Part shown: piece by piece, positions 1 through 64,000 of the stretch
How positions within the stretch are numbered: position 1 is the first letter of the stretch
How the letters are laid out: every line of letters begins with the position of its first letter
Assembly (NCBI RefSeq): GCF_051903065.1
Contig: NZ_CP178438.1
DNA: 64,000 bases
Source of the DNA: Escherichia coli
GTDB taxonomy: Bacteria > Pseudomonadota > Gammaproteobacteria > Enterobacterales > Enterobacteriaceae
Direction: 5' to 3' (one strand)
The notes under the pieces: generated by a model
The model's input: the letters and a program-made list of their open reading frames with translations, nothing else
Database searches by the model: none
Told to the model about the DNA's origin: nothing
Made by a program: the position numbers and the translations under genes

Positions 1-660
1 CACCGGATTGTTTTTACGGCGGCGGCAGAGAATGTCGATCATCAGGTCGATTTCGTGGTCGCGGCACAGTACCGGGTCAAGTTTTCCGTTACGGGCGTCT
101 GCGGTCATGTTTTTGGCGTAGCGGGCCAGCAGGGTGTCGCTGGTTTCCGTTGCGCGGGGCGTTTGCCCGCCAGCCAGATCCACGGATTCGGCGGATTCTT
201 TTGTCCATGCGGCGAAATCCTGCTGTAACTGGTCGCGGTTTATGGCCGTCAGCAGACGGGCAGCAGCGGGTGGAATATAGCGCAGCGGTGAATGCAACAG
301 AGTAAGCAGCAGGACGCCGCTGCGCAGTTCGCTGTGCTGCATCTGGGCTGAGGCCAGCAGCCATGACTCCTTGAGCCATTCGATCAGCATCGGGGAGAAG
401 CTGGGATAGCCATCGGCGGAACGTCCGCCGGGATAACTCTCCACGGTCAGCGCCTGGCGTAAATCCTCCGCACTGATGCCTGTGCGTTCGGCAATCACCC
501 TTACGTCGTTGCGCGGGATTGCCAGCATCTGTAACAGCACATGGGCAACGGTGATCTCACTGGCCTGCTGGCTCATACACTCCGAGGCAGCCACTTCCAG
601 CGCCTGTTTTGCAAAGGGGTTAAGCCGCTTTACCAGCGTGGCTAAATCAATCTGGATCAT
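1..660 (-). CDS. tssH: T6SS AAA+ ATPase ClpV/TssH, N-terminal ~220 codons only (gene continues past window start)
   Basis: Minus-strand frame open to the window edge, ATG at 660-658. Translation [32 protein letters not shown]...[23 protein letters not shown] matches the ClpV N-domain. Absent from the ORF track because there is no stop inside the window. Confidence 0.85.
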
Positions 661-669
661 AAGATGTCC

Positions 670-1443
670 TTATCGGAGTAATTTATTGAGCTGATGCAGA
701 ATATCCTGTGTCTGGCTGTCCAGACGCAGCAGATAAAACAGATAAAATACGGCCAGCACAACAAGACCTCCGCACATTACATGCCTGATGGTCAGCCGCC
801 GGATTAACTGATAACGCCCACCCTGTATGTTGTTCTTCTGGTGAAGCAGCGGAAATGGCGCATCGCCGCGCAGTTTGTGCAGGGCATGGTGCAGGCGCTG
901 GTAGATCCGCTCAAATTCATCCTGTTGCTGAATGGCAACCTTGTAGCGCCCGCGAAAGCCGAGCGAAAAACAAAGGTATAAAAATTCCAGCAGATCCTGG
1001 TAACGTACCGGCTCCCGGATAAGGCGTTCGAGCAGGATAAACACTTTCTCGCCGCCCCAGGCTTCGTTATGAAAATGAACCAGCAGCGACTGTTTGATCC
1101 ATTCGTTTTTGTTGGACCAGCCGTTGCCCAGCGCCGCTTCATCAATAAACGTGCAGAGAATGTAACGGAACGAAACAATGACGCCCGGTTCGTATCCCTG
1201 TTCCTGGAGTAGTTGTTCTACGGCCTGGACATCGGTTACCACCTGGGCAAACAGATGTTCTGGCATGGCCTGGCTGTTCATGGTGGACAGACGCATCACC
1301 ATGCCGAGCAACGGCGTGGCGGCGTCAATCATTGGGTTCAGGCTGTTGCCGCGAAGGGCGAGACGGTACTGACGTCCTGATGTTCCGCTCTCCGGCTCCA
1401 TGGGAAAAACCGACGGTTCACCCATACCGCTGATATCGCTCAT
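670..1443 (-). CDS. tssL: T6SS membrane protein TssL (DotU/IcmH family)
   Basis: 257-aa ORF with a C-terminal hydrophobic helix (LVVLAVFYLFYLL) and DotU-like N-domain; sits in a T6SS gene string. Confidence 0.85.
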   Translation of the reverse strand: MSDISGMGEPSVFPMEPESGTSGRQYRLALRGNSLNPMIDAATPLLGMVMRLSTMNSQAMPEHLFAQVVTDVQAVEQLLQEQGYEPGVIVSFRYILCTFIDEAALGNGWSNKNEWIKQSLLVHFHNEAWGGEKVFILLERLIREPVRYQDLLEFLYLCFSLGFRGRYKVAIQQQDEFERIYQRLHHALHKLRGDAPFPLLHQKNNIQGGRYQLIRRLTIRHVMCGGLVVLAVFYLFYLLRLDSQTQDILHQLNKLLR

Positions 1444-1447
1444 TCAC

Positions 1448-2794
1448 TTATCCCCTTATCGCCCAGAGCTGAAGGTTCAGATCGGGGAAGGTGCCGGAGA
1501 TATGCAGCGCCAGCGCGCCCGCTTTTATCACGTCCTGCCAGGCTGGGGTGCCTTTTTCCAGTTCGAAGTAAACATAACCTTCATGCCAGGGCAACTGACG
1601 CGGCGCAGCGGTAAGCGTGTGCAGCGGAATACCCGGCACCTGCACGCTGACCACGCTGCGGATTTTGTCGGTAGCGGCCACTTTCGACTGCTGGATGAAC
1701 TGGCGTTGTACCTGGTCGTAGGGCATCCTGGCGCGCACTGCCAGTACCAGCTTGCAGGACTGCAACAGTGTGGGATCGTTGATGGTGGCGATCCAGGTCC
1801 CCTCTGAAAAGAACAGCGGCAGATTCTGCGCACGCGGCACCAGTACGGTATTGAGCGCGCGCCGCAGTTCCGGGATCACGGTTCTGGTGAAGGTCGCGGT
1901 AAGATCCCTGTGATTATATGGCTCCACGGTGCAGGGCAGGCGATTACCTTCGGTAAAGGTCATCAGTTCTCCCAGCAGCCCCACCAGATCCCGGTAGAAG
2001 GCTTCCGGATGCAGCGTGTGCAGTTGGGAACGATGCGTGAACTGCATTTGATGGCGGTTAAGCATCTGCAACATCATAAATTCGGCTACATCGGCGATCC
2101 CGCTCTGTTCAGGCGAACCAATGCGCCCGGCCAGGTCAGCGGCGCGGGTGGCAAGCAGTCCCTGCACCTCGCCGGAGAATGCCCCGAGCAACCCGCTGAC
2201 ACGGACGGCCTGAATGGTGGGAATAAAGGTGTTGTCCAGCACCAGCGCGCCGGTGGCATTTTTATTGAGGATAAGGCACAGGGGGAGAGTCACCATCGCG
2301 CTGAGATCATCTGCGCCGCTGACTATCCTGGGGATCAACTGTCCCAGACCGACTGGCTGTTCGTCGCCTTCGTCAGTGTGAAAATCACGGACGCGGGTAT
2401 GGGTGAGGCGGTAACGCTCCGTACCCTGACCGGCGCTGTGCAACCCCTGGATTTCATTGATCACGTCGCTTATCACCGGCAGCGCCAGATAAATACTGTG
2501 GCTCTCTTTCGATGAAAGGGTTCCCGGCTGGAAAGGTTCCGGCAGCAGATCTTGGTCGGGAATACTGAATACGGTGCCGTCAGGCATGCAGCCCGCCGCA
2601 CGGTCAATCATAATTTTGCCCTGAGCAAGCAGTTCGGTATTGATGGAGAGTTCCGTAAAGCCCCAGAAAAAATCACCCAGTGCATCCAGACGACGGGTCA
2701 GCAGGTACTCGCAGTGACGCTGCTGTTGCTGAAAATGCTGCGGCAGGGCAAACAGCCCTTCCTGCCAGATCACCTTGTTTTTCATTGTTGCCAT
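1448..2794 (-). CDS. tssK: T6SS baseplate protein TssK
   Basis: 448 aa; N-terminus MATMKNKVIWQEGLFALPQHFQQQ is the typical TssK start; synteny. Confidence 0.9.
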   Translation of the reverse strand: MATMKNKVIWQEGLFALPQHFQQQQRHCEYLLTRRLDALGDFFWGFTELSINTELLAQGKIMIDRAAGCMPDGTVFSIPDQDLLPEPFQPGTLSSKESHSIYLALPVISDVINEIQGLHSAGQGTERYRLTHTRVRDFHTDEGDEQPVGLGQLIPRIVSGADDLSAMVTLPLCLILNKNATGALVLDNTFIPTIQAVRVSGLLGAFSGEVQGLLATRAADLAGRIGSPEQSGIADVAEFMMLQMLNRHQMQFTHRSQLHTLHPEAFYRDLVGLLGELMTFTEGNRLPCTVEPYNHRDLTATFTRTVIPELRRALNTVLVPRAQNLPLFFSEGTWIATINDPTLLQSCKLVLAVRARMPYDQVQRQFIQQSKVAATDKIRSVVSVQVPGIPLHTLTAAPRQLPWHEGYVYFELEKGTPAWQDVIKAGALALHISGTFPDLNLQLWAIRG

Positions 2795-2796
2795 CG

Positions 2797-3321
2797 TCAG
2801 TTTTCCTCTTTTTTCATCTCAATCGCACTGGCGCGGATGTGCACCAGCAGGCGATAGTGGTGGCCGATACTTTCTACCGGCTCAATTTGTTTCCATTCTG
2901 TGGACTGGTCGTCTGAAAAATAGGCAATGACGCCGATATAACCGGTTTTCTCATCCAGCTTGATCGGCGGCAGTGTTTTTACGGTATCCGGCAACAGGTT
3001 GAAGTCCTGGTGATCGATATAGTTTTTCCCTAGCACGTCGGGCAGCGCGGTGGTGGCAACCTGGTCGTAGTCGGCGGCCTGGAATTTGGAGTCGTCGCTC
3101 AGATAAATCAGCTGGACATCCACCGGCGCGGCTTCGCCGTCCGCCGTCAGGTTGCTGTCCGGCTCGGTCAGCAGCGTGACGGTTAGCTCGGTTGACTGAT
3201 CCATCAGCTTTCCGACCTGAATATCCGGATTGCGGATCACCTGGCTGATTTTTTTCGCTGTTTCACAGCCAGTTAATACGACGCTCATCAGAACGCAGGC
3301 CAGAAACGCTTTGCCGTTCAT
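2797..3321 (-). CDS. tssJ: T6SS outer-membrane lipoprotein TssJ
   Basis: 174 aa; signal peptide with lipobox LTGC; 1-bp spacing to tssK. Confidence 0.85.
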   Translation of the reverse strand: MNGKAFLACVLMSVVLTGCETAKKISQVIRNPDIQVGKLMDQSTELTVTLLTEPDSNLTADGEAAPVDVQLIYLSDDSKFQAADYDQVATTALPDVLGKNYIDHQDFNLLPDTVKTLPPIKLDEKTGYIGVIAYFSDDQSTEWKQIEPVESIGHHYRLLVHIRASAIEMKKEEN

Positions 3322-4610
3322 GCTTCCGGCTCCCGCTGTTTTTCTCGCAGCACCCGGTCATAGACCTGGGCATAAACTTCATTGAACAGCATTTCAAATC
3401 CTTGCTGTCGGCTGGAGGCCAGCTCATCGTAATAGTTGCTGTACATCTGCCATGCCCAGGCGTCGTCCATTTTCTGGCGCAGTTCATGGCTGCGGCGGTA
3501 TTGCGCAAAGCGGCGCATCAGGTTGCCCGGCGAGAAGGCCTCCAGCATGACACGCAACGCTTCCACAATCGCCGCCCGGTTAGCCTCTTCATGATGCCGG
3601 ATGTTGCGCAGGCTTTCGCCGATGGCCGCGGGTGCTGCGAGATGTACCGGACTTTTACCCTCAGCGAACATGACGTTCAGCGCAGTGGCGTAGTCCATAT
3701 CAAGGCGAAGCGGGTTGTCTTCCAGTGGACGCAGGTGTTTATCCGACAGGCTGTTCTGTTGTTGTTGCAGGCTCAGCAATCCCTTAATGGCAGCCTGCAA
3801 CGCCCGTCCGGCCTCTTCGAGAAACTCATCCGCATCCTGAGAATCGTGCAGCGTCAGCGGGCACTCCATACCGCGCAGCAGCGGGGTCACGGCCAGGTGG
3901 TACTGCGCCATGGCAGAAAATTCATCGTCGTCCTCATAACGGGCATTGCCGGGCGGCAGATCCATAAACGGCGTATTGATCCCGTTTGCACCTGTCAGTT
4001 CGGAGGCGAGGGCGACGGGCCGGGAAACGCGTGGTGCGATCGGATCATCTGCCACCATCAGGCTTTCCGTCTGGAGTGCCTGGAGCGGATCGCTGGAAAA
4101 ACCGTGCGCCACCGTGGGGGCAAGCTGATGCTGGAACGGCATTCCCGGATAGGACGGTTGTCCCTCGGTGGTCAGCAGGGTGTCCGCCAGACTGTCGCGG
4201 TTCATCACAATCGTTTCCGGGGTTGCCATCCGCTCGTCGTAGGTGACAGCCGCGCCGTCATGCAGAAACGCTTTCAACGCCAGTGCACCGAGCTGGATCT
4301 CATCCCCTTGGCGCAGGCGGATGAGCGCACCGGAAGAAACCGGGGCCAGATTAATCATCAGTCCCGGCGTCAGGCACCGCAGGCAATAGGCTCCGTCGTG
4401 CCGGATAACGGTACAGGCACGCGCAGCAATGCTTCCCGCCCGATCCTGTACCTGCCAGTGACATTCCGGCGTATGACCAATATCACCGCCGTTTTCGCTG
4501 AACAGGCATTTTGCGGCGCGTCCGCTTTCCAGTTCGTTGCCATTCATCACCTGTAAAGTCAGTGAGGCCTGGCGGGATTGCTGTTTTTCCTCAGCCATAA
4601 GTGGTTCCAT
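3318..4610 (-). CDS. tagH: T6SS-associated FHA-domain protein (TagH-like)
   Basis: Start moved to the internal ATG at 4610 (MEPLMAEEKQQ...), which follows the tssG stop; FHA-like N-domain (GHTPECHW...IRHDGAYCLRCLTPGLMINL). Confidence 0.75.
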   Translation of the reverse strand: MEPLMAEEKQQSRQASLTLQVMNGNELESGRAAKCLFSENGGDIGHTPECHWQVQDRAGSIAARACTVIRHDGAYCLRCLTPGLMINLAPVSSGALIRLRQGDEIQLGALALKAFLHDGAAVTYDERMATPETIVMNRDSLADTLLTTEGQPSYPGMPFQHQLAPTVAHGFSSDPLQALQTESLMVADDPIAPRVSRPVALASELTGANGINTPFMDLPPGNARYEDDDEFSAMAQYHLAVTPLLRGMECPLTLHDSQDADEFLEEAGRALQAAIKGLLSLQQQQNSLSDKHLRPLEDNPLRLDMDYATALNVMFAEGKSPVHLAAPAAIGESLRNIRHHEEANRAAIVEALRVMLEAFSPGNLMRRFAQYRRSHELRQKMDDAWAWQMYSNYYDELASSRQQGFEMLFNEVYAQVYDRVLREKQREPEA

Positions 4611-4614
4611 AGAA

Positions 4615-5664
4615 TTATTCCCTGATTCGGATGGTGATGGCGGGCGGTACTTTCGGCTGACCAATAAAGCTGGTTCTGCCGAGGCGGGAGCTGGCCGGAT
4701 CGCCAAGGCGCATCCCTTTAGCCTGCTGTGGTGCCAGGCACAGCCGTAAATCCCAGGCAAACTGGTCGCGCAGAATAAAGGAAAGGAACATGGTCAGCGG
4801 CAGGTGATTTTCGCCATCGGGTAAAAATGAGAGATAACGCTCCCGCGACAGGTTGCCAATCTGCAACAGAAATTTTCCGCTGCGATCCGGCACCCGTGCG
4901 CCGAGCGTAAAATTAACGCCAAGTATGGAGCGTCCGGGAATATGTCCAGCCGTTTTTCCTTTCGGATTACGTACACCCAGCCGGTTCTGGTGTGCCGAAT
5001 CAATGGCGACTTTACGTAGTTGCCAGCGTTCAATGGTGACATCCGGCAAATCAAAACAGTGCGACACCAGATTACAGATAACCTCCGGCGCGCGGCCTGG
5101 TGTTGCCAGAATTCCGGCGTAAGCCAGCATTTTGCTGTGGTTAATGGCAAGCCTGTCACGCACGCTCTGATTACCCAGCCCGACCAGCGCGTACATGCGC
5201 TGTGAAAAGGTGTCAGTGCCGCCATTACGAAAGCAGATGTAGTAGCGGTATTTGCGCCAGGCATGATAGGCAAACTGTGTCCAGCGGTGGCTGAACAGAT
5301 CGAGAAATTCTTTAAGGCCGTCTTCGTTCTGTGCGGACTCCTGCGCCATCTGATCCAGATAATAGCCCGGTAGCGGCGACTGGCTGCCGGAAAAGCCCAG
5401 GAAACGGGTTTGCAGTACATACTGTCCGTTCTGGCTACGGGAAAGCACACTCAGGTCCGTACCCGGAAAACCGATATTGGCGTCAGAGCTGAAACGCACG
5501 ATCTCTTGGGCTGGCTCGGTACGCAGGGAAATATCCTGGCCCGGAGCGCCATACCGACGGTACAGCGCCTCCATCAGCACATAGAAATTGCAGTTGCGCA
5601 CATCCGCCGATAACGGCGGTTTTACCGCTATATAAGGGCGTGCTGACCCATTTTCTCCTGCCAT
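4615..5664 (-). CDS. tssG: T6SS baseplate protein TssG
   Basis: 349-aa ORF, TssG/ImpH-like; overlaps the tssF 3' end as is typical. Confidence 0.85.
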   Translation of the reverse strand: MAGENGSARPYIAVKPPLSADVRNCNFYVLMEALYRRYGAPGQDISLRTEPAQEIVRFSSDANIGFPGTDLSVLSRSQNGQYVLQTRFLGFSGSQSPLPGYYLDQMAQESAQNEDGLKEFLDLFSHRWTQFAYHAWRKYRYYICFRNGGTDTFSQRMYALVGLGNQSVRDRLAINHSKMLAYAGILATPGRAPEVICNLVSHCFDLPDVTIERWQLRKVAIDSAHQNRLGVRNPKGKTAGHIPGRSILGVNFTLGARVPDRSGKFLLQIGNLSRERYLSFLPDGENHLPLTMFLSFILRDQFAWDLRLCLAPQQAKGMRLGDPASSRLGRTSFIGQPKVPPAITIRIRE

Positions 5665-7487
5665 TCCCAGGCCTCCTGACTTTCCGTGTTGATGATTTTC
5701 AGACAGTGGTACGAATTGATGCTGGCGTAGAGAGCAAAAAAGTGCGAGAGCACTGTACCAAGAAGATAAATTTCACCTTCGCAGATAAATGGATCGGGAC
5801 GTATCCACAACGTGGTCGCCAGCCCGCGAACCGGCACGCCTTTAAACAACCTGTCAACAGGTTTGGTTTCGAGTTTTTCTATGGCATCCAGTTTCTGGCG
5901 CGACAGTCTGGCCCGCTGCGGATGGTGAGCGCCTGGCAGGTCGAAGGTCCGCAGGATCTGGATCAGTGTCTCCCTGTCCAGCAGGGAGAGGTAGTTCAGG
6001 TTCATCGCGGAAATCAGCGACCAGTGCATGTCGCCGTCCGTGACTGGCCAGAGCGGCTGCGTTGGGCGTGTGACATTATGAAATGAGGCCACCGCCGGGT
6101 TTTTGTTGACGGCCACGCAGATATCGCCGATATGCAGCCGAGCAGGGATCATACGGTTGGTACAGATTAATGACGTGGTGATCACATCATCATTAAACCG
6201 TGAGCTGTCCGGAATGCTGCCGTCCGCATGGACAAAGGCGATACTATGTTCAAGCCCGCGGTGAAACAGGGATGTTTTAGTCCGGTGATGCCAGTAAACG
6301 ACTTCCCGCTGGCGGCTGTACTCCATCTGGTGCTGGAAGCTTTCAAATTCGGGCCAGACACGCGCCTGGCTGCCAGGGTTGGATTCAGTACCTGAAACTT
6401 TGACTTTGCTGGTGACTGTGCTTATCTGAAAAATGTCATAAGCGTCGGGATGCCGGTGGCTGGCGCGCAGCGGGTATTCCGCTATCCGTCCATCAGGCCT
6501 GACGGGTTCCGCATAATGCGTAAACAGGTTAATGGCTGGCGTACAGTGCAGACGCAGTGAGTCCTGGCGTAGCTTGATGTCGGCAGGTAACGGGCGGTTA
6601 AAGTGCAGGCGCAGCGTAAACGCGCTGACCGGGAAATCGTCCGGTAGTGGCGCAACATCGCGCAGATGGAAAAAAAAGAAGGCTTCGGGATAGCAGAAAT
6701 ACTCCTGGAGTACCCGATAGCCGCTGTGGACATTTTTCGGCCACGGTAGCAGGGCGTCCTGGTTTTCAAATCCGGCGGCCTCCAGCCACAGATCCGGCAG
6801 CGGCAGGCGGTACTCTCCGGCAATCAGTTCCGCATCCATCAGGCATTCGCAAAACCACAGATAAAGCTGGTGTCGGGTATAATCGTCTTCATTACCCAGC
6901 CAGAACGTTATTTTGTTCAGGTCAAGCATGGCGGGGGAGACATTGTTATCTGCGGTAAAACTGATATCTATGATGCCTTCTTTCAGGCTGCTGGCGTTGC
7001 GGGTGTCGAGAATGCGCAGTGGTTGCAGCCAGATATCGCGCGCCAGCGTGAAATGACAGGCTACGGAAGAAACGATTTTATCATGATTGTCAGACAGCAC
7101 CTTCTGAGCAGCCAGGGCGGACTTTTCTGAGCGGCTTCTGATCAGTTCATTACGACAGACCTGAACAGGGACTTTTAACTGATCGGTTTTGGGTTCATAG
7201 GCAATAACCGTCATGGCCGGAACCGGGCGTAAATAGTTTGCCCACAGCATACGGATTAGCCCATGAGTGAATTCGGGGAATTCGTCCTCAAGTTTCTGGC
7301 GCAGGCTACCGGACATAAAGGCAAAGGCTTCCATCAGTCGCTCCACGTCCGGATCACCCTCTTTCTCGGCCAGAAAGTGGGCCAGATGTGGTTTTTCCTG
7401 CGCCAGCAGTTTGCCAAGCTGGCGAAGATAATCCAGCTCTTCGCGGTAGTAACGTTCTTCAAAAGCCACAGAGATCACTCCACACAA
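5628..7487 (-). CDS. tssF: T6SS baseplate protein TssF
   Basis: 619-aa ORF; ...EERYYREELDYLRQLGKLLAQEKPHLAHFL is the TssF N-terminal signature. The track start is a TTG, so the exact start (7487 vs a few codons inside) is uncertain. Confidence 0.85.
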   Translation of the reverse strand: MCGVISVAFEERYYREELDYLRQLGKLLAQEKPHLAHFLAEKEGDPDVERLMEAFAFMSGSLRQKLEDEFPEFTHGLIRMLWANYLRPVPAMTVIAYEPKTDQLKVPVQVCRNELIRSRSEKSALAAQKVLSDNHDKIVSSVACHFTLARDIWLQPLRILDTRNASSLKEGIIDISFTADNNVSPAMLDLNKITFWLGNEDDYTRHQLYLWFCECLMDAELIAGEYRLPLPDLWLEAAGFENQDALLPWPKNVHSGYRVLQEYFCYPEAFFFFHLRDVAPLPDDFPVSAFTLRLHFNRPLPADIKLRQDSLRLHCTPAINLFTHYAEPVRPDGRIAEYPLRASHRHPDAYDIFQISTVTSKVKVSGTESNPGSQARVWPEFESFQHQMEYSRQREVVYWHHRTKTSLFHRGLEHSIAFVHADGSIPDSSRFNDDVITTSLICTNRMIPARLHIGDICVAVNKNPAVASFHNVTRPTQPLWPVTDGDMHWSLISAMNLNYLSLLDRETLIQILRTFDLPGAHHPQRARLSRQKLDAIEKLETKPVDRLFKGVPVRGLATTLWIRPDPFICEGEIYLLGTVLSHFFALYASINSYHCLKIINTESQEAWEWQEKMGQHALI

Positions 7488-7900
7488 TAGCGTTGATGGT
7501 TGTCCAGCAAAATGTCAAATTCAAACACTCCCCTGGTTTCGCTGACATCGACCGTAGCCACAATATGAAAACGCAGTTCCACAGGGGCGTATTCATCCGG
7601 TGCAGCAGCCGTAACAACAACATCGGTAATACGAGGTTCGTAATGTAAAATGCACTGGCTAATGGACTTACGGATTTCTCGTCTGAAATCGCTGGAGGCC
7701 AGCGATTCATCATTTAAATCAGTAATCCCCAGCTCTGGTGAGCCATAACAACTGCCGGAGCGGGTATTCAGGACCTGTTGCAGGTTACGTCTGATGGAAC
7801 GTATCAGTGCTTCTTTTGGATTCTGGTATGAAGGCGGGTTGGCCGCCTCACGGATACGTTCAAAAAGACTGCTGGTTGGCCCTGAATCCCGTCTTTGCAT
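7475..7900 (-). CDS. tssE: T6SS baseplate protein TssE (gp25-like)
   Basis: 141-aa ORF between tssC and tssF; size and position fit gp25-like TssE. Confidence 0.85.
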   Translation of the reverse strand: MQRRDSGPTSSLFERIREAANPPSYQNPKEALIRSIRRNLQQVLNTRSGSCYGSPELGITDLNDESLASSDFRREIRKSISQCILHYEPRITDVVVTAAAPDEYAPVELRFHIVATVDVSETRGVFEFDILLDNHQRYCVE

Positions 7901-7904
7901 CTGA

Positions 7905-9389
7905 TTATTCCTTATCCAGTCGTCCGACCAGACTCAGGTCGAAACTGGCACCCATGTATTTAAAATGCGGTCTGACAGAAATCGCGACCTGGTACCAGCC
8001 TGGCTCACCATCCACATCAAGTACCTCGATCTTCGCCTGACGTAATGGCCGGTGGCTGCGGACTTCGGCAGGCGGATTCTCCTGGTCGGCCACATACTGG
8101 CGAATCCAGGTGTTCAGCTCGCGCTCCAGGTCACTGCGTTCTTTCCATGAGCCAAGCTGTTCGCGCTGAATTACCTTGATGTAATGCGCTAACCTACTGA
8201 TAAAAAATAAGTATGGCAGCTGGGTGCCGAGTTTATAGTTGGTCTCCGCAGCCTTGCCTTCGGGGGTTTTGGGGAATGTTTTGGGTTTCTGCACCGAGTT
8301 GGCCGAGAAAAAGCACGCATTATCAGACCCTTTACGCATGGTCAGTGTGATAAAGCCTTCTTCCGCCAGCTCATACTCTCTCCGGTCAGTTACCAACACT
8401 TCAGTCGGAATTTTTGCCTGCATTTGCCCCATGGATTCATACAGATGCACCGGGAGGTCTTTGACTGCGCCGCCGCTGGAAGGGCCAATGATATTGGGAC
8501 ACCAGCGATATTTAGCAAAACTTTCAGCCAGGTTCGCAGCTAGTAAAAACGAGGTGTTCCCCCACAAATAAGACTCGTGACTCTGGCTGACGTCTTCATG
8601 GTAACGGAAGGTCCTGGCTGGGTTCTCATCCGGCGAGTAAGGGTGACGCAGCAGGAACCGGGGGGCGGTCAGCCCCAGGTAGCGTGAATCTTCTGATTCA
8701 CGCAAGGCACGCCAGCGGGAATAGGCCGGGCCTTCAAAGATGGCTCCTGGTTCTTTAATCCCCGGTAACTCTGTCCATGAGTCCAGACCGAAAAATTCGG
8801 ATGATACTGATGAGAGGAACGGGCTGTGCGCCATCGCACTGACCTGGCTGATATATTTCAGCAACTTCATATCCGGCGTGGTGTTCTTAAAGGCAAAGTT
8901 GCCGATTACCGCCGCCACTGGCTCACCGCCAAATTGTCCGTAACCGCTTGAATATACATGTTTGTAATATGCAGACTGCGTGATTTCAGGTGCAAATTCG
9001 AAATCATCCAGCAGTTCTTCCTGAGTGACATTCAGGAAATGGACCTTGATGTTTTCCCGTGTATCCGCGCGTTCAACCAGCAGCTTCAGCGAGCGCAGCA
9101 GGGATTCCAGTTCCTGAAACTCCGGGGCATGAATAATGGCATCCATCTGCCTGCTGGTTCGGGCATCAATATCAGCAATCATGGCGTCAACGGCCAGGAT
9201 ATTGATAGGTTCAGCGCTACTGTCACCCTGTAACATGGCGGCAATAAAGGCGCTCACGCCCTGGCGGGTGATATCGTAGCTTTCTGATTTAGGCTGGACG
9301 CGTGTTTGCGCCATGATTTCATCAAGCAGAGATGGGGGCGCGGCGGTTTGCGACGCGCTGACGGGAGCAATATCTTCCTTTACTGACAT
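7905..9389 (-). CDS. tssC: T6SS contractile sheath large subunit TssC
   Basis: 494 aa, VipB/TssC-like; immediately downstream of tssB. Confidence 0.9.
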   Translation of the reverse strand: MSVKEDIAPVSASQTAAPPSLLDEIMAQTRVQPKSESYDITRQGVSAFIAAMLQGDSSAEPINILAVDAMIADIDARTSRQMDAIIHAPEFQELESLLRSLKLLVERADTRENIKVHFLNVTQEELLDDFEFAPEITQSAYYKHVYSSGYGQFGGEPVAAVIGNFAFKNTTPDMKLLKYISQVSAMAHSPFLSSVSSEFFGLDSWTELPGIKEPGAIFEGPAYSRWRALRESEDSRYLGLTAPRFLLRHPYSPDENPARTFRYHEDVSQSHESYLWGNTSFLLAANLAESFAKYRWCPNIIGPSSGGAVKDLPVHLYESMGQMQAKIPTEVLVTDRREYELAEEGFITLTMRKGSDNACFFSANSVQKPKTFPKTPEGKAAETNYKLGTQLPYLFFISRLAHYIKVIQREQLGSWKERSDLERELNTWIRQYVADQENPPAEVRSHRPLRQAKIEVLDVDGEPGWYQVAISVRPHFKYMGASFDLSLVGRLDKE

Positions 9390-9411
9390 ACTGAAAATCC
9401 TTCTGTGAAAA

Positions 9412-9915
9412 TTATTTCTGAACGGCGATACCCAGTTCTTGGATCAGCTGCTCGCGGCTGTCTTCGTTTTCCAGTAGCGCCTGAAGTTGTGCGCGGAAGG
9501 CCGGAATATTGCCTAGTGGAGACTTAAGTGCGACCAGAGCTTCACGCAATTCGAGAAGACGTTTTATTTCTGGTACCTGGCTGGCAATATGGTCCGGAGA
9601 AAGGTCATCCATAGATTTGACTTTCAGGTTGACGTACATTTGCTCATTGGGAGCGTCACTGAGTTCAGCCGGAACAACAAACTCCCGTTCAATGTCAGCT
9701 TCTGAAATGACTGCGTTGAGGTTATAGCGGTTGATAGCAATGGCAGTTCGCTCGTCCAACGGCGTGTTATCTGGTTTCCCTTTCAGATTGCCGGTGATCA
9801 ATAAATTCAGCGGCAATTCGATATCAGCAGCCACCCCATCAACTTTTGGTGTATACCGAACGCTGATTCTTTCTTTCGGCGCGACACTGCCGCCATTGTT
9901 GTTCATTTTGCTCAT
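9412..9915 (-). CDS. tssB: T6SS contractile sheath small subunit TssB
   Basis: 167 aa, VipA/TssB-like (RISVRYTPKVDGVAADIELPLNLLITGNL...). Confidence 0.9.
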   Translation of the reverse strand: MSKMNNNGGSVAPKERISVRYTPKVDGVAADIELPLNLLITGNLKGKPDNTPLDERTAIAINRYNLNAVISEADIEREFVVPAELSDAPNEQMYVNLKVKSMDDLSPDHIASQVPEIKRLLELREALVALKSPLGNIPAFRAQLQALLENEDSREQLIQELGIAVQK

Positions 9916-10493
9916 AAAAATGTTCCCGTTCAGGCCATGAGCACAGCATTTTCGTACTGCATAAAAATACCGAAGATACCGTTTCAGTGGCAGTTAGATA
10001 ATGTAACCTTCCTTCTGTTGTGATCAGTATTCTACTCATGAAATAAAATATTAAAAGAACTATTTATATTTTAGAAAGAGATGTATTCTTCCTTGCTAAT
10101 ATATTATAGTGAAATAAATTTTGGTATTTATAGACTTGGTGAATATGATTTTACGGTCAATAAAATACCATAATATATTGATTTATATGCATTTATTAAA
10201 TTGATTAATAAGTTTTATGTATGGTTTTATCAATTAATTAATTGCTGGCAATACATCATAAGGAATTCCTTTAAGGAATGTCTTAATTGCGTGCTGGAAC
10301 GATGGCGGAGTAAGTGTCGTAATAATTTGTTTTTGACGCGGCTGTGGATTTTTATGGGGGGGGAAGATACGTTATGGATAATTGTGCTGTTGAAGTTGAT
10401 ATATTTTTAGCTTATGTGACCGTGTTCTGAAATTGACTAAAAATATATTTAAACACCATAAAAGAGTTTTTCAGTAGGTGCTAATTACGTGTG

Positions 10494-10502
10494 CCTGTAA
10501 CT
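10494..10502. repeat. 9-bp target-site duplication CCTGTAACT (left copy) of the IS903 insertion
   Basis: Identical 9-mer directly abuts both IS ends (10494-10502 and 11560-11568). Confidence 0.85.
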
Positions 10503-11559
10503 GGCTTTGTTGAATAAATCGAACTTTTGCTGAGTTGAAGGATCAGATCACGTATCTTCCCGACAACGCAGACCGTTCCGTGGCAAAGCAAAAGTTCAAA
10601 ATCACCAACTGGCCCACCTACAATAAAGCCCTCATCAACCGTGGCTCCATAACTTTCTGGCTGGATGATGAAGCTATTCAGGCCTGGTATGAGTCAGCAA
10701 CACCTTCTTCACGAGGCAGACCTCAGCGCTATTCTGACCTTGCCATCACGACTGTGCTGGTCATTAAACGCGTATTCAGGCTGACCCTGCGCGCTGCGCA
10801 GGGCTTTATTGATTCCATTTTTTCTCTGATGAACGTTCCGCTACGCTGCCCGGATTACAGCTGTGTCAGCAGGCGGGCAAAGTCGGTTAATGTCAGTTTC
10901 AAAACGCCCACCCGGGGTGAAATCGCACACCTGGTAATTGATTCCACCGGGCTGAAGGTCTTCGGTGAAGGCGAGTGGAAAGTCAAAAAGCATGGCCAGG
11001 AACGCCGCCGTATCTGGCGTAAGCTGCATCTCGCCGTTGACAGTAAAACACATGAAATCATCTGCGCTGACCTGTCGCTGAACAACGTTACGGACTCAGA
11101 GGCCTTCCCCGGGTTAATCCGGCAAACCCACCGGAAAATCAGGTCAGCCGCCGCCGATGGCGCTTACGATACCCGGCTATGTCACGATGAACTGCGGCGT
11201 AAGAAAATCAGCGCGCTTATCCCTCCCCGAAAAGGTGCGGGTTACTGGCCCGGTGAATATGCAGACCGTAACCGTGCAGTGGCTAATCAGCGAATGACCG
11301 GGAGTAATGCGCGGTGGAAATGGACAACAGATTACAACCGTCGCTCGATAGCGGAAACGGCGATGTACCGGGTAAAACAGCTGTTCGGGGGTTCACTGAC
11401 ACTGCGTGACTACGATGGTCAGGTTGCAGAGGCTATGGCCCTGGTACGAGCGCTGAACAAAATGACGAAAGCAGGTATGCCTGAAAGCGTGCGTATTGCC
11501 TGAAAACACAACCCGCTACGGGGGAGACTTACCCGAAATCTGATTTATTCAACAAAGCC
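10503..11559 (+). mobile_element. IS903-type insertion sequence (IS5 family), about 1057 bp
   Basis: Terminal inverted repeats GGCTTTGTTGAATAAATC at 10503-10520 and its reverse complement at 11542-11559; internal transposase ORF; flanked by a 9-bp direct repeat. Confidence 0.9.
10535..11503 (+). CDS. IS903-group transposase
   Basis: 322-aa ORF (TTG start in the track; true start may be slightly internal); IS5/IS903-type transposase sequence. Confidence 0.85.
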   Translation: MKDQITYLPDNADRSVAKQKFKITNWPTYNKALINRGSITFWLDDEAIQAWYESATPSSRGRPQRYSDLAITTVLVIKRVFRLTLRAAQGFIDSIFSLMNVPLRCPDYSCVSRRAKSVNVSFKTPTRGEIAHLVIDSTGLKVFGEGEWKVKKHGQERRRIWRKLHLAVDSKTHEIICADLSLNNVTDSEAFPGLIRQTHRKIRSAAADGAYDTRLCHDELRRKKISALIPPRKGAGYWPGEYADRNRAVANQRMTGSNARWKWTTDYNRRSIAETAMYRVKQLFGGSLTLRDYDGQVAEAMALVRALNKMTKAGMPESVRIA

Positions 11560-11568
11560 CCTGTAACT
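11560..11568. repeat. 9-bp target-site duplication CCTGTAACT (right copy)
   Basis: See left copy. Confidence 0.85.
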
Positions 11569-11684
11569 CGAATAAAGAAAAGGGTGTGGTTCCTGATGTG
11601 AGCCGCATCACACTCTAACCCGTCGGGGATTAACGACGGGTTGTTCGTAAAACAGCAGTTGATAATTTCACAAGGAGTTCATAA

Positions 11685-12203
11685 ATTCCAACCCCATGTT
11701 ACATTTCAATTACAGGTCAGACCCAGGGGAACATCACTGCCGGTGCTTTCACCGCAGATTCTGTCGGCAATATCTACGTGCAGGGACACGAAGATGAAAT
11801 GCTGGTGCAGGAGTTTCTGCATAACGTTACTGTTCCAACCGATCCACAGTCTGGTCAACCTTCCGGGCAGCGCGCGCACAAACCGTTCATTTTCACCGTG
11901 GCGCTGAACAAAGCCGTTCCGCTGCTGTACAACGCGCTGGCCTCCGGTGAAATGCTGCCGAAAGTGGAGCTGCACTGGTGGCGTACTTCAGTTGAAGGCA
12001 AGCAGGAGCACTACTTCACCACACGTCTTACTGACGCGACGATTGTGGACATGAACCTGCACATGCCGCACTGCCAGGACCCTGCACAGCGTGAGTTTAC
12101 GCAATTGCTCGCAGTATCACTGGCATACCGTAAGGTTGAGTGGGAGCACATCAAATCCGGTACTTCTGGTGCCGATGACTGGCGTGCACCGCTGGAAGCA
12201 TAA
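11685..12203 (+). CDS. hcp: T6SS tube protein Hcp, apparent non-ATG (ATT) start
   Basis: Frame-0 translation IPTPCYISITGQTQGNITAGAFTADSVGNIYVQGHEDEML... follows a TAA stop at 11682-11684; AGGAG at 11673-11677 is 7 nt upstream of ATT 11685. The track called only the GTG at 11778. Confidence 0.75.
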   Translation: MPTPCYISITGQTQGNITAGAFTADSVGNIYVQGHEDEMLVQEFLHNVTVPTDPQSGQPSGQRAHKPFIFTVALNKAVPLLYNALASGEMLPKVELHWWRTSVEGKQEHYFTTRLTDATIVDMNLHMPHCQDPAQREFTQLLAVSLAYRKVEWEHIKSGTSGADDWRAPLEA

Positions 12204-12215
12204 ATCTGAGTCAAC

Positions 12216-12247
12216 AACATCCTGCCTTCGTGCAGGATGTTGTTTTT
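12216..12247 (+). terminator. Rho-independent terminator-like hairpin after hcp
   Basis: AACATCCTGC-cttcg-GCAGGATGTT followed by a T-run. Confidence 0.6.
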
Positions 12248-12423
12248 GTACGTGTAAAAAATGAGTGTCAGTAAGGAGTTACGCTTACATGAGGGAGATG
12301 GCGGATGCCGGAAACCCGGGCGGTAGCGTACCTGAAAATGTAAAGATGAGTGTAACGCTGCACTGGCACCCTTTGCTGCATGGTGAGAATCATTTGGTCC
12401 GTGAATAAATCAGGGAGGTCATT

Positions 12424-14823
12424 ATGTCCTTAAAAGGTCTGCGCTTTACGCTGGAGATTGACGGCCAGGAGCCGGACACCTTTGCAGTGGTGAATTTCAG
12501 GTTAATCCAGAACCAGTCTTATCCGTTTGTGATGAGTGTGGATGTTGCCAGCGACTCTTTTATGCAGACGGCGGAGATGCTGCTGGAGAAGAAGGCGACG
12601 CTGGCCATCTGGCAGGGCGCGGTGGCGCAGCGTTATGTCACCGGCGTGGTGGCGGGTTTTGGTATGCAGGAGAACAATGGCTGGCAGATGCGTTATCACC
12701 TGCGTATTGAGCCGCCGTTATGGCGGTGCGGGCTGCGGCAGAACTTCCGTATCTTCCAGCAGCAGGATATCCGGACGATATCGGCCACGTTACTGAACGA
12801 GAACGGCGTCACGGAGTGGACGCCGCTGTTTTATGAGGACCATCCGGCGCGGGAGTTCTGTGTGCAGTACGGGGAGTCGGACCTGGCGTTTCTGGCGCGG
12901 CTGTGGGCGGAGGAGGGAATTTTCTTCTTTGAGCGGTTTGCGGCGGACAGTCCGGAGCAGAAGCTGACGCTGTGCGACGATGTGGCGGGGCTGTCACAGG
13001 CGGGAGAGCTTCCGTTTAACCCGGACACATCGGCAGGAGCGGAGACAGAGTGTGTCAGTATGTTCCGTTATGAGGCGTATGTCCGCCCGTCGTCGGTGCA
13101 GAGCCAGGATTACACGTTTAAGGTGCCGGACTGGCCGGGGATGTATGAGCAGCAGGGTGAGAACCTGAACGGACAGCTGGCGCAGTATGAGATATTTGAT
13201 TATCCGGGAAGGTTCAAGGATGAACAGCACGGTAAGGATTTCACGCTGTACCAGATGGAGAGCCTGCGCAGTGATGCGGAAAAGGCCACAGGGCAGAGTA
13301 ATTCACCGAAGCTGTGGCCGGGAACGCGGTTTACGCTGACGGGGCATCCGCAGAAGATGCTGAACCGTGAATGGCAGGTGGTACAGAGCATTCTGTCAGG
13401 GGACCAGCCGCAGGCGCTGCACGGCAGCCAGGGGAGAGGAACCACGCTGGGAAATCAGTTAGAGGTGATACCGGCGGACCGGACGTGGCGTCCACGGCTG
13501 CAAAGCAAACCGAAGGTGGACGGGCCGCAGAGTGCCATTGTGACCGGGCCGAAGGGTGAGGAGATATTCTGCGACGAACATGGCCGGGTACGGGTGAAGT
13601 TCCACTGGGACCGTTATCACGGGATGACGGAGGCGAGTTCATGCTGGGTGCGGGTATCACAGGCGTGGGCGGGGCCGGGGTTTGGTAACCTGGCGATACC
13701 GCGGGTGGGTCAGGAGGTGATTGTTGACTTCCTGAACGGAGACCCGGACCAGCCGCTGGTCATGGGCCGGACGTACCATGAGGACAACCGTTCGCCGGGG
13801 AGCCTGCCGGGGACGAAGACGCAGATGACGATACGGTCGAAGACCTATAAAGGAAGCGGATTTAACGAGTTGCGCTTTGAGGACGCCACCAGTAATGAGC
13901 AGGTGTATATCCATGCGCAGAAGAACATGGATACGGAGGTGCTCAACGACCGGACAACGGATGTGAAACATGACCATACGGAAACCATCGGTAACGACCA
14001 GAAGATAACGGTGGTGAAGGGTCAGACGGTTCAGGTCGGTACAAAAAAAGAGGGGGGCCACGACCAGAGTATCACGGTGGCGAATGACCGGTGCATCACG
14101 GTACGTAATGACCAGACGCTGCAGGTGACGAATGACCGGACGGTGAGCGTGAGTCACGATGACGGTCTGTACGTAAAAAATGACCGAAAGGTGACGGTGA
14201 AAGGGAAGCAGGAGCATAAGACGACGGGTAACCACATCAGCCTGGTGGAGGGGAAGCACAGCCTGGAGGTGAAGGGGGACCTGGCGGAGAAGGTGAGTGG
14301 CGCGCTGGGGATAAAAGTGGACGGGGATATCGTGCTGGAGAGCAGCAGCCGGATAAGCCTGAAGGTGGGTGGCTCGTTTATCGTCATTCAGCCGGGCGGA
14401 GTGGATATTGCCGGGCCGAAGATAAACCTGAACGGTGGGGGCAGTGCGGGGACACCGGTGGGGACGATGCAGCCGGCGGTGCTGGAGGCTCCGGAGGATG
14501 AGAGCAGTGATGATGGCAGTGATGACTCCGGAGAGGATAGTGGCAATCCCGCAGGGAGTGACGGAGGAGGTGATGGCGGTGACGATGAAGATGATCCTGA
14601 AAAATATACCCTCCAGTTCCATTTTACGGACGATGACGGGATACCGTATTCAGAGACGCAGTATATTGCCTTTTTTGAGGATGGCACACAGACGCGTGGT
14701 GAAACAGACAGAGAGGGATATACAGAAATATTTTATACAGATACAGCACAGGAAATTAAAGTCCAATTGTTATTTTCGGATGCTTTTTATATTGAGCCGG
14801 AGGGGCATTATGGCAGGGAATAA
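12424..14823 (+). CDS. vgrG: T6SS spike protein VgrG with acidic linker and C-terminal extension domain
   Basis: 799 aa; gp27/gp5-like body, repetitive beta-helix (VKNDRKVTV...), acidic Asp/Glu/Ser-rich linker, then a ~65-aa C-terminal domain. Confidence 0.9.
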   Translation: MSLKGLRFTLEIDGQEPDTFAVVNFRLIQNQSYPFVMSVDVASDSFMQTAEMLLEKKATLAIWQGAVAQRYVTGVVAGFGMQENNGWQMRYHLRIEPPLWRCGLRQNFRIFQQQDIRTISATLLNENGVTEWTPLFYEDHPAREFCVQYGESDLAFLARLWAEEGIFFFERFAADSPEQKLTLCDDVAGLSQAGELPFNPDTSAGAETECVSMFRYEAYVRPSSVQSQDYTFKVPDWPGMYEQQGENLNGQLAQYEIFDYPGRFKDEQHGKDFTLYQMESLRSDAEKATGQSNSPKLWPGTRFTLTGHPQKMLNREWQVVQSILSGDQPQALHGSQGRGTTLGNQLEVIPADRTWRPRLQSKPKVDGPQSAIVTGPKGEEIFCDEHGRVRVKFHWDRYHGMTEASSCWVRVSQAWAGPGFGNLAIPRVGQEVIVDFLNGDPDQPLVMGRTYHEDNRSPGSLPGTKTQMTIRSKTYKGSGFNELRFEDATSNEQVYIHAQKNMDTEVLNDRTTDVKHDHTETIGNDQKITVVKGQTVQVGTKKEGGHDQSITVANDRCITVRNDQTLQVTNDRTVSVSHDDGLYVKNDRKVTVKGKQEHKTTGNHISLVEGKHSLEVKGDLAEKVSGALGIKVDGDIVLESSSRISLKVGGSFIVIQPGGVDIAGPKINLNGGGSAGTPVGTMQPAVLEAPEDESSDDGSDDSGEDSGNPAGSDGGGDGGDDEDDPEKYTLQFHFTDDDGIPYSETQYIAFFEDGTQTRGETDREGYTEIFYTDTAQEIKVQLLFSDAFYIEPEGHYGRE

Positions 14824-15613
14824 TAATACTAGTGGGACTTCACAACCCGAGTCGCAAGTATGTGTAGTACCGCAAAAAATTACAAATAAATTTAAAATAA
14901 TGATGAGTAAGGCTTGTAAAGCACAGAAAATGGTTTTATTGAAAAGAGCAGATGATATTATGTCATGGGAGGGGGAACAACAACGAGATTTTATTAAAGT
15001 TTTTGGCCTTAAAGGCGAGGACATTATAAAAATCAGAAAAGTTGGGGAAGATACTGGGAAACGAATGCAAGCGAGACTATTCATAATGGATGGCATCAGA
15101 CGAATAATGACGATTGCAAATGGTTTGACGATCGAAAGCTATAAAGATTATACGAACTGCAATGAATTTGCTGCTTTTATTAGTCCACATCTTGATCCTC
15201 CTTACATTGTAAATATCGGAGCGCATTTTGAATACAGACATGGTATAAAACAGTCGGTTACAGGTAGAGACTCTCATGTAAGTACACTTTGCCATGAAAT
15301 GTCCCATATATTTTGGTATTGGGGTGACAATCAAAAAGGTGGTATGTGGACTCAGGATTATACGGGTATTAATAAGTTCGCAACAAGTAATAAGGATGAA
15401 GTTAGCTATGAGAAACATGTTTCAGTGGCTAATGATCTGGTTACATTGCGTAAAGATCAGTTATTTGAGAATGCATATAATGTTGAAAGATATTTTTATA
15501 TAAAATTAAATGATGAAGATATTGAAGCTCAAGATGAGAATATGTTAGCAAAAAAAGTAGAGGATAAAATAAAAGAGATAGAAAAATGTTTTGATGAGTT
15601 GACGGGGAAATAA
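14810..15613 (+). CDS. Putative T6SS cargo effector, HExxH zinc-metallopeptidase-like
   Basis: ATG at 14810 overlaps the vgrG stop; AT-rich; HEMSH motif encoded at 15293-15307. The track's longer 14435 start lies inside vgrG and is rejected. Confidence 0.55.
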   Translation: MAGNNNTSGTSQPESQVCVVPQKITNKFKIMMSKACKAQKMVLLKRADDIMSWEGEQQRDFIKVFGLKGEDIIKIRKVGEDTGKRMQARLFIMDGIRRIMTIANGLTIESYKDYTNCNEFAAFISPHLDPPYIVNIGAHFEYRHGIKQSVTGRDSHVSTLCHEMSHIFWYWGDNQKGGMWTQDYTGINKFATSNKDEVSYEKHVSVANDLVTLRKDQLFENAYNVERYFYIKLNDEDIEAQDENMLAKKVEDKIKEIEKCFDELTGK

Positions 15614-15614
15614 G

Positions 15615-16364
15615 ATGAAGAGGTTGGCTTTCTATAATCTAAATTATGTTGTACTGATGGTTTTTTTTCTTTGTTTTTTGCCATTATCTATTGCAATTGC
15701 AATAGATAATGAGAATCTTTTTGTAAAAAAATACAGATTCGGTTTTGAACGAAGAAGTGACAATGGGAAACCAATTATTTATCTTAGCCATAATTTAGCG
15801 CCAGAGGAAAATATAAGTAATGAATTAACAAATGATGTTGTTGTTAAATTGGTGGTTAAGCCACATGCTGAAAATATTTTAGCTACTATAACTTTTTATA
15901 ACAGTAGTACTAAATCGTATTTTCTCCCCAGAATATATTATCCAAAGAACTTCCAAAAAGGAAATGGAGATGTATTTGATGCTTTGTGTGATGACGAATT
16001 CTTGATTACATCAGGAAATATTAGCTTAGACTATCTAGGAGGCTTTTGTCCCTTTGAGCTTGATTTGAATTTGAGCCGATGGGTGGAAATTACGGCAGGT
16101 AAAAAAATATCTTTTGATGTAAAATTGAATGATATGCATTCATTTCTCCCCAGTTTAAATAATTATCATATAAAAACATTAAACTACAAACTTGTTAGGA
16201 GAAAATGGTTTGTATTAAAATCAATTAATGAAACATTCCTCTCTATTTTGATGAAAAGATACTCATGTAATGAATATGATTTTAGAGCTATATCATTTAG
16301 TGGAGAGGGATGTGATAATTATGAATTTGATAAAAATACGTTTTTTTTGTTAATCAAATATTAG
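15615..16364 (+). CDS. Signal-peptide protein, candidate cognate immunity protein
   Basis: Start 1 nt after the effector stop; N-terminal hydrophobic signal (VVLMVFFLCFLPLSIAIA); AT-rich. Confidence 0.5.
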   Translation: MKRLAFYNLNYVVLMVFFLCFLPLSIAIAIDNENLFVKKYRFGFERRSDNGKPIIYLSHNLAPEENISNELTNDVVVKLVVKPHAENILATITFYNSSTKSYFLPRIYYPKNFQKGNGDVFDALCDDEFLITSGNISLDYLGGFCPFELDLNLSRWVEITAGKKISFDVKLNDMHSFLPSLNNYHIKTLNYKLVRRKWFVLKSINETFLSILMKRYSCNEYDFRAISFSGEGCDNYEFDKNTFFLLIKY

Positions 16365-16600
16365 ATAAAGATGATGAGCAACATTCTGTTCATATTAGGT
16401 CTAATGAATTTTCCATCAATATCGATGGAAGCTTGGTAAAGCAACCTTATTGATTAAAATGTATCGCAGGTTTTATTTTCTGTAATGCTGGTGCATGTGC
16501 GTAAATATTTCTTAAGAGCCGGAAACACCTCTTCCGCCTTTATCGACGATAAACCTACCGCCAGAACCGGTGATGCCATTGACTGCGGTGGCGTGGTTAA

Positions 16601-16941
16601 AGGTGGAGGGCGATGTGGTGCTGGAGAGCAGCAGCCGGATAAGCCTGAAGGTGGGCGGTTCGTTTGTGGTCATCCATTCAGGGGGCGTGGACATCGTCGG
16701 GCCGAAAATCAATCTCAATAGCGGCGGTAGTCCGGGAACGCCGGTGCCGACGCTGCAACCGGCGGTTCTGAAAGCGCTGGCAGATGATAAAAGTTTAGCG
16801 GCTGAGCAAAATGATAGTAATGCATCGTCCGATCAGAATGATAACAACGATGAGGGTGAGGAAGCGCCAGAAAAATCGGTGTGTAAGGAGTGCCTGAAAA
16901 GGGCGCAGGAAGCCGCCGCCGCTTTTGCGCCTCGTGGATAA
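16601..16941 (+). pseudogene. Orphan vgrG 3' remnant with a different C-terminal tail
   Basis: Nucleotide and protein similarity to vgrG 14310-14470 (VLESSSRISLKVGGSF.V.IQ/HSGGVDI.GPKINLN.GGS.GTPV), then a divergent acidic tail; no vgrG N-terminal body upstream. Confidence 0.7.
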
Positions 16942-16947
16942 GGGAGA

Positions 16948-17718
16948 ATGACGATGATAACAGTATCGCCACGCGCTACCGATCAAGACAAATATATTAT
17001 CTGGCTGAAGCAGGCTGAATCATTCTGTTCTGCCGCTGGTTTGGATTACATAGATGTGCTTGTTGACCAGGCTGGAACCGACCAACCTTTGCAAAATGAG
17101 ATACTTCATCTGTGGCCAGCCATTCACTGGTATGCCCTGTTTGAAGGAACGCCTGAAGCTGAGACGATGGAGTATTCCCCTGTAGTGTTACGCCTGTACT
17201 TTGCGCTCAGTAGCCATCGCAAATTTCTGGCACAACTGATGGCGTCATTTGCTGATACGCCGCGTCTTACTTTGTTGATATCCCCTCTTACATTCGACCT
17301 GCTGGGGCGGCATCTTCAGGTATTGTCACAGGTTCAGTGGGAAGAACAGACCGGATTGCTGCGTTACTATGATAATCGGGTGTTCCCTTTACTGTTCACA
17401 CATGTTTTGACTAACGAGCAGCAGGCGACATTTACTGATATTGCGTTGTTCTGGAGCTGGTTAGACCGTGATGGTGAGATTAACTGGAAATCAGGAAGTT
17501 TTTCACCAGAACGCAGGCTTACTGACAACCCGGAGATGAATCGGGTGGATGATGTACAGGTGGGATTGATGGGCTGTATCTGCGACGCTGAAGTCCTGAT
17601 GAAGGAGAAAGCAGTCAGTGAACTCAGTCAGGAAAGCTATTTTGCCCACTGTCTTGATATTGCTTTCAGAGCCAATGACGCGAAATATTTCGGAGCTTTG
17701 CGGGACTTCGAAGGATAA
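16948..17718 (+). CDS. Putative T6SS effector adaptor (DUF4123-like), low confidence on family
   Basis: 256-aa ORF between the vgrG remnant and the immunity/effector pair; position and size fit adaptor/chaperone genes. Start may be the third codon (16954). Confidence 0.45.
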   Translation: MTMITVSPRATDQDKYIIWLKQAESFCSAAGLDYIDVLVDQAGTDQPLQNEILHLWPAIHWYALFEGTPEAETMEYSPVVLRLYFALSSHRKFLAQLMASFADTPRLTLLISPLTFDLLGRHLQVLSQVQWEEQTGLLRYYDNRVFPLLFTHVLTNEQQATFTDIALFWSWLDRDGEINWKSGSFSPERRLTDNPEMNRVDDVQVGLMGCICDAEVLMKEKAVSELSQESYFAHCLDIAFRANDAKYFGALRDFEG

Positions 17719-18061
17719 TATTGTGGTGATGTACGGGGAGATTTATCTGTTTAAAAGTCCGTAGCTGTTAATATCAAGAGATAATCGTGAAATAAACGGA
17801 AAATCAAGCTCGACATGTAATGGTAGTATCCATCATGTTGCATTTGTGTTCGATCGTAATGTCAGTTCACTTGGCTGCAATATATTTTGCGTAATATCAT
17901 CAATGCTCTGTCGATATTCCAATGTGTGACAATCGAAAGATATGCATTTTATTTGCTTCTTTGTCAAAACTTTATTGTCGTAGAAACAATACCCATCAAT
18001 TAAAATCTCTCAAAGTAAAAGAACCAGCAACATGTCCAGCAAAATAAGGAAAAGTATCAGT

Positions 18062-18586
18062 ATGAGAGCGATTTTCAAATGTTATTCTCTAATGATTTTA
18101 TTTGCAGTATCAGGCTGTTCAATGGCAAAAAATAGCGGTGATTACACTGCTGTGGATATTAATGGGATAAATCATACGGATAAGGATATAAATTATATAC
18201 ACATCAATGGTTACGGCGGACCAAATATTGGTCCATTCGGAGACGGTGGAGGATATTGTTGCGTTATGCTGCCAGATAAGTGGCATTCTGGATTAAAAGC
18301 CCAGGTTGAATGGGAAATTACCCCAAATACAGTACCTCCGCCACCACTCTATAAGGATTGGGATAAATATCAGGCCTGGGAGAAAAAACTAAAAGAAAGT
18401 TACATTCAACATACCGCAATTGTTGATATCCCGGAATACGATGCTGAGCTTTGTGGCCTGACCGTTCATTTTCTAACGTGTAATCAGATTAAAGTGACAA
18501 CCGTCTGCCAGAAGTATGGCACACCGAATTATCCCATCAAAGAACCCCGCGAGATGAAGGAACCAGCAACATGTCCAGCGAAATAA
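18062..18586 (+). CDS. Lipoprotein, Tli-like candidate immunity for the adjacent lipase
   Basis: MRAIFKCYSLMILFAVSGC lipoprotein signal; AAGGA ~12 nt upstream. The track start at 18032 lies inside a duplicated 3'-end repeat and is rejected. Confidence 0.6.
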   Translation: MRAIFKCYSLMILFAVSGCSMAKNSGDYTAVDINGINHTDKDINYIHINGYGGPNIGPFGDGGGYCCVMLPDKWHSGLKAQVEWEITPNTVPPPPLYKDWDKYQAWEKKLKESYIQHTAIVDIPEYDAELCGLTVHFLTCNQIKVTTVCQKYGTPNYPIKEPREMKEPATCPAK

Positions 18587-18602
18587 GTGGTCTGGCTTTT
18601 CC

Positions 18603-20663
18603 GTGTTATGCCCCCCAGCGTTTCCTGAAAATGGGCGATTAATATTATCTGAAGCGCAGGTAAACGCGAACTACCTAAAACAAATCAATAAAACAGAAGA
18701 GCACAAAACCAACTGTAGTAAACAGGCTGGATTTAGAATTGGCTTTACGTGTAATCAAAGTCTGCATATTAGTCTGTTTTTTGATGGTACAAATAATAAT
18801 GAATATAATGACACTCCTGGACACCCAATCAATATTGCCAAACTGTTTCATACGACCTATCAGAACGCAGAAGAACAGGGATATTTTAACTACTATATAC
18901 CGGGTGTAGGCACACCATTTCCCAAGATAGGTGAAATGGATTACAGCAACAGCGGGCTGGAGTTCGCTACTGGTGGTGAAGATCGAATTAATTGGGCATT
19001 ATTACGCCTCGTGGATGCCCTGAGCTATTCCATTGACCCTTCCCATAAGCGACTGGATGATAATGTGGCAAAAGAGCACATTCCTCTTATGCGCGCTCCC
19101 TGGCCTATGACTGGTGAAGTGAATCGTCGCAATGTGATTAACCCCTACCTGGAAAAATTACAGGGACTGTTAGAGCAAGCCAGTCCGCGCCTGCTAAACG
19201 TAAAGCTGTTTATCTACGGATTTTCCCGTGGCGCAGCGGAAGCACGAACTTTTGTTAACTGGTTGACTCAGTTAGCTTGCCCGCAGGAGCAACAGGTGAT
19301 GCTGGCCGGGTTAGCTGTCAGTATTGAGTTTTTGGGGCTGCTGGATACCGTAGCTTCTGTGGGGGCGGCGCATGTTTTACCGGGCGCTGCCGGTCATATG
19401 GGATGGGCCGATAGTACTCAGCAACTCCCTGATGAGAGGCAGTTTCCCGGCCTGATTAAATGCTGCCGCCACTTCGTTGCCGCGCATGAGCAGCGGCTGT
19501 GCTTTCCGCTGGATTCAATCCGTCGTCCAGACGGAAATTATCCTTTAAATGCAGAGGAAATTATCTATCCGGGGATGCACTCTGATGTCGGTGGTGGCTA
19601 TCCCGTTCGCGATCAGGGGAAGTCCTGTGGTGACTCAGGCGAAATTCTTTCTCAGATAGCACTGCATGATATGTATCTTGCTGCATTTGATTCAGGAGCA
19701 CCACTTGCTGTTTATTCTAAATTTGTTACTCCATTAATAAAAGGTGTGTCGCCTCTGCGAATTATGAGTCCTTCTAGCGTAAAGGAATTTACGATTGCTA
19801 ATTCATTAACAAAACGCTTCAACATCTGGCGACAAACGCTGCTGAACACCACCTTGCAGGGTACAGAAGAAATGATTGATACGAGGGAAGGTTATCACTC
19901 CTATCAACTTGCCCAGGTTCTTGAAAGCGCAATTAGCGATCAGATCGGCTGGATCACCGCCTGGCGTATCGGTCGCTATGCGAATAACAGCCTTCTTGTG
20001 CAACCTTTTTATATTAAGGCGCCACAGCTGGATAAAGATGGACTTGATAAAGAGGCTAAAGCGCGTAAAGAACAAATGGAAAATATTGAAAAAGAGCGGG
20101 CGAACAAGCAGAAAGGGAATGGCACACTTGATGAAAGTAATCAGGGCATTCCTATCCTTGACCCAACCAATGCTCAGTATCAGTTGCGAGAGGCAGCCCG
20201 AGAATTTCAGAGCGATTATAAAGGATGGACGCGCGATATTAACGGCAGCGTCATGGAGAAAGCCATTCAGATTCTTGTGGATGTCATTCCTAAATATCCG
20301 GTGTATCTGATTAATGGCGATGATGAAGCAAAAGAATATCAGCAAATTAAGGCTATGGGAGACGGACTCTATCCACAATTTTTTATTGATTCACTGGGAA
20401 CGGGAACGCGTACTCAGCCCTGCGCTGAATTACTGGCTCTCTATGATGACCAGGTTCACGACTCCCGCGCCTGGTTTATGCAAAGTTCGCTGGGTGGACG
20501 CGAACCCTGGGGCGGTTATTTTCGCTACCGCATGATTTACTTCGGTGATGAGGCTAATAAAGAGCTGAAGCTAATCTCTGCAGATGGCAAAGTTGTTGGT
20601 GATCAGCCCACATCCAACCGGGTCATTTATTGGATGGAATCGAAAACGGTGAGCCGAGGTTAA
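18603..20663 (+). CDS. tle1: T6SS phospholipase effector, Tle1-like (DUF2235, GxSxG)
   Basis: 686 aa; LFFDGTNNN N-terminal core motif and GFSRGA (GxSxG) at 19217-19234. Start codon uncertain: GTG 18603, no in-frame ATG upstream. Confidence 0.7.
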   Translation: MLCPPAFPENGRLILSEAQVNANYLKQINKTEEHKTNCSKQAGFRIGFTCNQSLHISLFFDGTNNNEYNDTPGHPINIAKLFHTTYQNAEEQGYFNYYIPGVGTPFPKIGEMDYSNSGLEFATGGEDRINWALLRLVDALSYSIDPSHKRLDDNVAKEHIPLMRAPWPMTGEVNRRNVINPYLEKLQGLLEQASPRLLNVKLFIYGFSRGAAEARTFVNWLTQLACPQEQQVMLAGLAVSIEFLGLLDTVASVGAAHVLPGAAGHMGWADSTQQLPDERQFPGLIKCCRHFVAAHEQRLCFPLDSIRRPDGNYPLNAEEIIYPGMHSDVGGGYPVRDQGKSCGDSGEILSQIALHDMYLAAFDSGAPLAVYSKFVTPLIKGVSPLRIMSPSSVKEFTIANSLTKRFNIWRQTLLNTTLQGTEEMIDTREGYHSYQLAQVLESAISDQIGWITAWRIGRYANNSLLVQPFYIKAPQLDKDGLDKEAKARKEQMENIEKERANKQKGNGTLDESNQGIPILDPTNAQYQLREAAREFQSDYKGWTRDINGSVMEKAIQILVDVIPKYPVYLINGDDEAKEYQQIKAMGDGLYPQFFIDSLGTGTRTQPCAELLALYDDQVHDSRAWFMQSSLGGREPWGGYFRYRMIYFGDEANKELKLISADGKVVGDQPTSNRVIYWMESKTVSRG

Positions 20664-20734
20664 GTTCATAAGATTGAGGGGGGGGTGACCGGGAAAATGT
20701 AGACATGTAGTGCCTAATCACCCCAGTTCAAACC

Positions 20735-20762
20735 CATCCGCATCCCGCCATGCCGGAAACTT
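20735..20762. repeat. 28-bp copy of the yafV 3' end (direct repeat with 23283-23310)
   Basis: CATCCGCATCCCGCCATGCCGGAAACTT is identical at both sites. Confidence 0.8.
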
Positions 20763-20920
20763 CACACTGTACTCCCAGGGAAAAATCACGTAATGCTGCT
20801 TTTTTTGTACTAAATAATTCGCATTTTATGTTCAATAATTGAGGTGTTCCTTATTACCTAAAGCTGTTTTTCATTGCTTATACATGATCAAATACTCATT
20901 GCATAATTAAGGGGGGCAAA

Positions 20921-21684
20921 ATGGAACTTAAAAAATTGATGGAACATATTTCTATTATCCCCGATTACAGGCAAGCCTGGAAAGTGGAACATAAATTGCC
21001 AGATATTCTATCTGTTAACTATTTGCGCCGTTATTTCTGGTGCATAATGCTGGGAAGATATAGAGGATTTGGGGAAACACATCCCGATTTTTTGAAGTGA
21101 TATGGTGATTTTGAAAATGGTATTCCTGTTCACGATATCATTGCCAGAGTTGTATCCTGTATCAGTCCTGAAAAATTTCATGAGTGCTTTATTAACTGGA
21201 TGCGTGACTGTCATTCTTCAGATGATAAAGACGTCATTACAATTGATGGAAAAACGCTCCGGCACTCTTATGATAAAAGTCGTCACAAGGGAGCAATTTA
21301 TGTCATTAAAATCCGTCTTCATATTGTTTGCATGTCTCTGATGAATTTATTGATTTTACGTTTGAATGGAAAGGGCTGAAGAAATTATGCATGGCAGCCT
21401 CATTTCGCTCAATAATAGCAGAACAAAAGAAAAATCCCGAAATGACGGTCAGATATTATAGCATTTCTGCTGATTTAACCGCAGAGAAGTTCGCCACAGC
21501 GAACCGAAATCACTGGCAAGTGGAGAATAAATTGCACTGGCATCTGGACGTGGTAATGAATAAAGACGACTTCAAAATAAGAAGAGGAAATGCAGCAGAA
21601 TTATTTTCAGGGATACCGAAGATCGCTATTAATATTTTAACGAAAGATAAGATAATCAAGGCAGGGGCAAGATGTAAGATGTGA
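20921..21684 (+). pseudogene. ISAs1-family (H-repeat-associated) transposase pseudogene with internal deletion and stops
   Basis: [26 protein letters not shown]... N-terminus, in-frame stop, and C-terminal part (...[11 protein letters not shown]...[11 protein letters not shown]...) in three broken frames. Confidence 0.75.
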
Positions 21685-21912
21685 AAAGCAGCTGCGGACA
21701 GAGACTACCTCGCGTCAGTCCTTGCGGGGGCGGGCTTTCGTAATCTTGTTCTGCAAGGGATGATAAAAAGTGCAACTTTATTCCACGCAGCTATTTAGAC
21801 AGCGTACAGTAAACAAACGAAAGTTGTTATTTCAATGGTCAGGGCAAGAGCATGAAGTGTTTACTACACACTATGCTCTTGTCCTGGAGTCAGGTCTTGT
21901 TTGGAGGGATAA

Positions 21913-22416
21913 ATGGTAGATATTGTCGAGGCCGATAAAACGGATATTTATTTCATTCAGGAGAGTGTTTATGGTAAAATCGGGCTGCCAGCTTTTGGTA
22001 ATACAATAGGACCATCTGCACAGCAGGTTGTTAAAAAGGTATTCGCTGTCGTTAAAGAACGAGATAAGACACATGCAAAACAGAGATTATTGTTGGAATA
22101 TAATGGTAACAAACTCTGGATGAATGCTATTGATGGCAGTGAAGCTATCCTACCAATAGAATTTTCTAAGCGATACGAACTTTCATTATTCAATACTACT
22201 AATTTTGGAGAAGATCCTTTTCCTGATGTTAATTTATATAATAATATGAAATCAAGTTTTTTTGTAAGGTTTGGTGGAACATCCCATCCCGAGGCTTGGG
22301 CTATTTATAATGCAAGTACGAAAGAGGTTAAATATATAGAAACTGCAAGAGAAATTGATAAAATATTCAGTGATTTTAACTTGAGTGGTACATTGCCAAT
22401 TCACATTGGTCAATGA
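21913..22416 (+). CDS. Hypothetical protein (AT-rich, unknown function)
   Basis: 167-aa ORF with GGAGGG RBS; no family recognised. Confidence 0.5.
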   Translation: MVDIVEADKTDIYFIQESVYGKIGLPAFGNTIGPSAQQVVKKVFAVVKERDKTHAKQRLLLEYNGNKLWMNAIDGSEAILPIEFSKRYELSLFNTTNFGEDPFPDVNLYNNMKSSFFVRFGGTSHPEAWAIYNASTKEVKYIETAREIDKIFSDFNLSGTLPIHIGQ

Positions 22417-22482
22417 TTTTTTAAATTGTGTGATTAAATAATTGAACATTAGTGATGATTTATAGCATCATTATTCTATAAC

Positions 22483-22995
22483 ATGAATAAACGGATTGAA
22501 TGTGTTATGTTAAAAATGAGTTTATACGTAATAATATTGTTATTTTCCTTTCAGATTAGTGCAGCCATTACTAGCAAGGAAAGTGAGGTTGTTTCACCAT
22601 TATTAATGGATGTTAATTCTTCACTAACAATGCAAAATATTTCTGAATTATCCACATCATCGGAACCATCGCAACAGGGGGTATTTCCTGTAATATGTAC
22701 TCGACTTCATCCTGGCTCCGTAATGAAACGCCAGTTATTAACCGGCTGGGGGCCTGTTTTTATAATTGGTGATGATCCTTTTTCTCTGCGCTGGATGAGT
22801 GAACATCTGGAGATCCTTAAATCGCTAAATGCCCTTGGTTTGGTTGTTAATGTTGAATCAGTAGAACGAATGGAGGTATTACAGCAGCGGGCTGATGGGT
22901 TATTGTTATTGCCAGTTATCTGCGATAATTTCGTGCAAACTCTGCAATTAAATGCTTATCCGGTATTAATCACAGAGATGGAAATATCACAATGA
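22483..22995 (+). CDS. Hypothetical secreted protein (signal peptide)
   Basis: 170-aa ORF; N-terminal hydrophobic signal MSLYVIILLFSFQISAAIT; AT-rich. Confidence 0.5.
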   Translation: MNKRIECVMLKMSLYVIILLFSFQISAAITSKESEVVSPLLMDVNSSLTMQNISELSTSSEPSQQGVFPVICTRLHPGSVMKRQLLTGWGPVFIIGDDPFSLRWMSEHLEILKSLNALGLVVNVESVERMEVLQQRADGLLLLPVICDNFVQTLQLNAYPVLITEMEISQ

Positions 22996-23017
22996 TTAAT
23001 AACATAATTACTGCAAA

Positions 23018-23222
23018 TAATATCGTAATTTTGAAAATGGTAATCCTGTTCACGGCACCATAATTAGAGTTATGTCTTGTATCCGTTCAGTATAATTTCA
23101 CGAATGCTTTATTAACTGGATGCGTGACTGCCATTCATCAAATGACAAAGACGTCATCGCGATTGATGGAAAAGCACTTCCACACTCCTATGATAAAAGT
23201 GGTCGCAGGAGAGCGGGCTTTC
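23018..23222 (+). pseudogene. Second ISAs1-family transposase fragment (about 200 bp, direct repeat of 21095-21300)
   Basis: YGDFENG...[24 protein letters not shown]... segment is duplicated at both locations. Confidence 0.7.
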
Positions 23223-23268
23223 GTAGTCTTCCCCGACTCTCCCCAGCCCTAAACACAACACCCACTCA

Positions 23269-24045
23269 CTACAACCTAAACTCATCCGCATCCCGCCATG
23301 CCGGAAACTTATCGCGATATTCCCTTAACACCGCCATCGACAGCTCCGCATCAATGCGCGTTGCCTGATGCGCGTCGGCAGTAGCGATAATCTCGCCCTG
23401 TGGATTAATCACCCGGCTGTCACCGCGATAATGGCAGCCGTTGCCATCGCTGCCGACGCGATTGCATCCCGCCACATACGCCTGATTCTCAATCGCGCGG
23501 GCCGTCAGCAATGCCTGCCAGTGCAGAGAGCGCGGAGCAGGCCAGTTGGCAACGTAGATGGCGAGGTCATAATCGTTGAGATTGCGCGACCACACCGGAA
23601 AACGTAAGTCGTAGCACACCAACGGCAAAATACGCCAGCCGCGCCATTCCACAATCACTCGCGCATTGCCCGCTTTATAATGCAGATGCTCATCTGCCAT
23701 GCGGAACAGATGACGCTTATCATAAAAATGTACCGTGCCGCCCGGCTCAACCAGCAAAAAGCGGTTAACCGAACCAGACTCCGTTTGTAATGCAACACTG
23801 CCTGCAATCAGCGCATTGCACTGCTGCGCTTTGGCTGTCATCCAGTTCACTACGTCATCTTGTGCTAGCGACGAAGCAGCCGCTTCCATGGCAAAGCCGC
23901 TGGTAAACATCTCCGGTAGAACGATCACATCGCGCCCGGTAATACCTTCCAGTTGACGATCAAAATGACGCAGGTTGGCAGGGCCATCCATCCACACCAG
24001 TGGTTGCTGCAAAAGCGTAATCTTCAAACCAGGCACGGTGTACAA
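23269..24045 (-). CDS. yafV: Carbon-nitrogen hydrolase family protein YafV
   Basis: 258-aa ORF, nitrilase-superfamily sequence; true start may be 3 codons internal. Confidence 0.9.
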
Positions 24046-24189
24046 CTCCTTTATGCGAAGGGTTTTATAACTTTAACACCTTATCAGGCAGTTGCCTTAG
24101 CGCAGAATAAATTGATAACAAATGCTGATATTGGAAATATCTGATTTGCAAATTATCGTGTTATCGCCAGGCTTTAGGAGGTTAATAAC

Positions 24190-24663
24190 ATGGGCAGGAT
24201 AAGCTCGGGAGGAATGATGTTTAAGGCAATAACGACAGTCGCCGCTCTGGTCATCGCCACCAGTGCAATGGCGCAGGATGATTTAACCATTAGTAGCCTT
24301 GCAAAGGGCGAAACCACCAAAGCTGCGTTTAATCAGATGGTGCAAGGGCATAAGCTGCCTGCCTGGGTGATGAAAGGCGGTACTTATACCCCTGCACAAA
24401 CCGTAACGTTGGGAGATGAGACGTATCAGGTGATGAGCGCGTGCAAACCGCATGACTGTGGCTCGCAACGTATCGCTGTGATGTGGTCCGAGAAATCTAA
24501 TCAGATGACGGGGCTGTTCTCGACTATTGATGAGAAAACGTCGCAAGAGAAACTCACCTGGTTGAATGTGAACGATGCGCTTTCGATTGATGGTAAAACG
24601 GTGCTGTTCGCGGCGTTGACCGGCAGCCTGGAAAACCATCCGGATGGCTTTAATTTTAAATAA
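24190..24663 (+). CDS. ivy: Inhibitor of vertebrate lysozyme
   Basis: 157 aa, signal peptide, CKPHDC motif. Confidence 0.95.
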   Translation: MGRISSGGMMFKAITTVAALVIATSAMAQDDLTISSLAKGETTKAAFNQMVQGHKLPAWVMKGGTYTPAQTVTLGDETYQVMSACKPHDCGSQRIAVMWSEKSNQMTGLFSTIDEKTSQEKLTWLNVNDALSIDGKTVLFAALTGSLENHPDGFNFK

Positions 24664-24677
24664 TTAGCGGATAAAGA

Positions 24678-24699
24678 AACGGAGCCTTTCGGCTCCGTT
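24678..24699. terminator. Bidirectional terminator hairpin between ivy and fadE
   Basis: AACGGAGCC-tttc-GGCTCCGTT between convergent genes. Confidence 0.7.
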
Positions 24700-24705
24700 A
24701 TTCAA

Positions 24706-27150
24706 TTACGCGGCTTCAACTTTCCGCACTTTCTCCGGCAACTTTACCGGCTTCGTCGCCAGCTCTTCCGGATCAAAGTCATCAACGTTAATACTGCGCA
24801 GACGGCTTTCTTCCGCTTTCACCAGAATAGCGGCTTCATCTTTATCAATCAGCCCCTTCGCCAGCGCGTTGTGCGCCAGTTCATCCAGACGGGTAAATGG
24901 CAGATTTTTACCCAGCTCTTTACAGATCCGCTGATGAATCGGGTCGGCGGCAATCACATCCACCAACGCCTCTTCCAGTAAACCAACCGGGTTATGCTCG
25001 CTTGGCGTCAGGTACTGACCGCGACCAATACGTGAACGAGTGGCGTTCGGCACTTGTAAAATCTTCGCCACTTTATGATCCAGCTTGTCAGACGGTGCCA
25101 GATAATGACGTCCGGTCGGGAAGATCACCACATTCAGCAGCCCGGCAACCACGCGGTTCGGGAAGTTTTGCAGTAAATCGTCCATCGCCTGTTCTGCCTG
25201 ATACAGCGCATCCTGTACGCCCCAGTGCACCAGCGGCAGATCGGCTTCATTACGGCCTTCGTCGTCATAACGCTTCAGAACGGCAGAGGCGAGGTAAAGC
25301 TGGCTTAAAATATCACCCAGACGTGCCGAGATACGCTCACGACGTTTCAGGCTGCCGCCCAGCACTGCCATCGAGACATCAGAAAGCAGGGCGAGGTTGG
25401 CGCTCAGGCGGTTCAGGTGCTGATAGTAGCGTTTAGTGGCATCGCCGGTTGGCGTGCTGCTGGTTAAACCGCGCGTCAGGCCCAGCCAGAAGCTGCGAAC
25501 TTTGTTGCTACCGACGTGACCGATATGTTTGAACAACAGTTTATCGAACGCGTTGACGTCATTGTTCTTCGCCGCTTCCATCTCTTCCAGCACGTACGGA
25601 TGGCAACGAATCGCTCCTTGTCCGAAGATCATCATGCTGCGGGTCAGAATGTTAGCCCCTTCAACGGTGATGGCAATCGGTGCGCCCTGGTAAGCACGCG
25701 CCAGGAAGTTGCTTTGCCCGAGCATAATGCCTTTACCGCCGGTAATATCCATCGCATCAATAATCGACTGCTGCCCGCGGTGGGTACAGTGATACTTAAC
25801 GATAGCCGACAGCACGGCAGGTTTTTCGCCGAGCATAATGCCGTAGGTAATCAGCGATGCCGCAGCATCCATTACATAAGCGTTCCCGGCAATACGCGCC
25901 AGCGGCTCTTCAATCCCTTCCATCTTACCGATAGAGATTTTGAACTGACGGCGAATGTGAGCATACGCGCCCGTTGCCAGCGCTACCGATTTCACGCCGC
26001 CGGTTGAGTTGGAAGGCAGGGTGATGCCGCGGCCTACCGAGAGGCACTCCACCAGCATCCGCCAGCCTTGCCCGGCCATTTTGGGTCCGCCGATGATGTA
26101 ATCGATCGGTACGAAGACATCTTTACCGCGCGTCGGTCCGTTCTGGAAAGGTACGTTCAGCGGGAAGTGGCGACGACCAATTTCCACGCCCGGCGTGGTG
26201 GTCGGGATCAGCGCACAGGTAATACCTAAATCTTCTGCACCACCCAGCAATTTTTCCGGGTCGGAGAGTTTAAACGCCAGACCAAGCACGGTCGCAATCG
26301 GTGCCAGCGTAATGTAGCGTTTGTTCCAGGTCAGACGCATCCCCAGCACCTGCTGGCCCTGCCATTCACCCATGCAGACAATCCCGGTATCCGGGATAGC
26401 GCCCGCATCGGAACCCGCTTCCGGGCTGGTTAGTGCAAAGCAAGGGATTTCCTGACCACGCGCCAGACGCGGCAGATAGTGATCTTTCTGCTCGTCAGTG
26501 CCGTAATGTTGCAGCAGCTCGCCCGGGCCTAATGAGTTCGGCACGCCGACGGTAATCGCCAGGATCCCGCTCACGCCGGAGAGTTTTTGCAGCACGCGAG
26601 ACTGGGCATAAGCCGAGAACTCCAGCCCGCCGTACTCTTTTTTGATGATCATCGCGAAGAAACGATGCTCTTTAAGGTACGCCCACAACTCCGGCGGCAG
26701 ATCCGCCAGCTCATGAGTAATCTGGAAATCATTCGCCATCCGGCAGGCTTCTTCTACCGGGCCGTCGAGAAACGCTTGCTCTTCAGCGGTCAGGCGCGGC
26801 TGCGGATAGTTATGCAGCTTTTTCCAGTCCGGCTTGCCCTGGAACAAGTCGCCCTCCCACCAGGTGGTGCCCGCATCAATCGCTTCTTTCTCAGTGCGCG
26901 ACATCGGCGGCATCACCTTACGGAAACCGCGAAATACCGGCGCGGAAATCATCGACTTACGCATAGGCGCAAAGTTAAATGGCACGAGGATAATGGCCAG
27001 AGGCACCAGTACCCACACCGACCACAGACCAGCAACGCCGAGGGCGGCTGTCCAGGCGAGCAAAATCAGACTGCTGATAAATAAGCTCACGCGGTGATAG
27101 AACAACGCGCCGAGCAGGACAACCGTAGCGAGAATACTCAAAATCATCAT
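24706..27150 (-). CDS. fadE: Acyl-CoA dehydrogenase FadE
   Basis: Track ORF is 840 aa; start trimmed to [11 protein letters not shown] (814 aa) by comparison with the known FadE N-terminus. Confidence 0.95.
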
Positions 27151-27389
27151 AACGAAAAGCCCCTTACTTGTAGGAGGTCTGACCACTTGTGATGATATGG
27201 TTGTAGTGGATGTAAAAACATTTAGCAATGTGTTTACAATATAATTACAACAAAGCTCACATTGTTGCTGTTTTTATCCGCACTTCAGGTCAAAAAGTCC
27301 TGGTCATAGCACCGGCCCGTACTTCTCGCTTTTGGCGGTATCCGGTACACTGCATTTTGTCTATTACATTTATGCTGAAGGATATCCTC

Positions 27390-27968
27390 ATGTACCAGGA
27401 TCTTATTCGTAACGAACTGAACGAAGCGGCGGAAACGCTGGCTAACTTTTTAAAAGATGACGCCAATATTCACGCCATTCAGCGCGCGGCGGTCCTGTTA
27501 GCAGACAGCTTTAAAGCCGGTGGCAAAGTGCTTTCCTGCGGCAACGGCGGTTCCCATTGCGACGCTATGCACTTTGCCGAAGAGTTGACCGGTCGCTACC
27601 GTGAAAACCGTCCGGGCTACCCGGCGATTGCTATTTCTGACGTTAGTCATATTTCATGCGTCGGTAACGATTTCGGTTTCAATGATATTTTCTCCCGTTA
27701 CGTTGAAGCGGTAGGTCGCGAAGGCGATGTACTGCTGGGGATCTCCACCTCCGGTAACTCTGCAAACGTGATCAAAGCGATCGCAGCGGCGCGTGAGAAG
27801 GGAATGAAAGTGATCACCCTGACCGGTAAAGACGGCGGCAAAATGGCTGGCACGGCGGATATCGAAATTCGCGTACCGCACTTTGGTTATGCCGACCGCA
27901 TTCAGGAGATTCACATTAAAGTGATCCATATCCTGATCCAGTTGATTGAAAAAGAGATGGTTAAGTAA
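27390..27968 (+). CDS. gmhA: Phosphoheptose isomerase GmhA
   Basis: 192 aa from the internal start [17 protein letters not shown]... Confidence 0.95.
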
Positions 27969-28130
27969 GTCTGGCGTAGGCCGGATAAGACGTTTACGCC
28001 GCATCCGGCAATTGTGCACCGATGCCTGATGCGACGCTGACGCGTCTTATCATGCCTACAAATCTGTACGCGAACCGTAGGCCGAATAATGCGTTCACGC
28101 CGCATCCGACCTGAAAATTCTTAAATCAAT
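27969..28130. repeat. REP/BIME cluster
   Basis: Repeated palindromic units GCCGGATAAG...GCCGCATCCGGCA and GCCTGATGCGACGCTGACGCGTCTTATCA. Confidence 0.85.
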
Positions 28131-28176
28131 CTTCGCCGGGGGCCATGCGCTCCCGCTGTTGTGGAGGTTACCCATG

Positions 28177-28941
28177 TGCGAATTGCTCGGGATGAGCGCC
28201 AACGTCCCTACCGATATCTGCTTTAGTTTCACCGGTCTGGTGCAGCGTGGTGGTGGAACCGGGCCACATAAAGATGGCTGGGGCATTACCTTTTACGAAG
28301 GTAAAGGCTGTCGCACATTTAAAGATCCGCAACCCAGCTTTAACTCACCTATCGCCAAACTGGTCCAGGACTACCCGATAAAATCCTGTTCGGTGGTGGC
28401 TCATATTCGCCAGGCTAATCGGGGCGAGGTGGCGCTGGAAAATACTCACCCATTTACCCGCGAGTTATGGGGGCGTAACTGGACTTATGCCCATAACGGA
28501 CAACTGACGGGCTACAAATCACTGGAAACCGGCAACTTCCGCCCGGTAGGCGAAACCGACAGTGAAAAAGCCTTCTGCTGGCTCCTGCATAAATTAACGC
28601 AGCGTTACCCGCGCACACCGGGCAACATGGCGGCGGTATTTAAATATATCGCCTCACTGGCGGATGAACTGCGGCAGAAGGGCGTTTTCAACATGCTGCT
28701 TTCGGACGGGCGCTATGTAATGGCGTATTGCTCGACTAATTTACACTGGATCACCCGCCGCGCGCCGTTTGGCGTGGCAACGTTGCTGGATCAGGATGTG
28801 GAAATCGACTTCAGCTCGCAGACCACACCGAATGATGTGGTCACGGTGATTGCGACACAGCCGCTGACGGGCAATGAAACCTGGCAAAAAATTATGCCAG
28901 GCGAATGGCGCTTATTTTGCCTCGGGGAGCGTGTAGTTTGA
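28177..28941 (+). CDS. yafJ: Class II glutamine amidotransferase-like protein YafJ
   Basis: MCELLGMS... N-terminal Cys nucleophile; 255 aa. Confidence 0.9.
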
Positions 28942-29652
28942 TGCCAGCTGTGGTTGCACAACTTCGTGGCTTAACGGCTTGCTGACCACGTAACGACCAT
29001 TGACCACAGAAACGGTCGGTGGCTTACGGGTTTGCTCAAAGTAGTCGTAACCCGGCTTCAGTTGCTCCCAGAAGTCCTTAAAGTTGGAATATTTGTGGCG
29101 CTTCATATTAGCGTCGGTCATGCGGAACGGGTAAATGCTCACTTGCACGCTCGGCTGACCAAATACCAGTGCGCCAGTAACGAACTGGAAAATCTCGTCA
29201 ATGCCCTGATTGGTCATCGCGTAGCAGCCGATGGAAACACAATCGCCGTGGATCATCAGGTATTTCCCTTCATAACCATGCGCACGGTCATAGGCATTGG
29301 GGAAACCAATATTAATCGCTTTGTAGTAACGGCTGTCTGGTTTTAACTGATTACGCTGGACGCTATAAAACCCTTCCGGGCTTTTGAAATCGCCCTGACG
29401 CTGTTTTGGCCCTAAGCCGCCGGAATATTTACAGATTTTATAGCTGTCGAGCAGTTGATATTGCTCGCCCATTTTGACGTAGAGATCGAGCGTACGTTCT
29501 TCCTTGAAGATCTGGATGTAGACAGGGGATCCCATCAACTGCTGCTTATACTCTTTGCTCACTGGCGTGGTCGAGCTACTGCTGCCCAGCAAACCGGCAA
29601 ACGAAACGCACGGGATCAACAACATCGCAAGAATTAATGCGATTTTACGCAT
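28912..29652 (-). CDS. yafK: L,D-transpeptidase-like periplasmic protein YafK
   Basis: 246 aa with signal peptide, YkuD-type. Confidence 0.9.
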
Positions 29653-29807
29653 ACTGCTTATTCCTTGATAAAACGGTTACACACGCCAGGACGGCAAAAT
29701 GGATCCCAAATCGGAATAGTCTGGATTTGGAAGGCTCACATTATCACCAAAAGAGTTTTACGCAAGCCTGTCGGCGCAGGGTTTACAAATTTCATCGGAA
29801 GCGGGCT

Positions 29808-30086
29808 TTACCCAAAGAGCGCCGCGTGAGTTCCAGTTCTCTCAAATCGTAAAAGTTTATCGGTAAGTTTGTAAATCAGGAGCCAGTCCGGTTCGACATG
29901 AGCATCGCGATAACCTTTCCATGAACCTTGCAGCGGGTGGTCTTTATAAACAGCTGGAATCGGTAAAGTATTATTGATAAGAAGCGTCATAAGATATTTC
30001 AATTTATTCATATCCTTATGACGCTTTTGTGCAAGTTTTACATCCTTTGAAAATTGTCCCGAGTATTCAATATCCCTTTGAATCAT
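29808..30086 (-). CDS. yafQ: Type II toxin YafQ (RelE-like mRNA interferase)
   Basis: 92 aa, matches YafQ. Confidence 0.95.
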   Translation of the reverse strand: MIQRDIEYSGQFSKDVKLAQKRHKDMNKLKYLMTLLINNTLPIPAVYKDHPLQGSWKGYRDAHVEPDWLLIYKLTDKLLRFERTGTHAALFG

Positions 30087-30088
30087 AT

Positions 30089-30349
30089 TTAAATTCCTAA
30101 TTTATCAAATAAATCATCGGCGTCTTTGGCCTTATGAACATCAACGCCAGCTTCGCTGTTTTTGATTGATTGAATGGTTAATTGATTAGGCTCGCGTAAA
30201 TCAAACGGCAATGCCTTTTCACGCGCGACCTTTGTGAGGGTTATGCGAACCAGGTCAGAGATGGTCAGCCCCATCCCGGCCAGTACGTCCGCCGCCTGAT
30301 TCTTCAGATCTTCATCGATTCGGGCGCGAACAAACGCGTTAGCAGCCAT
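30089..30349 (-). CDS. dinJ: Antitoxin DinJ
   Basis: 86 aa, matches DinJ; 2-bp spacing to yafQ. Confidence 0.95.
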   Translation of the reverse strand: MAANAFVRARIDEDLKNQAADVLAGMGLTISDLVRITLTKVAREKALPFDLREPNQLTIQSIKNSEAGVDVHKAKDADDLFDKLGI

Positions 30350-30365
30350 TGGGGTATCTCCTGTG

Positions 30366-30381
30366 CTGTATATTTATTCAG
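30366..30381. promoter_or_regulatory. LexA box upstream of dinJ
   Basis: CTGTATATTTATTCAG (CTGT-N8-CAG) 17 bp upstream of the dinJ start. Confidence 0.7.
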
Positions 30382-30558
30382 CTTGAATTGTAGCTCAAAT
30401 GAGCAACAGCGACAATCTATGAGTAATTTAATAAACGGATGTTTTTACATAATTAACTGAAATATATTTATTAATTTTATAATAATGGTTTATTAAGTTT
30501 GTTCAGGTACGGGCCGGGATACACTGTAACATCAATGCATGACCAGCCATTATTCAAT

Positions 30559-31308
30559 ATGTCCTTGCCATCGATTCCATCCTTTGTATTGTCGGGATTA
30601 CTGTTGATTTGTTTGCCGTTTTCTTCATTTGCCAGCGCCACCACATCACATATCTCTTTCAGCTACGCCGCCCGCCAGCGGATGCAAAACCGTGCGCGTT
30701 TATTAAAACAGTACCAAACCCATCTGAAAAAGCAGGCCAGCTATATTGTGGAAGGCAATGCCGAAAGCAGAAGGGCGCTGCGCCAGCACAACCGCGAACA
30801 GATAAAACAGCATCCAGAATGGTTTCCTGCGCCGCTCAAGGCGAGTGACAGACGCTGGCAGGCGCTGGCGGAAAACAACCACTTTTTAAGCAGCGACCAT
30901 TTGCATAACATTACCGAAGTGGCGATTCACCGCCTGGAGCAGCAGCTTGGCAAGCCTTACGTCTGGGGCGGCACGCGGCCTGATAAAGGCTTTGACTGTA
31001 GCGGGTTGGTTTTTTATGCCTACAACAAGATCCTCGAGGCGAAGCTCCCGCGTACGGCTAATGAGATGTATCACTACCATCGGGCAACGATTGTGGCGAA
31101 TAACGACCTGCGCCGGGGAGATTTGCTGTTTTTCCATATCCACAGCCGCGAGATTGCCGACCATATGGGGGTGTATCTGGGCGATGGGCAATTTATCGAG
31201 TCGCCGCGTACGGGGGAAACCATTCGGGTAAGCCAGTTAGCAGAACCTTTCTGGCAGGATCATTTTTTAGGCGCGCGCCGGATTTTGACGGAAGAGACGA
31301 TTTTGTAG
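30559..31308 (+). CDS. yafL: NlpC/P60-family peptidase YafL
   Basis: NlpC/P60 Cys-His core (DCSGLVFYAY...HMGVYLG); start placed at MSLPSIPSF. Confidence 0.85.
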   Translation: MSLPSIPSFVLSGLLLICLPFSSFASATTSHISFSYAARQRMQNRARLLKQYQTHLKKQASYIVEGNAESRRALRQHNREQIKQHPEWFPAPLKASDRRWQALAENNHFLSSDHLHNITEVAIHRLEQQLGKPYVWGGTRPDKGFDCSGLVFYAYNKILEAKLPRTANEMYHYHRATIVANNDLRRGDLLFFHIHSREIADHMGVYLGDGQFIESPRTGETIRVSQLAEPFWQDHFLGARRILTEETIL

Positions 31309-31395
31309 GACGGATAAGGCATTCACGCCGCATCCGGCAGTTGTACGCAGGTGCCTGATGCGACGCTGGCGCGTCTTATCATGCCTACGAGCCCG
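31309..31395. repeat. REP elements (left of rayT)
   Basis: GGATAAGGCATTCACGCCGCATCCGGCA ... GCCTGATGCGACGCTGGCGCGTCTTATCATGCCTAC. Confidence 0.85.
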
Positions 31396-31483
31396 CGAAT
31401 ATTTGCGAGCCGCTTTCCCGATATAAAACAACCTCATTGCCAACCTTTCCTTTTCTTCTTACCGTTGAGAAAAAGGAGTCGCT

Positions 31484-31981
31484 ATGTCTGAATATCGTCG
31501 TTATTACCTCAAGGGGGGAAGCTGGTTTTTCACGGTGAATTTACGGAATCGTCGAAGCCAACTTTTGACTACCCAGTACCAGACGCTCCGTAACGCCATT
31601 ATTAAAGTTAAGCGAGCCAGACCTTTTGAAATTAATGCCTGGGTAGTTTTGCCGGAGCATATGCATTGCATATGGACATTACCCGAAAGCGATGATGATT
31701 TTTCCTCCCGCTGGCGGGAGATTAAAAAGCAGTTCACCCATGCTTGCGGATTGAAAAATATCTGGCAACCGCGTTTTTGGGAGCACGCCATTCGCAATAC
31801 CACAGATTATCGCCATCATGTTGATTATATTTATATAAATCCAGTGAAACATGGCTGGGTAAAGCAGGTGAGAGATTGGCCATTCTCAACGTTCCATCGC
31901 GATGTCGCGCGAGGGTTATATCCCATCAATTGGGCGGGAGACATAACGGATTTGAGCGCTGGGGAGCGTATCATTTTATAA
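31484..31981 (+). CDS. rayT: REP-associated tyrosine transposase RayT (TnpA_REP)
   Basis: 165 aa, matches RayT/YafM; flanked by REP clusters. Confidence 0.9.
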   Translation: MSEYRRYYLKGGSWFFTVNLRNRRSQLLTTQYQTLRNAIIKVKRARPFEINAWVVLPEHMHCIWTLPESDDDFSSRWREIKKQFTHACGLKNIWQPRFWEHAIRNTTDYRHHVDYIYINPVKHGWVKQVRDWPFSTFHRDVARGLYPINWAGDITDLSAGERIIL

Positions 31982-31990
31982 TTTTGCGCT

Positions 31991-32100
31991 GGTGCCGGAT
32001 GTGCTTACGCTTATCCGGCCTACGAATCGTGCTTTAACGGTAGGCCGGATAAGGCGTTCACGCCGCATCCGGCAATTGTGCACCAATGCCGGATGCGCCC
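31991..32100. repeat. REP elements (right of rayT)
   Basis: Inverted REP pair GCCGGATAAG...GCCGCATCCGGCA. Confidence 0.85.
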
Positions 32101-32112
32101 CTTAAAGGCCAA

Positions 32113-33843
32113 TCAACTCAACGCCCCCATAATCTTCAACTCCAGCTCATCCGGCACTTCGTTATACGACAGCACATGCAGCCCCGGCGCAAACAATCTT
32201 GCATAACGCGCCAGCAAAGGGCGCAGCTGCGGCGGCACCAGCAGCACCGGGTCTTTCCCCGCTGCTTTCATCTGCTCCTTCACCTGCGGCATCGTGCTCT
32301 GGAACTGGTTGAGCATGTTCGGGTCGACCGGCACGCTGTCGAGCATCACTTTACCGCCCTGTTGCGCCTGATTCACCACATTGGTGAGCAGATTTTCCAG
32401 CTCATTATTCAGCGTATACACCGTCAGCTCCTGCTTGCGAACGAACGGATGGGTAATGCTGCGCCGCAGCGCCAGGCGTACATCGACCGCCAGCAGAATA
32501 TGATCTTTAGTCACCGCGCTACTGGCGACCAGCACGGTGGCGATGGTGACGATATCGCGCAGGGAAACGCCTTCGGTCAGTAGTGTGCGGTACACTTTCA
32601 GCAACTGGCTGTAATTCAGCGCCGCGCTTAAGTCTTCTGCCAGGCGCGGTGCCATCGACGACAAACGGTTATGCAACTGTGTGATGTCGTCATAGTTAAA
32701 CAAATCAGGAATATAGCTGCGTACAATCTTATTCACATGGGTGGCAATCACGCTGGCGCTGTCGATCACCTGATACCCCATATTCAGCGCCTTCGCTTTC
32801 TGCGCAGGCTGGATCCAGGTCACCGGCATCCCGTACGCCGGGTCGTTCCCCAGCACGCCGTCAATCTCGCCGTAGGTTTCGCTGGAGGGCAGGGCCATCA
32901 GTTTATCCGCCGGAATATCCGCTTCATCAGCCTTAATGCCGTTGATGAAAATAGCGTACTGGCTGGGCTTAAGGCGGAAGTTTTCCCGAATGCGGATCTC
33001 CGGCAGCAGCACGCCGTTGCCGTCGGATATCACCTGTCGCACGCCGCGAATACGCTGGGTGAGCGGGTTGCCCTGGGCTTTGTCCACCAGCGCCACCAGC
33101 TTGTAACCGAGGCTTAAACTGATAGGCTCGATCAGCGGTATCGTTTCCCAACTGACCTGTTGCTCGCTGGTTTCGGTGATGGTGCGGGTCAGCGTTTCGA
33201 GACTTTTCTCCTCCGCCTCCGCTGCCTGCGGGCGTTTGCTCATCCGCCAGCCGGTAAAGCCAAGCAGGGCGCTGAACAGCAAAAACGGCAGATGCGGCAT
33301 TCCCGGCACCACCGCCAGCACAAACATAATCCCGGTGGCGGTGTAGAGCACCGACGGGCTTGCCAGCAGCTGGTGGCGCACGTCATGGGCGATATCGCCG
33401 TTGTCGCTGACGCGGGTGACGATAATCGCCGCCGCGGTGGAGAGCAGCAGGGAAGGGATCTGCGCCACCAGCCCGTCGCCGATGGTCATCAGCACATATT
33501 GCTGGAAGGCAGCATCGGCGCTCAGGTTGTATTTGAAGATCCCGATACAGACACCGCCGATCAGGTTGATCGCCAGAATCATCATCCCGGCGATGGCGTC
33601 CCCGCGCACAAACTTTGATGCCCCGTCCATCGCGCCGTAGAAATCGGCCTCGCTGGCGACATCTTTACGCCGGGTTTGCGCCTGCGCCTGGTTGATCAAC
33701 CCGGCGTTAAGGTCGGCGTCAATCGCCATCTGTTTGCCGGGCATCGCGTCCAGGGTAAAGCGGGCAGAAACCTCGGAAATACGCTCGGCCCCTTTGGTGA
33801 CGACGATAAAGTTGATTGTCAACAGCGTCAGTAAATCCGAGCG
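32113..33843 (-). pseudogene. lfhA: Flag-2 flhA homologue remnant, 5'-truncated
   Basis: FlhA-like from about residue 135 onward (VTKGAERISEVSARFTLDAMPGKQMAIDADLNAGLI...); N-terminal membrane region absent. Confidence 0.8.
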
Positions 33844-34582
33844 TGAAAGCATTATCGCCGCGCTGCACGGGCAGTCGATTTTCAACGGTGGCGGGTTGTC
33901 GCCGTTAAATAAAATCAGCCCGTCTCATCCGCCAAAACCTGCCACCGTGGCGGTGCCGGAAGAGACGGAGAAAAAAGCGCGCGACGTCAACGAGAAAACG
34001 GCGCTGCTGAAGAAGAAATCCGCCACCGAGCTTGGTGAGCTGGCAACCAGTATCAACACCATTGCCCGTGATGCGCATATGGAAGCGAATCTGGAGATGG
34101 AGATTGTCCCGCAGGGATTACGCGTGCTGATTAAAGACGACCAGAATCGCAATATGTTCGAACGCGGCAGCGCGCAGATTATGCCGTTCTTTAAAACGCT
34201 GCTGGTGGAGTTAGCGCCAGTGTTCGACTCGCTCGATAATAAAATTATTATTACCGGGCATACCGATGCGATGGCCTACAAAAACAATATCTACAACAAC
34301 TGGAACCTTTCGGGTGACCGCGCGCTTTCGGCTCGTCGGGTGCTGGAAGAGGCCGGAATGCCGGAAGATAAAGTGATGCAGGTAAGCGCAATGGCGGACC
34401 AGATGCTGCTGGATGCCAAAAATCCGCAAAGCGCGGGCAATCGGCGTATTGAGATTATGGTGCTGACCAAAAGTGCGTCCGATACGCTGTATCAATACTT
34501 TGGTCAGCATGGGGATAAAGTGGTGCAGCCGCTGGTGCAAAAGCTGGATAAGCAGCAGGTGCTTTCGCAGCGAACGCGCTAA
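33844..34582 (+). pseudogene. lafU: Flag-2 motB-like remnant, 5'-truncated (junction coordinate approximate)
   Basis: OmpA/MotB C-domain (IIITGHTDAM...NWNLSGDRALSARRVLEEAG...NRRIEIMVL); no MotB N-terminal TM segment. Confidence 0.7.
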
Positions 34583-34620
34583 ATGCTGAATCTTTACGCA
34601 TTTCTCAAACCCTGAAATCA

Positions 34621-34636
34621 CTGTATACTTTACCAG
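34621..34636. promoter_or_regulatory. LexA box upstream of dinB
   Basis: CTGTATACTTTACCAG 17 bp upstream of the dinB ATG. Confidence 0.8.
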
Positions 34637-34652
34637 TGTTGAGAGGTGAGCA

Positions 34653-35708
34653 ATGCGTAAAATCATTCATGTGGATATGGACTGCTTTTTCGCCGCAGTG
34701 GAGATGCGCGACAATCCCGCCCTGCGCGATATCCCTATTGCTATTGGCGGCAGCCGCGAACGTCGGGGGGTGATCAGCACCGCCAATTATCCCGCGCGTA
34801 AATTTGGCGTACGCAGCGCTATGCCGACAGGGATGGCGCTCAAATTATGCCCACATCTCACCTTGCTTCCGGGGCGCTTTGACGCCTACAAAGAAGCCTC
34901 AAATCATATCCGTGAAATCTTCTCGCGCTACACCTCTCGCATTGAGCCGTTGTCACTGGATGAGGCTTATCTCGATGTCACCGACAGCGTCCATTGCCAC
35001 GGTTCTGCGACCCTCATCGCCCAGGAAATCCGCCAGACGATTTTCAGCGAGCTGCAACTGACGGCGTCTGCGGGCGTGGCGCCAGTAAAGTTTCTCGCCA
35101 AAATCGCCTCCGACATGAATAAACCCAACGGCCAGTTTGTGATTACGCCGGCAGAAGTTCCGACATTTTTACAAACCTTACCACTGGCAAAAATCCCCGG
35201 CGTCGGCAAAGTCTCGGCGGCAAAACTGGAAGCGATGGGGCTGCGGACCTGCGGTGATGTACAAAAGTGTGATCTGGTGATTCTGCTTAAACGCTTTGGC
35301 AAATTTGGCCGCATTTTGTGGGAGCGTAGTCAGGGGATTGACGAGCGCGACGTTAACAGCGAACGGTTACGAAAATCCGTCGGCGTGGAACGCACGATGG
35401 CGGAAGATATTCATCACTGGTCTGAATGTGAAGCGATTATCGAGCGGCTGTATCCGGAACTTGAACGCCGTCTGGCAAAGGTAAAACCTGATTTACTGAT
35501 TGCTCGCCAGGGAGTGAAATTAAAGTTCGACGATTTTCAGCAAACCACTCAGGAGCACGTCTGGCCGCGGCTGAATAAAGCTGACTTAATCGCCACCGCG
35601 CGTAAAACCTGGGATGAACGCCGCGGCGGGCGAGGTGTGCGACTGGTGGGGCTGCATGTGACGTTGCTTGACCCGCAAATGGAAAGACAACTGGTGCTGG
35701 GATTATGA
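34653..35708 (+). CDS. dinB: DNA polymerase IV
   Basis: 351 aa, [20 protein letters not shown]... Confidence 0.97.
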
Positions 35709-36157
35709 ATAACATACAAATAAGAAACTATCAGCCTGGCGATTTTCAGCAACTATGCGCTATTTTCATTAGAGCGGTTATGATGACCGCCAGTCAGCAT
35801 TATTCACCACAACAAATTGCCGCCTGGGCGCAGATTGACGAATCTCGCTGGAAGGAGAAACTCGCGAAATCACAAGTGCGGGTTGCAGTCATTAATGCAC
35901 AACCGGTTGGTTTTATTTCCCGCATTGAACATTATATCGATATGTTATTTGTTGACCCTGAATACACCCGCCGTGGGGTTGCCAGTGCTTTGTTAAAACC
36001 TTGGATTAAGTCTGAATCCGAACTTACGGTGGACGCCAGCATAACCGCAAAACCCTTTTTTGAACGTTATGGTTTTCAGACAGTTAAGCAGCAGCGCGTT
36101 GAATGCCGGGGAGCGTGGTTTACTAATTTTTCTATGCGATATAAACCGCAACATTAA
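35705..36157 (+). CDS. yafP: GNAT-family acetyltransferase YafP
   Basis: 150 aa; ATG overlaps the dinB stop (ATGA). Confidence 0.85.
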
Positions 36158-36462
36158 ATCCAGCTTGCAAGGAAAATAACGCCCGCTTGGTATGTGCGCG
36201 TTTTCTTATTCCACAAACTGCAAGGAGGTAAATCATGACAAATCCTTTATCAATGACTCTTTGCAGACCTTTCCAGGATTAATTCTTTTTTTCTTGCCCT
36301 GGATTCGTCTGCCATTTCCTGATTTTTATATTTATATACTCTAAATAATTCGAGTTGCAGGAAGGCGACAAGCGAGTGAATCCCCAGGAGCTTACATAAG
36401 TAAGTGACTGGGGTGAACGAACGCAGTCGCAGTTCATGCAACTTGAAGTATGACGAGTATAA

Positions 36463-37011
36463 ATGGAATGGTACATGGGCAAATATATTCGTCCCTTATC
36501 CGATGCGGTATTTACCATCGCATCTGATGACCTGTGGATCGAGAGTTTAGCGATCCAACAATTACACACCACGGCAAATTTACCCAACATGCAGCGCGTA
36601 GTGGGGATGCCAGATTTACACACCCCGGACGCGGCTACCCGATTGGCGCAGCGTTCTTCTCTGTTGGTCGTTTTTACCCGGCAAGACGTCGCGGTAACGG
36701 TGCTGGAAACCGAAGCCGGGCGTTATCCTGACACGCTGCGTTCGTCGGGGCCGGGCGGTCAACATGTCAATAAAACCGACTCGACGGTACGCGCCACGCA
36801 TTTGGCATCCGGTATTAGCGTGAAGGTTCAGTCAGAGCGTAGTCAGCATGCTAACAAGCGGCTGGCACGATTGCTGATTGCCTGGAAGCTGGAGCAACAG
36901 CAACAGGAAAATAGCGCAGTGCTGAAATCGCAGCGGCGAATGTTCCATCACCAGATTGAACGTGGCAACCCGCGACGGACATTCACAGGGATGGCTTTTA
37001 TCGAAGGATAA
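36463..37011 (+). pseudogene. prfH: rtcB'-prfH' fusion remnant (release-factor homologue RF-H with GGQ motif, truncated)
   Basis: N-terminal ~50 aa resemble the RtcB N-terminus (...VVGMPDLH...); the rest is release-factor-like ([20 protein letters not shown]...). Confidence 0.6.
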
Positions 37012-37023
37012 TGAAGGATGAAA

Positions 37024-37055
37024 CTGCCGGAAGGCGATTAAACGCCATCCGGCAG
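37024..37055. terminator. Palindromic hairpin between prfH' and pepD (bidirectional terminator-like)
   Basis: CTGCCGGA...TCCGGCAG with inner GGCG/CGCC. Confidence 0.5.
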
Positions 37056-37067
37056 CAAATCAAATAA

Positions 37068-38525
37068 TTACTTCGCCGGAATTTCTTTCAGCAGTTCAGT
37101 CAGCAGTGTCCAGTAATGACCTACGCTTTCGATGTGAACTTGCTCATCCGGAGAGTGTGGACCGGTGATTGTTGGCCCGATAGAAACCATGTCCATTTCC
37201 GGATACGGTTTTTTGAACAGACCACATTCCAGGCCCGCGTGGATAATCTGGATGTTCGGCGTCTTGTTGAACAGGCGCTGATAGGTTTCACGTACCAGAT
37301 GCATCACCGGAGAATTAGCGTCCGGCTGCCAGCCAGGATATGCGCCTTTTGCTTCGGTTTTCGCGCCAGCCAGTTTACCCAGCGAATCCAGCATGCTCAC
37401 CACGTAGTCTTTACCGCTGTCGATCAGAGAACGGATCAGGCAGTGAATTTCTACGTTATTGTCAGTCATGGTCACCACACCGACGTTCAGGGAGGTTTCG
37501 ACCACACCTTTTGCCACGTCGGAATTGCGGATCACACCGTTCGGGGTGGCGTTCAGCAGACGAATAAAGGTATCGCGAGATTTCGCAATCAGGGCAGCTT
37601 TATCGTTCGCAACAGAGTCCAGCAGCAATGCCAGATTCTTCTCTTTTTCTGCCAGCTCGTTTTTCAGGATCTCCTGATAGGTATTCACCAGAGATTTCAG
37701 TGCGTCGACTTTATCAGCTGCGACAGCAATGGTCGCAAAGGCTTCACGCGGGATGGCGTTACGCAGTGTACCGCCGTTGAAATCGATAAGGCGCAGATCC
37801 AGTTCTTCTGCATGACCCGCCAGGAAGCGCACCAGCAGTTTGTTGGCATTACCGAGGCCAACGTGGATTTCACCGCCGGAGTGACCGCCTTTCAGACCTT
37901 TTAAGGTTAACTTGAAGGTTTCAAAACCAGCTGGAACCGCTTCACGATCTAAATGCAGGTTGGAGGTGAAGTCGATACCCCCCGCGCAACCCATGTAGAT
38001 TTCACCTTCTTCTTCGGAGTCGGTGTTAATCAGAATATCAGCCTGCAACCAGTTGCTCTGTAAGCCAAAAGCACCGTCCATACCGGCTTCTTCGGTCATG
38101 GTCAGCAGCACTTCCAGCGGACCGTGAACCACGTTTTCGTCAGCCAGAACCGCCAGTGCAGAGGCCATACCAATGCCGTTATCCGCACCCAGCGTGGTGC
38201 CGCGCGCTTTAACCCATTCGCCATCAATATAAGGCTGGATAGGATCTTTCGTGAAGTCATGCACGGTGTCGTTATTTTTCTGCGGCACCATATCGAGGTG
38301 GGCCTGCAAGACGACCGGTTTACGATTTTCCATACCTGCTGTAGCAGGTTTACGAATCAGGATATTACCTACCTGATCGCGTTCGACATGGAAACCTTTC
38401 TCTTTTGCCCAACCAACAATGTATTCAGCGAGTTGCTCTTCATGATAGGACGGGTGAGGAATAGAACAGATTTTGGCAAAAATATCCCACAGCGGCTGTG
38501 GAGATAATTGAGACAGTTCAGACAC
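37068..38525 (-). CDS. pepD: Cytosol nonspecific dipeptidase PepD
   Basis: 485 aa, matches PepD. Confidence 0.97.
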   Translation of the reverse strand: MSELSQLSPQPLWDIFAKICSIPHPSYHEEQLAEYIVGWAKEKGFHVERDQVGNILIRKPATAGMENRKPVVLQAHLDMVPQKNNDTVHDFTKDPIQPYIDGEWVKARGTTLGADNGIGMASALAVLADENVVHGPLEVLLTMTEEAGMDGAFGLQSNWLQADILINTDSEEEGEIYMGCAGGIDFTSNLHLDREAVPAGFETFKLTLKGLKGGHSGGEIHVGLGNANKLLVRFLAGHAEELDLRLIDFNGGTLRNAIPREAFATIAVAADKVDALKSLVNTYQEILKNELAEKEKNLALLLDSVANDKAALIAKSRDTFIRLLNATPNGVIRNSDVAKGVVETSLNVGVVTMTDNNVEIHCLIRSLIDSGKDYVVSMLDSLGKLAGAKTEAKGAYPGWQPDANSPVMHLVRETYQRLFNKTPNIQIIHAGLECGLFKKPYPEMDMVSIGPTITGPHSPDEQVHIESVGHYWTLLTELLKEIPAK

Positions 38526-38785
38526 GTTAAGTCTCCTTGTCGATCACCCGCAAAACAGTATTGCAGGTCACAGGGTTAGCAGAAAATGTTGTCAACACAA
38601 GACAGGCTTGCGAGATATGTTTGAGAATACCACTTTATCCCGCGTCAGGGAGAGGCAGTGCGTAAAAAGACGCGGACTCATGTGAAATACTGGTTTTTAG
38701 TGCGCCAGATCTCTATAATCTCGCGCAACCTATTTTCCCCTCGAACACTTTTTAAGCCGTAGATAAACAGGCTGGGACACTTCAC

Positions 38786-39244
38786 ATGAGCGAAAAATAC
38801 ATCGTCACCTGGGACATGTTGCAGATCCATGCACGTAAACTCGCAAGCCGACTGATGCCTTCTGAACAATGGAAAGGCATTATTGCCGTAAGCCGTGGCG
38901 GTCTGGTACCGGGTGCGTTACTGGCGCGTGAACTGGGTATTCGTCATGTCGATACCGTTTGTATTTCCAGCTACGATCACGACAACCAGCGCGAGCTTAA
39001 AGTGCTGAAACGCGCAGAAGGCGATGGCGAAGGCTTCATCGTTATTGATGACCTGGTGGATACCGGTGGTACTGCGGTTGCGATTCGTGAAATGTATCCA
39101 AAAGCGCACTTTGTCACCATCTTTGCAAAACCGGCTGGTCGTCCGCTGGTTGATGATTATGTTGTTGATATCCCGCAAGATACCTGGATCGAACAGCCGT
39201 GGGATATGGGCGTCGTATTCGTCCCGCCAATCTCCGGTCGCTAA
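38786..39244 (+). CDS. gpt: Xanthine-guanine phosphoribosyltransferase
   Basis: 152 aa, matches Gpt. Confidence 0.97.
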
Positions 39245-39335
39245 TCTTTTCAACGCCTGGCACTGCCGGGCGTTGTTCTTTTTAACTTCAGGCGGGTTAC
39301 AATAGTTTCCAGTAAGTATTCTGGAGGCTGCATCC

Positions 39336-40580
39336 ATGACACAGGCAAACCTGAGCGAAACCCTGTTCAAACCCCGCTTTAAACATCCTGAAACCTCGAC
39401 GCTAGTCCGCCGCTTTAATCACGGCGCACAACCGCCTGTGCAGTCGGCCCTTGATGGTAAAACCATCCCTCACTGGTATCGCATGATTAACCGTCTGATG
39501 TGGATCTGGCGCGGCATTGACCCACGCGAAATCCTCGACGTCCAGGCACGTATTGTGATGAGCGATGCCGAACGTACCGACGATGATTTATACGATACGG
39601 TGATTGGCTACCGTGGCGGCAACTGGATTTATGAGTGGGCCACCCAGGCGATGGTGTGGCAACAAAAAGCCTGTGCGGAAGAAGATCCGCAACTCAGTGG
39701 TCGTCACTGGCTGCATGCGGCTACGTTGTACAACATTGCCGCCTATCCTCATCTGAAAGGAGATGACCTGGCCGAGCAAGCGCAGGCTTTGTCAAACCGC
39801 GCCTATGAAGAGGCCGCTCAGCGTCTGCCGGGCACGATGCGGCAGATGGAGTTTACCGTACCTGGCGGTGCGCCCATCACCGGCTTTTTGCATATGCCGA
39901 AAGGCGATGGCCCGTTCCCGACGGTATTAATGTGTGGTGGTCTGGATGCGATGCAGACGGACTATTACAGCCTGTATGAACGTTATTTTGCGCCGCGCGG
40001 CATTGCGATGCTGACTATTGATATGCCGTCGGTGGGCTTTTCTTCAAAATGGAAGCTCACCCAGGACTCCAGCCTGTTGCATCAGCACGTCTTAAAGGCA
40101 CTGCCTAACGTACCGTGGGTGGATCACACTCGCGTCGCGGCCTTTGGTTTCCGTTTCGGCGCTAACGTTGCCGTGCGTCTGGCATACCTTGAATCACCGC
40201 GTCTGAAAGCGGTTGCCTGTCTTGGTCCGGTAGTTCATACCCTGTTGAGTGATTTTAAGTGCCAGCAACAGGTGCCGGAAATGTATCTTGACGTTCTGGC
40301 CAGTCGTTTGGGGATGCATGATGCTTCCGACGAAGCGTTGCGCGTGGAGCTGAATCGCTATTCATTAAAAGTGCAAGGATTGCTGGGACGTCGCTGCCCA
40401 ACGCCAATGTTATCAGGCTACTGGAAGAACGATCCGTTCAGCCCGGAAGAGGACTCACGCTTAATCACCTCATCATCTGCTGACGGTAAATTATTAGAGA
40501 TCCCATTTAACCCGGTGTATCGGAATTTTGACAAAGGTCTTCAGGAAATCACAGAATGGATCGAAAAACGTTTGTGTTAA
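39336..40580 (+). CDS. frsA: Esterase FrsA
   Basis: 414 aa, matches FrsA. Confidence 0.95.
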
Positions 40581-41039
<459 letters not shown>

Positions 41040-41048
41040 GTGAAATGT

Positions 41049-41069
41049 GCCGGATGCATCACATCCGGC
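41049..41069. terminator. Bidirectional terminator hairpin between crl and phoE
   Basis: GCCGGATG-catca-CATCCGGC between convergent genes. Confidence 0.65.
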
Positions 41070-41077
41070 AATAATCA

Positions 41078-42133
41078 TTAAAACTGATAGGTCATGCCAA
41101 CCGCGACAATATCATCATTATTAATATTCAATTTGTTATCGCTATCCAGTTGGTTGATTTTATAATCAACAAACGCTGACATATTTTTGTTGAAATAATA
41201 TGTAGCCCCGACATCGATATAATTGACCAGATCTTCATCACCGATACCTTCAATATCTTTCCCTTTCGATAAGACATAACCCAGCGATGGACGCAGACCA
41301 AAATCAAACTGGTATTGAGCGACCGCTTCAAAGTTCTGTGTCTTATTGGCAAAGCCGCCAGTTATTGGCGTCATTTTGCGTGTTTCAGAATAAAAAGTTG
41401 CCAGATAAATATTATTGGCATCGTATTTCAGACCTGTAGCCCATGCTTCTGCACGCTTGCCTGTGCCACGGCTTTGCAGGTTCTGCTCGTTGGTGCGATC
41501 TGAGTTGGTATAGGCCCCACTAATGGCGAAATCGCTGCCGCCAAAGTCATATGTCAATGACGTGCCGAAGCCATCGCCGTTTTGCTTTTTAACGTCGCGG
41601 TTTTCGTTTTTCCCTTGATATTGCAGGGTTAAGTTCAGGCCATCGATAACGCCGAAGAAGTCGGTGTTCCGATACGTCGCCAGACCGCTGGCGCGTTTGG
41701 TCATAAAGTTGTCGGTCTGCGCCGAGGAGTCGCCACCAAATTCCGGGAACATATCGGTCCAGGCTTCCACGTCATACAACGCGCCCAGGTTACGACCATA
41801 ATCGAAAGAACCCAAATCTTTATATTTCAACCCGGCAAAAGCGAGACGCGTTTTTTGCTGTGCAGTATCACTCTCCGCTTTATTACCGGCAAACTCCGCT
41901 TCCCAGCGGCCATAACCAGTCAGTTGATCGTTAATTTGTGTTTCGCCTTTAAAACCAAAACGGATATAACTCTGGTCGCCATCTTTACTGTCATTATCAC
42001 TCATATAATGCATGGCTTTAACTTTGCCATAGACATCCAGTTTATTACCGTCTTTGTTATATACTTCTGCGGCCTGTACGGATGCAGATGCCACAATGCC
42101 CATCACCACTAATGCCAGAGTGCTCTTTTTCAT
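41078..42133 (-). CDS. phoE: Outer-membrane phosphoporin PhoE
   Basis: Porin sequence; start at [21 protein letters not shown]. Confidence 0.95.
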
Positions 42134-42213
42134 TTTCATTCCTGATTTTAATTAACGCGCGAATATTCAGCGGGAGAGTCCCGTTGAAAACAGGAAAGTT
42201 TTTAACCTGAGAT

Positions 42214-42231
42214 TGTTAAAGATATATTACG
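42214..42231 (-). promoter_or_regulatory. Pho box (PhoB-binding site) in the phoE promoter
   Basis: Reverse complement reads CGTAATATATCTTTAACA, about 80 bp upstream of phoE. Confidence 0.6.
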
Positions 42232-42420
42232 GATTAATAATATTCTTAAAATGTGGTAATTTATTAAATCTGTAATAAAAGCGTAAACAACTGCCGCTAG
42301 GCTTGCTGATCCCGCGCAACAAAACGCCATGCTTTGCTCGCAGATGGTTGGCAACCGACGACAGTCCTGCTAAAACGTTCGTTTGATATCATTTTTCCTA
42401 AAATTGAATGGCAGAGAATC

Positions 42421-43524
42421 ATGAGTGACAGCCAGACGCTGGTGGTAAAACTCGGCACCAGTGTGCTAACAGGCGGATCGCGCCGCCTGAACCGTGCCCA
42501 TATCGTTGAACTTGTTCGCCAGTGCGCGCAGTTACATGCCGCCGGGCATCGGATTGTTATTGTGACGTCGGGCGCGATCGCCGCCGGACGTGAGCACCTG
42601 GGTTACCCGGAACTGCCAGCGACTATCGCCTCGAAACAACTGCTGGCGGCGGTAGGGCAGAGTCGACTGATTCAACTGTGGGAACAGCTGTTTTCGATTT
42701 ATGGCATTCACGTCGGGCAAATGCTGCTGACTCGTGCTGATATGGAAGACCGTGAACGCTTCCTGAACGCCCGCGACACCCTGCGTGCGTTGCTCGATAA
42801 CAATATCGTTCCGGTAATCAATGAGAACGATGCTGTCGCTACGGCAGAGATTAAGGTCGGCGATAACGATAACCTTTCTGCGCTGGCGGCGATTCTGGCG
42901 GGTGCCGATAAACTGTTGCTGCTGACCGATCAAAAAGGTTTGTATACCGCTGACCCGCGCAGCAATCCGCAGGCAGAACTGATTAAAGATGTTTACGGCA
43001 TTGATGACGAACTGCGCGCGATTGCCGGTGACAGCGTTTCAGGCCTCGGAACTGGCGGCATGAGTACCAAATTGCAGGCCGCTGACGTGGCTTGCCGTGC
43101 GGGTATCGACACCATTATTGCCGCGGGCAGCAAGCCGGGCGTTATTGGTGATGTGATGGAAGGCATTTCCGTCGGTACGCTGTTCCATGCCCAGGCGACT
43201 CCGCTTGAAAACCGTAAACGCTGGATTTTCGGTGCGCCGCCGGCGGGTGAAATCACGGTAGATGAAGGGGCAACCGCCGCGATTCTTGAACGTGGCAGCT
43301 CCCTGTTGCCGAAAGGAATTAAAAGCGTGACTGGCAATTTCTCGCGTGGTGAAGTCATCCGCATTTGTAACCTCGAAGGTCGCGATATCGCCCACGGCGT
43401 CAGTCGTTACAACAGCGATGCATTACGCCGTATTGCCGGACACCACTCGCAAGAAATTGATGCAATACTGGGATATGAATATGGCCCGGTTGCCGTTCAC
43501 CGTGATGACATGATTACCCGTTAA
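42421..43524 (+). CDS. proB: Glutamate 5-kinase
   Basis: 367 aa from [16 protein letters not shown]... Confidence 0.97.
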
Positions 43525-43535
43525 GGAGCAGGCAA

Positions 43536-44789
43536 ATGCTTGAACAAATGGGCATTGCCGCGAAGCAAGCCTCGTATAAATTAGCGCAACTCTCCAGCCG
43601 CGAAAAAAATCGTGTGCTGGAAAAAATCGCCGATGAACTGGAAGCACAAAGCGAAATCATCCTCAACGCTAACGCCCAGGATGTTGCTGACGCGCGTGCC
43701 AATGGCCTTAGCGAAGCGATGCTTGACCGTCTGGCACTGACGCCCGCACGGCTGAAAGGCATTGCCGACGATGTACGTCAGGTGTGCAACCTCGCCGACC
43801 CGGTGGGGCAGGTAATCGATGGCGGCGTACTGGACAGCGGCCTGCGTCTTGAGCGTCGTCGCGTACCGCTGGGGGTTATTGGCGTGATTTATGAAGCGCG
43901 CCCGAACGTGACGGTTGATGTCGCTTCGCTGTGCCTGAAAACCGGTAATGCGGTGATCCTGCGTGGTGGCAAAGAAACCTGTCGCACTAACGCGGCAACG
44001 GTGGCGGTGATTCAGGACGCCCTGAAATCCTGTGGCTTACCGGCTGGTGCCGTGCAGGCGATTGATAATCCTGACCGTGCGTTGGTCAGTGAAATGCTGC
44101 GTATGGATAAATACATCGACATGCTGATCCCGCGCGGCGGGGCTGGTTTGCATAAACTGTGCCGCGAACAGTCGACGATCCCGGTGATCACAGGTGGTAT
44201 AGGCGTATGCCATATTTACGTTGATGAAAGTGCAGAGATCGCTGAAGCATTAAAAGTGATCGTCAACGCGAAAACTCAGCGTCCGAGCACATGTAATACG
44301 GTAGAAACGTTGCTGGTGAATAAAAACATCGCCGATAGCTTCCTGCCCGCATTAAGCAAACAAATGGCGGAAAGCGGCGTGACATTACACGCAGATGCAG
44401 CTGCGCTGACACAGTTGCAGGCAGGCCCCGCGAAGGTGGTGGCGGTTAAAGCCGAAGAGTATGACGATGAGTTTCTGTCATTAGATTTGAACGTCAGAAT
44501 CGTCAGCGATCTTGACGATGCCATCGCCCATATTCGTGAACACGGCACACAACACTCCGATGCGATCCTGACCCGCGATATGCGCAACGCCCAGCGTTTT
44601 GTTAACGAAGTGGATTCGTCCGCTGTTTACGTTAACGCCTCTACGCGTTTTACCGACGGCGGCCAGTTTGGACTGGGTGCGGAAGTGGCGGTAAGCACAC
44701 AAAAACTCCACGCGCGTGGCCCAATGGGGCTGGAAGCACTGACCACTTACAAGTGGATCGGCATTGGTGATTACACCATTCGTGCGTAA
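43536..44789 (+). CDS. proA: Gamma-glutamyl phosphate reductase
   Basis: 417 aa, matches ProA. Confidence 0.97.
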
Positions 44790-44903
44790 ATAAAATCGGG
44801 TGATGCAAAAGTAGCCATTTGATTCACAAGGCCATTGACGCATCGCCCGGTTAGTTTTAACCTTGTCCACCGTGATTCACGTTCGTGAACATGTCCTTTC
44901 AGG

Positions 44904-44979
44904 GCCGATATAGCTCAGTTGGTAGAGCAGCGCATTCGTAATGCGAAGGTCGTAGGTTCGACTCCTATTATCGGCACCA
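44904..44979 (+). tRNA. thrW: tRNA-Thr (anticodon CGT)
   Basis: GCCGATATAGCTCAGTTGGTAGAGCAGCGCATTCGTAATGCGAAGGTCGTAGGTTCGACTCCTATTATCGGCACCA; cloverleaf with CGT anticodon. Confidence 0.95.
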
Positions 44980-44993
44980 TTTAAATCAATAAG

Positions 44994-46157
44994 TTACACA
45001 TCATTAGTACCTTCCTTATTTTTTGACTGGGACAAATTTGGGACCGATGGGTTCAGGATCGAGTCTATTTGCCGTGCGTGTTCGGTAAGGTGATTAGGTG
45101 CAAGGTGAGCATATCGACGAACCATTTCGATAGACTCCCAGCCTCCCATTTCCTGTAACACTGACAACGGGACTCCGGCTTGAACTAGCCAACTTGCCCA
45201 GGTGTGTCTCAAGTCGTGAAATCTGAAATCATCAATACCAGCCCGTCTCAGCGCCGCTTTCCAGGCTGTGTTTGCGTCATACCGCATCTTCCTTACTGTT
45301 GGCGCTTTCGTTCCGTCTGGTTTGGTACAGCTTTCCTTGTACACAAATACCCAACGGTGATGATTCCCGATTTGTTTTTTCAAAACGCGACATGCAGTAT
45401 CATTCAGCGCAACGCCAATTGCGCGGTTTGATTTACTCTCTTCCGGGTTTATCCATGCCACCCGGCGCTGCATGTCTATTTGTTGCCATTCAAGGTTGAT
45501 GATGTTCGAGCGTCTTAAGCCTGTTGCCAGTGCAAATTCAACAACAGACTTTAATGGCTCCGGACATTCATCAATCAGCCTTTGTGCTTCATGGGGCTCC
45601 AGCCAGCGGATCCGTTTATTCTTTGGTTGAGGCACTTTAATAATTGGTGCCTTATCCAGCATTTTCCATTCACGCTCTGCGGCTCTTAGTAGGGCCTTTA
45701 TAAATGAAAGATGCGTAGCCTTCGTTGCAACGGACGCTGGTTTTGGCGTGTATTCTGGAACAGGTTTCCCTTTTTTTCTGCATGCTTCTGCCCTGAGTCT
45801 CCAGTTTTCCTCATGACGCCGGTTCGTCATTTTCTGCATTGCTGAATAAATTTTTGATTCAGTAATGTCTCTTAGTTGCATTCCTGCGAAATGTTGAAGC
45901 CAGAATCCGATCCGGCTTTTGTCATCGTCCAGTGATTTTTTATGTGCTTTCTCTTCAAGCCACCTGACACACGCTTCCTCGAACGTTATATCAGGTATTT
46001 CACCAAGTTTGCTGACCCGCCATGCTTCAGCCTTTAGCTTGTCATGGAGTTCTGTCGCCTGCCTTTTGTCCTTTGTTCCAAGAGACTGTTTAAATCTTTT
46101 ACCGTTCGGCAATGTGAAACTGGCGTACCATATTTCACCTCTGCGGAAGAGTGACAT
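44994..46157 (-). CDS. int: Phage tyrosine integrase (P22-type, thrW-specific)
   Basis: 387 aa, [31 protein letters not shown]...; C-terminal catalytic domain ([10 protein letters not shown]...RYAH); directly adjacent to the tRNA 3' end. Confidence 0.93.
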
Positions 46158-46384
46158 TTTCTTTCCTCTGTTATGCCATCACCCGCGCTCACCTGGACAG
46201 TATGCAGCGGAGACTGAAGAGCCGCAATGCAGGCTTGTCGTGTTGTGAGGTAAGGAGATTTATTCTTAGTGGGATCTTTGCGTGTTGCCTGAAGACGCCC
46301 TGTGCGTATCCAGTTAATGGCAGTCGGTCTGGATATCTTGAGAAAATGACAGGCCTCATCGAGTGTGAGGCTGTATGGCTCCAT
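46034..46384 (-). CDS. xis: Phage excisionase (P22 Xis-like)
   Basis: Start at internal [32 protein letters not shown]; overlaps the int 5' end. Confidence 0.8.
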
Positions 46385-46689
46385 TATTTCACCTCTTGCT
46401 GTGACATTGTTGAAAAATGGATACCAGCTCGTTGCTGCCAGACGATCCAACCGAGAGTCATATCCCATGCCATGTATTCGTTATCGCCGTTTTTTGCTCT
46501 CCGACGATCTACTAAGTCACCGAAACGCTTTTCCATGAATAATTCATAAGCTTCGCGTTCATCTGGTTCTACTTCCAGAGATAGGAGTGCGATTTCATAA
46601 GCACGGCGCTCAATATCGTCTCGCACGTCAAGGCTGCTGATACGCTCTTTAATTTCTTTAATCAGTTCTTTGTCGGTAAAAGTGGTCAT
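46384..46689 (-). CDS. Phage hypothetical protein
   Basis: 101-aa ORF tightly packed in the early-left operon. Confidence 0.5.
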   Translation of the reverse strand: MTTFTDKELIKEIKERISSLDVRDDIERRAYEIALLSLEVEPDEREAYELFMEKRFGDLVDRRRAKNGDNEYMAWDMTLGWIVWQQRAGIHFSTMSQQEVK

Positions 46690-47051
46690 TATGCTCCAGC
46701 CTCCGGTGCTTTTGGCATTACTGCCCAGTGAGTGATATTGACGTTTTCAAGGTCCCCGACCTGAAATGTCCACTGCCATTCTCCGGTTTCTTTTTGTCCC
46801 CAGGTGTACCAGAGAGAACGCCAGCCAATTAGCCAGCCTTCTCCGTTAGCATCGAATAACAAAACACTTTCATTTGCTGGTGGCAGTTCAGTTGACACTG
46901 GTATTACTTTGTTTTCCTGTGCTGCACATTTAGCTTCAAGCGCATCGAATTTACGCACTAGGTATTCAGCATCTGTTTCATTTACTTTCAGATCTCGCGG
47001 TACACATCTCCCACGAAGAAACCCTTCCATTTCGAAAACATTCATGCGCAT
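46689..47051 (-). CDS. Phage DUF551-like protein
   Basis: 120-aa ORF with a Trp-rich C-terminus typical of DUF551 prophage proteins. Confidence 0.6.
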   Translation of the reverse strand: MRMNVFEMEGFLRGRCVPRDLKVNETDAEYLVRKFDALEAKCAAQENKVIPVSTELPPANESVLLFDANGEGWLIGWRSLWYTWGQKETGEWQWTFQVGDLENVNITHWAVMPKAPEAGA

Positions 47052-47578
47052 TTGCGTAACTCCGATAACTCGTTAAAGCGTTCCATAAACATCCCGTAGG
47101 CATGGCCCGGTGCCAGTGGAATCACGTTGAACATCTCTGTTGCCGGGATACCTTCCAGTACAGGCCAGAAAGAGCCATCATCAAGCCCGAGATCGCGGCG
47201 TTCGGTTGCCAGCATGATGAGATCGGCATATTTCACGGGCGTACTCATAACTGGGGGTAACCCGTATTTCTCACGGATTACGGCGTCTATTTTTTCTTCC
47301 ATTTGTTTATAGTCAGGAAGAAGGCGTTTCAGTGGTGCGGGAATGTCCTGGCAATACGCTTCTGTTGCATCATGCATTAACGCTTCAAAAGCAAATTCCT
47401 GCGGCACCAGCTGGCTGCAAAGAACCGCATGTTGGGCGACGCTGTAGAAGTGCGAAAGATGACCGGCAAAGCGACAGATATTTGAAAGGGAAACCGCGAT
47501 ATCGTTAATATCGATGTCGTCTTTATTTATCCTGTCATAATAAAAATGCTTCCCGGAAAAAGTTTTAATAAATGACAT
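47042..47578 (-). CDS. HD-domain phosphohydrolase (5'-deoxynucleotidase-like)
   Basis: HD motif (...ALMHDATEAY...); start at ATG 47578 with GGAG RBS (MSFIKTFSG...). Confidence 0.7.
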   Translation of the reverse strand: MSFIKTFSGKHFYYDRINKDDIDINDIAVSLSNICRFAGHLSHFYSVAQHAVLCSQLVPQEFAFEALMHDATEAYCQDIPAPLKRLLPDYKQMEEKIDAVIREKYGLPPVMSTPVKYADLIMLATERRDLGLDDGSFWPVLEGIPATEMFNVIPLAPGHAYGMFMERFNELSELRKCA

Positions 47579-47705
47579 TTTGTTCTCCACGTATATGCGC
47601 TGCACCGCGCTGAATTCTGGTAAAAAGAATCCCTCACCATCCGGCGATTATTGAGTAAATTACGTTTCCATAAATGCCCCCGCAGGGGCATTTGCAGTAA
47701 TGAAA

Positions 47706-48530
47706 TCAGGCGGTGAAAGTACCAATAAAGGTTTCTACTTTGCTGTCCTTGAATTTCTCAACAAGCAGATCACGAAATTCGTTAGCCATTTCTTCCTGCA
47801 CCGCCTCCAGCTGAATAATGCGCAGAACCAGTACAGGACGATCGCCAGTGATAATACTGAGGCGTAATTTAAACGGACGTTCTTTCAGACCTTCAAACGG
47901 AACGCATTTAAATTCAAATGCCACTGGCATAATGTCTTTGGTCTTCGCTTCGACAGACTCCATCAGGGAGCGTTTGCCGCTGAAGTCATTATCTTCAAAA
48001 TCAGCGGTCTGGTTTGCTTCAATCGTGATTTTACGGACAGCCGCAGCCGCTTTTGTTGCCTGAATAGCGTCACCATTAGCATCAAAGCCCACAAGATAGT
48101 CGGCCCAGTCTTCAATCCATTCTGCTAGTGACTTCTGGGAGTTACGCTCGCCGTTAACAGACAACAGAGCAGAGAACGGTGCTGTCTTTTTCAGTTTGAG
48201 TGTGGCGGTGTTATCTGCGTGACCTGGTTCATCAATAGTACCCAGGTTAAGCACACTGACGGCACGCATATTATCAGCATCGATAAAGCAGCGGGTGCCT
48301 TCATCTGCAAGATCTTTAGAATAACGGGTAAAGTCATCGATGCTGGCAGTGGAAAGCGCACCACGGAAACGGAAGCGATTTAAATTAAATTTTTCCAGAT
48401 CATGAATGCGGAAATTCTCAGGCAATGCCACAGCATCGGCACCAATCTTACTGATAATTTCATTAACACCCTGAGCAGAAATAAGGGCATGGATTTGATT
48501 AATTGCGGTTGCGTCTAAGTTCTGAGACAT
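47706..48530 (-). CDS. Phage protein, YfdQ-like (DUF2303 family)
   Basis: 274-aa ORF resembling prophage YfdQ. Confidence 0.6.
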
Positions 48531-48595
48531 AATAAGTCCTCACTATATAAAGATATTCAGTGATGAGATAAATAATCAGTTAATTAAAAACGATA

Positions 48596-48958
48596 TTAAC
48601 GACCTGCTGCGCGGAGTTTTCCGTCAGGTTCACCGGCAAGAGTCAGTAACTGTCCCTGGTCTTCCTGCAGAATAGTCAGGCGACCACCGCGATTGACATA
48701 CATCGGCGTTTCGGTGGTGTCTTCTTCGGAAATTTTCCCGCGGTTAGTCGGGCGAACATATGAGAGTTTGTGTTTGATTTTCACTCGGTTCTCATCAAAC
48801 GGTTCGATTTCCAGGTTGAGCGAGACCTTACCTTTGGTTTTCGTGTTCATCACACCGGAAGCGACTTCACTGAGAACTGCGCCGATTTTGGTTTCAAATA
48901 CGCCGCCGTCCAGCTCCCCGATAAATGCCTGCACATCAGTACTGCGTTCGCTAGCCAT
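48596..48958 (-). CDS. Phage protein, YfdP-like
   Basis: Start at ATG 48958 (MASERSTDVQ...) preceded by AGGAG; the track's longer ORF upstream is rejected. Confidence 0.55.
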   Translation of the reverse strand: MASERSTDVQAFIGELDGGVFETKIGAVLSEVASGVMNTKTKGKVSLNLEIEPFDENRVKIKHKLSYVRPTNRGKISEEDTTETPMYVNRGGRLTILQEDQGQLLTLAGEPDGKLRAAGR

Positions 48959-49426
48959 TTTGCTGCTCCTCATCATATCGACCCTGCAAGGTCGGTTAGT
49001 TTCTCCACAAAACAGAGAAGAACACCTGCGGTGACTGCCGCCCGGATGGATTGGGTTATGAGCCCGTCGTCCGGTGATGCTCTTCTCTGTTTTGTAAAAA
49101 GGACGGTACCAGCCGGAAGCAAGAGTACAAGCTGGTACCGCCAAGACTACACACAGCATAAAGTTGTGGTGCCGGGTGCCTCCCGGTGCCTGGCGAAGGT
49201 TGCACACCAGGCGGGTGGGTATCCACAGAAGGTCGACTGTCAGCCTCAACCTTAACCCGCGTGCGCTGAGCCGCATTCACCACAACGCTAAGGATTCTCT
49301 CTGGTTGAAAATACTTAGCTGTTATGTGCCTGCTTTTAGCCACATCAGGCGAGGTGGACCTAGTTATTCCCCAACAACAAGGATTCGGTTAATCTGGTTA
49401 TCCCCAACAACGCAAAAGGAAAAGAA

Positions 49427-49861
49427 ATGTCCGGTAATATCTATACGCTGTACAAATCCCACTGTGAAAATGTTGGAAAGTATCGGGGCATTGAAATCAG
49501 TGGGGTAGTGTCATCAGTCGAAATAAGCAAAGTTGAATCAAGGGCAACATTACTTACTCTTTTGGACCTTGTCTTACATGAGCACCGGAAGAAATTCGGC
49601 ACTCCCTATAATCAGTTGAATGGGAAAAAGGCTCTGGTTCACCTTATTCTGATGAAGCATCACTGGATGCCAAAACAGATTAATGAGATGAAATTTGATG
49701 AACTTCTTCTTTCAATTCAGGATGAACTCACACTTGATAAAATAAGCGTAACCGCCCAGAAATTTTTAGATTATCGAGACTGGAGATCACAAATTCATCA
49801 CTTTGATGATTTTGACGAAAATGAATGGGATCCTAATTTGTCTGCACAATATCTAAAGTAA
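49427..49861 (+). CDS. Hypothetical protein (AT-rich moron, opposite to the leftward operon)
   Basis: 144-aa ORF with AAAGGAAAAG RBS region; tandem 34-nt-spaced repeats upstream and a terminator downstream. Confidence 0.55.
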   Translation: MSGNIYTLYKSHCENVGKYRGIEISGVVSSVEISKVESRATLLTLLDLVLHEHRKKFGTPYNQLNGKKALVHLILMKHHWMPKQINEMKFDELLLSIQDELTLDKISVTAQKFLDYRDWRSQIHHFDDFDENEWDPNLSAQYLK

Positions 49862-50039
49862 CATCCTGTGATAAAACCGTGATTTCCTGATCCAGTTTTT
49901 TTAAGGAGTCTATTGTTTCCTGTCGATAAGACAGCACTTCACGAAGCTGGTTTATAGCTGCCAGCTTCTTTGTCATCCACTCATAAATTTCCTCATCTGT
50001 GTAGCCAGGCGCGACGATTTTGGGTTCTGTTTTGTGCAT
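49833..50039 (-). CDS. Hypothetical small protein, first gene downstream of the putative pL
   Basis: 68 aa from ATG 50039 (MHKTEPKIVAPGYTDEEIYEW...) with AGGAG 7 nt upstream; 3' end overlaps the convergent 49427 gene by 29 bp. Confidence 0.4.
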   Translation of the reverse strand: MHKTEPKIVAPGYTDEEIYEWMTKKLAAINQLREVLSYRQETIDSLKKLDQEITVLSQDVTLDIVQTN

Positions 50040-50078
50040 TTCACATCTCCTCAAGTTATCAGTTACTTGTTGATGGGG

Positions 50079-50106
50079 ACCAGATTGTTAAAGAGCTAAG
50101 CGTCCT
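50079..50106 (+). terminator. Rho-independent terminator-like hairpin (plus strand)
   Basis: GCGTCC-tgta-GGGCGC followed by TTTTTT. Confidence 0.5.
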
Positions 50107-50188
50107 GTAGGGCGCTTTTTTGTTGCTAACGAATCATCCTGGACTTCATATGCTCCAGGCGGCTACTTCGTGGGCGTCCTGCCTGTTC

Positions 50189-50227
50189 GTTGTTTCGCTT
50201 GGGTACATTATGTATCTCAAAGGTACA
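50189..50227 (-). promoter_or_regulatory. Putative pL/OL: leftward promoter with GTAC-containing operator half-sites
   Basis: Minus-strand TTGACA (50223-50218), 17-nt spacer, ATAATG (50200-50195); GGTACAT motifs at 50191 and 50211 resemble the OR palindromes. Confidence 0.5.
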
Positions 50228-50233
50228 TTGTCA

Positions 50234-50257
50234 AGTATAAAAAAACCTGCCGAAGCA
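50234..50257 (-). terminator. Terminator of the repressor transcript
   Basis: Minus-strand AACCTGC-ttcg-GCAGGTT followed by TTTTTTT, just downstream of the cI stop. Confidence 0.6.
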
Positions 50258-50273
50258 GGTTCATAAACATTGA

Positions 50274-50948
50274 TTAGGCTTTGATTTTGTATCTTCTTGG
50301 TTTTCCTGAGAAAATCACTGTACCAATTATAGAGCAATTACCGTTGATCTTAATGTAAGGCTCAGGCCAGTTTGGGTTTAACGCTTTGAGATAACGCTGT
50401 GTCCCATCTTCTATCAACCTTTTGAAGGTGGTTTCGCCTGTATCGTGCATCAATGCAATAACGTCGTCACCGTGGCAGGCAGGTACTTCAGGATCGACAA
50501 AAATCATGTCTCCCGGGCGGTACTCATCAATCATTGAATCACCTATCACCCGCAAGATATAAGTCATTTCCCCACAGGGTACAGGGCAGGGATACGTTTC
50601 TGCTGTGCTCAAATCAACCTCAGAATATCCAACTTCTTTCCATGCTCCGGCCTGTACCCATGATATGACAGGGACTAATGTGATTTGTTTATTAGTGATT
50701 GAAACATCAGGTTTTTTTGTGATGTTCGTTGTCTGGTGTTCTTGATCGAGCCATCCGACAGGCAGGTCGAAACATTTTTCGATGTGTCGTGCCATGCTGT
50801 CACCGATATTTTTAGTAGCACCATCTCCCATAAACCTGCTGGTCTGGGTTGGCTCGCGATCAATCATAGTGGCAAAGGAAGAATTCCCGCCAACACCATC
50901 TCTCAGTTTTCTGGCGTTAGACCGCCGGATGTCATGGATTGTTTTCAT
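50274..50948 (-). CDS. cI: Phage CI-type repressor (HTH plus S24 LexA-like peptidase domain)
   Basis: 224 aa; C-terminal S24 motifs (GDSM...K); ATG has no upstream RBS, consistent with a leaderless transcript. Confidence 0.85.
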   Translation of the reverse strand: MKTIHDIRRSNARKLRDGVGGNSSFATMIDREPTQTSRFMGDGATKNIGDSMARHIEKCFDLPVGWLDQEHQTTNITKKPDVSITNKQITLVPVISWVQAGAWKEVGYSEVDLSTAETYPCPVPCGEMTYILRVIGDSMIDEYRPGDMIFVDPEVPACHGDDVIALMHDTGETTFKRLIEDGTQRYLKALNPNWPEPYIKINGNCSIIGTVIFSGKPRRYKIKA

Positions 50949-50962
50949 AACGAAATTAAAAC

Positions 50963-51033
50963 CCTTGTACCGTTAAGGTACAAGTATCTTGAAGGTTCAT
51001 TTCAATCATGTAATATGTACACCGGAGGTACAT
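50963..51033. promoter_or_regulatory. OR region: two palindromic operators and the rightward promoter
   Basis: CTTGTACC-gttaa-GGTACAAG (50963-50983) and ATGTAC-accggag-GTACAT (51015-51033); TTGAAG-16-TAATAT promoter at 50987-51014. Confidence 0.65.
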
Positions 51034-51038
51034 ATTGT

Positions 51039-51239
51039 ATGAAAGCGTATTGGGACTCTTTAACCAAAGAACAGCAGGGCGAGTTGGCCGGAAAAGTTGG
51101 CTCAACACCTGGCTACTTACGGCTGGTTTTCAATGGCTATAAAAAAGCCAGTTTTGTGCTGGCTAAAAAACTTGAGCAATGCACGTCAGGTGCAATTACG
51201 AAATCTGACTTAAGACCGGATATCTATCCGAAAGATTAG
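51039..51239 (+). CDS. cro: Cro-like HTH repressor
   Basis: 66 aa from ATG 51039 with GGAGG RBS (MKAYWDSLTKEQQGELAGKVGSTPGYL...). Confidence 0.75.
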   Translation: MKAYWDSLTKEQQGELAGKVGSTPGYLRLVFNGYKKASFVLAKKLEQCTSGAITKSDLRPDIYPKD

Positions 51240-51270
51240 CAGAACACTTTCAATTTTTAACCACAGAACG

Positions 51271-51834
51271 ATGAGGCTAACCGTGGGTAAGCATCACTGG
51301 AAAATAGAAAAACAGCCTGAGTGGTACGTGAAAGCTGTCAGAAAAACTATCGCGGCGTTGCCGGGTGGTTACGCTGAAGCGGCTGACTGGCTCGATGTAA
51401 CAGAAAACGCTTTATTCAACCGCCTTCGTGCAGATGGCGATCAGATTTTCCCGCTGGGATGGGCAATGGTTTTACAGCGTGCTGGTGGCACTCACTTCAT
51501 TGCTGATGCTGTGGCGCAGTCTGCAAATGGCGTCTTTGTGTCTCTTCCTGACGTCGAGGATGTGGACAACGCCGATATCAACCAACGCCTGCTGGAAGTC
51601 ATTGAACAGATCGGCAGTTATTCAAAACAGATTCGTTCAGCAATTGAAGACGGTGTAGTGGAACCGCATGAGAAGACAGCAATTAACGATGAGCTGTACC
51701 TCTCAATTTCGAAGCTGCAGGAGCATGCAGCACTGGTCTACAAAATCTTTTGCGTTTCAGAAAGTAGTGACGCCCGCGAGTGTGCAGCTCCGGGCGCCGT
51801 GGCGTGTCGTGACTGTGGAGAAACTAACGCATGA
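51271..51834 (+). CDS. Phage CII/YdaT-like regulatory protein
   Basis: 187-aa ORF directly after cro. Confidence 0.5.
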
Positions 51835-52189
51835 ACAGTTTAACAACACACTACCGTCGCTCGCAACTGATTGCGCTTCCTGTACCGGGTGGAAAAGCGA
51901 AGGTGGAGTATTGCTATGCAGTAAATGTACCAGGTGACAGGGAAATTGTAACCCACAGCTTTGCAGAGTGGGCTGTGGGTGATTTCAACCGGCAGAAGGA
52001 GACAGTCCTTTGCGACAAGTTAACCGCTGGTTCAAAGATCACTACGGAGTGCCCGTCAGAGTCATTCGTTGGGAGCCGGAAACACAACGGGTTATCTACC
52101 TCCGTGAAGGCTATGAGCATGAGTGCTTCAGCCCGCTCGAACAGTTTCGTCGTAAATTCAGGGAAATAGAGGTCGGTCATGAGCACTAA
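51831..52189 (+). pseudogene. Phage gene with an apparent single-base frameshift in a T-run
   Basis: Frame 0 ([10 protein letters not shown]...QKETVL) is protein-like up to about 52010; frame 2 from 52010 ([59 protein letters not shown]) is protein-like and ends abutting the next gene. Confidence 0.5.
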
Positions 52190-53120
52190 ATTAACCGGCT
52201 ATGTATGGGATGGTTGCGCTGCGTCAGGCATGAAATTATCCAGCGTGGCAATTATGGCCCGCCTGGCTGATTTCAGTAATGACGAAGGTGTGTGCTGGCC
52301 ATCAATTGAAACCATTGCCCGTCAGATTGGCGCGGGGATGAGTACCGTCAGAACGGCTATCGCACGGCTGGAAGCAGAAGGCTGGTTAACGCGTAAGGCG
52401 CGTCGCCAGGGTAACCGCAATGCGTCGAATGTTTATCAGCTTAACGTTGCGAAGCTTCAGGCAGCGGCATTTTCTCAACTGTCAGATTCTGACCCGTCAA
52501 AATCTGACGCATCAAAATCTGACCCGTCAAAATTTGATGCGTCGAAATCTGGCAAAAAAGCGGGTTTTCACCCGTCAGAATCTGGCGGGGATCCGTCAGT
52601 AAAATCAAAACATGATCCGTCAGATAAAAAAACTTCTCGTCCGGACGCTTCGCAACCGGACACGCAGACGGCTGAACAGGAGTTTTTAACTCGCCATCCT
52701 GATGCGGTTGTATTCAGCCCTAAAAAGCGCCAGTGGGGAACGCAGGATGATTTGACCTGCGCACAGTGGCTCTGGAAAAAAATCATCGCCCTGTACGAGC
52801 TGGCCGCCGAATGTGACGGCGAGGTGGTTCGTCCCAAAGAACCGAACTGGACAGCCTGGGCAAACGAAATTCGCCTGATGTGTGTGCAGGATGGTCGTAC
52901 TCACAAACAAATCTGCGAGATGTACAGCCGCGTCAGCCGCGATCCGTTCTGGTGCCGTAACGTGCTCAGCCCGTCGAAGCTGCGGGAAAAATGGGATGAG
53001 CTTTCCCTGCGCTTATCGCCGTCCATCAGCACATACACAGAAAAACGCGAAGACCCGTATTTCAAATCCAGTTACGACAACGTGGACTACAGCCAGATCC
53101 CGGCAGGATTCAGGGGGTGA
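52179..53120 (+). CDS. Phage replication initiation protein (lambda O-like) with internal iterons
   Basis: 313 aa; N-terminal winged-helix region, repeat-encoded Ser/Asp/Lys-rich linker. Confidence 0.7.
   Translation: MSTKLTGYVWDGCAASGMKLSSVAIMARLADFSNDEGVCWPSIETIARQIGAGMSTVRTAIARLEAEGWLTRKARRQGNRNASNVYQLNVAKLQAAAFSQLSDSDPSKSDASKSDPSKFDASKSGKKAGFHPSESGGDPSVKSKHDPSDKKTSRPDASQPDTQTAEQEFLTRHPDAVVFSPKKRQWGTQDDLTCAQWLWKKIIALYELAAECDGEVVRPKEPNWTAWANEIRLMCVQDGRTHKQICEMYSRVSRDPFWCRNVLSPSKLREKWDELSLRLSPSISTYTEKREDPYFKSSYDNVDYSQIPAGFRG
52485..52625 (+). repeat. Iteron array, candidate phage origin of replication
   Basis: Tandem imperfect repeats (GACCCGTCAAAATCTGAC / GCATCAAAATCTGAC / CCGTCAAAATTTGATGCGTCGAAATCTGGC / CCGTCAGAATCTGGC / TCCGTCAG). 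Confidence 0.65.
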
Positions 53121-53611
53121 GCATGAGTCTTTTGAATGAAGTTCAGAAATTCATTGAAGCCCATCCGGGCTGTACTTCCGGAGACATTGCGGATGCTTTT
53201 GCAGGTTACTCACGGCAGCGCGTTCTGCAGTCAGCAAGCAAGTTACGTCAGAGTGGGCGTGTGGCTCACCGTTGTGAAGGGGATACACGCAGACATTTCC
53301 CGCGCCTGACTGAGAGAGCGCAGGAGCCGGAACCACAACCAGTTCGTGAAACCAGACCTGTGCGCAATTTCTATGTCGGCACTAACGATCCACGGGTGAT
53401 TTTGTGCCTGACCCGCCAGGCTGAAGAACTGGAGTCCAGGGGCCTATACCGTCGTGCTGCAACGGTGTGGATGGCGGCATTCCGTGAAAGCCACTCCCAG
53501 CCAGAACGAAACAATTTTCTGGCGCGTCGTGAGCAGTGCTTACAGAAAAGCAGCAAGCGCGCTGCATCGGGTGAAGAGTGGTATCTGTCAGGGAATTACG
53601 TGGGGGCGTAA
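53117..53611 (+). CDS. Phage hypothetical protein (possible HTH)
   Basis: 164-aa ORF overlapping the stop of the O-like gene. Confidence 0.5.
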   Translation: MSMSLLNEVQKFIEAHPGCTSGDIADAFAGYSRQRVLQSASKLRQSGRVAHRCEGDTRRHFPRLTERAQEPEPQPVRETRPVRNFYVGTNDPRVILCLTRQAEELESRGLYRRAATVWMAAFRESHSQPERNNFLARREQCLQKSSKRAASGEEWYLSGNYVGA

Positions 53612-53937
53612 TGACGACGTTAACTCAATGCCAGCAGCAGGTGCTGGATATGCTGATTTCTTATCAGAAAGAACGTGGCTTCCCGCCAACCAATCAGGAG
53701 GTGGCTACCATGCTGGGATACCGTTCAGTGAATGCAGCGGTGGAGCATCTTCGCGCACTGGAGAAAAAAGGCGTCATCACGATAAAGCGTGGCGTGGCAC
53801 GGGGGATAACGCTTCATACCGCGGTGAAGGACGACGACAGCGAGGCGGTCGGGATTATCCGCTCACTGCTTGCCGGTGAGGAAAACGCCAGGCTGCGTGC
53901 AGCCCACTGGTTACATGAGAGGGGCCTGAAAGTATGA
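53611..53937 (+). CDS. LexA N-terminal DNA-binding-domain-like protein (no peptidase domain)
   Basis: Start at ATG 53611 (MTTLTQCQQQVLDMLISYQKERGFPPTNQEVATMLGYRSVNAAVEHLRALEKKGVI), resembling the LexA winged-helix domain. Confidence 0.6.
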   Translation: MTTLTQCQQQVLDMLISYQKERGFPPTNQEVATMLGYRSVNAAVEHLRALEKKGVITIKRGVARGITLHTAVKDDDSEAVGIIRSLLAGEENARLRAAHWLHERGLKV

Positions 53938-54323
53938 AGCTGATCCTGCCTTTTCCGCCCAGCGTGAACACGTACTGGCGACACCCCAACAAAGGGGCGT
54001 TTGCTGGTAAGAGCCTGATAAGCGCGGCGGGGCGCAAATTCCAGAGCGCGGCGTGTGCAGCAATAGTTGAGCAGTTACGTCGTCTGCCAAAACCAACGTC
54101 GGCACCTGCTTCAGTGGAGATCGTGTTGTTTCCTCCGGATAACCGGATCCGCGATCTGGACAACTATAACAAGGCGCTGTTTGACGCCCTGACCCACGCG
54201 GGGGTGTGGGAAGACGACAGCCAGGTGAAAAGAATGCTGGTGGAGTGGGGGCCGGTTATCCCGGAAGGGAAGGTCGAGATCACTATCAGTAAGTACGAGA
54301 AAACGGCGGGTGCAGCCGCCTGA
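53934..54323 (+). CDS. rusA: Holliday-junction resolvase RusA-like
   Basis: 129 aa with conserved RDLDN motif. Confidence 0.85.
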   Translation: MKLILPFPPSVNTYWRHPNKGAFAGKSLISAAGRKFQSAACAAIVEQLRRLPKPTSAPASVEIVLFPPDNRIRDLDNYNKALFDALTHAGVWEDDSQVKRMLVEWGPVIPEGKVEITISKYEKTAGAAA

Positions 54324-54342
54324 TTAAGAGGAGAAACGAAGT

Positions 54343-55140
54343 ATGAATAATCTGATGGTCATTGATGGTATTGAAGTTCGTCGTGATGCTTATGGGCGTT
54401 ACAGCCTGAACGATCTGCACAGGGCTGCCGGTTCTCAGGATAAGCATAAGCCTGCATTCTGGCTCCGCAATGAGCAAACCGAACGTTTAATACGCGAGTT
54501 GCAGATTTGCAACTCGGTCAATATAGAGCCAGTTAACGTTAGTCGTGGCGGAAATAACCAGGGGACGTATGTCTGCAAAGAACTGGTGTATGCCTATGCA
54601 ATGTGGATCAGCCCGTCATTCCATCTGAAGGTGATCCGTACTTTCGATATGGTAACCAGCGCACCGGAAAAATTATACGGGCAGGCTGCTGACAAGATGC
54701 AGGCTGGCGTGATTCTGCTGGACTTTATGCGCCGGGAGTTAAACCTGTCTAACTCATCTGTGCTTGGGGCCTGTCAGAAACTCCAGGAGGCTGTTGGCTT
54801 ACCGAATCTGGCACCACGCTATGCCATTGATGCTCCTGCTGACGCGCCTGATGGCTCAAGTCGCCCGACACTGTCACTGAGTGCACTGCTGAAACAGTAT
54901 GGTATCTGCCTGACGGCTAATCAGGCATATCACCAGATGGCGAAGCTGGGGATCGTGGAACAACGCGAACGATACAGCCGTACCGCGATTAACAACATCA
55001 AAAAATTCTGGTCGCTGACAGCGAAAGGCTGCATGTTCGGCAAGAACATCACCAGTCCCGCAAATCCGCGCGAGACGCAGCCGCATTTCTTCGAATCCCG
55101 ATTCCCTGAGCTGTTAAAGCTGCTCGATACCGTTCATTGA
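54343..55140 (+). CDS. KilA-N domain protein (antirepressor-like)
   Basis: 265-aa ORF; KilA-N-type N-terminus. Confidence 0.6.
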   Translation: MNNLMVIDGIEVRRDAYGRYSLNDLHRAAGSQDKHKPAFWLRNEQTERLIRELQICNSVNIEPVNVSRGGNNQGTYVCKELVYAYAMWISPSFHLKVIRTFDMVTSAPEKLYGQAADKMQAGVILLDFMRRELNLSNSSVLGACQKLQEAVGLPNLAPRYAIDAPADAPDGSSRPTLSLSALLKQYGICLTANQAYHQMAKLGIVEQRERYSRTAINNIKKFWSLTAKGCMFGKNITSPANPRETQPHFFESRFPELLKLLDTVH

Positions 55141-55141
55141 G

Positions 55142-56137
55142 GTGACCGTGAGAGCACTACTGACCCCTGAAATAGCCCCGCGTATGGGGATCGTATTGTT
55201 CAGACCCGGTTCAGAGCTGATGCCCCTGTTTATGCAGGGGCGTGTCCTGCTGGAGCCTGAGCCGGAACGTTATTCATCTTTCGCCAGTGGTGCCGTTCCC
55301 GCGGCATCACAACCGCTGGCGGATGATCCTGCCGTTCGGGCCGTGTTCTGCAATGAGGCAGTGATCCGTCGTACTGGTGGCGTGGAATGTCTTGAAAGCT
55401 GGTTACTTCGTGAAAAGGGCTGTCAGTGGCCTCATTCCGACTGGCACAGCGAGAACATGACCACAATGCGACACGCGCCGGGCGCGATCCGTCTGTGCTG
55501 GCACTGCGATAACCAGCTGCGCGATCAGTTCACGGAACGGTTGGAATCAATGGCAACGGATAACTGTGCCCGCTGGGTGTTGTCTGTTGTGCGTCGGGAT
55601 CTCGGTTTTGATGACAGTCACGTTGTGACAATGCCGGAACTGTGCTGGTGGCTGATTCGTAATGACCTGGCGGATGCCTTACCGGAAAGTGCAGCCCGTA
55701 AGGCACTGAGATTACCGAAGCCTGTTGTGCCGTCTGTCACCCGGGAAAGTGACCTTGTTCCTTCGGTTCCTGCCACCAGCATTATCCAGGATAAAGCGAA
55801 AAAGGTGCTGGCGCTGAAAGTGGATCCAGAGTCGCCGGAGTCTTTTATGTTACGCCCAAAACGTCGCCGCTGGGTTAATGAAAAGTACACGCGCTGGGTT
55901 AAGACACAGCCGTGTGCATGTTGTGGAAAGCCTGCTGATGATCCCCACCACCTGATAGGTCACGGTCAGGGTGGAATGGGTACAAAAGCGCATGACCTCT
56001 TTGTGTTGCCTTTGTGCAGAAAGCATCACGACGAGCTGCATGCGGATACCGTGGCATTTGAAGAGATGTATGGCTCCCAGTTGGAGCTGATATTTCGTTT
56101 TATTGATCGTGCGCTGGCAATTGGCGTGCTGGCCTGA
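55142..56137 (+). CDS. Phage DUF968-like protein
   Basis: 331 aa; Cys/His-rich C-terminus (CACCGKPADDPHHLIGH...CRKHHDELH). Confidence 0.6.
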   Translation: MTVRALLTPEIAPRMGIVLFRPGSELMPLFMQGRVLLEPEPERYSSFASGAVPAASQPLADDPAVRAVFCNEAVIRRTGGVECLESWLLREKGCQWPHSDWHSENMTTMRHAPGAIRLCWHCDNQLRDQFTERLESMATDNCARWVLSVVRRDLGFDDSHVVTMPELCWWLIRNDLADALPESAARKALRLPKPVVPSVTRESDLVPSVPATSIIQDKAKKVLALKVDPESPESFMLRPKRRRWVNEKYTRWVKTQPCACCGKPADDPHHLIGHGQGGMGTKAHDLFVLPLCRKHHDELHADTVAFEEMYGSQLELIFRFIDRALAIGVLA

Positions 56138-56154
56138 TTTGGTGGAGAAAGTTG

Positions 56155-56502
56155 ATGCGTGATATGTATGAAGTATTGGACCGCTGGGGAGCATGGGCTG
56201 CAGCAGAAAATAGTGGTGTGGACTGGCAGCCGATAGCGGCTGGTTTCAAGGGACTTTTACCACACGGTAAAAAGTCACGTCTCCAGTGTGATGATGATGA
56301 AGGCATCATGATAGATAGTTGTGTGGCTAGGTTGCGTAAATATAAGCCGGAAGAGTATGAGCTGATAATTGCTCACTTTGTTATCGGTATCTCATTACGC
56401 ACTATTGCGAAGAAGAGAAAATGCTCTGATGGGACTATAAGAAAAAAGTTGCAAGCTGCATTGGGATTTATTGATGCAGTTATATATATAATACATGGGT
56501 AA
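56155..56502 (+). CDS. Late-gene antiterminator Q (QuuD-like)
   Basis: MRDMYEVLDRWGAWAAAENSGVDWQPIAAGFKGL... resembles DLP12 QuuD; GGAG RBS before ATG 56155. Confidence 0.8.
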   Translation: MRDMYEVLDRWGAWAAAENSGVDWQPIAAGFKGLLPHGKKSRLQCDDDEGIMIDSCVARLRKYKPEEYELIIAHFVIGISLRTIAKKRKCSDGTIRKKLQAALGFIDAVIYIIHG

Positions 56503-56526
56503 TTTATTAGACGGCCATATTGGCCG

Positions 56527-57714
56527 TCAGCTAAATAAATATGTAATAGCATAAGGCGTAAGTAAAAAGTAGAACCTAAATGTAAGATATAAGCCACATA
56601 AAACTATAATTCCTAATGAGGCAAAAACAACTTTCTGAACAAGCAATCTTGTGGTTAAACTATCAAATGTATCCTTTATATCTTCGTAAATAGCCTTGAA
56701 GTTATATTCTGCTTGTTGTTTTTTATGATTTAACTCATCATTTATTGCTGTTAAAGTTTGCCATTGATTAAATAGAACAAATAGAATCATAATAGTGAAG
56801 AACAATGCACCCAACACTACAGCTGTATTTATTAATGCTTGACTATCCCAACCATTAGCCTGCTTCATTTGAGTCGCAACGATAATTGTTGCGACGGGGA
56901 TACCTAATATCTGATTTTGTATGTCACTGAATACTTTATGTATTTTTCCCATCTCTTCTATTTTGGCTACTCGTAACTGATCCAGTATTTTCTCGTAAGA
57001 AAAACCAGAAACGAATACTTTGTATCCTTTTTGATAACTTTCATAAAGTTGTCCTAAATCCCTTAACATGAAGGAAAAAGAGGTTTCTTTAGTTTTAGAT
57101 TCACATGATGATTTTATGCTACTTGCTAAAATAGTAAGTTTTTGATCTTTATGCGTATCTTCTGCAAAGTTTGCGATCAAATTATGAATCAGATCTCCAT
57201 TAACATTCATAAGATCATCGCTAGAATAATTTACTGGAATTTTTAGTACGTTGGATTCGACGAATACCAATTCAAAATTTGTTTCATCTAAATAAGCAGA
57301 ACAATCTTTGAATAAAGTAATTAAGCTCAAAACATCTCTGTACTTGGATATAATAGCAGGCGACTTTTTATCCCTGTTGTGATAATTAAGTTCGATTATA
57401 AAGAAGTTACTGGCTTCCTTTATCCTATTTTTAGGATTTTTTAAATACTCATTAAAAGAGAAATGTAGCTGCCCCAATCGTAATTTGGGGGGGGTTATAT
57501 GTAAGGTTATAGTTTGGCCTAACTCAATGTTGCCAGATTCAAGGGTGATGCCAAAATCATGGGGATTCTCTGTGATATCGTTGATGATGTCACAGAGCTC
57601 CTCGTTTGAAAGAATGAGTGATGCTTCAGATAGGGTACCTGCAAATGTAGCGGCCTTGTAAATAGTCACTAAGTCTTTGAAGGTTCTCTGATTGTTACTG
57701 CTCATCCTCTTCAC
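56527..57714 (-). CDS. Hypothetical protein with two C-terminal transmembrane helices (cassette gene 2)
   Basis: 395 aa; hydrophobic segments ALINTAVVLGALFFTIMILFVLF and VVFASLGIIVLCGLYLTFRFYFLL; 20-bp overlap with the upstream gene; AT-rich. Confidence 0.6.
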   Translation of the reverse strand: MKRMSSNNQRTFKDLVTIYKAATFAGTLSEASLILSNEELCDIINDITENPHDFGITLESGNIELGQTITLHITPPKLRLGQLHFSFNEYLKNPKNRIKEASNFFIIELNYHNRDKKSPAIISKYRDVLSLITLFKDCSAYLDETNFELVFVESNVLKIPVNYSSDDLMNVNGDLIHNLIANFAEDTHKDQKLTILASSIKSSCESKTKETSFSFMLRDLGQLYESYQKGYKVFVSGFSYEKILDQLRVAKIEEMGKIHKVFSDIQNQILGIPVATIIVATQMKQANGWDSQALINTAVVLGALFFTIMILFVLFNQWQTLTAINDELNHKKQQAEYNFKAIYEDIKDTFDSLTTRLLVQKVVFASLGIIVLCGLYLTFRFYFLLTPYAITYLFS

Positions 57715-58729
57715 CTAATTCTGATAAAATCTCTGATCTTAGCGTATCCGGAATCTCGGTAAGTATCAATTTATCGTTTTCTGAATCATAAAGAACGCTG
57801 CCATCATGCAAGGCCGCACGCTCGAATTTCAGAGACCAATGTTTGGACTTTCCTTTGAAACTAACAAGCCCACGTATAACGTTGCCATCAGGCACGAACC
57901 CATCAGAGAACTCCAGATCGTCATTGGTTAACTTTTCAACTAACAACTCAGGAGCAGTTGGCCATATCTCGTTTGCAAAAACTTGAGTGTCGAAAGCTTC
58001 ACCAGAACGATTTAAATTTTTTAATTTTTCATGAGCCTTATTTAGGAACTCTTCACGTGCCTCTGGTTCAAAACCTCTTTCAGTAGCAAATTCTAAAAGT
58101 GCATTCCGTAATTTTGTTGTTTCTTGTTTGGCAATTAGAATATCGTTACAACCTAAAAACTTTTTGAAATAACCTGCTACTGAATTTTGCCCCTTTAGAA
58201 AGCTAATATATCTCTCTTTGCCATTCTGGCGCCCAGTTAAGTCAATTCGTCCCGCTACTCGAAGTTTAGCAATGTCTAGATATTCACTTTCTTGAATTTC
58301 AAAATCGTGGACTGAAGAGCCAACTGCTGATGTTAGGATTGCAACCATCAAATAATGATTTCCATTTACCTCATTATGGGCAATTATTACATAACCACCA
58401 GTAGACATTGATTCATCATCGGCTCTGGCTTTTAAATGATTGATCATTCGGATACTAGTATCATAAAAACTATGTGTTTTATTTACGAAATAATCATCAA
58501 CGATATTACCCATAGGGTAACTATCGCGGTCATCTTCAAATTTACCATATCCTTTACCTGCTCTCCCAGAGTACCTTTCAGTAAGTGCGTTAGAGAGGTC
58601 TTTTGATGCTTGCTGAACAGGTTTTTCTGAAGGACAAGGAATAATGGTGGCTAACCCCTGTTGTTCCTTGTTCATAATGTGAACAATAAACTTATGAGTG
58701 ATATTAGTGGGGGTCGCTGATGCAGTCAT
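57695..58729 (-). CDS. NdpA/YejK-like nucleoid-associated protein homologue (cassette gene 1)
   Basis: 344 aa; blocks GGYVIIAH...YLMVAILTS, LDIAKLRVAGRIDLTGRQNGKERYISFLKGQN...FKKFLG and a C-terminal LILTEIPDTLRSEI mirror YejK (GGFVLFCH, LDLDKMQLASRIDLTAWQTNSDRYLSFLKGKNG...FLHFLG, LTIKGTPPNLRDQL). Confidence 0.7.
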   Translation of the reverse strand: MTASATPTNITHKFIVHIMNKEQQGLATIIPCPSEKPVQQASKDLSNALTERYSGRAGKGYGKFEDDRDSYPMGNIVDDYFVNKTHSFYDTSIRMINHLKARADDESMSTGGYVIIAHNEVNGNHYLMVAILTSAVGSSVHDFEIQESEYLDIAKLRVAGRIDLTGRQNGKERYISFLKGQNSVAGYFKKFLGCNDILIAKQETTKLRNALLEFATERGFEPEAREEFLNKAHEKLKNLNRSGEAFDTQVFANEIWPTAPELLVEKLTNDDLEFSDGFVPDGNVIRGLVSFKGKSKHWSLKFERAALHDGSVLYDSENDKLILTEIPDTLRSEILSELGEEDEQ

Positions 58730-58845
58730 AACAACATCCTTTTAATGGTTTTGAACAATTGGTGTTGATAATACTTCAAAAAATACTAATGCGTACGCAA
58801 AAAATACAGTACTCTGTTAAGAGTGGTTACTTCGCCACACAGCTT

Positions 58846-58868
58846 AAACCCGCCGTCGAGCGGGTTTT
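58846..58868 (+). terminator. Short GC hairpin plus T-run (tR'-like terminator candidate upstream of the lysis genes)
   Basis: AAACCCG-ccgtcgag-CGGGTTTT; possible promoter TTGATA-17-TAATGC about 60 bp upstream. Confidence 0.35.
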
Positions 58869-59019
58869 GTCGTTTCTGGGCTTTGGTATTCGTTGGGCTT
58901 GGTCTATCTAGCTCTTATCCATTGGCTCGGCTTCTTTTACGTTTCCGCTTCTGATTTGCGGTTCGTGGTACTCCCTCAATTTGCACCTCTTGTATCGGCG
59001 AGGTGAGAGATAACTACAA

Positions 59020-59346
59020 ATGCCTCATAACCCAAATACCTGGCTGGAGTTGGTCCAGAGCTGGTGGCGTGGAGACACACCGCTGGGCGCAGTGATTATG
59101 TCGATTGTTATGGCTGGTTTGCGCATTGCCTATTTTGGCGGTGGTGGTGGCTGGAAGCGAAAAACACTCGAAATTCTACTCTGTGGCGCTCTGACGCTGA
59201 CTTTTGCATCCGCTCTTGAGTATGTCGGATGGCCTAAATCGCTTTCTGTTGCCATTGGTGGTGGGGTGGGGCTGATCGGTGTCGATGCTATTCGTGGGGC
59301 TGCAATGAGAGTAATCGGTAATAAGTTTGGTGGCTCTAAGGAGTAA
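59020..59346 (+). CDS. Putative holin
   Basis: 108 aa with several hydrophobic segments, immediately upstream of the endolysin. Confidence 0.65.
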   Translation: MPHNPNTWLELVQSWWRGDTPLGAVIMSIVMAGLRIAYFGGGGGWKRKTLEILLCGALTLTFASALEYVGWPKSLSVAIGGGVGLIGVDAIRGAAMRVIGNKFGGSKE

Positions 59347-59349
59347 TTT

Positions 59350-59826
59350 ATGCAGGTACTAAATTCCCAGCGTAAAGCTTTCCTCGATATGGTGGCATGG
59401 TCAGAAGGAACGGATAACGGGCGACAACCGACACGTAACCACGGTTATGATATTATTGTTGGTGGTGAACTATTCACTGATTACTCCGATCACCCTCGCA
59501 AACTTGTCACGCTAAACCCCAAACTCAAATCAACAGCTGCAGGCCGTTATCAACTTCTTTCACGCTGGTGGGATGCTTACCGCAAGCAGCTTGGGCTGAA
59601 AGACTTCTCTCCAAAAAGCCAGGATGCTGTGGCATTGCAGCAGATTAAAGAGCGTGGCGCTTTACCGATGATTGATCGCGGCGATATTCGTCAGGCTATC
59701 GATCGTTGCAGCAATATCTGGGCTTCACTGCCGGGCGCTGGTTACGGTCAATATGAACATAAAATAGGTGACCTGATTGCCCGATTCAAAGAGGCTGGCG
59801 GGGTGGTAAATGAAGTTGAGCTATAA
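59350..59826 (+). CDS. Endolysin, lambda R-type lytic transglycosylase
   Basis: 158 aa; NQRKAFLDMVAWSEGTDNGRQ...DRCSNIWASLPGAGYGQ matches lambda R. Confidence 0.93.
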   Translation: MQVLNSQRKAFLDMVAWSEGTDNGRQPTRNHGYDIIVGGELFTDYSDHPRKLVTLNPKLKSTAAGRYQLLSRWWDAYRKQLGLKDFSPKSQDAVALQQIKERGALPMIDRGDIRQAIDRCSNIWASLPGAGYGQYEHKIGDLIARFKEAGGVVNEVEL

Positions 59827-60202
59827 GCTGGTTATCGCAGCATTCTTCTCTACTGTCATCGGTTCTTTCATCTGGTCTGCTAACCACTACTACAGCAAAT
59901 ATCAGCACGAAAAGAAACGTGCTGATGAGGCTGTACAAAATGCTGAATCCGCAACCGCTATTACCAATAATGTCCTGCAATCACTGCAAATCGTCAATAC
60001 AGTTCTGGAGGCTAACCAGCATGCAAAACAGCAGATCGCACTGGAGTCACAGAGAACCCAGGAAGATATCAAAGTGGCTGTTGAGAATGATGATTGCGCT
60101 TCCCGTCTTGTTCCTGCTCGTGCAACTGAGCGGCTGCGCCGGTACGCGGACAATTTACGTACCAGTTCCGGCGGTACCACTACCGGCGAACCTGACCGCT
60201 GA
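59810..60202 (+). CDS. Spanin inner-membrane subunit (Rz-like)
   Basis: 130 aa, N-terminal TM helix then coiled-coil; overlaps the R 3' end. Confidence 0.75.
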   Translation: MKLSYKLVIAAFFSTVIGSFIWSANHYYSKYQHEKKRADEAVQNAESATAITNNVLQSLQIVNTVLEANQHAKQQIALESQRTQEDIKVAVENDDCASRLVPARATERLRRYADNLRTSSGGTTTGEPDR

Positions 60203-60344
60203 AACCCCACAGCCAGCTATTCCTGATCCGCTGACTTACAGAGATAGTCTGGATTTAAACGTGAGCCTGCTGTCAGTGCTGGCTGCCTGTAATAGGGATA
60301 AGGCTGATATTCGTAAAATTGAAGCAGAGAAGAGTGAGCCATGA
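60087..60344 (+). CDS. Spanin outer-membrane lipoprotein (Rz1-like), overlapping Rz in another frame
   Basis: Internal start MMIALPVLFLLVQLSGC (lipobox), Pro-rich mature part; extends past the Rz stop. Confidence 0.65.
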   Translation: MMIALPVLFLLVQLSGCAGTRTIYVPVPAVPLPANLTAETPQPAIPDPLTYRDSLDLNVSLLSVLAACNRDKADIRKIEAEKSEP

Positions 60345-60538
60345 AGCAGTAAAGTGGAAAGATCGCAGCAAGAAGTGCCTGTTCAGAATTAATGAAGATG
60401 CCTCAAATACCTAAAATAGCGAGTAGCCAGATGCACGTCAACTACGAGTGTGTGGCCAGCATAACGTTGTATAAACTAAGTGATAGCAGAGTTCAATATA
60501 CGTATACTGAGAGAACTATTTCTATTTGAGAACTGAAA

Positions 60539-61132
60539 ATGACGGACTATACTTTTTTTTACTGGATAGAGATGCTTCTTAAAGAAGGCAATGTTTTATT
60601 TATTGTTCTTGCTTGTTTGATTGTCTTTTTTACTTTAAAAAAAGAAATAATAATGGTTTTAGGTCGTCTTAATACAGTTAAGCTAGGTGACTATGAGATT
60701 AAATTTAAAAAAGAAATGTTTGAAATAGAATCTAAAAGTATAGAGGTTATTAAAAATTTACCTGGAACAAATCCTGTCCTGCCGACACAACTCATTGAGA
60801 ATTTCAATATTTTTGAGAGTCTTGCTAGTACTCAGCCTAATGTTGCTGTACTTTCAGCTTGGCGCGAATTGGAGTTAACCGCTATAACGCTTGCATCTAA
60901 AAAGGGGGTTGAGATCAACGGGACATCTTTAGGGCGGGCTTCAGGTATCGCTGCCTTGAAAAATGTCCAATCTGCAAACAAAATTTCTAGTGACATTGTT
61001 AAGCTTTATGAAAAAACAGGAGAGTCTATTAAGCCTATATCCCAAGGAAAGCTCTTATGTACTCAGGAAGATGCTTTGGCATTCTGTAAGAATGCAAAAA
61101 GACTTAGCAATTATTTAACATCCATATTTTAG
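60539..61132 (+). CDS. Hypothetical protein with N-terminal TM helix (AT-rich moron after the lysis cassette)
   Basis: 197-aa ORF, about 30% GC against a ~50% GC phage background. Confidence 0.5.
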   Translation: MTDYTFFYWIEMLLKEGNVLFIVLACLIVFFTLKKEIIMVLGRLNTVKLGDYEIKFKKEMFEIESKSIEVIKNLPGTNPVLPTQLIENFNIFESLASTQPNVAVLSAWRELELTAITLASKKGVEINGTSLGRASGIAALKNVQSANKISSDIVKLYEKTGESIKPISQGKLLCTQEDALAFCKNAKRLSNYLTSIF

Positions 61133-61208
61133 TATGTATCCATAGAGCATCCATTATTATTGGAGTAGTCGTTACAGCAGGCATTCACTGAGTGCCTGCT
61201 GCTGAACT

Positions 61209-61421
61209 CTAATAGCAAGATGGAGAATCTGCATTAAATTTTTGAGAGAGATTACTTATTTCATTCACTCCCTTATGATTAAGTAATAGCCTAATATTTT
61301 CTGGAGCCTTGAATATAAATGGGCCTTTTAGATCCTCGATGATTCCTCCTGCGACGCAGATCAAATGCTTGAAATCAACATCTTCAATTGTGGGCTTGGA
61401 GTCCAGATTATCGCTTGTCAT
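61209..61421 (-). CDS. Hypothetical small protein
   Basis: 70-aa ORF, AT-rich, convergent with the 60539 gene. Confidence 0.3.
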   Translation of the reverse strand: MTSDNLDSKPTIEDVDFKHLICVAGGIIEDLKGPFIFKAPENIRLLLNHKGVNEISNLSQKFNADSPSCY

Positions 61422-61550
61422 TTAAAAACATCCTTTCTTGCCATTAGCAGCATTGAGCATGTTATGGAATCTGTAATTTAGGATGCTGGTACTACCAGTA
61501 CTTTTTTTGTTTCATTTTGTGAATCACCTCATTTACGAGGGGAGCCTATC

Positions 61551-61901
61551 ATGCCACCACGAACACCAAAAGCCTGCCGTGTTCGCGGCTGCCGCTCTAC
61601 AACCACAGACCCTTCAGGCTACTGCGAAAGCCACAAAAGCGAAGGCTGGAAGCAATACAAAACTGGACAATCCCGTCATCAGCGCGGCTACGGTTCGAAG
61701 TGGGACAGTATCCGCGCGCGTGTCCTGAAGCGTGACAAAGGCCTGTGTCAGTTATGTCTGCGTGCTGGTGTGGTGCGTGAGGCGAAGACCGTTGACCACA
61801 TCATCCCTAAATCGCATGGCGGCACTGATGTCGACAGTAATCTGCAGAGTTTGTGCTGGCCGTGTCATAAGGCGAAGACGGCCCGTGAACGGCTGAAGTA
61901 A
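61551..61901 (+). CDS. Phage HNH endonuclease (terminase-associated)
   Basis: 116 aa; Cys-rich HNH motif (CQLC...VDHIIPKSHGGTDVDSNLQSLCWPCH). Confidence 0.85.
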   Translation: MPPRTPKACRVRGCRSTTTDPSGYCESHKSEGWKQYKTGQSRHQRGYGSKWDSIRARVLKRDKGLCQLCLRAGVVREAKTVDHIIPKSHGGTDVDSNLQSLCWPCHKAKTARERLK

Positions 61902-62017
61902 GAACCAGTTCCCACTGCCAGAGGGGAGGGGCGGGTCAAATCCCTGTGACCTGACGTCTTCCGGACTGCCCGCCCCATCGTTTTTTTATACCCGCGAAAA
62001 ATGAAATTTAACCAGGA

Positions 62018-62521
62018 GTGCCGCATATGGCTGGAACGGCGGGGCGTTCCGGGCGTCGCCCCAAGCCAACGGCGCGCAAGGCGCTGGCCGGAAACCCCGG
62101 CAAGCGAGCCCTGAACAAAGATGAACCTGTTTTTACGCCCATCAAAGGTGTTGAGCCACCGGAGTGGTTCGCTGAAGAGGATCTCCCTCTCGCCACGATC
62201 ATGTGGCAACTGACAACCAAAGAACTCTGCGGTCAGGGCCTGCTGTGCGTGACTGACCTAGCGGTACTTGAGCGGTGGTGCGTGGCCTATGAGTTCTGGC
62301 GACGTGCCGTGAAAAATATTGCCAAACAGGGCAACACCATCACCGGTGCAATGGGCGGTATGGTCAAAAATCCGGAGCTGACCGCCAAAAAAGAACAGGA
62401 GTCCGAGATGAGCAGTACGGGGGCAATGCTCGGACTCGACCCCAGCAGCCGCCAGCGTCTGATTGGCCTGGCGGGGAAGAAGAAAGCCACTAACCCGTTT
62501 CTGAAAATCATCGAATCATGA
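62018..62521 (+). CDS. Terminase small subunit (P27-family-like)
   Basis: 167-aa ORF directly upstream of the large subunit. Confidence 0.75.
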
Positions 62522-64000
62522 GCCGGAAATCTTACCCCAACGTAAATGCTGCCAATCAGTATGCCCGGGATGTCGTGCGCGGAAAGATTGTGGCCTGCCA
62601 GTTTGTGATTCAGGCCTGCCAGCGCCATCTTGATGACCTGATGGCGGAAAAAAGTAAGTCGTTTCGTTACCGCTTCGACAAGGACCTGGCTGAACGGGCC
62701 GCCAAATTTATTCAGCTGTTGCCGCACACCAAGGGTGAGTGGGCATTCAAGAGGATGCCCATCACGCTGGAGCCGTGGCAGCTCTTTGTGATCTGCTGCG
62801 CGTTTGGCTGGGTCAATAAAGGCTCCCGGCTGCGCCGCTTCCGTGAGGTGTATACCGAAATCCCCCGTAAGAACGGCAAATCGGCAATCTCTGCCGGTGT
62901 CGCCCTGTATTGTTTTGCCTGTGATAACGAGTTTGGCGCGGAAGTGTATTCCGGTGCCACGACAGAGAAACAGGCGTGGGAAGTCTTTCGCCCGGCGCGA
63001 CTGATGTGTAAACGCACACCCATGCTGACGGAAGCGTTCGGGATTGAGGTTAACGCCTCAAACATGAACCGTCCGGAGGATGGCGCGCGGTTTGAACCGC
63101 TGATCGGTAACCCCGGTGATGGATCATCACCCCACTGTGCGGTGGTGGATGAATATCACGAGCACGCCACCGATGCGCTTTACACCACGATGCTTACCGG
63201 GATGGGGCGCGACGTCAGCCACTGATGTGGGCCATTACTACTGCCGGGTACAACATTGAGGGGCCGTGCTACGACAAGCGGCGGGAAGTCATCGAGATGC
63301 TCAACGGCTCGGTGCCCAACGATGAACTGTTCGGGATCATCTATACCGTTGATGAAGGTGACGACTGGACCGACCCGCAGGTGCTGGAAAAAGCCAATCC
63401 AAATATTGGCGTGTCGGTTTATCGCGAATTTTTGTTAAGTCAGCAGCAGCGTGCGAAAAATAACGCCCGTCTGGCAAACGTCTTTAAAACAAAACACCTC
63501 AATATCTGGGTGTCGGCGCGTTCGGCGTATTTCAACCTGGTGAGCTGGCAGAGCTGCGAGGATAAATCACTGACCCTTGAGCAGTTCGAGGGGCAGCCGT
63601 GCATTCTGGCCTTTGACCTGGCGCGTAAGCTGGATATGAACAGCATGGCGCGACTTTATACCCGCGAGATTGACGGTAAAACGCATTACTACAGTGTGGC
63701 CCCGCGTTTCTGGGTACCGTATGACACGGTGTACAGCGTCGAGAAAAATGAAGATCGACGGACAGCCGAACGCTTTCAGAAATGGGTGGAAATGGGCGTT
63801 CTGACCGTTACCGATGGTGCAGAGGTGGATTATCGCTACATCCTCGAAGAGGCCAAAGCGGCGAACAAAATCAGCCCGGTCAGTGAGTCACCCATCGACC
63901 CTTTCGGAGCGACCGGGCTCTCACATGACCTTGCTGATGAAGACCTGAACCCCATCACTATCATTCAGAACTACACCAACATGTCCGACCCGATGAAAGA
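62518..64000 (+). CDS. Terminase large subunit, disrupted by a 1-nt frameshift near 63204-63207, 3'-partial at window end
   Basis: Frame 1 carries Walker A (IPRKNGKS) and Walker B (AVVDEYHEH) and stops at 63225; frame 0 from 63153 continues terminase-like to the window end. Confidence 0.8.

Follow-up and report, generated by a model that had tools for sequence, protein, structure and literature searches.

The closest described relatives of the module considered here are the e14 element of Escherichia coli K-12 and phage SfV. The SfV genome record (GenBank U82619.2, deposited with Allison 2002) carries a 'putative operator region' annotated at 26377-26445, and no N gene has been reported for SfV or SfIV, unlike lambda. 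In K-12, dRNA-seq placed the transcription start of the e14 repressor gene ymfK on the A of its ATG, which corresponds to a leader of 0 (PMC4681348 Table S3); a second table of the same study places it 1 nt upstream, and the dataset lists no forward-strand start for PR in K-12 (PMC4681348), a result that fits repression in the lysogen. The e14 gene ymfM, downstream of cro, encodes an SOS-inducible, LexA-independent division inhibitor, the control of which its authors attribute to CohE. Within the literature searched, which did not extend to Allison 2002 (SfV) and Mehta 2004 (e14), there was no binding, footprint or ChIP experiment with YmfK/CohE or YmfT on the sites predicted below; the gSELEX and iModulon papers only list these genes, as do the available parts of the Reg-Seq preprint.

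A lambdoid-like switch that has been dissected experimentally is PaaR2/YdaS/YdaT of prophage CP-933P of strain O157:H7, the repressor gene of which is leaderless (PMC8630535). Like the module described here, it has analogues of Cro (of the YdaS family) and of CII (YdaT), and its palindromic operators lie over divergent PRM and PR promoters and again at PL, with both regulators footprinting one common region (PMC8630535). PaaR2 is said to be without sequence similarity to lambda CI (PMC8630535), and at only ~15 kDa it is too small to accommodate an S24 domain, unlike the repressor described below. The CP-933P operators are four 18-bp palindromes at equal intervals, with the half-site GTTTAGTAA, and the repressor operon encloses a toxin-antitoxin pair.

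The present locus lies in a 64-kb stretch of E. coli DNA (the window) and very probably represents the OR/PRM/PR region of an SfV/SfIV-like prophage with an e14-type module, a matching OL/PL region 0.75 kb leftward and a lambda-like CI/Cro switch. Positions 50949-51038 exactly fill the space from the start codon of the repressor gene (ATG at 50948, minus strand) to that of cro (ATG at 51039). This intergenic region together with both start codons forms a 96-bp stretch that is identical at 96 of 96 positions to the ymfK(cohE)-ymfT(croE) stretch of K-12 e14, and the region is 98-99% identical to SfV, SfIV, PhiR29/R49, cdtI, Ayreon, 2H10 and Stx2c phages. The operator region annotated in SfV corresponds to window positions 50965-51033, from the first to the end of the second of two palindromes described below. 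The module is thus not new: the repressor DNA-binding domain and the operators are near-identical to those of the e14/SfV immunity group, the control region is ordinary and already described, and a match was present in 2162 of the 5426 complete E. coli genomes (~40%), covering 80% or more of the query in 1323 of these.

The prophage that carries the module is not the 15-kb e14 remnant; it adjoins tRNA-Thr(CGT), and its aligned regions are ~97% identical to SfIV. One base differs from e14 in the predicted operator OL2 and another in the left flank of this site. Compared with SfV, the spacers of the two palindromic operators differ (GATAG in SfV versus GTTAA here, and TATCG versus ACCGG), the left half of the second is TGTAT rather than TGTAC, and different genes follow the cII-like gene. 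A sequence-only reading of this DNA had proposed that the region defines the immunity specificity of the prophage and that it be compared with known lambdoid immunity groups. The comparison places it in the e14/SfV group by identity (repressor 224/224 to YmfK, intergenic region 100% to e14). The word 'defines' may nevertheless be incomplete because SfV is reported to have a second immunity system, based on transcription termination (Roberts, Allison and Verma 2007).

The genes of the module are as follows.

50274 to 50948, minus strand: cI-type repressor gene, 224 aa, product identical to K-12 YmfK/CohE at 224 of 224 residues and to SfV cI at 223 of 224
51039 to 51239, plus strand: cro-like gene, 66 aa, product identical to K-12 YmfT/CroE at 65 of 66 residues and to SfV Cro at 66 of 66
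51271 to 51834, plus strand: gene for a cII-like regulator (YmfL homologue), Pfam Phage_CP76 with E 1.4e-13, 176 of 187 residues identical to K-12 YmfL

The C-terminal domain of the repressor matches Pfam Peptidase_S24 (E 1.5e-26) and aligns with that of lambda CI, such that FKRL lies over lambda FKKL, the motif with the catalytic Lys. Its motifs include VQAG at residues 98-101 (Ala100-Gly101 cleavage), GDSM at 136-139 (Ser138) and FKRL at 175-178 (Lys176), and the N-terminal domain holds a helix-turn-helix with the recognition helix PTQTSRF at residues 33-39. The cro-like protein is labeled in RefSeq as 'YdaS family helix-turn-helix protein', and its Pfam scores for YdaS_toxin (25.1 bits) and HTH_3 (16.9 bits) are both below the cut-offs; it matches the PDB Cro chains 8co2/8c7k with E ~0.01. 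The gene order is that of a lambdoid switch, with a Cro-type helix-turn-helix gene divergent from the repressor gene and followed by a cII-type gene, and the module further shares with such switches an S24 repressor and dyads of one consensus over the divergent promoters and again at the leftward early promoter.

Three promoter-like elements and a terminator were assigned around the repressor gene.

50955 to 50983, minus strand: PRM-like promoter of the repressor gene, -35 TTGTAC (50983-50978), 17-bp spacer, -10 TTTAAT (50960-50955)
50989 to 51016, plus strand: PR-like promoter of cro, -35 TTGAAG (50989-50994), 16-bp spacer, -10 TAATAT (51011-51016)
50207 to 50234, minus strand: PL-like promoter, TTGACA-16-CATAAT, 11/12 in the consensus scan
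50243 to 50262, minus strand: intrinsic terminator after the repressor gene, found by terminator scan, with an equivalent annotated in SfV and Ayreon

PR and PRM each match the consensus at 8 of 12 positions, below the threshold of the promoter scan, and were read from the sequence. In the PRM-like promoter, 6 nt separate the -10 element from the A of the repressor ATG (50948), which is the predicted +1 and coincides with the measured ymfK start. The Hafnia and both Pseudomonas relatives retain the AAT of this -10 element at six nt from the ATG, and an alignment gap makes the distance seven nt in Edwardsiella. No Shine-Dalgarno sequence occurs within 12 nt upstream of the repressor ATG, in agreement with the sequence-only reading, and the leaderless repressor mRNA that was guessed from this had already been shown experimentally, because the K-12 ymfK start maps on the A of the ATG (leader 0) in identical DNA over the 96-bp stretch. 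The PR start is predicted at ~51021-51024, just before the cro Shine-Dalgarno sequence. The corresponding PR geometry is TTGAAG-16-TAATAT in Hafnia, TTGCAG-16-CATAAT in Edwardsiella and TTGACG-17-CATCCT/CATGAT in Pseudomonas.

Two perfect palindromes between the divergent repressor and cro genes had been recognized from the letters, and both are real. Palindrome 1 (CTTGTACC-GTTAA-GGTACAAG) occupies 50964-50984 with its center at 50974; palindrome 2 (ATGTAC-N7-GTACAT) occupies 51015-51033, with perfect arms that reach ATATGTAC/GTACATAT (51013-51035) and a center at 51024, and the cro Shine-Dalgarno sequence GGAGG (51024-51028) lies inside it, as had been noticed. The tetranucleotide GTAC is not over-represented overall (180 observed versus ~250 expected). 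The pattern TGTAC-N7-GTACA with at most one mismatch has four matches in the 64-kb window versus 0.9 expected, a number reached in 0 of 100 shuffles; the two perfect matches are palindromes 1 and 2, and the two with one mismatch lie at the putative PL (50211-50227) and at 43772, outside the prophage. On sequence, the two palindromes are not of two types but are both instances of one predicted 17-bp operator, TGTACC-N5-GGTACA. Seven sites match at least 10 of the 12 positions of this consensus in the 64 kb, and the four best all lie in the two control regions that flank the repressor gene. These four and one weaker candidate make up the predicted operators.

50966 to 50982: OR-a, OR3-like predicted operator, TGTACCGTTAAGGTACA, 12/12, within the full perfect palindrome 50964-50984
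50983 to 50999: OR-b, candidate weak operator, AGTATCTTGAAGGTTCA, 9/12, with a putative function
51016 to 51032: OR-c, OR1-like predicted operator, TGTACACCGGAGGTACA, 11/12, within the perfect palindrome ATATGTAC-N7-GTACATAT at 51013-51035
50211 to 50227: OL1, predicted operator, TGTATCTCAAAGGTACA, 11/12, filling the spacer between the -35 and -10 elements of PL
50191 to 50207: OL2, predicted operator, TGTTTCGCTTGGGTACA, 10/12, 20 bp from OL1 as a direct repeat

OR-a covers the -35 element and spacer of PRM, with its center at -26, and OR-c spans the last base of the PR -10 element, the predicted start and the cro Shine-Dalgarno sequence. The similar half-sites that had been proposed at the putative pL are present there as two copies of GGTACATT (50201-50208 and 50221-50228), 20 bp apart. 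OL1 is conserved in SfV, Ayreon and Hafnia and is perfect (TGTACCGCATGGGTACA) in Edwardsiella EPP-1; OL2 covers the last base of the PL -10 element and the start predicted at ~50200, and its Edwardsiella counterpart, TGTATCTTATAAGTACA, has a better left half.

A third, weak operator is probably present between the palindromes at 50983-50999, judging from its sequence. OR-b overlaps the PR -35 element, with its center 43 bp upstream of the PRM start. Sites matching at least 9 of 12 positions number 27 in the 64 kb, and the chance of one fitting the gap is ~0.006-0.007. In the Pseudomonas phages, the counterpart AGAACCTTGACGGTACA matches at 10 of 12 positions in an equal position, and the CTTG..GGT.CA columns are invariant. 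The palindrome TTGAA-N7-TTCAA at 50989-51005 was considered as a third site at lambda-like spacing (~23-27 bp) and was rejected for its mismatched half-site; 50983-50999 was preferred because of its GGTTCA half-site and its Pseudomonas counterpart. The distance between the centers of OR-a and OR-b, 17 bp here and 16 bp in Pseudomonas, is awkward for two dimers side by side.

Given that TGTA...TACA superficially resembles the LexA half-site pair CTGT...ACAG and that e14 functions are SOS-inducible, the palindromes could be host LexA (SOS) boxes, or they could be chance GTAC palindromes, but either reading is barely credible. CTGT-N8-ACAG with at most one mismatch has no match in 49800-51400, the TGT/ACA triplets are 11 bp apart here and not 8, and LexA-independence has been reported for the e14 division inhibitor. 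The shuffles, and conservation that reaches as far as Pseudomonas, rule out a chance origin.

That conservation was traced in Hafnia yong2, Edwardsiella EPP-1 and the Pseudomonas phages 5400 and D14E, the repressors of the latter two being 59% and 55% identical to the present one in the N-terminal domain. All these relatives have unchanged half-sites (GTACC/GGTACA) with differing 5-bp spacers, and the operator positions relative to both start codons are kept. Across eight aligned regions, the half-sites of OR-a are invariant and its spacer is variable, and GGAGGTACA of OR-c is invariant in all eight. In the 3.2-kb Pseudomonas loci, perfect operator sites occur in the intergenic region only. 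Part of the conservation among the enterobacterial relatives is plain shared ancestry, given their closeness. The P. aeruginosa phages (5400/CF3a and D14E/LESphi3) have in common with the present module the consensus TGTACC-N5-GGTACA, the three-site layout, a cro Shine-Dalgarno sequence GGAGG within the operator spacer, an equal distance from the -10 element to the repressor ATG and a matching recognition helix, PTQVSR; the C-terminal parts and linkers of their repressors differ.

These alignments also bear on whether the palindromes act as RNA hairpins, the first by terminating or attenuating leftward transcription into cI and the second by sequestering the cro Shine-Dalgarno sequence and AUG. 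The terminator scan did report 50984-50964 on the minus strand, followed by GGTTTTAATT, the predicted RNA folds of palindromes 1 and 2 reach -13.1 and -14.2 kcal/mol (z -3.7 and -4.0 versus shuffles), and the inverted repeat of palindrome 2 can be lengthened to arms of 15 nt, which take in the cro ATG. However, the equivalent of palindrome 1 in Hafnia is, at -6.0 kcal/mol, no more stable as RNA than its shuffled versions (z -0.86), and the T-run that follows palindrome 1 is absent in Hafnia, Edwardsiella and Pseudomonas, so that a Rho-independent terminator was rejected for this element. It is the half-site sequence itself that is conserved, with no compensatory changes, which is a signature of protein recognition, and the half-sites recur at PL as imperfect dyads unable to form good hairpins. 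With the PR start near 51023, the left arm of palindrome 2 falls outside the cro mRNA. Each lineage has extended arms, but their position varies, and AT-rich sequence (the -10 box on one side, the spacer between the Shine-Dalgarno sequence and ATG on the other) flanks palindrome 2, making the extra symmetry weak evidence; the 15-nt arms were thus not retained as a larger element or hairpin. An Rfam scan of 50949-51038 found no known RNA family. Overall, a role as RNA hairpins is very improbable, and the palindromes are best read as protein-binding operators.

Whether both regulators use these operators is a separate matter. The dyads might bind one regulator only (e.g., Cro/YmfT) or another factor, with the CI-type repressor using a different or larger element. 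The recognition helices of CI (PTQTSRF) and Cro (YdaS-type) differ, and the flanks differ systematically, being ...GGTACAAG at OR-a and ...GGTACAT(T/A) at OR-c, OL1 and OL2, a difference hinting that two proteins may discriminate between sites. Against this, the operators change together with the recognition helix of CI from lineage to lineage: those with PTQ(T/I/V)SR helices all have GTAC operators, and H-19B (PSQLTQ) and mEp043 (PSYVSR) have different palindromes at the equivalent place. Furthermore, the dyads are also found on PL, which CI must repress. To our knowledge, CI and Cro share operators in every lambdoid switch that has been studied. The same has been shown for PaaR2/YdaS in CP-933P (PMC8630535). 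Use of the dyads by one regulator only, or by another factor, is accordingly improbable.

In the proposed switch, dimers of the CI-type repressor would recognize the 17-bp TGTACC-N5-GGTACA dyads through the helix-turn-helix, with PTQTSRF as the likely recognition helix. PR would be blocked by repressor bound to OR-c (51016-51032), since this site takes in the -10 end, the start point and the cro ribosome-binding site, and PL by repressor bound to OL1 (50211-50227) and OL2 (50191-50207). OR-a (50966-50982) would mediate negative autoregulation by the repressor, since it covers the -35 element and spacer of PRM, as well as shut-off of repressor synthesis by Cro. OR-b (50983-50999) would be a weak middle site at -43 of PRM, overlapping the PR -35 element; in lambda, CI at OR2 activates PRM from a matching position. 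PRM transcription would start on the A of the ATG, as shown in K-12 with identical DNA, yielding a leaderless repressor mRNA. Upon induction, RecA-stimulated self-cleavage at Ala100-Gly101 by the Ser138/Lys176 dyad would remove the repressor, as suggested by the motifs and by the known SOS-inducibility of e14 functions, and PR would then express cro (YmfT-like), the cII-like gene and downstream genes.

Much of this layout is like that of lambda, including divergent cI and cro genes, 17-bp dyads with an odd central base, predicted operators over PR, PRM and PL, an S24 repressor of the self-cleaving type, leaderless cI mRNA, a cII-type gene after cro and a candidate middle site that, like OR2, lies ~42-43 bp upstream of the PRM start. 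The lambda operators have TATCACCGC-type half-sites, and there is no similarity between the operator sequences of lambda and those found here. OR consists here of two strong sites 50 bp apart, with the candidate third matching at 9/12 (10/12 in Pseudomonas), versus three sites at 23-24 bp in lambda; contrary to lambda intuition, the best consensus match is on PRM and not PR. The center of OR-c is at about +1 of PR versus -17 in lambda, the starts of PR and PRM are ~75 bp apart versus 83 bp, OL has two sites 20 bp apart, unlike lambda, and the CII-like protein belongs to a CP76/YdaT-like family and not that of lambda CII.

Because the sole 12/12 operator lies on the PRM -35 element and the candidate activating site is only 16-17 bp away, and because there are just two sites at OL and an operator contains the cro ribosome-binding site, the switch may depart from lambda logic, although we consider this rather doubtful. 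Tight negative autoregulation, or a Cro-first lock-out of the leaderless repressor message, could then take the place of OR1-OR2 cooperativity with positive autoregulation. Conservation of this layout extends from Enterobacteriaceae as far as Pseudomonas.

As a discovery, the module is minor: it is found in ~40% of complete E. coli genomes, its operator stretch was already marked in the annotation of the SfV genome (Allison 2002), and the leaderless transcript of its repressor gene was mapped in 2014. The present analysis provides the explicit predicted operator consensus TGTACC-N5-GGTACA with a five-site map and the pairing of PTQxSR helices with GTAC operators, which holds in phages of enterobacteria, Stx2c- and Cdt-converting ones among them, through to those of Pseudomonas. 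The consensus and the pairing could help to predict homoimmunity among E. coli prophages and to interpret the K-12 'YmfT iModulon'. If the switch does follow a logic other than that of lambda, one of the commonest prophage switches of E. coli would be an uncharacterized variant of the paradigm.

By sequence comparison, the immunity module is assigned to the e14/SfV group of the lambdoid CI/Cro class. From the ATG of a leftward gene (50948) to that of a rightward gene (51039), the intervening DNA is precisely 50949-51038, and the genes of the module are as follows.

50274-50948, leftward: repressor ORF, 224 aa, Peptidase_S24 domain (E 1.5e-26)
51039-51239, rightward: cro ORF, 66 aa, small helix-turn-helix protein, sub-threshold YdaS/HTH_3 matches
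51271-51834, rightward, next after cro: cII-like gene, Phage_CP76, 'regulatory protein CII' family

The repressor is alignable with the lambda CI C-terminal domain and contains VQAG cleavage (Ala100-Gly101), GDSM (Ser138) and FKRL (Lys176) motifs, while Cro weakly matches two chains of solved structure named 'antirepressor Cro'. Identity of the region is 98-99% with Shigella phages SfV and SfIV and E. coli phages PhiR29/PhiR49, and ~96% with cdtI, Ayreon, 2H10 and a dozen Stx2c-converting phages. It matched in 2162 of 5426 complete E. coli genomes under the annotation ymfK/ymfT/ymfL, which denotes the immunity region of e14, a cryptic prophage of K-12. Over the 96 bases that span both start codons, identity to K-12 is 100%; the repressor is identical to YmfK (CohE) at 224/224 residues and to SfV cI at 223/224, and Cro to YmfT (CroE) at 65/66 and to SfV Cro at 66/66. 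The SfV record (U82619.2) carries a 'putative operator region' feature at 26377-26445, which the cI offset places at 50965-51033 here, from palindrome 1 to the end of palindrome 2. In the accessible literature, no experiment on DNA binding or footprints of YmfK/CohE or YmfT was found, and work from 2020 on ymfM, the division inhibitor encoded downstream, still termed CohE control 'possible' or 'likely'. Within 40000-64000, the aligned 53% is ~97% identical to SfIV, and similarity to SfIV/SfV/SfII starts at ~44.9 kb (about 44935), beside tRNA-Thr(CGT) at 44904-44979 (+), consistent with a prophage inserted at that tRNA gene.

Both perfect palindromes described by the sequence-only reading are present between the divergent genes: CTTGTACC-GTTAA-GGTACAAG at 50964-50984 (palindrome 1) and ATGTAC-N7-GTACAT at 51015-51033 (palindrome 2), the perfect arms of the latter reaching ATATGTAC/GTACATAT at 51013-51035. 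They are one kind of site, not two, sharing TGTAC-N7-GTACA with GTAC cores 11 bp apart. Allowing one mismatch, this pattern occurs four times in the window versus 0.9 expected, a count reached in 0 of 100 shuffles; the perfect copies are palindromes 1 and 2. GTAC itself is not enriched across the window (180 observed, ~250 expected). Only seven 17-mers in 64 kb match TGTACC-N5-GGTACA at 10/12 positions or better, four of them at 50966 (12/12), 51016 (11/12), 50211 (11/12) and 50191 (10/12). In the region that the sequence-only reading called pL lie a one-mismatch copy (50211-50227) and the 10/12 site (50191-50207). Another of the seven, TTTCCCCACAGGGTACA at 50567-50583 (10/12), lies inside the repressor coding sequence and also occurs in SfV (L001 1940-1956); it is probably a chance match.

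Predicted promoters and operators are arranged as follows.

PRM, minus: -35 TTGTAC (50983-50978), 17 bp, -10 TTTAAT (50960-50955), 6 nt, then the A of ATG 50948
PR, plus: -35 TTGAAG (50989-50994), 16 bp, -10 TAATAT (51011-51016); start predicted at 51021-51024
PL, minus, 50234-50207: TTGACA, 16 bp, CATAAT, 11/12 consensus; start predicted at ~50200
OR-a, 50966-50982: palindrome 1 site, over PRM -35 and spacer, centre at -26
OR-b, 50983-50999: candidate third site, AGTATCTTGAAGGTTCA, 9/12, overlapping PR -35
OR-c, 51016-51032: palindrome 2 site, over the last base of PR -10, the predicted start and the Shine-Dalgarno
OL1, 50211-50227: occupies the PL spacer
OL2, 50191-50207: 20 bp from OL1, over the predicted PL start

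PR and PRM each match the promoter consensus at 8/12 positions, under the scan threshold. The PR start would fall directly before the cro Shine-Dalgarno GGAGG (51024-51028), which lies inside OR-c, in agreement with the proposed overlap of the second palindrome with the cro ribosome-binding site. OR-b is centred 43 bp before the PRM start, where lambda has OR2; with 27 sites of at least 9/12 in 64 kb, the chance of one in its 33-bp gap is ~0.006-0.007. Round OR-c, an inverted repeat with 15-nt arms (51006-51042; 87% complementary) would set the cro ATG opposite a CAT from the PR -10 region. Every lineage shows some symmetry outside the 17-bp core of OR-c, but these extended arms carry little weight because the flanks are AT-rich and positions shift between lineages.

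Distant relatives in the phage collection were Hafnia yong2 (~70% DNA identity), Edwardsiella EPP-1 (~65%), and Pseudomonas phages 5400 and D14E (59% and 55% identity in the N-terminal domain). Invariant in an eight-sequence intergenic alignment were GTACC and GTACA of OR-a, TGTA and GGAGGTACA of OR-c, CTTG..GGT.CA (PR -35 plus an OR-b half-site), and the ATT forming AAT of the PRM -10; the 5-bp operator spacers vary by lineage (GTTAA, GATAG, GCGTT, AAATT, AGAAA, TAAAA). The Pseudomonas loci have perfect TGTAC-N7-GTACA only in the intergenic region, with a middle site (AGAACCTTGACGGTACA, 10/12) better than OR-b here, and at OL the Edwardsiella phage carries OL1 without a mismatch and OL2 with one, also spaced by 20 bp. 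Separately, the deposited repressor CDS boundaries of EPP-1 (L004 1044-1778, opening 66 nt ahead of the conserved ATG 1712, within the operator region) and yong2 (L003 1050-1607, starting 120 nt downstream of the conserved ATG 1727) look wrong.

That the palindromes act instead as a terminator or RNA hairpin gains some support from a terminator scan, which lists palindrome 1 (minus strand) as terminator-like, and from the good folding of both palindromes as RNA. However, the Hafnia counterpart of palindrome 1 folds poorly (z -0.86), the T-run after it is not kept in relatives, the PL sites are poor hairpins, and what is conserved is sequence rather than pairing; for palindrome 1 this reading was rejected. 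A LexA box reading was likewise rejected, as no LexA box is present. Alignment of N-terminal domains related the recognition helix to the type of repeat in the cI-cro gap.

e14/SfV group, Hafnia, Edwardsiella, Pseudomonas: helix IDRE(P/A)TQ(T/I/V)SR, GTAC-type palindromes
H-19B (~41% identical): helix GVSPSQLTQ, ATAAAT-type repeats
mEp043: helix EREPSYVSR, TTACC-N4-GGTAA

Such co-variation would be expected if the repressor helix-turn-helix reads GTAC half-sites. Use of the dyads by Cro alone, or by CI alone, is a less likely alternative; one hint that sites are told apart lies in their flanks, ...GGTACAAG at OR-a against ...GGTACAT(T/A) at the three lytic-promoter sites, in the enterobacterial relatives too.

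The 'apparently leaderless' repressor gene has direct support from K-12, where dRNA-seq revealed only five leaderless mRNAs, ymfK among them (Romero et al., 2014; PMC4681348). Table S3 of that study gives gene start 1202156, TSS RVS-1202156 and leader 0, and its TSS list gives 1202157, one base off. Because the DNA is identical to K-12, the leaderless start is established for this sequence, and the PRM geometry is as expected for a start on the A of the ATG, matching the measured TSS. In the relatives, too, a -10-like hexamer ending with AAT precedes the repressor ATG, at a distance of 6 nt in Hafnia and the two Pseudomonas phages and of 7 nt in Edwardsiella, so that a leaderless repressor message is probably common to the family. 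The K-12 TSS list also includes two leftward starts (U00096.2 1203046 and 1203132, reverse) near the ymfL 3' end and ymfM start, antisense to the early-right operon and at ~51830-51930 here, approximately, because indels separate the cII-like genes of the two sequences; one of these starts could come from a PRE-like promoter that establishes repressor synthesis.

In the proposed mechanism, repressor dimers on OR-c, OL1 and OL2 would silence PR and PL, OR-a would serve autorepression and/or Cro-mediated shut-off of PRM, and OR-b may activate PRM. SOS-triggered self-cleavage of the repressor would derepress cro, the cII-like gene and downstream genes, a step that fits the SOS-inducible, LexA-independent behavior of the e14 division inhibitor. 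That these operators define immunity may be only part of the picture, since SfV is reported to have a further immunity system based on termination.

Other features of the window include a full-length, sub-threshold Rfam STnc100 match at 49093-49316 (-) (43.4 bits versus a gathering score of 47; E 2.5e-7), containing a weak DicF-like segment (49101-49155). Here the leftward (PL) operon has ~450 nt of non-coding DNA, its long ORFs, which overlap on both strands, looking spurious; by analogy with DicF in Qin, the match may be a prophage sRNA. At 52488-52551, a 15-bp unit (TCTGACCCGTCAAAA) is repeated 4.3 times in tandem within a 313-aa HTH_36/DnaD_N-like ORF (52179-53120); the repeats look like replication-origin iterons embedded in an initiator gene, an arrangement seen in lambda O. 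Two Rfam naRNA4 matches (REP-derived nucleoid-associated RNA) fall in host DNA of the window, at 27979-28056 and 31308-31385 (+).

The closest experimentally dissected analogue, PaaR2 of CP-933P (PMC8630535), has YdaS/YdaT-type partners and a leaderless repressor, although its operators are unrelated and its repressor is too small for an S24 domain. The module would work like lambda OR/OL; in contrast to lambda, the operator sequence is unrelated, two strong OR sites lie 50 bp apart, OL has two sites and the cII gene is of CP76/YdaT type. The finding of an immunity region is correct but already known, and what remains noteworthy is that the strongest predicted site is placed unlike lambda's, the best match lying on PRM.

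Follow-up and report, generated by a model that had tools for sequence, protein, structure and literature searches.

The analysed window, a 64-kb (64,000-nucleotide) stretch of Escherichia coli DNA, contains a lambdoid prophage that sits at a tRNA-Thr and is approximately 97% identical to Shigella phage SfIV. Its sole recognisable replication gene, on the plus strand at 52179-53120, encodes a 313-aa O-like initiator that was assigned by open reading frame, Pfam, PHROG and homology analyses. The protein matches PHROG 391, 'replication initiation O-like' (E = 3e-134), and is 99.4% identical to orf41 of SfIV. Genes 3' of the initiator encode PerC-like, LexA-DBD, RusA and KilA-N proteins; the next downstream product (53117-53611) is a 164-aa protein combining a winged-helix-like N-terminal part with a PerC domain. 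Neither a P gene nor one of DnaC-like or DnaB-like type was found beside the window initiator, and none of the 54 annotated coding sequences of SfIV is a helicase, loader or primase. Both the window prophage and SfIV thereby conform to the definition of the O-only module, i.e., a single O homologue without a helicase or helicase-loader gene, which a survey by Zheng, Casjens, Davidson, Amundsen and Smith (Genome Res 2025, PMC12315714) reported for LLS and for 34 of the 314 lambdoid phages of Enterobacteriales.

The N-terminal 99 residues of the initiator (52179-52475, plus strand) form a predicted winged-helix DNA-binding domain, for which the AlphaFold2 model shows four helices, a beta hairpin and a further helix (block-mean pLDDT 63-89). 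Pfam HTH_36 matches aa 23-70; other matches to this domain were GntR, MarR, DnaD_N and RP-C, the last two weak and below their cut-offs. In line with this, a PDB sequence search returned weak MarR-type matches to the winged helix only, and no match for the C-terminal domain or tail. The winged-helix domain is presumed to be the reader of the repeats described below. The linker that follows (aa 103-161) is predicted to be disordered, being modelled by AlphaFold2 at pLDDT <50 and without secondary structure. A helical C-terminal domain (aa 162-279; 52662-53015, plus strand) was delimited by tblastn to lambda O and by the helices in the model, with aa 131-277 aligning to the C-terminal part of lambda O (34.9% identity, E = 6e-18; tblastn against lambda, 933W and relatives). 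Phage_rep_O was absent from the Pfam matches of the initiator at E up to 0.01, and Rep_3 gave no match. The extreme C-terminal tail, SQIPAGFRG (aa 305-313; 53091-53117, plus strand), was identified by BLASTP against K-12 DnaT.

Repeat finding and conservation together define an iteron array at 52482-52585, which comprises six 11-bp palindromic cores of sequence TCARAWTCTGA at 52482-92, 52497-507, 52512-22, 52527-37, 52542-52 and 52575-85. Cores 1 to 5 follow one another in 15-bp steps with 4-bp variable spacers between them, and the sixth begins 33 bp after the fifth, beyond an A6...T4 spacer (52553-52574); the repeat search likewise returned six copies at spacings of 15, 15, 15, 15 and 33. 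Two registers of the palindrome fit equally well, i.e., TCTGA-N4-TCARA and (G)TCA-N5-TGA(C). Tandem Repeats Finder, a check proposed in the earlier note, reported for 52488-52551 a period of 15 bp with 4.3 copies (81% matches) and a period of 30 bp with 2.1 copies (88%). Across the 64-kb window, the pattern CCGTCARAATCTG with up to two mismatches occurs 12 times, and eight of these matches fall inside 52479-52588: six on the plus strand (starts 52479, 52494, 52509, 52524, 52539 and 52572) and two on the minus strand, the latter because the repeat unit is partly palindromic. Shuffled versions of the window gave a mean of 2.98 matches, and at least 12 were reached in none of 100 shuffles. The six cores, clustered far above chance, are thus direct repeats with internal dyad symmetry in excess of the four expected as a minimum of iterons. 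The earlier note had counted about five copies at 52485-52625; the copies are real and the count is fair, given six full cores plus two half-copies, and the range given was slightly too narrow, the elements extending from 52479 or 52482 to 52637. Its placement of the array in the linker-coding part held, as the elements correspond to aa 101-153 (aa 102-153 for 52482-52637, array and A/T-rich tract together), between the winged-helix and helical domains.

Pattern and repeat searches showed no second cluster of this kind within the replication region of the prophage, and the cI-cro operator palindrome CTTGTACC..GGTACAAG (50964-50984) is unrelated to the array repeats. Rfam gave no match in the array region. 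The O-like gene contains no DnaA boxes; the nearest DnaA-box-like 9-mers, with one mismatch each, are at 51257, 51561, 51814 and 54602, all outside the gene. Two further candidate elements were rejected. CCGTCAG sequences at 52053, 52319 and 52345, considered as outlying initiator sites, vary at synonymous positions in homologues (CGT to CGC or CGA, ACC to ACT or ACA). The A6/T4 spacer also contains a terminator-like minus-strand hairpin (52574-52561), whose stem is not preserved in Klebsiella phage 1 LV-2017 or phiP27, in which the A and T runs alone are kept.

Directly 3' of the iterons, a repeat family of two 24-bp units (52590-52637), each starting with GATCCGTCAG and continuing into an A-rich tract, forms a candidate DNA-unwinding element. 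The GATCCGTCAG half-copies start at 52590 and 52614, 24 bp apart, and a GATC Dam site lies at each of these two positions. An easily melted A/T-rich tract was found at 52598-52637, in line with the adjacent AT-rich region that the earlier note had suggested looking for. These 40 bp have 72% A+T; no other 40-mer in the gene is as unstable (z = 3.3), and within 50.9-53.7 kb they rank third in instability. Among the 40-mers of the whole window they stand at only approximately the 95th percentile, and their A/T-richness is moderate. Both A-rich repeats keep GATCCG unchanged among five phages from four host genera; a third GATCCG copy is present in this region of phiP27.

We compared codon usage between the window and homologous phages at codons encoding identical amino acids. 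Codon identity in the array was 0.87 for Klebsiella phage 1 LV-2017, 0.95 for Citrobacter phiNP, 0.81 for Yersinia YeP3 and 0.87 for phiP27, compared to 0.43, 0.49, 0.38 and 0.40, respectively, in the N-terminal domain (Fisher p = 5e-8 to 1.2e-4 across the four window-phage pairs) and 0.49 in a C-terminal control; the homologues are mosaic relatives and the comparative tests are only partly independent. Serine was encoded by TCA or TCT at 60 of 67 codons in the array and 30 of 114 elsewhere (p = 1.4e-17). Moreover, GGCAAAAAAA-CGGTTTTGACCCTTCAGAATCTGG of phiP27 aligns to GGCAAAAAAGCGGGTTTTCACCCGTCAGAATCTGG of the window with a 1-nt indel, so that the two genes translate this DNA in different frames (KKTVLTLQNL vs GKKAGFHPSES). 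An IMG/VR scan with the N-terminal-domain alignment retained 80 loci, which carry practically identical alleles; they were fit for analysis of polymorphism and copy number, and their use for deep covariation was dropped for the same reason. Among 61 near-identical alleles, seven of 12 spacer positions segregate, with nonsynonymous changes, compared to one of 48 core positions (p = 1.5e-5).

These comparisons indicate that the repeats are real and conserved as DNA rather than as protein, which makes them very probably initiator-binding sites. That they are a coding feature only, a low-complexity (S/D)-P-S-K-S linker made by slippage with no cis-acting role, would agree with the repetitive, predicted disordered peptide SDPSKSDASKSDPSKFDASKS that the array encodes and with the whole-unit differences in close relatives (-1, +1 and +2 units; loci L083, L043, L044 and L024) expected from slippage, but is close to untenable: conservation at synonymous sites is far higher in the array than in the domains on either side even though its amino acids change freely, phiP27 keeps one unit in a different reading frame, polymorphism hits the 4-bp spacers and spares the 11-bp cores, and slippage, which homogenises repeats within one genome, leaves identical codons across Escherichia, Klebsiella, Citrobacter and Yersinia phages unexplained. 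Constraint beyond coding also removes the objection that the earlier note had raised against its own reading, namely that the repeats might be coding-only low complexity.

Alignments to mEp460_4F5 and phiNP, together with protein comparison, place a mosaic junction at 52624-52657 that separates the N-terminal domain and putative ori module from the C-terminal module. With the initiator gene as query, mEp460_4F5 aligns to positions 446-942 only (window 52624 onwards) and phiNP to positions 2-479 only (window up to 52657). mEp460_4F5, which the O-only survey names as most closely related to LLS in CI and Cro (PMC12315714), has the same C-terminal module (96.6% identity) with another N-terminal domain and other repeats, and three different C-terminal domains were found joined to the same N-terminal domain and array. 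The array and the winged-helix domain are always co-inherited, and the C-terminal domains are swapped. This pattern bears on whether an origin at this site might have a host factor or a different phage protein as its reader instead of the N-terminal domain of the protein it lies in. The 164-aa downstream protein, with its winged-helix-like part and PerC domain, would be a candidate for such a reader. However, the PerC-like gene is missing beside the same array in Klebsiella phage 1 LV-2017 and phiNP, the array switches fully with the N-terminal domain and persists when the C-terminal domain or the neighbours change, and the gene lacks a DnaA box; we regard a separate reader as very improbable.

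Arrays also occur at the same relative position in six other O-like genes with HTH_36 initiators, i.e., SfV orf39, Stx2a_F403 O, Klebsiella RothC, Vibrio D75, Edwardsiella Edno5 and mEp460_4F5. Like the window gene, these encode a winged-helix N-terminus and then, 270-450 nt into the gene, an array of 3-5 dyad-symmetric direct repeats followed by short A/T-richer repeats. They differ from the window in that the repeats are 21-24 bp apart and unrelated in sequence to TCARAWTCTGA. Four of the six share a post-iteron element, GAACCAGTCA, in two to three copies, where the window has two copies of GATCCGTCAG. P, DnaC/DnaB-like or primase-helicase genes accompany several of them; in Edno5, the repeats of which are ATCCCAAAATTGGGAT, and in RothC, the in-gene array is paired with a P gene.

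The origins oriC (13-mers GATCTnTTnTTTT) and P1 oriR have GATC-headed, A/T-rich tandem short repeats beside the initiator sites. The window likewise has GATC-headed tandem repeats in the A/T-rich part adjoining its putative initiator sites, but the sequences are non-homologous and the window has two copies only and no DnaA boxes. Iteron plasmids of the Rep_3 type (pSC101, R6K, RK2 and P1 oriR) are not matched, given that the window has no Rep_3 domain, no in-gene DnaA box and a period of 15 bp rather than approximately two turns.

A close correspondence is with the origins of lambda and Stx phages, in which iterons and an AT-rich tract lie in the middle of O (PMC7466680). As in lambda and in the six-iteron origins of the Stx phages 933W and vB_EcoS_P27, dyad-symmetric iterons occupy the linker-coding middle of the initiator gene. 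The window further resembles lambda in that the A/T-rich tract adjoins the iterons downstream, the unit follows cro and cII within the rightward early operon, the C-terminal part of the initiator is homologous (35% identity) and gain or loss of iterons adds or removes linker residues. It differs from lambda in its N-terminal domain, which is HTH_36 and leaves Phage_rep_O unmatched, in the 15-bp period of its 11-bp cores, compared to the 21-24 bp separating repeats in the relatives examined, in an A/T-rich tract built of two GATC-headed repeats, and in the lack of a P gene. The layout of the array is hence the known lambda arrangement; what is unusual is the 15-bp packing and the O-only module without a P, DnaC or DnaB gene.

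We therefore read the array, with a probability of approximately 0.8, as the cis-acting replication origin of an SfIV-type lambdoid prophage, located inside the linker-coding part of its own initiator gene. The earlier note had proposed the lambdoid arrangement of an origin inside O, and this reading is supported by the DNA-level constraint, the co-inheritance and the same-place arrays in distant O-like genes; the homology of the C-terminal part to lambda O and the A/T-rich tract agree with it. Origin activity and binding by the O-like protein are what we infer from these sequence comparisons.

It is conceivable, and in our assessment unlikely, that the array is instead a protein-binding DNA element other than an origin, for example a site for O autoregulation or titration, a roadblock to rightward transcription or a site for some other phage or host regulator, with replication starting elsewhere or by recombination. 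Conservation and co-inheritance point to a cis function linked to the N-terminal domain without specifying which, the A/T-rich tract is merely moderate, and replication of O-only phages is reported as not understood, with some related phages needing host recombination for growth (PMC12315714). Nevertheless, each element of the layout has its counterpart in the lambda and Stx origins defined by experiment (PMC7466680), and the P-bearing relatives Edno5 and RothC have arrays at the same position. Further points against such a reading are that the cI-cro operator palindrome is unrelated to the array and that no second repeat cluster of this kind was seen in the replication region.

If the array is the prophage origin, replication could begin as follows. 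Loss of the prophage repressor would permit rightward early transcription and thus production of the O-like protein, whose winged-helix domain, probably dimeric, would bind the alternating TCARA/TCTGA half-sites. Because the sites are merely 15 bp apart, neighbouring dimers would lie approximately 150 degrees apart round the helix, and the result would be a tightly packed nucleoprotein filament, in contrast to the approximately two-turn phasing of lambda-type arrays. This initiator complex would destabilise the adjacent 40-bp A/T-rich tract (52598-52637). The initiator may also bind the GATCCGTCAG half-copies and, as a conjecture, Dam methylation at the two GATC sites may affect opening. The host helicase would then be brought in by the helical C-terminal domain, which is homologous to that of lambda O. 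Since this phage type has no P, DnaC-like or DnaB-like gene, we propose that host DnaB-DnaC is used directly, for which the DnaT-like tail is, speculatively, the best candidate recruiting motif.

This tail is identical at eight of nine residues to the C-terminus of E. coli DnaT (SQIPPGFRG, aa 171-179), and both sequences stand at the extreme C-terminus. At the restart primosome, DnaB-DnaC is brought in by DnaT (PMC5778457). BLASTP detected no significant DnaT similarity beyond the 9-residue tail, and there was no Pfam or NCBIfam DnaT match; the phage annotation 'Primosomal protein I' is therefore not a membership call. The tail was found in 65 phage records, and it is attached to C-terminal domains of at least three unrelated types. 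Of 15 modules inspected, all nine with the tail were O-only, and the tail was absent from all four that encode a loader or helicase. SfV, for example, has the tail and no loader, and phiP27, with the same C-terminal domain type and no tail, has DnaC- and DnaB-like genes. We tentatively suggest, as a possibility that we would not favour at present, that the O-only replicon needs no phage loader: once the array is tiled and the A/T-rich repeats are opened, a tail copied from or shared with DnaT would recruit host DnaB-DnaC, or PriB/PriA, in a DnaT-like manner. If true, the tail would also reveal which surface DnaT uses to pass on DnaB-DnaC, a surface not documented to date.

Origins within initiator genes are textbook knowledge, and the finding is mainly sound annotation. 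It carries weight beyond the usual in that the initiator is widespread in E. coli and is shared by SfII and SfIV, and in that the 2025 survey called this module type 'not understood' (PMC12315714). The word 'iterons' does not occur in that survey, and the anatomy of the origin and the DnaT-like tail are additions beyond it. Neither the SfIV paper nor the Stx replication-region paper (PMC7466680) nor the O-only paper (PMC12315714) was found to describe this origin, and the GenBank/RefSeq records of SfIV and of the other phages inspected have only coding sequences over the O-like gene, with no origin feature. The cores, variable spacers and GATC-headed repeats now provide a concrete substrate for asking how O-only phages load the host helicase, and the DnaT-like tail provides a testable candidate for the helicase-recruiting step.

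At a coverage of at least 80%, the O-like gene is present in 1575 of 5426 complete E. coli genomes (approximately 29%), and it also occurs in the Shigella serotype-converting phages SfII and SfIV. SfIV, an isolated and viable phage, carries an identical array and no other replication gene. Matches in a plasmid collection to circular 'plasmids' of phage size (37-41 kb) were disregarded as evidence of episomal replication because they differ by homopolymer indels of the kind that assembly errors produce and lack an annotation of the O gene. In the window prophage there is no phage methylase gene immediately 3' of the O-like gene; in many relatives, a Dam-type methylase gene lies just at that position.

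Tandem repeats are present within the O-like gene (52179–53120, plus strand), which encodes the 313-residue replication initiator of an SfIV-like prophage. TRF detected 4.3 copies of a 15-bp period at 52488–52551, and the consensus proposed in the earlier note, allowing up to two mismatches, matched 12 times in the 64 kb, with eight matches inside 52479–52588; approximately three matches are expected by chance, and 12 was reached in none of 100 shuffles. When the window sequence was read alongside homologues, the repeat unit resolved into an 11-bp palindromic core, TCARAWTCTGA, and a 4-bp spacer. The first five cores are spaced by 15 bp (starts 52482, 52497, 52512, 52527, and 52542); the sixth (start 52575) lies 33 bp past the fifth, with a conserved A6...T4 spacer in between. 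Copies differ in the central base of the core, which is either T or A (GATTC vs GAATC), as expected of a symmetric site. Two 24-bp repeats, GATCCGTCAGTAAAATCAAAACAT and GATCCGTCAGATAAAAAAACTTCT, follow the cores at 52590–52637. Three extra CCGTCAG heptamers (52053, 52319, and 52345), located upstream of or within the N-terminal coding part, were rejected as further units: homologues do not conserve them at synonymous positions, and they are probably fortuitous. A 22-nt stretch among them is 82% like the sixth iteron region.

The earlier note raised the possibility that the repeats are coding-only low complexity, and four independent tests instead favor constraint at the DNA level. We compared the window gene with its homologues from Klebsiella phage 1 LV-2017, Citrobacter phiNP, Yersinia YeP3, and phiP27, measuring the share of identical codons among those with an identical amino acid. 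Codon identity in the array (residues 101–150) was 87%, 95%, 81%, and 87%, respectively, compared to 43%, 49%, 38%, and 40% in the N-terminal domain (Fisher p = 5e-8 to 1.2e-4) and 49% in a C-terminal control. The amino acid identity of the array is, if anything, below that of the rest, which rules out recent transfer of the array segment as the cause. Serine is encoded by TCA or TCT at 60 of 67 positions in the array versus 30 of 114 elsewhere (p = 1.4e-17). In phiP27, the spacer and sixth core (L005:3433–3470) match window 52551–52585 base for base except for a 1-nt indel, and are therefore translated in another frame (KKTVLTLQNL, compared to GKKAGFHPSES in the window); the frame is regained by an insertion of approximately 26 nt, which supplies a third repeat headed by GATCC. 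In a set of 61 distinct IMG/VR alleles, each 942 nt long, polymorphic positions numbered 7 of 12 in the spacers versus 1 of 48 in the cores (p = 1.5e-5), and the spacer changes are nonsynonymous, with proline, for example, replaced by T, Q, A, or R. Close relatives (IMG/VR records L083, L043, L044, L024, L011, L013, and L019) vary in unit number, having lost one or gained one or two 15-bp units, or carrying a 12-nt duplication. A frameshift or truncation lies within or just past the array in alleles L019 and L013. This variation suggests that the array is prone to slippage as a hotspot.

Comparisons between phages link the array to the N-terminal domain. Together they are joined to three unrelated C-terminal domains, namely the window/Klebsiella, phiNP/YeP3, and phiP27 types, and mEp460_4F5 carries the C-terminal module of the window (96.6% identity from window 52624) after another N-terminal domain and with other repeats (four copies of CATCGGGTCAAAGTGACCTGATG). 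Given that homology to phiNP stops at window 52657 and that to mEp460_4F5 starts at 52624, the array and A/T-rich tract are inherited together with the N-terminal domain, with the junction at 52624–52657. In more distant O-like genes of the HTH_36 type, the same relative position is taken in each by a different set of dyad-symmetric repeats, spaced by 21–24 bp: Stx2a_F403 (GGGGTGGGGCAGGAGCTGCCC, three copies), RothC (TATGCCATCTGATGGCAC, four copies), Vibrio D75 (CCTAGTGACAAAATGTCACCA, three copies), Edno5 (AATGATCCCAAAATTGGGAT, three to five copies), and SfV (GTGCAGGAGATTCAC type, about three copies). Such matching of iterons to the specificity of the initiator is the classic modular arrangement.

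A near-identical stretch of approximately 45 bp, CCAGAACCAGTCACTCTTTTGAACCAGTCAATGAACC, stands right after the arrays of four to five O-like genes whose iterons are unrelated (SfV, L094:2625–2672; L093:2625–2672; Stx2a_F403, L087:2795–2830; RothC, L088:2805–2850; Vibrio D75, L089:2765–2810). Within this stretch, GAACCAGTCA occurs two to three times, spaced by 17 and 12 bp and hence in two reading frames; the window counterpart is two copies of GATCCGTCAG in the equivalent place. The common stretch could be a shared unwinding or loading element.

An A/T-rich segment adjoins the array. Positions 52598–52637 are 72% A+T and form the least stable 40-mer of the gene (z = 3.3), ranking third in 50.9–53.7 kb, where only intergenic control regions are less stable. 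The A/T-rich tract likewise lies directly downstream of the iterons in the lambda and Stx origins (PMC7466680). The GATCCG heading both 24-bp repeats is invariant across five phages and four host genera, with three copies in phiP27, and a Dam-type methylase gene lies right behind the O-like gene in many relatives. No DnaA box was found within the O-like gene. For the protein, AlphaFold2 predicts a confident winged helix (residues 1–99) and a helical C-terminal domain (residues 162–279), flanking a disordered part (residues 103–161) with pLDDT < 50 and no secondary structure. Residues 131–277 show 35% identity to lambda O (E = 6e-18); the N-terminal domain belongs to a different Pfam family, so that its homology to lambda O is unsupported. 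Apart from this homology and a partner loader gene, which is missing, every sequence-testable feature of a lambdoid origin inside O was found, supporting the earlier proposal that the array marks the likely origin of the prophage. The candidate origin would be an unannotated addition to this well-known type, with 15-bp packing, GATC-headed putative unwinding repeats, and an O-only context (an O homologue without a helicase or loader gene) as its variant traits.

In the proposed mechanism, derepression would allow rightward transcription and synthesis of the initiator, the winged-helix domain of which would sit on alternating TCARA/TCTGA half-sites. The 15-bp period places successive sites approximately 150 degrees apart round the helix. 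The packed complex would then melt the adjoining A/T-rich repeats and the lambda-O-like C-terminal domain (residues 131–277) would bring in helicase. Either of two registers, TCTGA-N4-TCARA or (G)TCA-N5-TGA(C), fits equally and would give a half-site geometry like that of the relatives. The array differs from that of lambda in its 15-bp period, and this phage type differs in lacking a helicase loader.

SfIV (L092) is a viable phage with an array identical to that of the window; its annotation lists 54 CDS, with no helicase, loader, or primase among them. A 2025 paper notes the O-only module in 34 of the 314 lambdoid phages it covers and calls its replication not understood (PMC12315714). Taken alone, the candidate origin is of modest interest, which its bearing on helicase loading by O-only lambdoid phages raises slightly. 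The O-like protein ends in SQIPAGFRG (residues 305–313; window 53091–53117), identical at eight of nine positions to SQIPPGFRG, the residues with which E. coli DnaT ends. DnaT brings DnaB-DnaC to restart primosomes, through a surface that is undocumented (PMC5778457). The tail is found in 65 phage records (seen also in L094, L093, L097, L098, L099, L002, L003, and L006), where it is attached to C-terminal domains of at least three types, and over the final 76 bp of the gene otherwise different O-like genes are approximately 95% alike. Inspection of 15 modules showed the tail only in those lacking a downstream P, DnaC-like, or DnaB-like gene: all nine modules with the tail are O-only (window/SfIV, mEp460_4F5, Klebsiella 1 LV-2017, phiNP, SfV, Stx2a_WGPS2, ST64B, mEp390, and 2H10), all four with such a gene lack the tail (RothC, Edno5, phiP27, and Stx2a_F403), and two have neither (YeP3 and Vibrio D75). 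This association has a hypergeometric p of approximately 0.011, calculated by hand on non-independent samples. SfV and phiP27 have their C-terminal domain type in common and differ exactly in the tail (SfV) versus loader genes (phiP27).

The region 44.93–61.96 kb of the window aligns at 97% identity with Shigella phage SfIV, covering the phage from integrase to right end. A tRNA-Thr(CGT) gene (44904–44979) beside the integrase end is a likely attachment site and, with this alignment, places the O-like gene and array in a thrW-type SfIV-like prophage. Homology to SfIV, in int-to-right-end order, ends at approximately 61.96 kb and that to vB_EcoM-689R6 continues to 64000, including a large-terminase gene; the prophage is thus probably cut by the window end. 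The S24 repressor gene (50274–50948, minus strand) is separated by cro from a CII/CP76-like gene (51271–51834), and two small ORFs in different frames (51831–52169 and 52010–52189) overlap by 160 nt. One small ORF, which the SfIV annotation calls orf40, matches phrog_1170 (E = 3e-70); the other, which is the one annotated by RefSeq in E. coli, has a match to DUF4222/phrog_1343 (Pfam E = 9e-19). Directly after the O-like gene is a PerC-like gene (53117–53611), followed by genes for LexA-DBD, RusA, KilA-N, and HNH-like proteins (within 53117–56137) and by further genes. The O-like gene shares 99.4% identity with SfIV orf41 and is present at ≥80% coverage in 1575 of 5426 complete E. coli genomes, in which PGAP labels it only "helix-turn-helix domain-containing protein". 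Outside the prophage, two Rfam matches to naRNA4 (CssrE, nucleoid-associated ncRNA) exceed the gathering score, at 27979–28056 and 31308–31385.

Follow-up and report, generated by a model that had tools for sequence, protein, structure and literature searches.

The window analysed here, a stretch of 64,000 nucleotides of Escherichia coli DNA, contains part of an SfV/SfII/SfIV-like prophage located at tRNA-Thr. In the delayed-early (nin) operon of this element lies an open reading frame for a small LexA-type protein, whose product we name LexDB (Table 1); its coordinates and length are exactly those given in the original prediction. The ATG start codon at 53611 has one base in common with the TAA stop codon of the PerC-like gene that precedes it (gcgTAATGacg). 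At its other end, where its TGA stop codon lies at 53935-53937, the gene overlaps rusA, which starts with the ATG at 53934, by 4 nt (ATGA), so that LexDB appears to be translationally coupled to both neighbours. An alternative GTG start at 53578, which appears in the open reading frame listing and would yield 119 residues, was rejected because homologues and LexA itself begin at the MTTLT/MKALT position, making 108 residues the correct length.

The genes for PerC, LexDB, RusA, KilA-N, DUF968 and the antiterminator Q overlap or nearly abut one another, an arrangement that suggests a single transcription unit, and an inverted repeat (56502-56536) follows the Q gene. The best PHROG match of the KilA-N protein is family 129, ‘transcriptional regulator’ (E 2.4e-128), and anti-repressor PHROGs give only weak matches to it (1e-7 to 5e-6). 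On the opposite strand, the translated cI-type repressor, annotated in strain A2 as ymfK / LexA family protein, contains the motifs QAG (Ala-Gly), GDSM and FKRL. Since these accompany a Peptidase_S24 domain, SOS sensing is already built into the prophage repressor, and a repressor that cleaves itself requires no antirepressor.

Table 1. Genes and protein features at the LexDB locus (window coordinates).
Feature	Coordinates	Strand	Evidence
cI-type repressor with own S24 self-cleavage domain	50274..50948	-	PF00717, E 1.5e-26
PerC-family gene, upstream of LexDB	53117..53611	+	PF06069, E 6.8e-9
LexDB gene (108-aa stand-alone LexA-type DNA-binding protein)	53611..53937	+	ORF, Pfam PF01726, PHROG 362
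LexDB winged helix-turn-helix, LexA-type, residues 1-65	53611..53805	+	AlphaFold model; 3JSO match
LexDB recognition helix VNAAVEHLRALEK (LexA: PNAAEEHLKALAR), residues 40-52	53728..53766	+	Alignments
LexDB predicted C-terminal two-helix hairpin, residues 75-103	53833..53919	+	AlphaFold model
rusA, Holliday-junction resolvase	53934..54323	+	PF05866, E 6.1e-15
KilA-N domain gene, 19 nt past rusA	54343..55140	+	PF04383, E 5.7e-27
DUF968 / HNH-like gene	55142..56137	+	PF06147, E 1.6e-80
Q antiterminator gene, last in early-right block	56152..56502	+	PF06530, E 1.2e-44

The original description of LexDB as a stand-alone N-terminal winged helix of LexA without the S24 peptidase domain is borne out by Pfam, BLASTP and structural comparison. 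Residues 1-65 span the whole of the LexA_DNA_bind profile PF01726 (positions 1-65 of 65) with a score of 69 bits (cut-off 23.7), and the E-value of 2.9e-19 places the similarity far beyond chance. BLASTP aligns the protein to residues 1-86 of E. coli LexA at 43% identity. In addition, the AlphaFold model of LexDB (pLDDT 83), with helices at residues 6-22, 28-35 and 40-52 and strands at 56-58 and 66-68, matches the E. coli LexA-DNA complex 3JSO best among PDB entries (rmsd 0.9 Å over 68 residues, 50% identity), and a profile of the LexDB family matches only LexA repressors in the PDB. The protein also belongs with PHROG 362, ‘transcriptional repressor’ (E 1.4e-59); a comparison with PADLOC defence-system profiles returned nothing meaningful. 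As a phage-encoded paralogue of the N-terminal domain of LexA, LexDB has kept the winged helix and most of the recognition helix.

The protease half of LexA is missing. LexDB has no Pfam match to Peptidase_S24 (PF00717) and stops at residue 108, and it scores 70.8 bits against the NCBIfam lexA model TIGR00498, below the cut-off of 110.95, with positions 1-91 of 203 matched. Without an S24 domain, LexDB cannot be inactivated by RecA*. For the same reason, the database labels ‘SOS-response repressor and protease LexA’ and ‘RecA-mediated autopeptidases’ are misleading for this family.

The alignment of LexDB ‘LLAGE’ (residues 86-90) with ‘VAAGE’ in the Ala84-Gly85 region of LexA had hinted at possible cleavage of LexDB in trans. 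We rejected this motif as a remnant of a cleavage site; some close homologues have Asn in place of its Gly, distant members lack the motif, and the segment is predicted to be helical.

Four of the five base-contact residues of LexA, as listed in PMC3091678, are retained in LexDB (S39, N41, A42 and E45), and the fifth, E44, is replaced by Val. Among family members down to 39% identity, S39 never varies and N41 hardly does. Position 44 is occupied in the family by V, A, F, T, L or Y and never by Glu. C-terminal to the winged helix, the model predicts a family-specific hairpin in the place of the LexA linker and S24 domain. Its two helices (75-88 and 93-103) are modelled with pLDDT of about 88-90, A97 and L101 within it are invariant down to 39% identity, and the family-profile search of the PDB returned no solved homologue of it. 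We suggest that the predicted hairpin may serve in dimerisation; a two-copy AlphaFold model, built with a 30-residue Gly/Ser linker and a paired alignment, gave a pTM of 0.33 and a pLDDT of 66.

The LexDB gene is widespread and already annotated. Of 5426 complete E. coli genomes, 2232 (41%) carry it, and a tblastn search of 50,697 phage records (E <= 1e-3) found it in 63. It also occurs in Stx2, cdtI and mEp phages. In homologues from several enterobacterial genera, with identities from 100% down to 39%, the protein keeps its length and its hairpin, and this constancy of length, together with the abundance of the gene, argues for selection on LexDB.

Gene order downstream of LexDB is well conserved. 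The rusA gene abuts it in all 79 near-identical loci and is found in 8 of 10 divergent contexts, and DUF968 is found in all eight divergent contexts in which that position is visible. KilA-N or pRha/ANT follows rusA in approximately 75 of 80 near-identical loci and in 4 of 10 divergent contexts. Some loci have a 66-67-aa ORF or a reverse-strand gene between LexDB and rusA, and two have no rusA. The upstream neighbours vary (PerC, Dam, C5 methylase, replication protein or small ORFs), and a dam gene of approximately 650 nt lies between the PerC and LexDB genes in 56 of the 75 near-identical loci where both were detected. In one protein (P0158), encoded on a single contig, the LexA domain is fused to the C-terminal half of DUF968. 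We rejected this fusion as a functional link, as it looks like the product of a deletion that took out the hairpin together with rusA and the N-terminus of DUF968. Other longer proteins with a LexA domain were true LexA, two tandem LexA domains or unrelated fusions.

We then scanned the window for SOS boxes with a matrix built from 20 published E. coli sites, against which known boxes score 12-26 bits. The scan recovered the host dinJ (21.2 bits) and dinB (16.2 bits) boxes and nothing else. There was no SOS box in 53000-54400, where the best site scored 5.2 bits, nor in the part of the prophage within the window, where the best site (12.8 bits) fell within the range of shuffled sequence; an autoregulatory SOS box before LexDB was likewise found neither in 53000-54400 nor elsewhere in the visible prophage. 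Across the window, CTGT-N8-ACAG with at most one mismatch occurred 19 times against 18.7 expected, and promoter-like matches near rusA and KilA-N were no commoner than in shuffled sequence. Intergenic space within the conserved block is nearly nil. Inverted repeats between 50900 and 56600 were considered as a private operator for LexDB and rejected, being instead cI/cro operators, replication-origin iterons, a terminator or the result of coding conservation.

In relatives of this prophage, SOS boxes do occur around LexDB; the counts that follow were drawn from LexDB-bearing loci alone. In SfIV-type relatives (187 of 5426 E. coli genomes), the spacer between rusA and KilA-N is 163 nt long and includes a canonical SOS box, TACTGTATTTATGAACAGTA, approximately 100 nt upstream of the KilA-N variant. 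In a divergent subfamily (L007, L010, L013, L095 and L097), all five loci have canonical SOS boxes of 17-27 bits upstream of the LexDB operon, with a recA fragment or dinI between the box and LexDB in four; here the SOS-box promoters precede an operon in which Q is the last gene. Of 80 close LexDB loci, 47 have an SOS box scoring 17 bits or more within 5 kb, at no fewer than three distinct positions. In SfII-type relatives an SOS box also lies within the cI gene. Furthermore, when all palindromes with 5-nt arms were enumerated in ten divergent loci, the most widely shared was ACTGT-N8-ACAGT, the SOS box, in 6 of 10 loci as compared with 2-4 in shuffles; one of these six occurrences (L002), which has a GC-rich spacer, is probably due to chance. 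The same enumeration yielded no other candidate for a dedicated operator in the ten loci.

Our preferred interpretation, which we hold tentatively and at somewhat less than even confidence, is that LexDB is an uncleavable surrogate of LexA that binds SOS-box-like operators during lytic growth. For this scheme we infer the DNA specificity, the oligomeric state, the repression and the biological pay-off of the protein. The four retained contact residues hint at a LexA-like specificity, and the SOS boxes around LexDB in relatives speak for the same reading. LexDB would be made as a delayed-early product of the rightward early block and would appear only once the prophage repressor had been inactivated. 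A small LexDB oligomer would then bind SOS-box-like, CTGT-containing operators and, host LexA having been destroyed on induction, would re-impose repression at SOS-box promoters. Its targets would be host SOS genes and, in relatives, phage sites that could comprise its own operon (divergent subfamily), the SfIV-type KilA-N gene and a post-Q methyltransferase. As no phage SOS box is visible in the window, the target here would be the SOS boxes of the host or of other prophages.

Several considerations weigh against such a surrogate. The N-terminal domain of LexA alone binds DNA weakly without the C-terminal dimer. Because position 44 is never Glu in the family, the specificity of LexDB may differ from that of LexA. 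Host LexA by itself fully accounts for the SOS boxes in relatives, and the prophage sequence within the window shows none. In addition, the one characterised truncated phage LexA homologue, gp6 of the Bacillus tectivirus GIL01, has diverged to another palindrome (PMC6182141).

This precedent underlies the main alternative, in which LexDB would be a dedicated regulator with an operator of its own, distinct from the SOS box, that times a phage promoter by activation or repression. The systematic replacement of contact residue E44 fits such a role, as does the putative new dimerisation element, which could alter the spacing of half-sites; yet the SOS box is the only recurrent palindrome found across the ten divergent loci, the conserved block offers next to no intergenic space for an operator, and the inverted repeats in 50900-56600 are otherwise explained. 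Late genes, moreover, depend on the Q antiterminator and so need no late activator, and tblastn revealed no link to GIL01 among the 50,697 phage records at E <= 1e-3. We regard a dedicated regulator of this kind as somewhat less likely than the surrogate. Far less credible is a functionless, decaying remnant of a LexA or cI-type repressor gene. Half of the ancestral protein is indeed missing and databases hold many truncated or frameshifted copies, but the preserved length and hairpin from 100% to 39% identity in several genera, the retention of coupled start and stop codons and the presence of the gene in 41% of complete E. coli genomes make decay highly improbable.

The remaining alternatives concern the neighbours of LexDB. 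The original prediction envisaged that LexDB controls the KilA-N ‘antirepressor’ and thereby couples it to the SOS response. The placement of LexDB two genes upstream of the KilA-N gene, with rusA in between, was confirmed, and KilA-N or pRha/ANT follows rusA in most near-identical loci. The LexA-box-like sites expected upstream of the KilA-N gene were not found, the gap from rusA being 19 nt with no site above 5.2 bits in 53000-54400 and no promoter above chance. SOS coupling of KilA-N is thus unsupported in this window; through the canonical box of the SfIV-type variants, a link between LexA and KilA-N is present in relatives but absent here. Gene order, furthermore, suggests that LexDB and KilA-N are co-transcribed, LexDB lacks the S24 domain that it would need to sense RecA*, no KilA-N gene occurs in 6 of 10 divergent contexts (the conserved neighbours being RusA and DUF968), and the KilA-N protein is only a putative antirepressor, its best PHROG being a ‘transcriptional regulator’. 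We therefore consider control of KilA-N by LexDB improbable. The conserved neighbours themselves could indicate that LexDB is a DNA-binding accessory of the RusA resolvase or the HNH-like DUF968 protein rather than a transcription factor, given the 4-nt overlap with rusA, the constancy of both partners while upstream genes vary, and the P0158 fusion. This synteny may, however, merely mirror the fixed gene order of such nin regions; rusA is separated from LexDB in some loci and missing in two, the fusion occurs on one contig and resembles a deletion, and the LexA winged helix is a sequence-specific binder of duplex DNA. An accessory function is accordingly another reading to which we assign little weight.

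If LexDB is the surrogate that we favour and does bind SOS boxes, induced lysogens would contain a LexA of phage origin that is beyond the reach of RecA and could shape the strength and duration of their SOS response. Such a protein could affect the induction of Shiga-toxin phages, SOS mutagenesis in response to antibiotics and competition between co-resident prophages. In its broadest form, which we think conceivable but unlikely, prophages in approximately 40% of E. coli genomes would encode a LexA mimic that re-silences host, rival-prophage and phage SOS-box promoters. These prophages may include Stx2a/Stx2c, cdtI and Shigella serotype-converting phages, and the targets in rival prophages would be SOS-controlled antirepressors. 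Were this true, an induced phage would control both the host DNA-damage response and the prophages that reside with it. On either reading, surrogate or dedicated regulator, the gene is very common in E. coli, and our literature search found no experimental study of the family.

Among known systems, the closest in fold is E. coli LexA itself (3JSO, 1LEA), which has the same winged helix-turn-helix and a similar recognition helix (RSVNAAVEHLRAL versus RSPNAAEEHLKAL). Unlike LexA, LexDB lacks the S24 peptidase/dimerisation domain and a selected Ala-Gly site, has E44 replaced, is encoded in a phage operon, carries a predicted C-terminal hairpin and has no autoregulatory SOS box in the window. BlaI/MecI-type repressors, in which C-terminal helices come after a winged helix, bear a weak resemblance to LexDB (2g9w and 1sd7 are among the Foldseek matches), but over the full length they match it poorly (rmsd 5-8 Å, E about 1e-2) and are unrelated to it in sequence, so that the resemblance is one of analogy only.

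The LexA-controlled antirepressor switches of coliphage 186 (Tum), N15 (AntC) and Salmonella Gifsy phages, as described in PMC8044961, place an SOS box bound by host LexA before the antirepressor gene and have a non-cleavable phage repressor; the ‘LexA family transcriptional regulator’ named there is a cI-type repressor. SfIV-type relatives resemble these switches in having an SOS box before the KilA-N gene, in the same slot. The prophage in the window differs from them in that its repressor has its own S24 domain and no SOS box lies near KilA-N, and a small LexA-like protein of the LexDB type is part of no described circuit.

The closest parallel in domain content is GIL01 gp6, which is 44% identical to the N-terminal domain of its host LexA, binds GaCACAC-GTGTGaC at -43.5 using K38, and activates the late promoter P3 (PMC6182141). 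Like gp6, LexDB is phage-encoded and consists of a LexA DNA-binding domain with no S24 domain; unlike gp6, whose 14-residue tail forms the wing, it adds a predicted helical hairpin of approximately 35 residues. The two proteins come from different host phyla and different types of phage, and the organisms named in the tblastn matches at E <= 1e-3 were enterobacterial phages and unclassified phage records derived from metagenomes; they included no tectivirus. Should LexDB have an operator of its own, a LexA DNA-binding domain would have been re-used as a private phage regulator for a second time, independently of GIL01 gp6.

LexDB, a 108-aa stand-alone LexA-type DNA-binding protein, is encoded exactly where the original prediction had placed it. 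At its 5' end the gene overlaps its neighbour by one base (ATG with TAA stop), and at its 3' end the TGA stop (53935-53937) runs into the next gene's ATG at 53934. In line with the claim of a LexA-like DNA-binding domain lacking the self-cleavage half of LexA, Peptidase_S24 (S24), profile searches matched LexDB to the full 65-position Pfam LexA_DNA_bind profile (E 2.9e-19; 69 bits, cut-off 23.7 bits), and the Pfam search returned no match to Peptidase_S24. This observation is confirmed far beyond chance, and LexDB is a member of the LexA_DNA_bind domain family. The protein is 43% identical to residues 1-86 of E. coli LexA and belongs to PHROG 362 ('transcriptional repressor'). It does not qualify as a LexA repressor: S24 and a cleavage site are missing, its 70.8 bits against the NCBIfam lexA equivalog fall short of the curated cut-off of 110.95, and in the window it has no autoregulatory box. 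The segment 'LLAGE' (residues 86-90), aligned to the LexA cleavage region 'VAAGE', was rejected as a cleavage site, as its Gly varies in close homologues, distant members lack the motif, and a helix is predicted here.

Modelled with AlphaFold from 14 family members (pLDDT 83), LexDB has the winged helix-turn-helix of LexA (helices 6-22, 28-35 and 40-52; strands 56-58 and 66-68), followed by a low-confidence linker (residues 71-75) and a hairpin of helices 75-88 and 93-103. In the PDB the model is best matched by 3JSO and 3JSP, both LexA-DNA complexes from E. coli (rmsd 0.9-1.0 Å; ~50% identity over 67-69 residues), and comparison with PDB structures and profiles found no solved match to the hairpin. 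LexA contacts DNA through Ser39, Asn41, Ala42, Glu44 and Glu45 (PMC3091678); LexDB has S39, N41, A42, V44 and E45, with four of the five intact. All family members keep S39 and nearly all keep N41, and none has Glu at position 44. Within the hairpin, A97 and L101 are kept without exception in homologues as distant as 39% identity. The hairpin may serve in dimerisation; two copies joined by a linker were modelled with a pTM of 0.33.

The window is E. coli chromosome, 97-99% identical to strain A2 around dinB, proA and tRNA-Thr; an SfV/SfII/SfIV-like prophage has inserted there and extends from ~44994 to past the window end. Because its early-right genes overlap or nearly abut (gaps of at most ~20 nt), their arrangement suggests a single delayed-early transcription unit with translational coupling. 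Within the replication gene, tandem inverted repeats at 52481-52543 (GTCAGATTCTGAC / GTCAAAATCTGAC / GACGCATCAAAATCTGAC) fall where the encoded peptide is repetitive (DPSKSDASKS) and are probably an iteron-type replication origin within the initiator gene. Directly downstream of Q, on the opposite strand, lies a 395-aa gene with no Pfam match and a weak one to NCBIfam DS1_2_antiphage (E 1.6e-19; 70 bits, cut-off 315), which may be a defence gene carried in a variable slot; in strain A2 the same slot holds a hypothetical protein and then a DNA methyltransferase.

Coordinates of prophage genes, SOS boxes and related features in the window and in loci of relatives (L numbers)
Feature	Sequence	Position	Strand
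dinJ-yafQ-like ORF, 92 aa	window	29808-30086	minus
dinJ-yafQ-like ORF, 86 aa	window	30089-30349	minus
SOS box before dinJ-yafQ-like pair	window	30364-30383	
dinB SOS box	window	34619-34638	
cI-type repressor with S24 domain	window	50274-50948	minus
cro-like gene	window	between cI-type repressor and cII	
cII	window	51271-51834	
Replication protein with internal iteron-like repeats	window	52179-53120	
PerC-like gene	window	53117-53611	
LexDB gene	window	53611-53937	plus
RusA	window	53934-54323	
KilA-N	window	54343-55140	
Hairpin in KilA-N coding region, 22 nt	window	54495-54516	
DUF968 / HNH-like gene	window	55142-56137	
Q antiterminator	window	56152-56502	
395-aa gene	window	56527-57714	minus
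Same hairpin at rusA 3' end	L098 (SfIV)	~3505-3526	
SOS box, first codons of methyltransferase downstream of Q	L001	24638-24657	
Same	L010	7739-7758	
SOS box inside SfII-type cI	L011 (phage SfII)	29167-29186	
Conserved non-coding stretch	L007	~4960-5000	
Same	L010	~4955-4998	
Same	L013	~5960-6000	
P0158 fusion gene	L013	6001-6723	

The original prediction suggested that LexDB may tie the neighbouring KilA-N antirepressor-like gene to the SOS response. The position on which it drew (LexDB two genes upstream of KilA-N) is correct, RusA lying between the two; in the window, the circuit itself found no support. The rusA-KilA-N gap measures 19 nt, and a 20-site matrix, trained on published E. coli boxes (12-26 bits), gave at best 5.2 bits anywhere in 53000-54400. 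Across the visible prophage the best score was 12.8 bits, inside the shuffled-sequence range, and promoter-like matches in 50000-59000 were no commoner than in shuffles. As positive controls, the matrix recovered two host boxes, that of dinB (16.2 bits) and, outside the training set, a box of 21.2 bits (TGCTGTATATTTATTCAGCT) 15 nt upstream of an 86-aa ORF (MAANAFVRARIDEDLK...) and then a 92-aa ORF, presumably the dinJ-yafQ antitoxin-toxin pair. Furthermore, an S24 domain with Ala-Gly, GDSM and FKRL motifs forms part of the prophage repressor itself, so that the phage needs no antirepressor to respond to SOS, and LexDB, lacking S24, cannot itself sense SOS-activated RecA. In known LexA-antirepressor circuits the acting factor is host LexA (PMC8044961).

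Of 5426 complete E. coli genomes, 2232 carry the LexDB gene at ≥95% identity; it also occurs in 63 phage records, including SfV, SfII, SfIV, Stx2a and Stx2c phages, the cdtI phage, mEp460 and 2H10. Long-standing annotations are SfII_44, SfIVp43 and, apparently, by gene order, SfV orf42; other labels are inconsistent and in part erroneous ('SOS-response repressor and protease LexA', 'RecA-mediated autopeptidases'). Literature searches found no functional study of the gene. Searched exhaustively, 1.8 billion representative proteins gave 4563 matches, mostly true LexA, among them a family of ~105-135 aa (P0172 is called at 165 aa) whose members have the C-terminal hairpin in common at 39-52% identity. 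Five other proteins (P0132, P0148, P0152, P0186 and P0211) are single-chain pseudo-dimers with two tandem LexA_DNA_bind domains, and some such proteins have extra domains (PTPS in P0155); this is a different and apparently undescribed LexA-domain architecture.

In 80 viral contigs whose LexDB gene is 99-100% identical, and which are not independent loci, rusA abuts LexDB in 79/79, KilA-N follows in ~75/80, and a dam gene lies between PerC and LexDB in 56. Among ten divergent contexts RusA follows in eight, often with the same 4-nt overlap and in some cases with a 66-67-aa ORF or a gene inserted on the reverse strand in between; DUF968 follows in all eight with the position visible, a Q-type antiterminator in most, and KilA-N or pRha/ANT in four of the ten. 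The 5' neighbours vary (PerC, Dam, C5 methylase, replication protein or small ORFs). In one contig only, the 240-aa P0158 joins a LexA-type domain to the C-terminal half of DUF968, probably through deletion of the hairpin, rusA and the DUF968 N-terminus.

SOS boxes recur in these relatives. In all five loci of a divergent subfamily (P0137, P0172, P0207, P0220 and the fusion P0158), canonical boxes of 17-27 bits lie 5' of the operon. Next come a recA fragment or dinI (4/5 loci), a 75-82-aa ORF, LexDB, a 66-67-aa ORF (some loci only), RusA, DUF968 and Q; L007 and L097 have a recognisable -35/-10 pair that the box overlaps or abuts. Non-coding sequence directly upstream of the LexA-like gene is conserved in this subfamily (CTGGCCTGAACAACCAG..ACCTGCTGCGCC) and contains a small hairpin or CTG-N11-CAG palindrome. 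Enumeration of palindromes (all 5-nt arms, spacers of 0-14 nt) in ten divergent loci yielded no operator candidate other than the SOS box; the most widely shared, ACTGT-N8-ACAGT, occurred in six of ten loci versus 2-4 in shuffles, and its copy in L002 (GC-rich spacer, inside a methylase gene) is probably chance.

Among the close loci, 47/80 have an SOS box of ≥17 bits within 5 kb, a count over non-independent loci, all of them LexDB-bearing. Three positions predominate. A canonical box (TACTGTAAAAATAAACAGTG) over the first codons (ATGAAAAATACTGTAAAAATAAACAGTG...) of a DNA methyltransferase downstream of Q is found in at least 23/80 viral loci and is conserved between distant phages; this post-Q module is absent from the window. 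A perfect box, TACTGTTTTTA(T/C)ATACAGTA, lies inside SfII-type cI in 26/80; the window's cI is of another type, without this box. In five close loci the box sits in a longer rusA-KilA-N spacer, an arrangement seen in phage SfIV and 187/5426 E. coli genomes. This 163-nt spacer holds TACTGTATTTATGAACAGTA ~100 nt upstream of a KilA-N variant 66% identical to the window protein, diverged in its N-terminal half and nearly identical in its C-terminal half. A LexA link to the KilA-N slot thus exists in some relatives, through an ordinary SOS box, but not in the window. A 22-nt hairpin (CGAGTTGCA...TGCAACTCG) inside the window KilA-N gene recurs in SfIV at the rusA 3' end, just before the SOS-box spacer, and looks like a mosaic recombination junction.

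We tentatively favour LexDB as an uncleavable LexA surrogate at SOS-box-like operators, possible on the strength of the four intact contacts, missing protease, conserved hairpin, tight rusA and DUF968 linkage, and recurrence of canonical SOS boxes in phages of the LexDB group. Its gene position suggests delayed-early expression; LexDB would be made after induction, with host LexA gone by then, and would bind such operators and re-repress them, giving negative feedback on phage SOS-box promoters and damping host or rival-prophage SOS functions. Since the window has no phage SOS box in view, LexDB would here have to act on sites elsewhere in the cell. This common prophage gene might thereby re-silence the SOS regulon.

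Among the other readings, a partnership with RusA/DUF968, to which synteny and one probable deletion fusion point, is improbable; so, to a similar degree, is the KilA-N circuit, given the scan of the window, and a dead remnant is very unlikely indeed. The main rival to the surrogate, itself doubtful, is a regulator with its own site, of the kind of gp6. The latter, the one characterised precedent, is a truncated LexA homologue of the Bacillus tectivirus GIL01 that has evolved another palindrome and switches on a late promoter (PMC6182141). A changed specificity of LexDB is plausible, since Glu44 is systematically lost and the putative oligomerisation element is new, but no candidate site was found. 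In how it appears to work, LexDB comes closest to the truncated phage LexA homologues of which gp6 is an example; it is an independent lineage in enterobacterial lambdoid phages and has a distinct C-terminal module.

Follow-up and report, generated by a model that had tools for sequence, protein, structure and literature searches.

What do two genes, one for a nucleoid-associated protein and one for a membrane protein, do together beside the lysis genes of a prophage? The question is raised by a low-GC island in a lambda-like prophage of Escherichia coli, which is bordered on one side by the Q antiterminator gene and on the other by the conserved leader of the late operon. The window, i.e. the whole stretch of DNA that was analyzed, is 64,000 nucleotides long. 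We estimate a probability of roughly 75% that the two genes, carried by the prophage, form a defence system of the DS-1 / type II PANGU class that acts by abortive infection.

A low-GC cassette in a prophage cargo slot

The earlier note on this DNA had described an AT-rich cassette on the opposite strand between Q and the lysis genes. An ORF check of the window confirmed two minus-strand ORFs at 57695-58729 (gene 1) and 56527-57705 (gene 2); the GC content is 0.30-0.42 over 56400-58800 and 0.50-0.59 in the flanks. The left edge of the slot is formed by the Q-family antiterminator gene (56152..56502, plus strand; phrog_79, E 1.3e-46; RefSeq 'antiterminator Q family protein'), which is convergent with gene 2. 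The right-hand boundary is the late-operon leader, a pR'-type region (58766..58897, plus strand) with 86-92% identity to intergenic regions in many lambdoid phages and with a terminator-like hairpin plus T-tract at 58846-58867. The right flank of the cassette encodes a lambda-family holin.

Other phages show the same arrangement with different contents. In PhiR5_1 the segment that matches the leader begins directly after the Q stop codon. In phage 434 this segment lies between the opposite-strand nmpC gene and the holin gene, and the nmpC porin gene occupies the same Q-to-leader slot. Sibling prophages, in which the DUF968 and Q genes are 92-93% identical, carry unrelated minus-strand cassettes in this position. 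The suggestion that the cassette sits in a prophage cargo hotspot agrees with these data. The comparison with strain 23CRST027 was restricted to the prophage part; upstream coordinates are shifted by IS differences. At the nucleotide level the cassette DNA is absent from deposited phage genomes, and its relatives surfaced in a protein-level search.

The 24-nt gap between the convergent stop codons of Q and gene 2 holds an 8-bp, GC-rich inverted repeat, GACGGCCA-TAT-TGGCCGTC (56510..56528, read directly from the sequence without assignment to a strand). The repeat is possibly a bidirectional terminator. It was not called by the terminator scan because a T-run is absent after the repeat. A promoter scan, together with reading by eye, gave no convincing sigma-70 promoter upstream of gene 1; the sole promoter-like element for the cassette is TATTAT at 58772-58767, which comes without a matching -35 element.

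The two proteins and their relationship to DS-1

Gene 1 (57695..58729, minus strand) encodes a YejK/NA37-family nucleoid-associated protein (NAP) of 344 aa (RefSeq WP_048228897.1). The homology to NdpA/YejK that had been noticed by eye was borne out over the full length in a profile search with Pfam NA37 (PF04245, E 1.7e-68, model positions 1-324 of 325). The protein also matched phrog_3767 (E 4.6e-80) and the solved YejK structure PDB 9BE2 (E 1.7e-19). The score with the NCBIfam YejK equivalog NF001557 was 165 bits, with a cutoff of 341. Judged from these profiles, gene 1 is a YejK paralogue, distinct from the housekeeping gene. Its NA37 domain begins at residue 15, and the residues ahead of it contain no Cys pairs.

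Gene 2 (56527..57705, minus strand) encodes a membrane protein of 392 aa (RefSeq WP_000097747.1), which is related to DS1_2_antiphage, to phrog_5023 (E 4e-80) and, by hhalign, to DS-1B. The start codon in RefSeq is the ATG at 57705 with an AGGTGA Shine-Dalgarno sequence 5 nt upstream; an alternative GTG at 57714 would give 395 aa. With the ATG, the end of gene 1 and the start of gene 2 overlap by 11 nt (57695..57705, minus strand, from the sequence and the RefSeq coordinates). Hence the overlap reported earlier is real, but its length of 20 nt only holds with the GTG at 57714. The same overlap occurs in related lambdoid loci; it implies that translation of the two genes is probably coupled. 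UniProt labels relatives of gene 2 as 'phage-related membrane protein'.

The AlphaFold model of gene 2 is confident; it consists of an N-domain of alpha/beta type and, after it, a long helical hairpin. The soluble N-terminal domain (residues 1-216; 57058..57705, minus strand) folds confidently, and the only resemblance seen for it was a weak, degenerate one to LAGLIDADG/WhiA. Its net charge is negative in all 22 of 22 family members; with -7 the copy in the window is merely mildly acidic. We propose this net acidic domain as a candidate surface on which gene 1 docks. Next come a long amphipathic helix and a short hydrophobic helix, defined from the family alignment as residues 227-281 (56863..57027, minus strand). 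This block is better conserved than any other in the family and also aligns best with DS-1B; invariant and near-invariant alignment columns give the consensus GY..F.S.FSY.K...Q...AK.EE..KIHK.F.DIQNQ.LGIPVAT..VATQ.K. In the model the region is covered by helices 217-266 and 268-279. The latter, short and highly conserved, is a third hydrophobic helix ahead of two transmembrane (TM) segments. Segment 1 comprises residues 288-318 (56752..56844, minus strand; Kyte-Doolittle maximum of 2.72 in a 19-residue window; model helix 288-335) and segment 2 residues 350-384 (56554..56658, minus strand; maximum 2.26; model helix 337-382). The soluble N-terminal region and the two C-terminal TM helices that had been predicted are therefore both found, and helix 268-279 comes in addition. 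The C-terminal hairpin has a loose likeness to pore-forming or channel helices such as those of ClyA and CorA.

The earlier note had proposed a domain search of gene 2. No Pfam domain was found by the Pfam search and no match by a PDB sequence search. A significant hit was obtained with the NCBIfam model DS1_2_antiphage (NF053869; 70.3 bits, E 1.6e-19), which is far under the cutoff of 315 bits for this equivalog. Gene 1 in turn matched DS1_1_antiphage (NF053868; 56.4 bits, E 2.4e-15), also far under its equivalog cutoff of 330 bits. Each protein from the window hence matches its own partner model of DS-1, which consists of WP_000355468.1 and WP_000150292.1. Because the E-values are significant but the bit scores are under the cutoffs, the window proteins are, on this measure, relatives of DS-1 and not DS-1 equivalogs. 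Pairwise BLASTP aligned gene 1 with DS-1A (25% identity over 197 aa, E 3e-10) and gene 2 with DS-1B (E 4e-7). When the gene 2 family profile was compared with DS-1B by hhalign, 267 columns were co-linear (94.7% probability, E 6e-8).

DS-1 consists of a YejK-domain protein and a membrane protein of ~400 aa and is a validated anti-phage system (DefensePredictor, bioRxiv January 2025, Science 2026; PMC13092281). In MG1655 it protects against Bas1 by 7.6 logs, with zero plaques recorded, against Bas26 by 2.7 logs and against Bas3 and T3 by 1.7 logs (PMC13092281). A second system of this kind, PANGU, was described in a preprint of April 2026; in it a nucleoid protein departs from degraded host DNA and binds the acidic domain of an effector (bioRxiv 10.64898/2026.04.06.716658). 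The view that no described defence system is built on an NdpA-family protein is thus out of date. The claim to novelty is further undercut by Table S10 of the DefensePredictor study, which contains the exact gene 2 protein as a 'Predicted novel defense gene' with a log-odds of 11.97, a purely computational prediction (PMC13092281). PADLOC-DB v2 (2023) gave zero matches for either protein; this is expected and uninformative because DS-1 and PANGU were described after 2023.

The two genes occur strictly as a pair, as a check of their co-occurrence showed. An NA37 gene lies immediately upstream of the gene 2 homologue, on the same strand, in 40/40 assessable viral loci, and the same holds for 4/4 divergent genomic loci. 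The identities of the two proteins co-vary among loci (r = 0.96); gene 1 and gene 2 co-evolve. The pair is under purifying selection, with dN of 0.08-0.33 at saturated dS and with a dN/dS of 0.04-0.07 for gene 1 where it could be computed. Carriers are lambdoid and Mu-like temperate phages. The pair is located at the boundary just before the lysis genes in the lambdoid prophage of the window and in two Mu-like phage loci (L005 and L006). In phi2LM21 it is near the genome end, in Xenorhabdus it adjoins tail-fibre genes, and in Gallionella it adjoins toxin-antitoxin genes outside any visible prophage. Gene 1 occurs in just 15 of the 5426 complete E. coli genomes; the subfamily comprises at least several hundred sequence clusters.

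Proposed mechanism and alternative explanations

The reading of the cassette as an abortive-infection system, which had already been put forward as a candidate, gains support from the homology to two described systems and from the strict conservation of the pair. In the family of the window it builds on the architecture, the homology to DS-1, the acidic N-domain, the TM hairpin, the strict pairing, the co-evolution, the purifying selection and the cargo slot. That the relatives act against phages and need both genes, that their sensor leaves the nucleoid and that T4 escapes through denA is known from the literature; these points would apply here by analogy. We infer that the subfamily in the window behaves like these relatives and that its effector acts on the membrane.

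By the same analogy we propose gene 1 as a putative DNA-bound sensor, the counterpart of PagA / DS-1A, and gene 2 as a putative effector, the counterpart of Pag2B / DS-1B. In an uninfected lysogen gene 1 would be held on long chromosomal DNA. Once the host chromosome is broken down by a lytic phage that superinfects the cell, gene 1 would lose its DNA and become free. The free protein would then bind the acidic N-domain of gene 2, which would compete for the DNA-binding surface, and this binding would switch on the C-terminal membrane module. The cell would be depolarised, permeabilised or growth-arrested before it could produce phage progeny. Because the carrier prophage leaves the host DNA undegraded, it would not itself trigger the system.

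The pair could instead serve the lytic programme of the phage, as an accessory for lysis timing or membrane remodelling that is tied to the condition of the nucleoid or the phage DNA. Lambdoid and Mu-like phages alike have the pair at the border to their lysis genes, which would fit such a role, and so would the UniProt name of the relatives and the loose similarity of the hairpin to the ClyA and CorA helices. In the lambdoid arrangement, however, the pair is on the strand opposite to the late operon and upstream of the leader; for this reason Q-dependent late transcription would not express it. Close relatives with an empty slot, or with unrelated cargo in it, lyse normally, and the pair has other sites in phi2LM21, Xenorhabdus and Gallionella. 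Furthermore, DS-1 and PANGU protect cells when they are cloned without any phage (PMC13092281; bioRxiv 10.64898/2026.04.06.716658). A role in lysis is hence unlikely.

Slightly less probable still is superinfection exclusion, in which gene 2 would block entry or an early step at the membrane, gene 1 would merely be its regulator or chaperone, and the cell would survive. Membrane proteins are common among the exclusion proteins of prophages, and gene 2 is a membrane protein from a prophage cargo gene; the 7.6-log drop of Bas1 on DS-1, with no plaques recorded, would also be compatible with a direct block. This explanation leaves open, however, why a full-length, strongly conserved DNA-binding NAP should be an obligate and co-evolving partner. 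It also fits poorly with type II PANGU, which is abortive and is escaped via a phage nuclease gene and not via a receptor or injection gene. The option, raised in the earlier note, that the pair manipulates the nucleoid seems very improbable to us. Here gene 1 would act on the DNA of the host or the prophage by reshaping or silencing it, and gene 2 would tether DNA to the membrane, with no immunity involved. Gene 1 does score higher on housekeeping YejK (165 bits) than on DS-1A (56 bits), but the former value is far under the YejK equivalog cutoff of 341. The acidic N-domain suits competition with DNA better than tethering, and immunity is indicated by the DefensePredictor score and by the strict pairing of gene 1 with a protein that is homologous to a validated defence effector.

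As an abortive-infection system, the cassette would widen nucleoid-protein-based immunity of the DS-1 and PANGU type to a divergent and mainly temperate-phage-borne subfamily with a fixed cargo slot beside the lysis genes. The context suggests a rule by which phages that spare the chromosome equip their lysogens to withstand those that destroy it. A bolder version, which we consider doubtful, is that the subfamily is a dedicated weapon of phage against phage: lambdoid and Mu-like phages, which keep the chromosome intact, would have a 'genome-integrity alarm' at their early/late junction that kills only upon attack by a chromosome-degrading rival, and the N-domain of the effector would be a previously unseen DNA-mimicking fold. 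The subfamily also offers natural sequence diversity for studying how a membrane effector is switched; useful for this purpose is the contrast between the invariant juxtamembrane block and the N-domain, which is acidic and variable and co-evolves with the sensor. The practical gain is modest, namely a cloning candidate and an improved annotation of the 'hypothetical protein' WP_000097747.1.

Comparison with known systems

The nmpC/lc porin cargo of phage 434 and its relatives has the identical genomic slot and the opposite orientation in common with the cassette; its gene content and function are unrelated. Lambda RexAB is likewise a prophage-encoded two-gene abortive-infection system; its sensor is cytoplasmic, its effector is in the membrane, and its expression does not depend on the late genes. 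It differs in that its sequence and fold are unrelated, RexA senses another signal and the locus is in the immunity region. Housekeeping YejK/NdpA (PF04245; PDB 9BE2) shares the full-length NA37 fold with gene 1, including conserved blocks such as FLKG...F(F/K)K.FLG. Unlike the housekeeping protein, gene 1 is accessory, low in GC, prophage-borne and always paired with a membrane protein.

Closer in logic is type I PANGU (Pag1A plus the GRel toxSAS Pag1B), which has a YejK-like sensor, an effector with an acidic NAP-binding domain and, as proposed trigger, the loss of long DNA after attack by a phage nuclease. Pag1B, however, is a cytoplasmic alarmone synthetase, whereas gene 2 is a membrane protein without an enzyme domain. 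In DS-1 the NAP gene also comes first, the sizes are comparable (391 + 404 aa versus 344 + 392 aa here) and both proteins are homologous to and co-linear with the window pair. The similarity is remote, with only 25-28% identity. DS-1A has an N-terminal CxxC...CxxC zinc ribbon (residues 1-40) that gene 1 does not have, and gene 2 has stronger hydrophobic segments than DS-1B.

Type II PANGU combines a YejK-like NAP (Pag2A) with Pag2B, whose N-domain is acidic and which has a TM region at its C-terminus; the system needs both genes, and neither is toxic alone (bioRxiv 10.64898/2026.04.06.716658). The operons tested in that preprint are PANGU-Ecu and PANGU-Ec. It acts by abortive infection with growth arrest at high MOI, T4 escapes through mutations in denA, a phage nuclease gene, Pag2A-GFP leaves the nucleoid upon infection, and Pag2A binds the N-domain with a KD of 19 nM (bioRxiv 10.64898/2026.04.06.716658). 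The likeness to the cassette is by description only: both are two-gene operons in E. coli in which a YejK-like NAP comes first, the partner has an acidic soluble N-domain and a C-terminal TM region, and the proposed logic is that of a DNA-held sensor and an effector kept apart. Two features of type II, a bicistronic operon with a YejK-like NAP and a PagB-type C-terminal TM domain, are found in the window; for a third, the acidic DNA-mimicking domain of PagB that binds PagA, the net negative and confidently folded N-domain of gene 2 is a candidate. The copy in the window differs by its place in a lambdoid prophage cargo slot; the word 'prophage' is absent from the PANGU preprint. Together, these comparisons indicate that the cassette is, as far as homology and architecture can tell, a divergent relative of DS-1 / type II PANGU, a class that was already known.

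Position of the cassette between Q and the late-operon leader

Two minus-strand ORFs were found exactly where the earlier note had placed them. Gene 1 (57695-58729) encodes 344 aa and is annotated in RefSeq as a nucleoid-associated protein (NAP; WP_048228897.1). Gene 2 (56527-57714) encodes 395 aa if it is read from a GTG and is the RefSeq hypothetical protein WP_000097747.1. The two genes do overlap, but the 20 nt originally reported apply only to the GTG start; because RefSeq starts gene 2 at an ATG at 57705, with AGGTGA 5 nt upstream, the overlap becomes 11 nt. The pair lies in a low-GC island (GC 0.30-0.42 versus 0.50-0.59 in the flanks), and RefSeq lists the identical region of E. coli 23CRST027 in the order Q, WP_000097747.1, WP_048228897.1, holin.

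The left neighbour is a plus-strand Q-family antiterminator gene (56152-56502; phrog_79, E 1.3e-46). On the right are genes for a lambda-family holin (TIGR01594, 121 bits) and a lysozyme. The segment 58766-58897, which includes a hairpin with a T-tract after it (58846-58867), is 86-92% identical to intergenic DNA in many lambdoid phages. Its counterpart in PhiR5_1 starts directly after the Q stop codon; in phage 434 the counterpart is flanked by the holin gene and by nmpC, a porin gene on the opposite strand. These positions identify the segment as the leader of the late operon, which places the cassette insertion between this leader and Q. The slot had been described as a cargo hotspot. This is indeed the case, since sibling prophages of E. 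coli, whose DUF968 and Q genes are 92-93% identical, carry unrelated minus-strand cassettes there. The opposite-strand cassette after Q in E. coli EC20 (locus L009, 4926-6653) encodes proteins of 204 aa and 114 aa and a 249 aa TIGR04255-family protein; that in E. coli O104:H4 FWSEC0009 (locus L010, 4910-6371) encodes hypothetical proteins of 182 aa and 308 aa. Both are further candidates for defence cargo.

Q and gene 2 converge, with 24 nt between their stop codons; in this gap lies a GC-rich inverted repeat of 8 bp (56510-56528) with a T-run on neither side, possibly a bidirectional terminator or an RNA-stability element. Reading by eye, we also noted late-promoter-like hexamers on the plus strand (58763-58790; TTGATA, 16 nt, TAATGC). 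Because this pair overlaps the sole -10-like element upstream of gene 1 on the minus strand (TATTAT, 58772-58767), the cassette promoter may overlap back to back with the late one.

A second low-GC island (60400-61450, GC 0.32-0.40) between the spanin and HNH/terminase genes is probably another cargo slot. It holds a plus-strand ORF (60539-61132; 197 aa with a hydrophobic stretch at the N-terminus, phrog_30030, RefSeq hypothetical WP_104773370.1) and an unannotated minus-strand ORF (61209-61421; 70 aa, phrog_22590). Both PHROGs are of unknown function, and neither ORF had a match in PADLOC or NCBIfam. Annotation of the flanks was taken from 23CRST027, which is 99.99% identical, with small IS1 differences from the window. 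By that annotation, the window begins within a type VI secretion cluster (~1551-21000) encoding a phospholipase effector, Tle1, and Tli1 immunity proteins, and the prophage integration site is at ~44900, beside a tRNA-Thr gene downstream of proA.

The two proteins and their conservation as a pair

The gene 1 product covers the whole Pfam NA37 model (PF04245, E 1.7e-68). Further matches are phrog_3767 (E 4.6e-80), annotated as 'nucleoid associated protein', and 9BE2, a solved structure of YejK (E 1.7e-19). It scores 165 bits against the NCBIfam YejK equivalog, below the cutoff of 341; judged by sequence, gene 1 is a paralogue and not the housekeeping YejK gene.

For gene 2, a Pfam search returned no domain and a sequence search of solved structures no relative; it matches phrog_5023 (E 4e-80), to which no function is assigned. 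Hydropathy shows two strong segments (residues 288-318 and 350-384). The AlphaFold model, built with 27 homologues (mean pLDDT 80.8), consists of an alpha/beta domain (1-215), two helices (a long one at 217-266 and a short hydrophobic one at 268-279) and a long helical hairpin bearing both transmembrane segments. The juxtamembrane block (227-281) is the best-conserved part of the family, while the N-domain is far more variable; the latter is net negative in all members examined (22/22; mean -8.5, window copy -7).

The cassette is rare: of 5426 complete E. coli genomes, 15 have it, each time adjacent to Q, and at the DNA level it was found in no deposited phage genome. Relatives of gene 2 are uniform in length (about 390-410 aa) and spread over Proteobacteria, with 369 matches in a 90%-clustered database; a 50%-clustered library gave 1161 representatives at E <= 1e-3, or 323 when the threshold was E <= 1e-30. 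In four divergent genomic loci, from Xenorhabdus, Gallionella, Jeongeupia and Klebsiella, an NA37 gene lies directly upstream; this also holds, on the same strand, for 40 of 41 IMG/VR loci encoding a gene 2 relative, the remaining one ending at a contig edge. Sinorhizobium phage phi2LM21 also has the pair. In Xenorhabdus budapestensis (locus L002, 4211-6017), where Mu-like tail genes adjoin, the membrane-protein gene is intact and the NA37 partner is split into pieces of 247 aa and 97 aa ~770 nt apart; this copy is probably decaying.

Across 28 loci, the identity of one protein to its window copy tracks that of the other (Pearson 0.96), gene 1 being the better conserved in 24 of them. Both genes are under purifying selection: relative to diverged lambdoid copies dN is 0.08-0.33 with dS saturated, and dN/dS of gene 1, where computable, is 0.04-0.07. 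The pair stands tail-to-tail with Q in 19 lambdoid loci, even where Q identity is just 58-62%. Mu-like prophages carry the more distant copies (37-43% identity), two of which lie immediately upstream of lysis genes.

Predicted function

On the best-supported reading, the prophage carries in this cassette an abortive-infection system of the DS-1 / type II PANGU class. The analysis established the architecture of the cassette, its homology and genomic context, and the pairing and co-evolution of its genes. By analogy with experiments on relatives, which also suggest protection, NAP relocalisation and the trigger, the NAP would be held on long chromosomal DNA and set free when a superinfecting phage degrades the chromosome. 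The free NAP would then bind the acidic N-domain of the gene 2 protein, whose membrane module, we infer, would act on the membrane and stop or kill the cell. Neither lambdoid nor Mu-like phages break host DNA down into short pieces; hence a lysogen should not be triggered by its own prophage.

The location beside the lysis genes could suggest that the pair serves the phage's own lysis. This is contradicted by its opposite orientation upstream of the late leader, by close relatives in which the slot is empty or filled with other cargo, and by copies elsewhere or outside prophages. If the role were non-lethal exclusion, the obligate, co-evolving DNA-binding partner would be left unexplained; pure nucleoid manipulation would not account for the homology to a validated defence effector.

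Comparison with DS-1 and type II PANGU

That effector belongs to DS-1, in which DS-1A (WP_000355468.1, 391 aa), an NA37 protein whose N-terminus carries a zinc ribbon, precedes DS-1B (WP_000150292.1, 404 aa). Under its native promoter in MG1655, DS-1 lowered plating of Bas1 by 7.6 logs, Bas26 by 2.7, Bas3 and T3 by 1.7 each and T5 by 1.0 (DefensePredictor, PMC13092281). Gene 1 is 25% identical to DS-1A across 197 aa (E 3e-10) and gene 2 28% identical to DS-1B across 104 aa (E 4e-7); the gene 2 family profile aligned with DS-1B over 267 co-linear columns (hhalign, probability 94.7%). NCBIfam release 20 holds paired models derived from DS-1. Gene 1 matches DS1_1_antiphage, 'nucleoid-associated anti-phage protein' (E 2.4e-15, 56 bits), and gene 2 DS1_2_antiphage (E 1.6e-19, 70 bits), both far under the curated equivalog cutoffs of 330 and 315; moreover, gene 1 lacks the zinc ribbon of DS-1A. 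In Table S10 of DefensePredictor, the exact gene 2 protein has a log-odds of 11.97 and the label 'Predicted novel defense gene', a prediction only. Two IMG/VR contigs (L050, L051) carry very distant NAP and membrane-protein pairs, 22-25% identical to both window proteins, with gene order retained and 240-270 nt between the matched regions; these may bridge the subfamily of this cassette and DS-1.

PANGU systems were defined in an April 2026 preprint (10.64898/2026.04.06.716658). Type II consists of the YejK-like NAP Pag2A and of Pag2B, in which an acidic, 'DNA-mimicking' N-terminal domain is joined to a transmembrane domain at the C-terminus. This system needs both genes, each non-toxic on its own, and gives an abortive-infection phenotype; T4 escapes it by denA (EndoII) mutations. 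Pag2A-GFP departs from the nucleoid upon infection, and Pag2A binds the Pag2B N-domain with a KD of 19 nM. The type I NAP binds long DNA only, and a DNA-binding-deficient NAP renders that system toxic (10.64898/2026.04.06.716658). The cassette appears to have the defining architecture of type II, as judged from the layout that the preprint describes. The phage-borne context is a modest addition to this picture, because the preprint mentions 'prophage' nowhere (10.64898/2026.04.06.716658). The earlier note, which proposed a novel defence or host-nucleoid-manipulation module, was good in its functional inference, while its claim of novelty has been overtaken by publications of 2025-2026: the cassette is predicted to be a new member of an already known class of systems.
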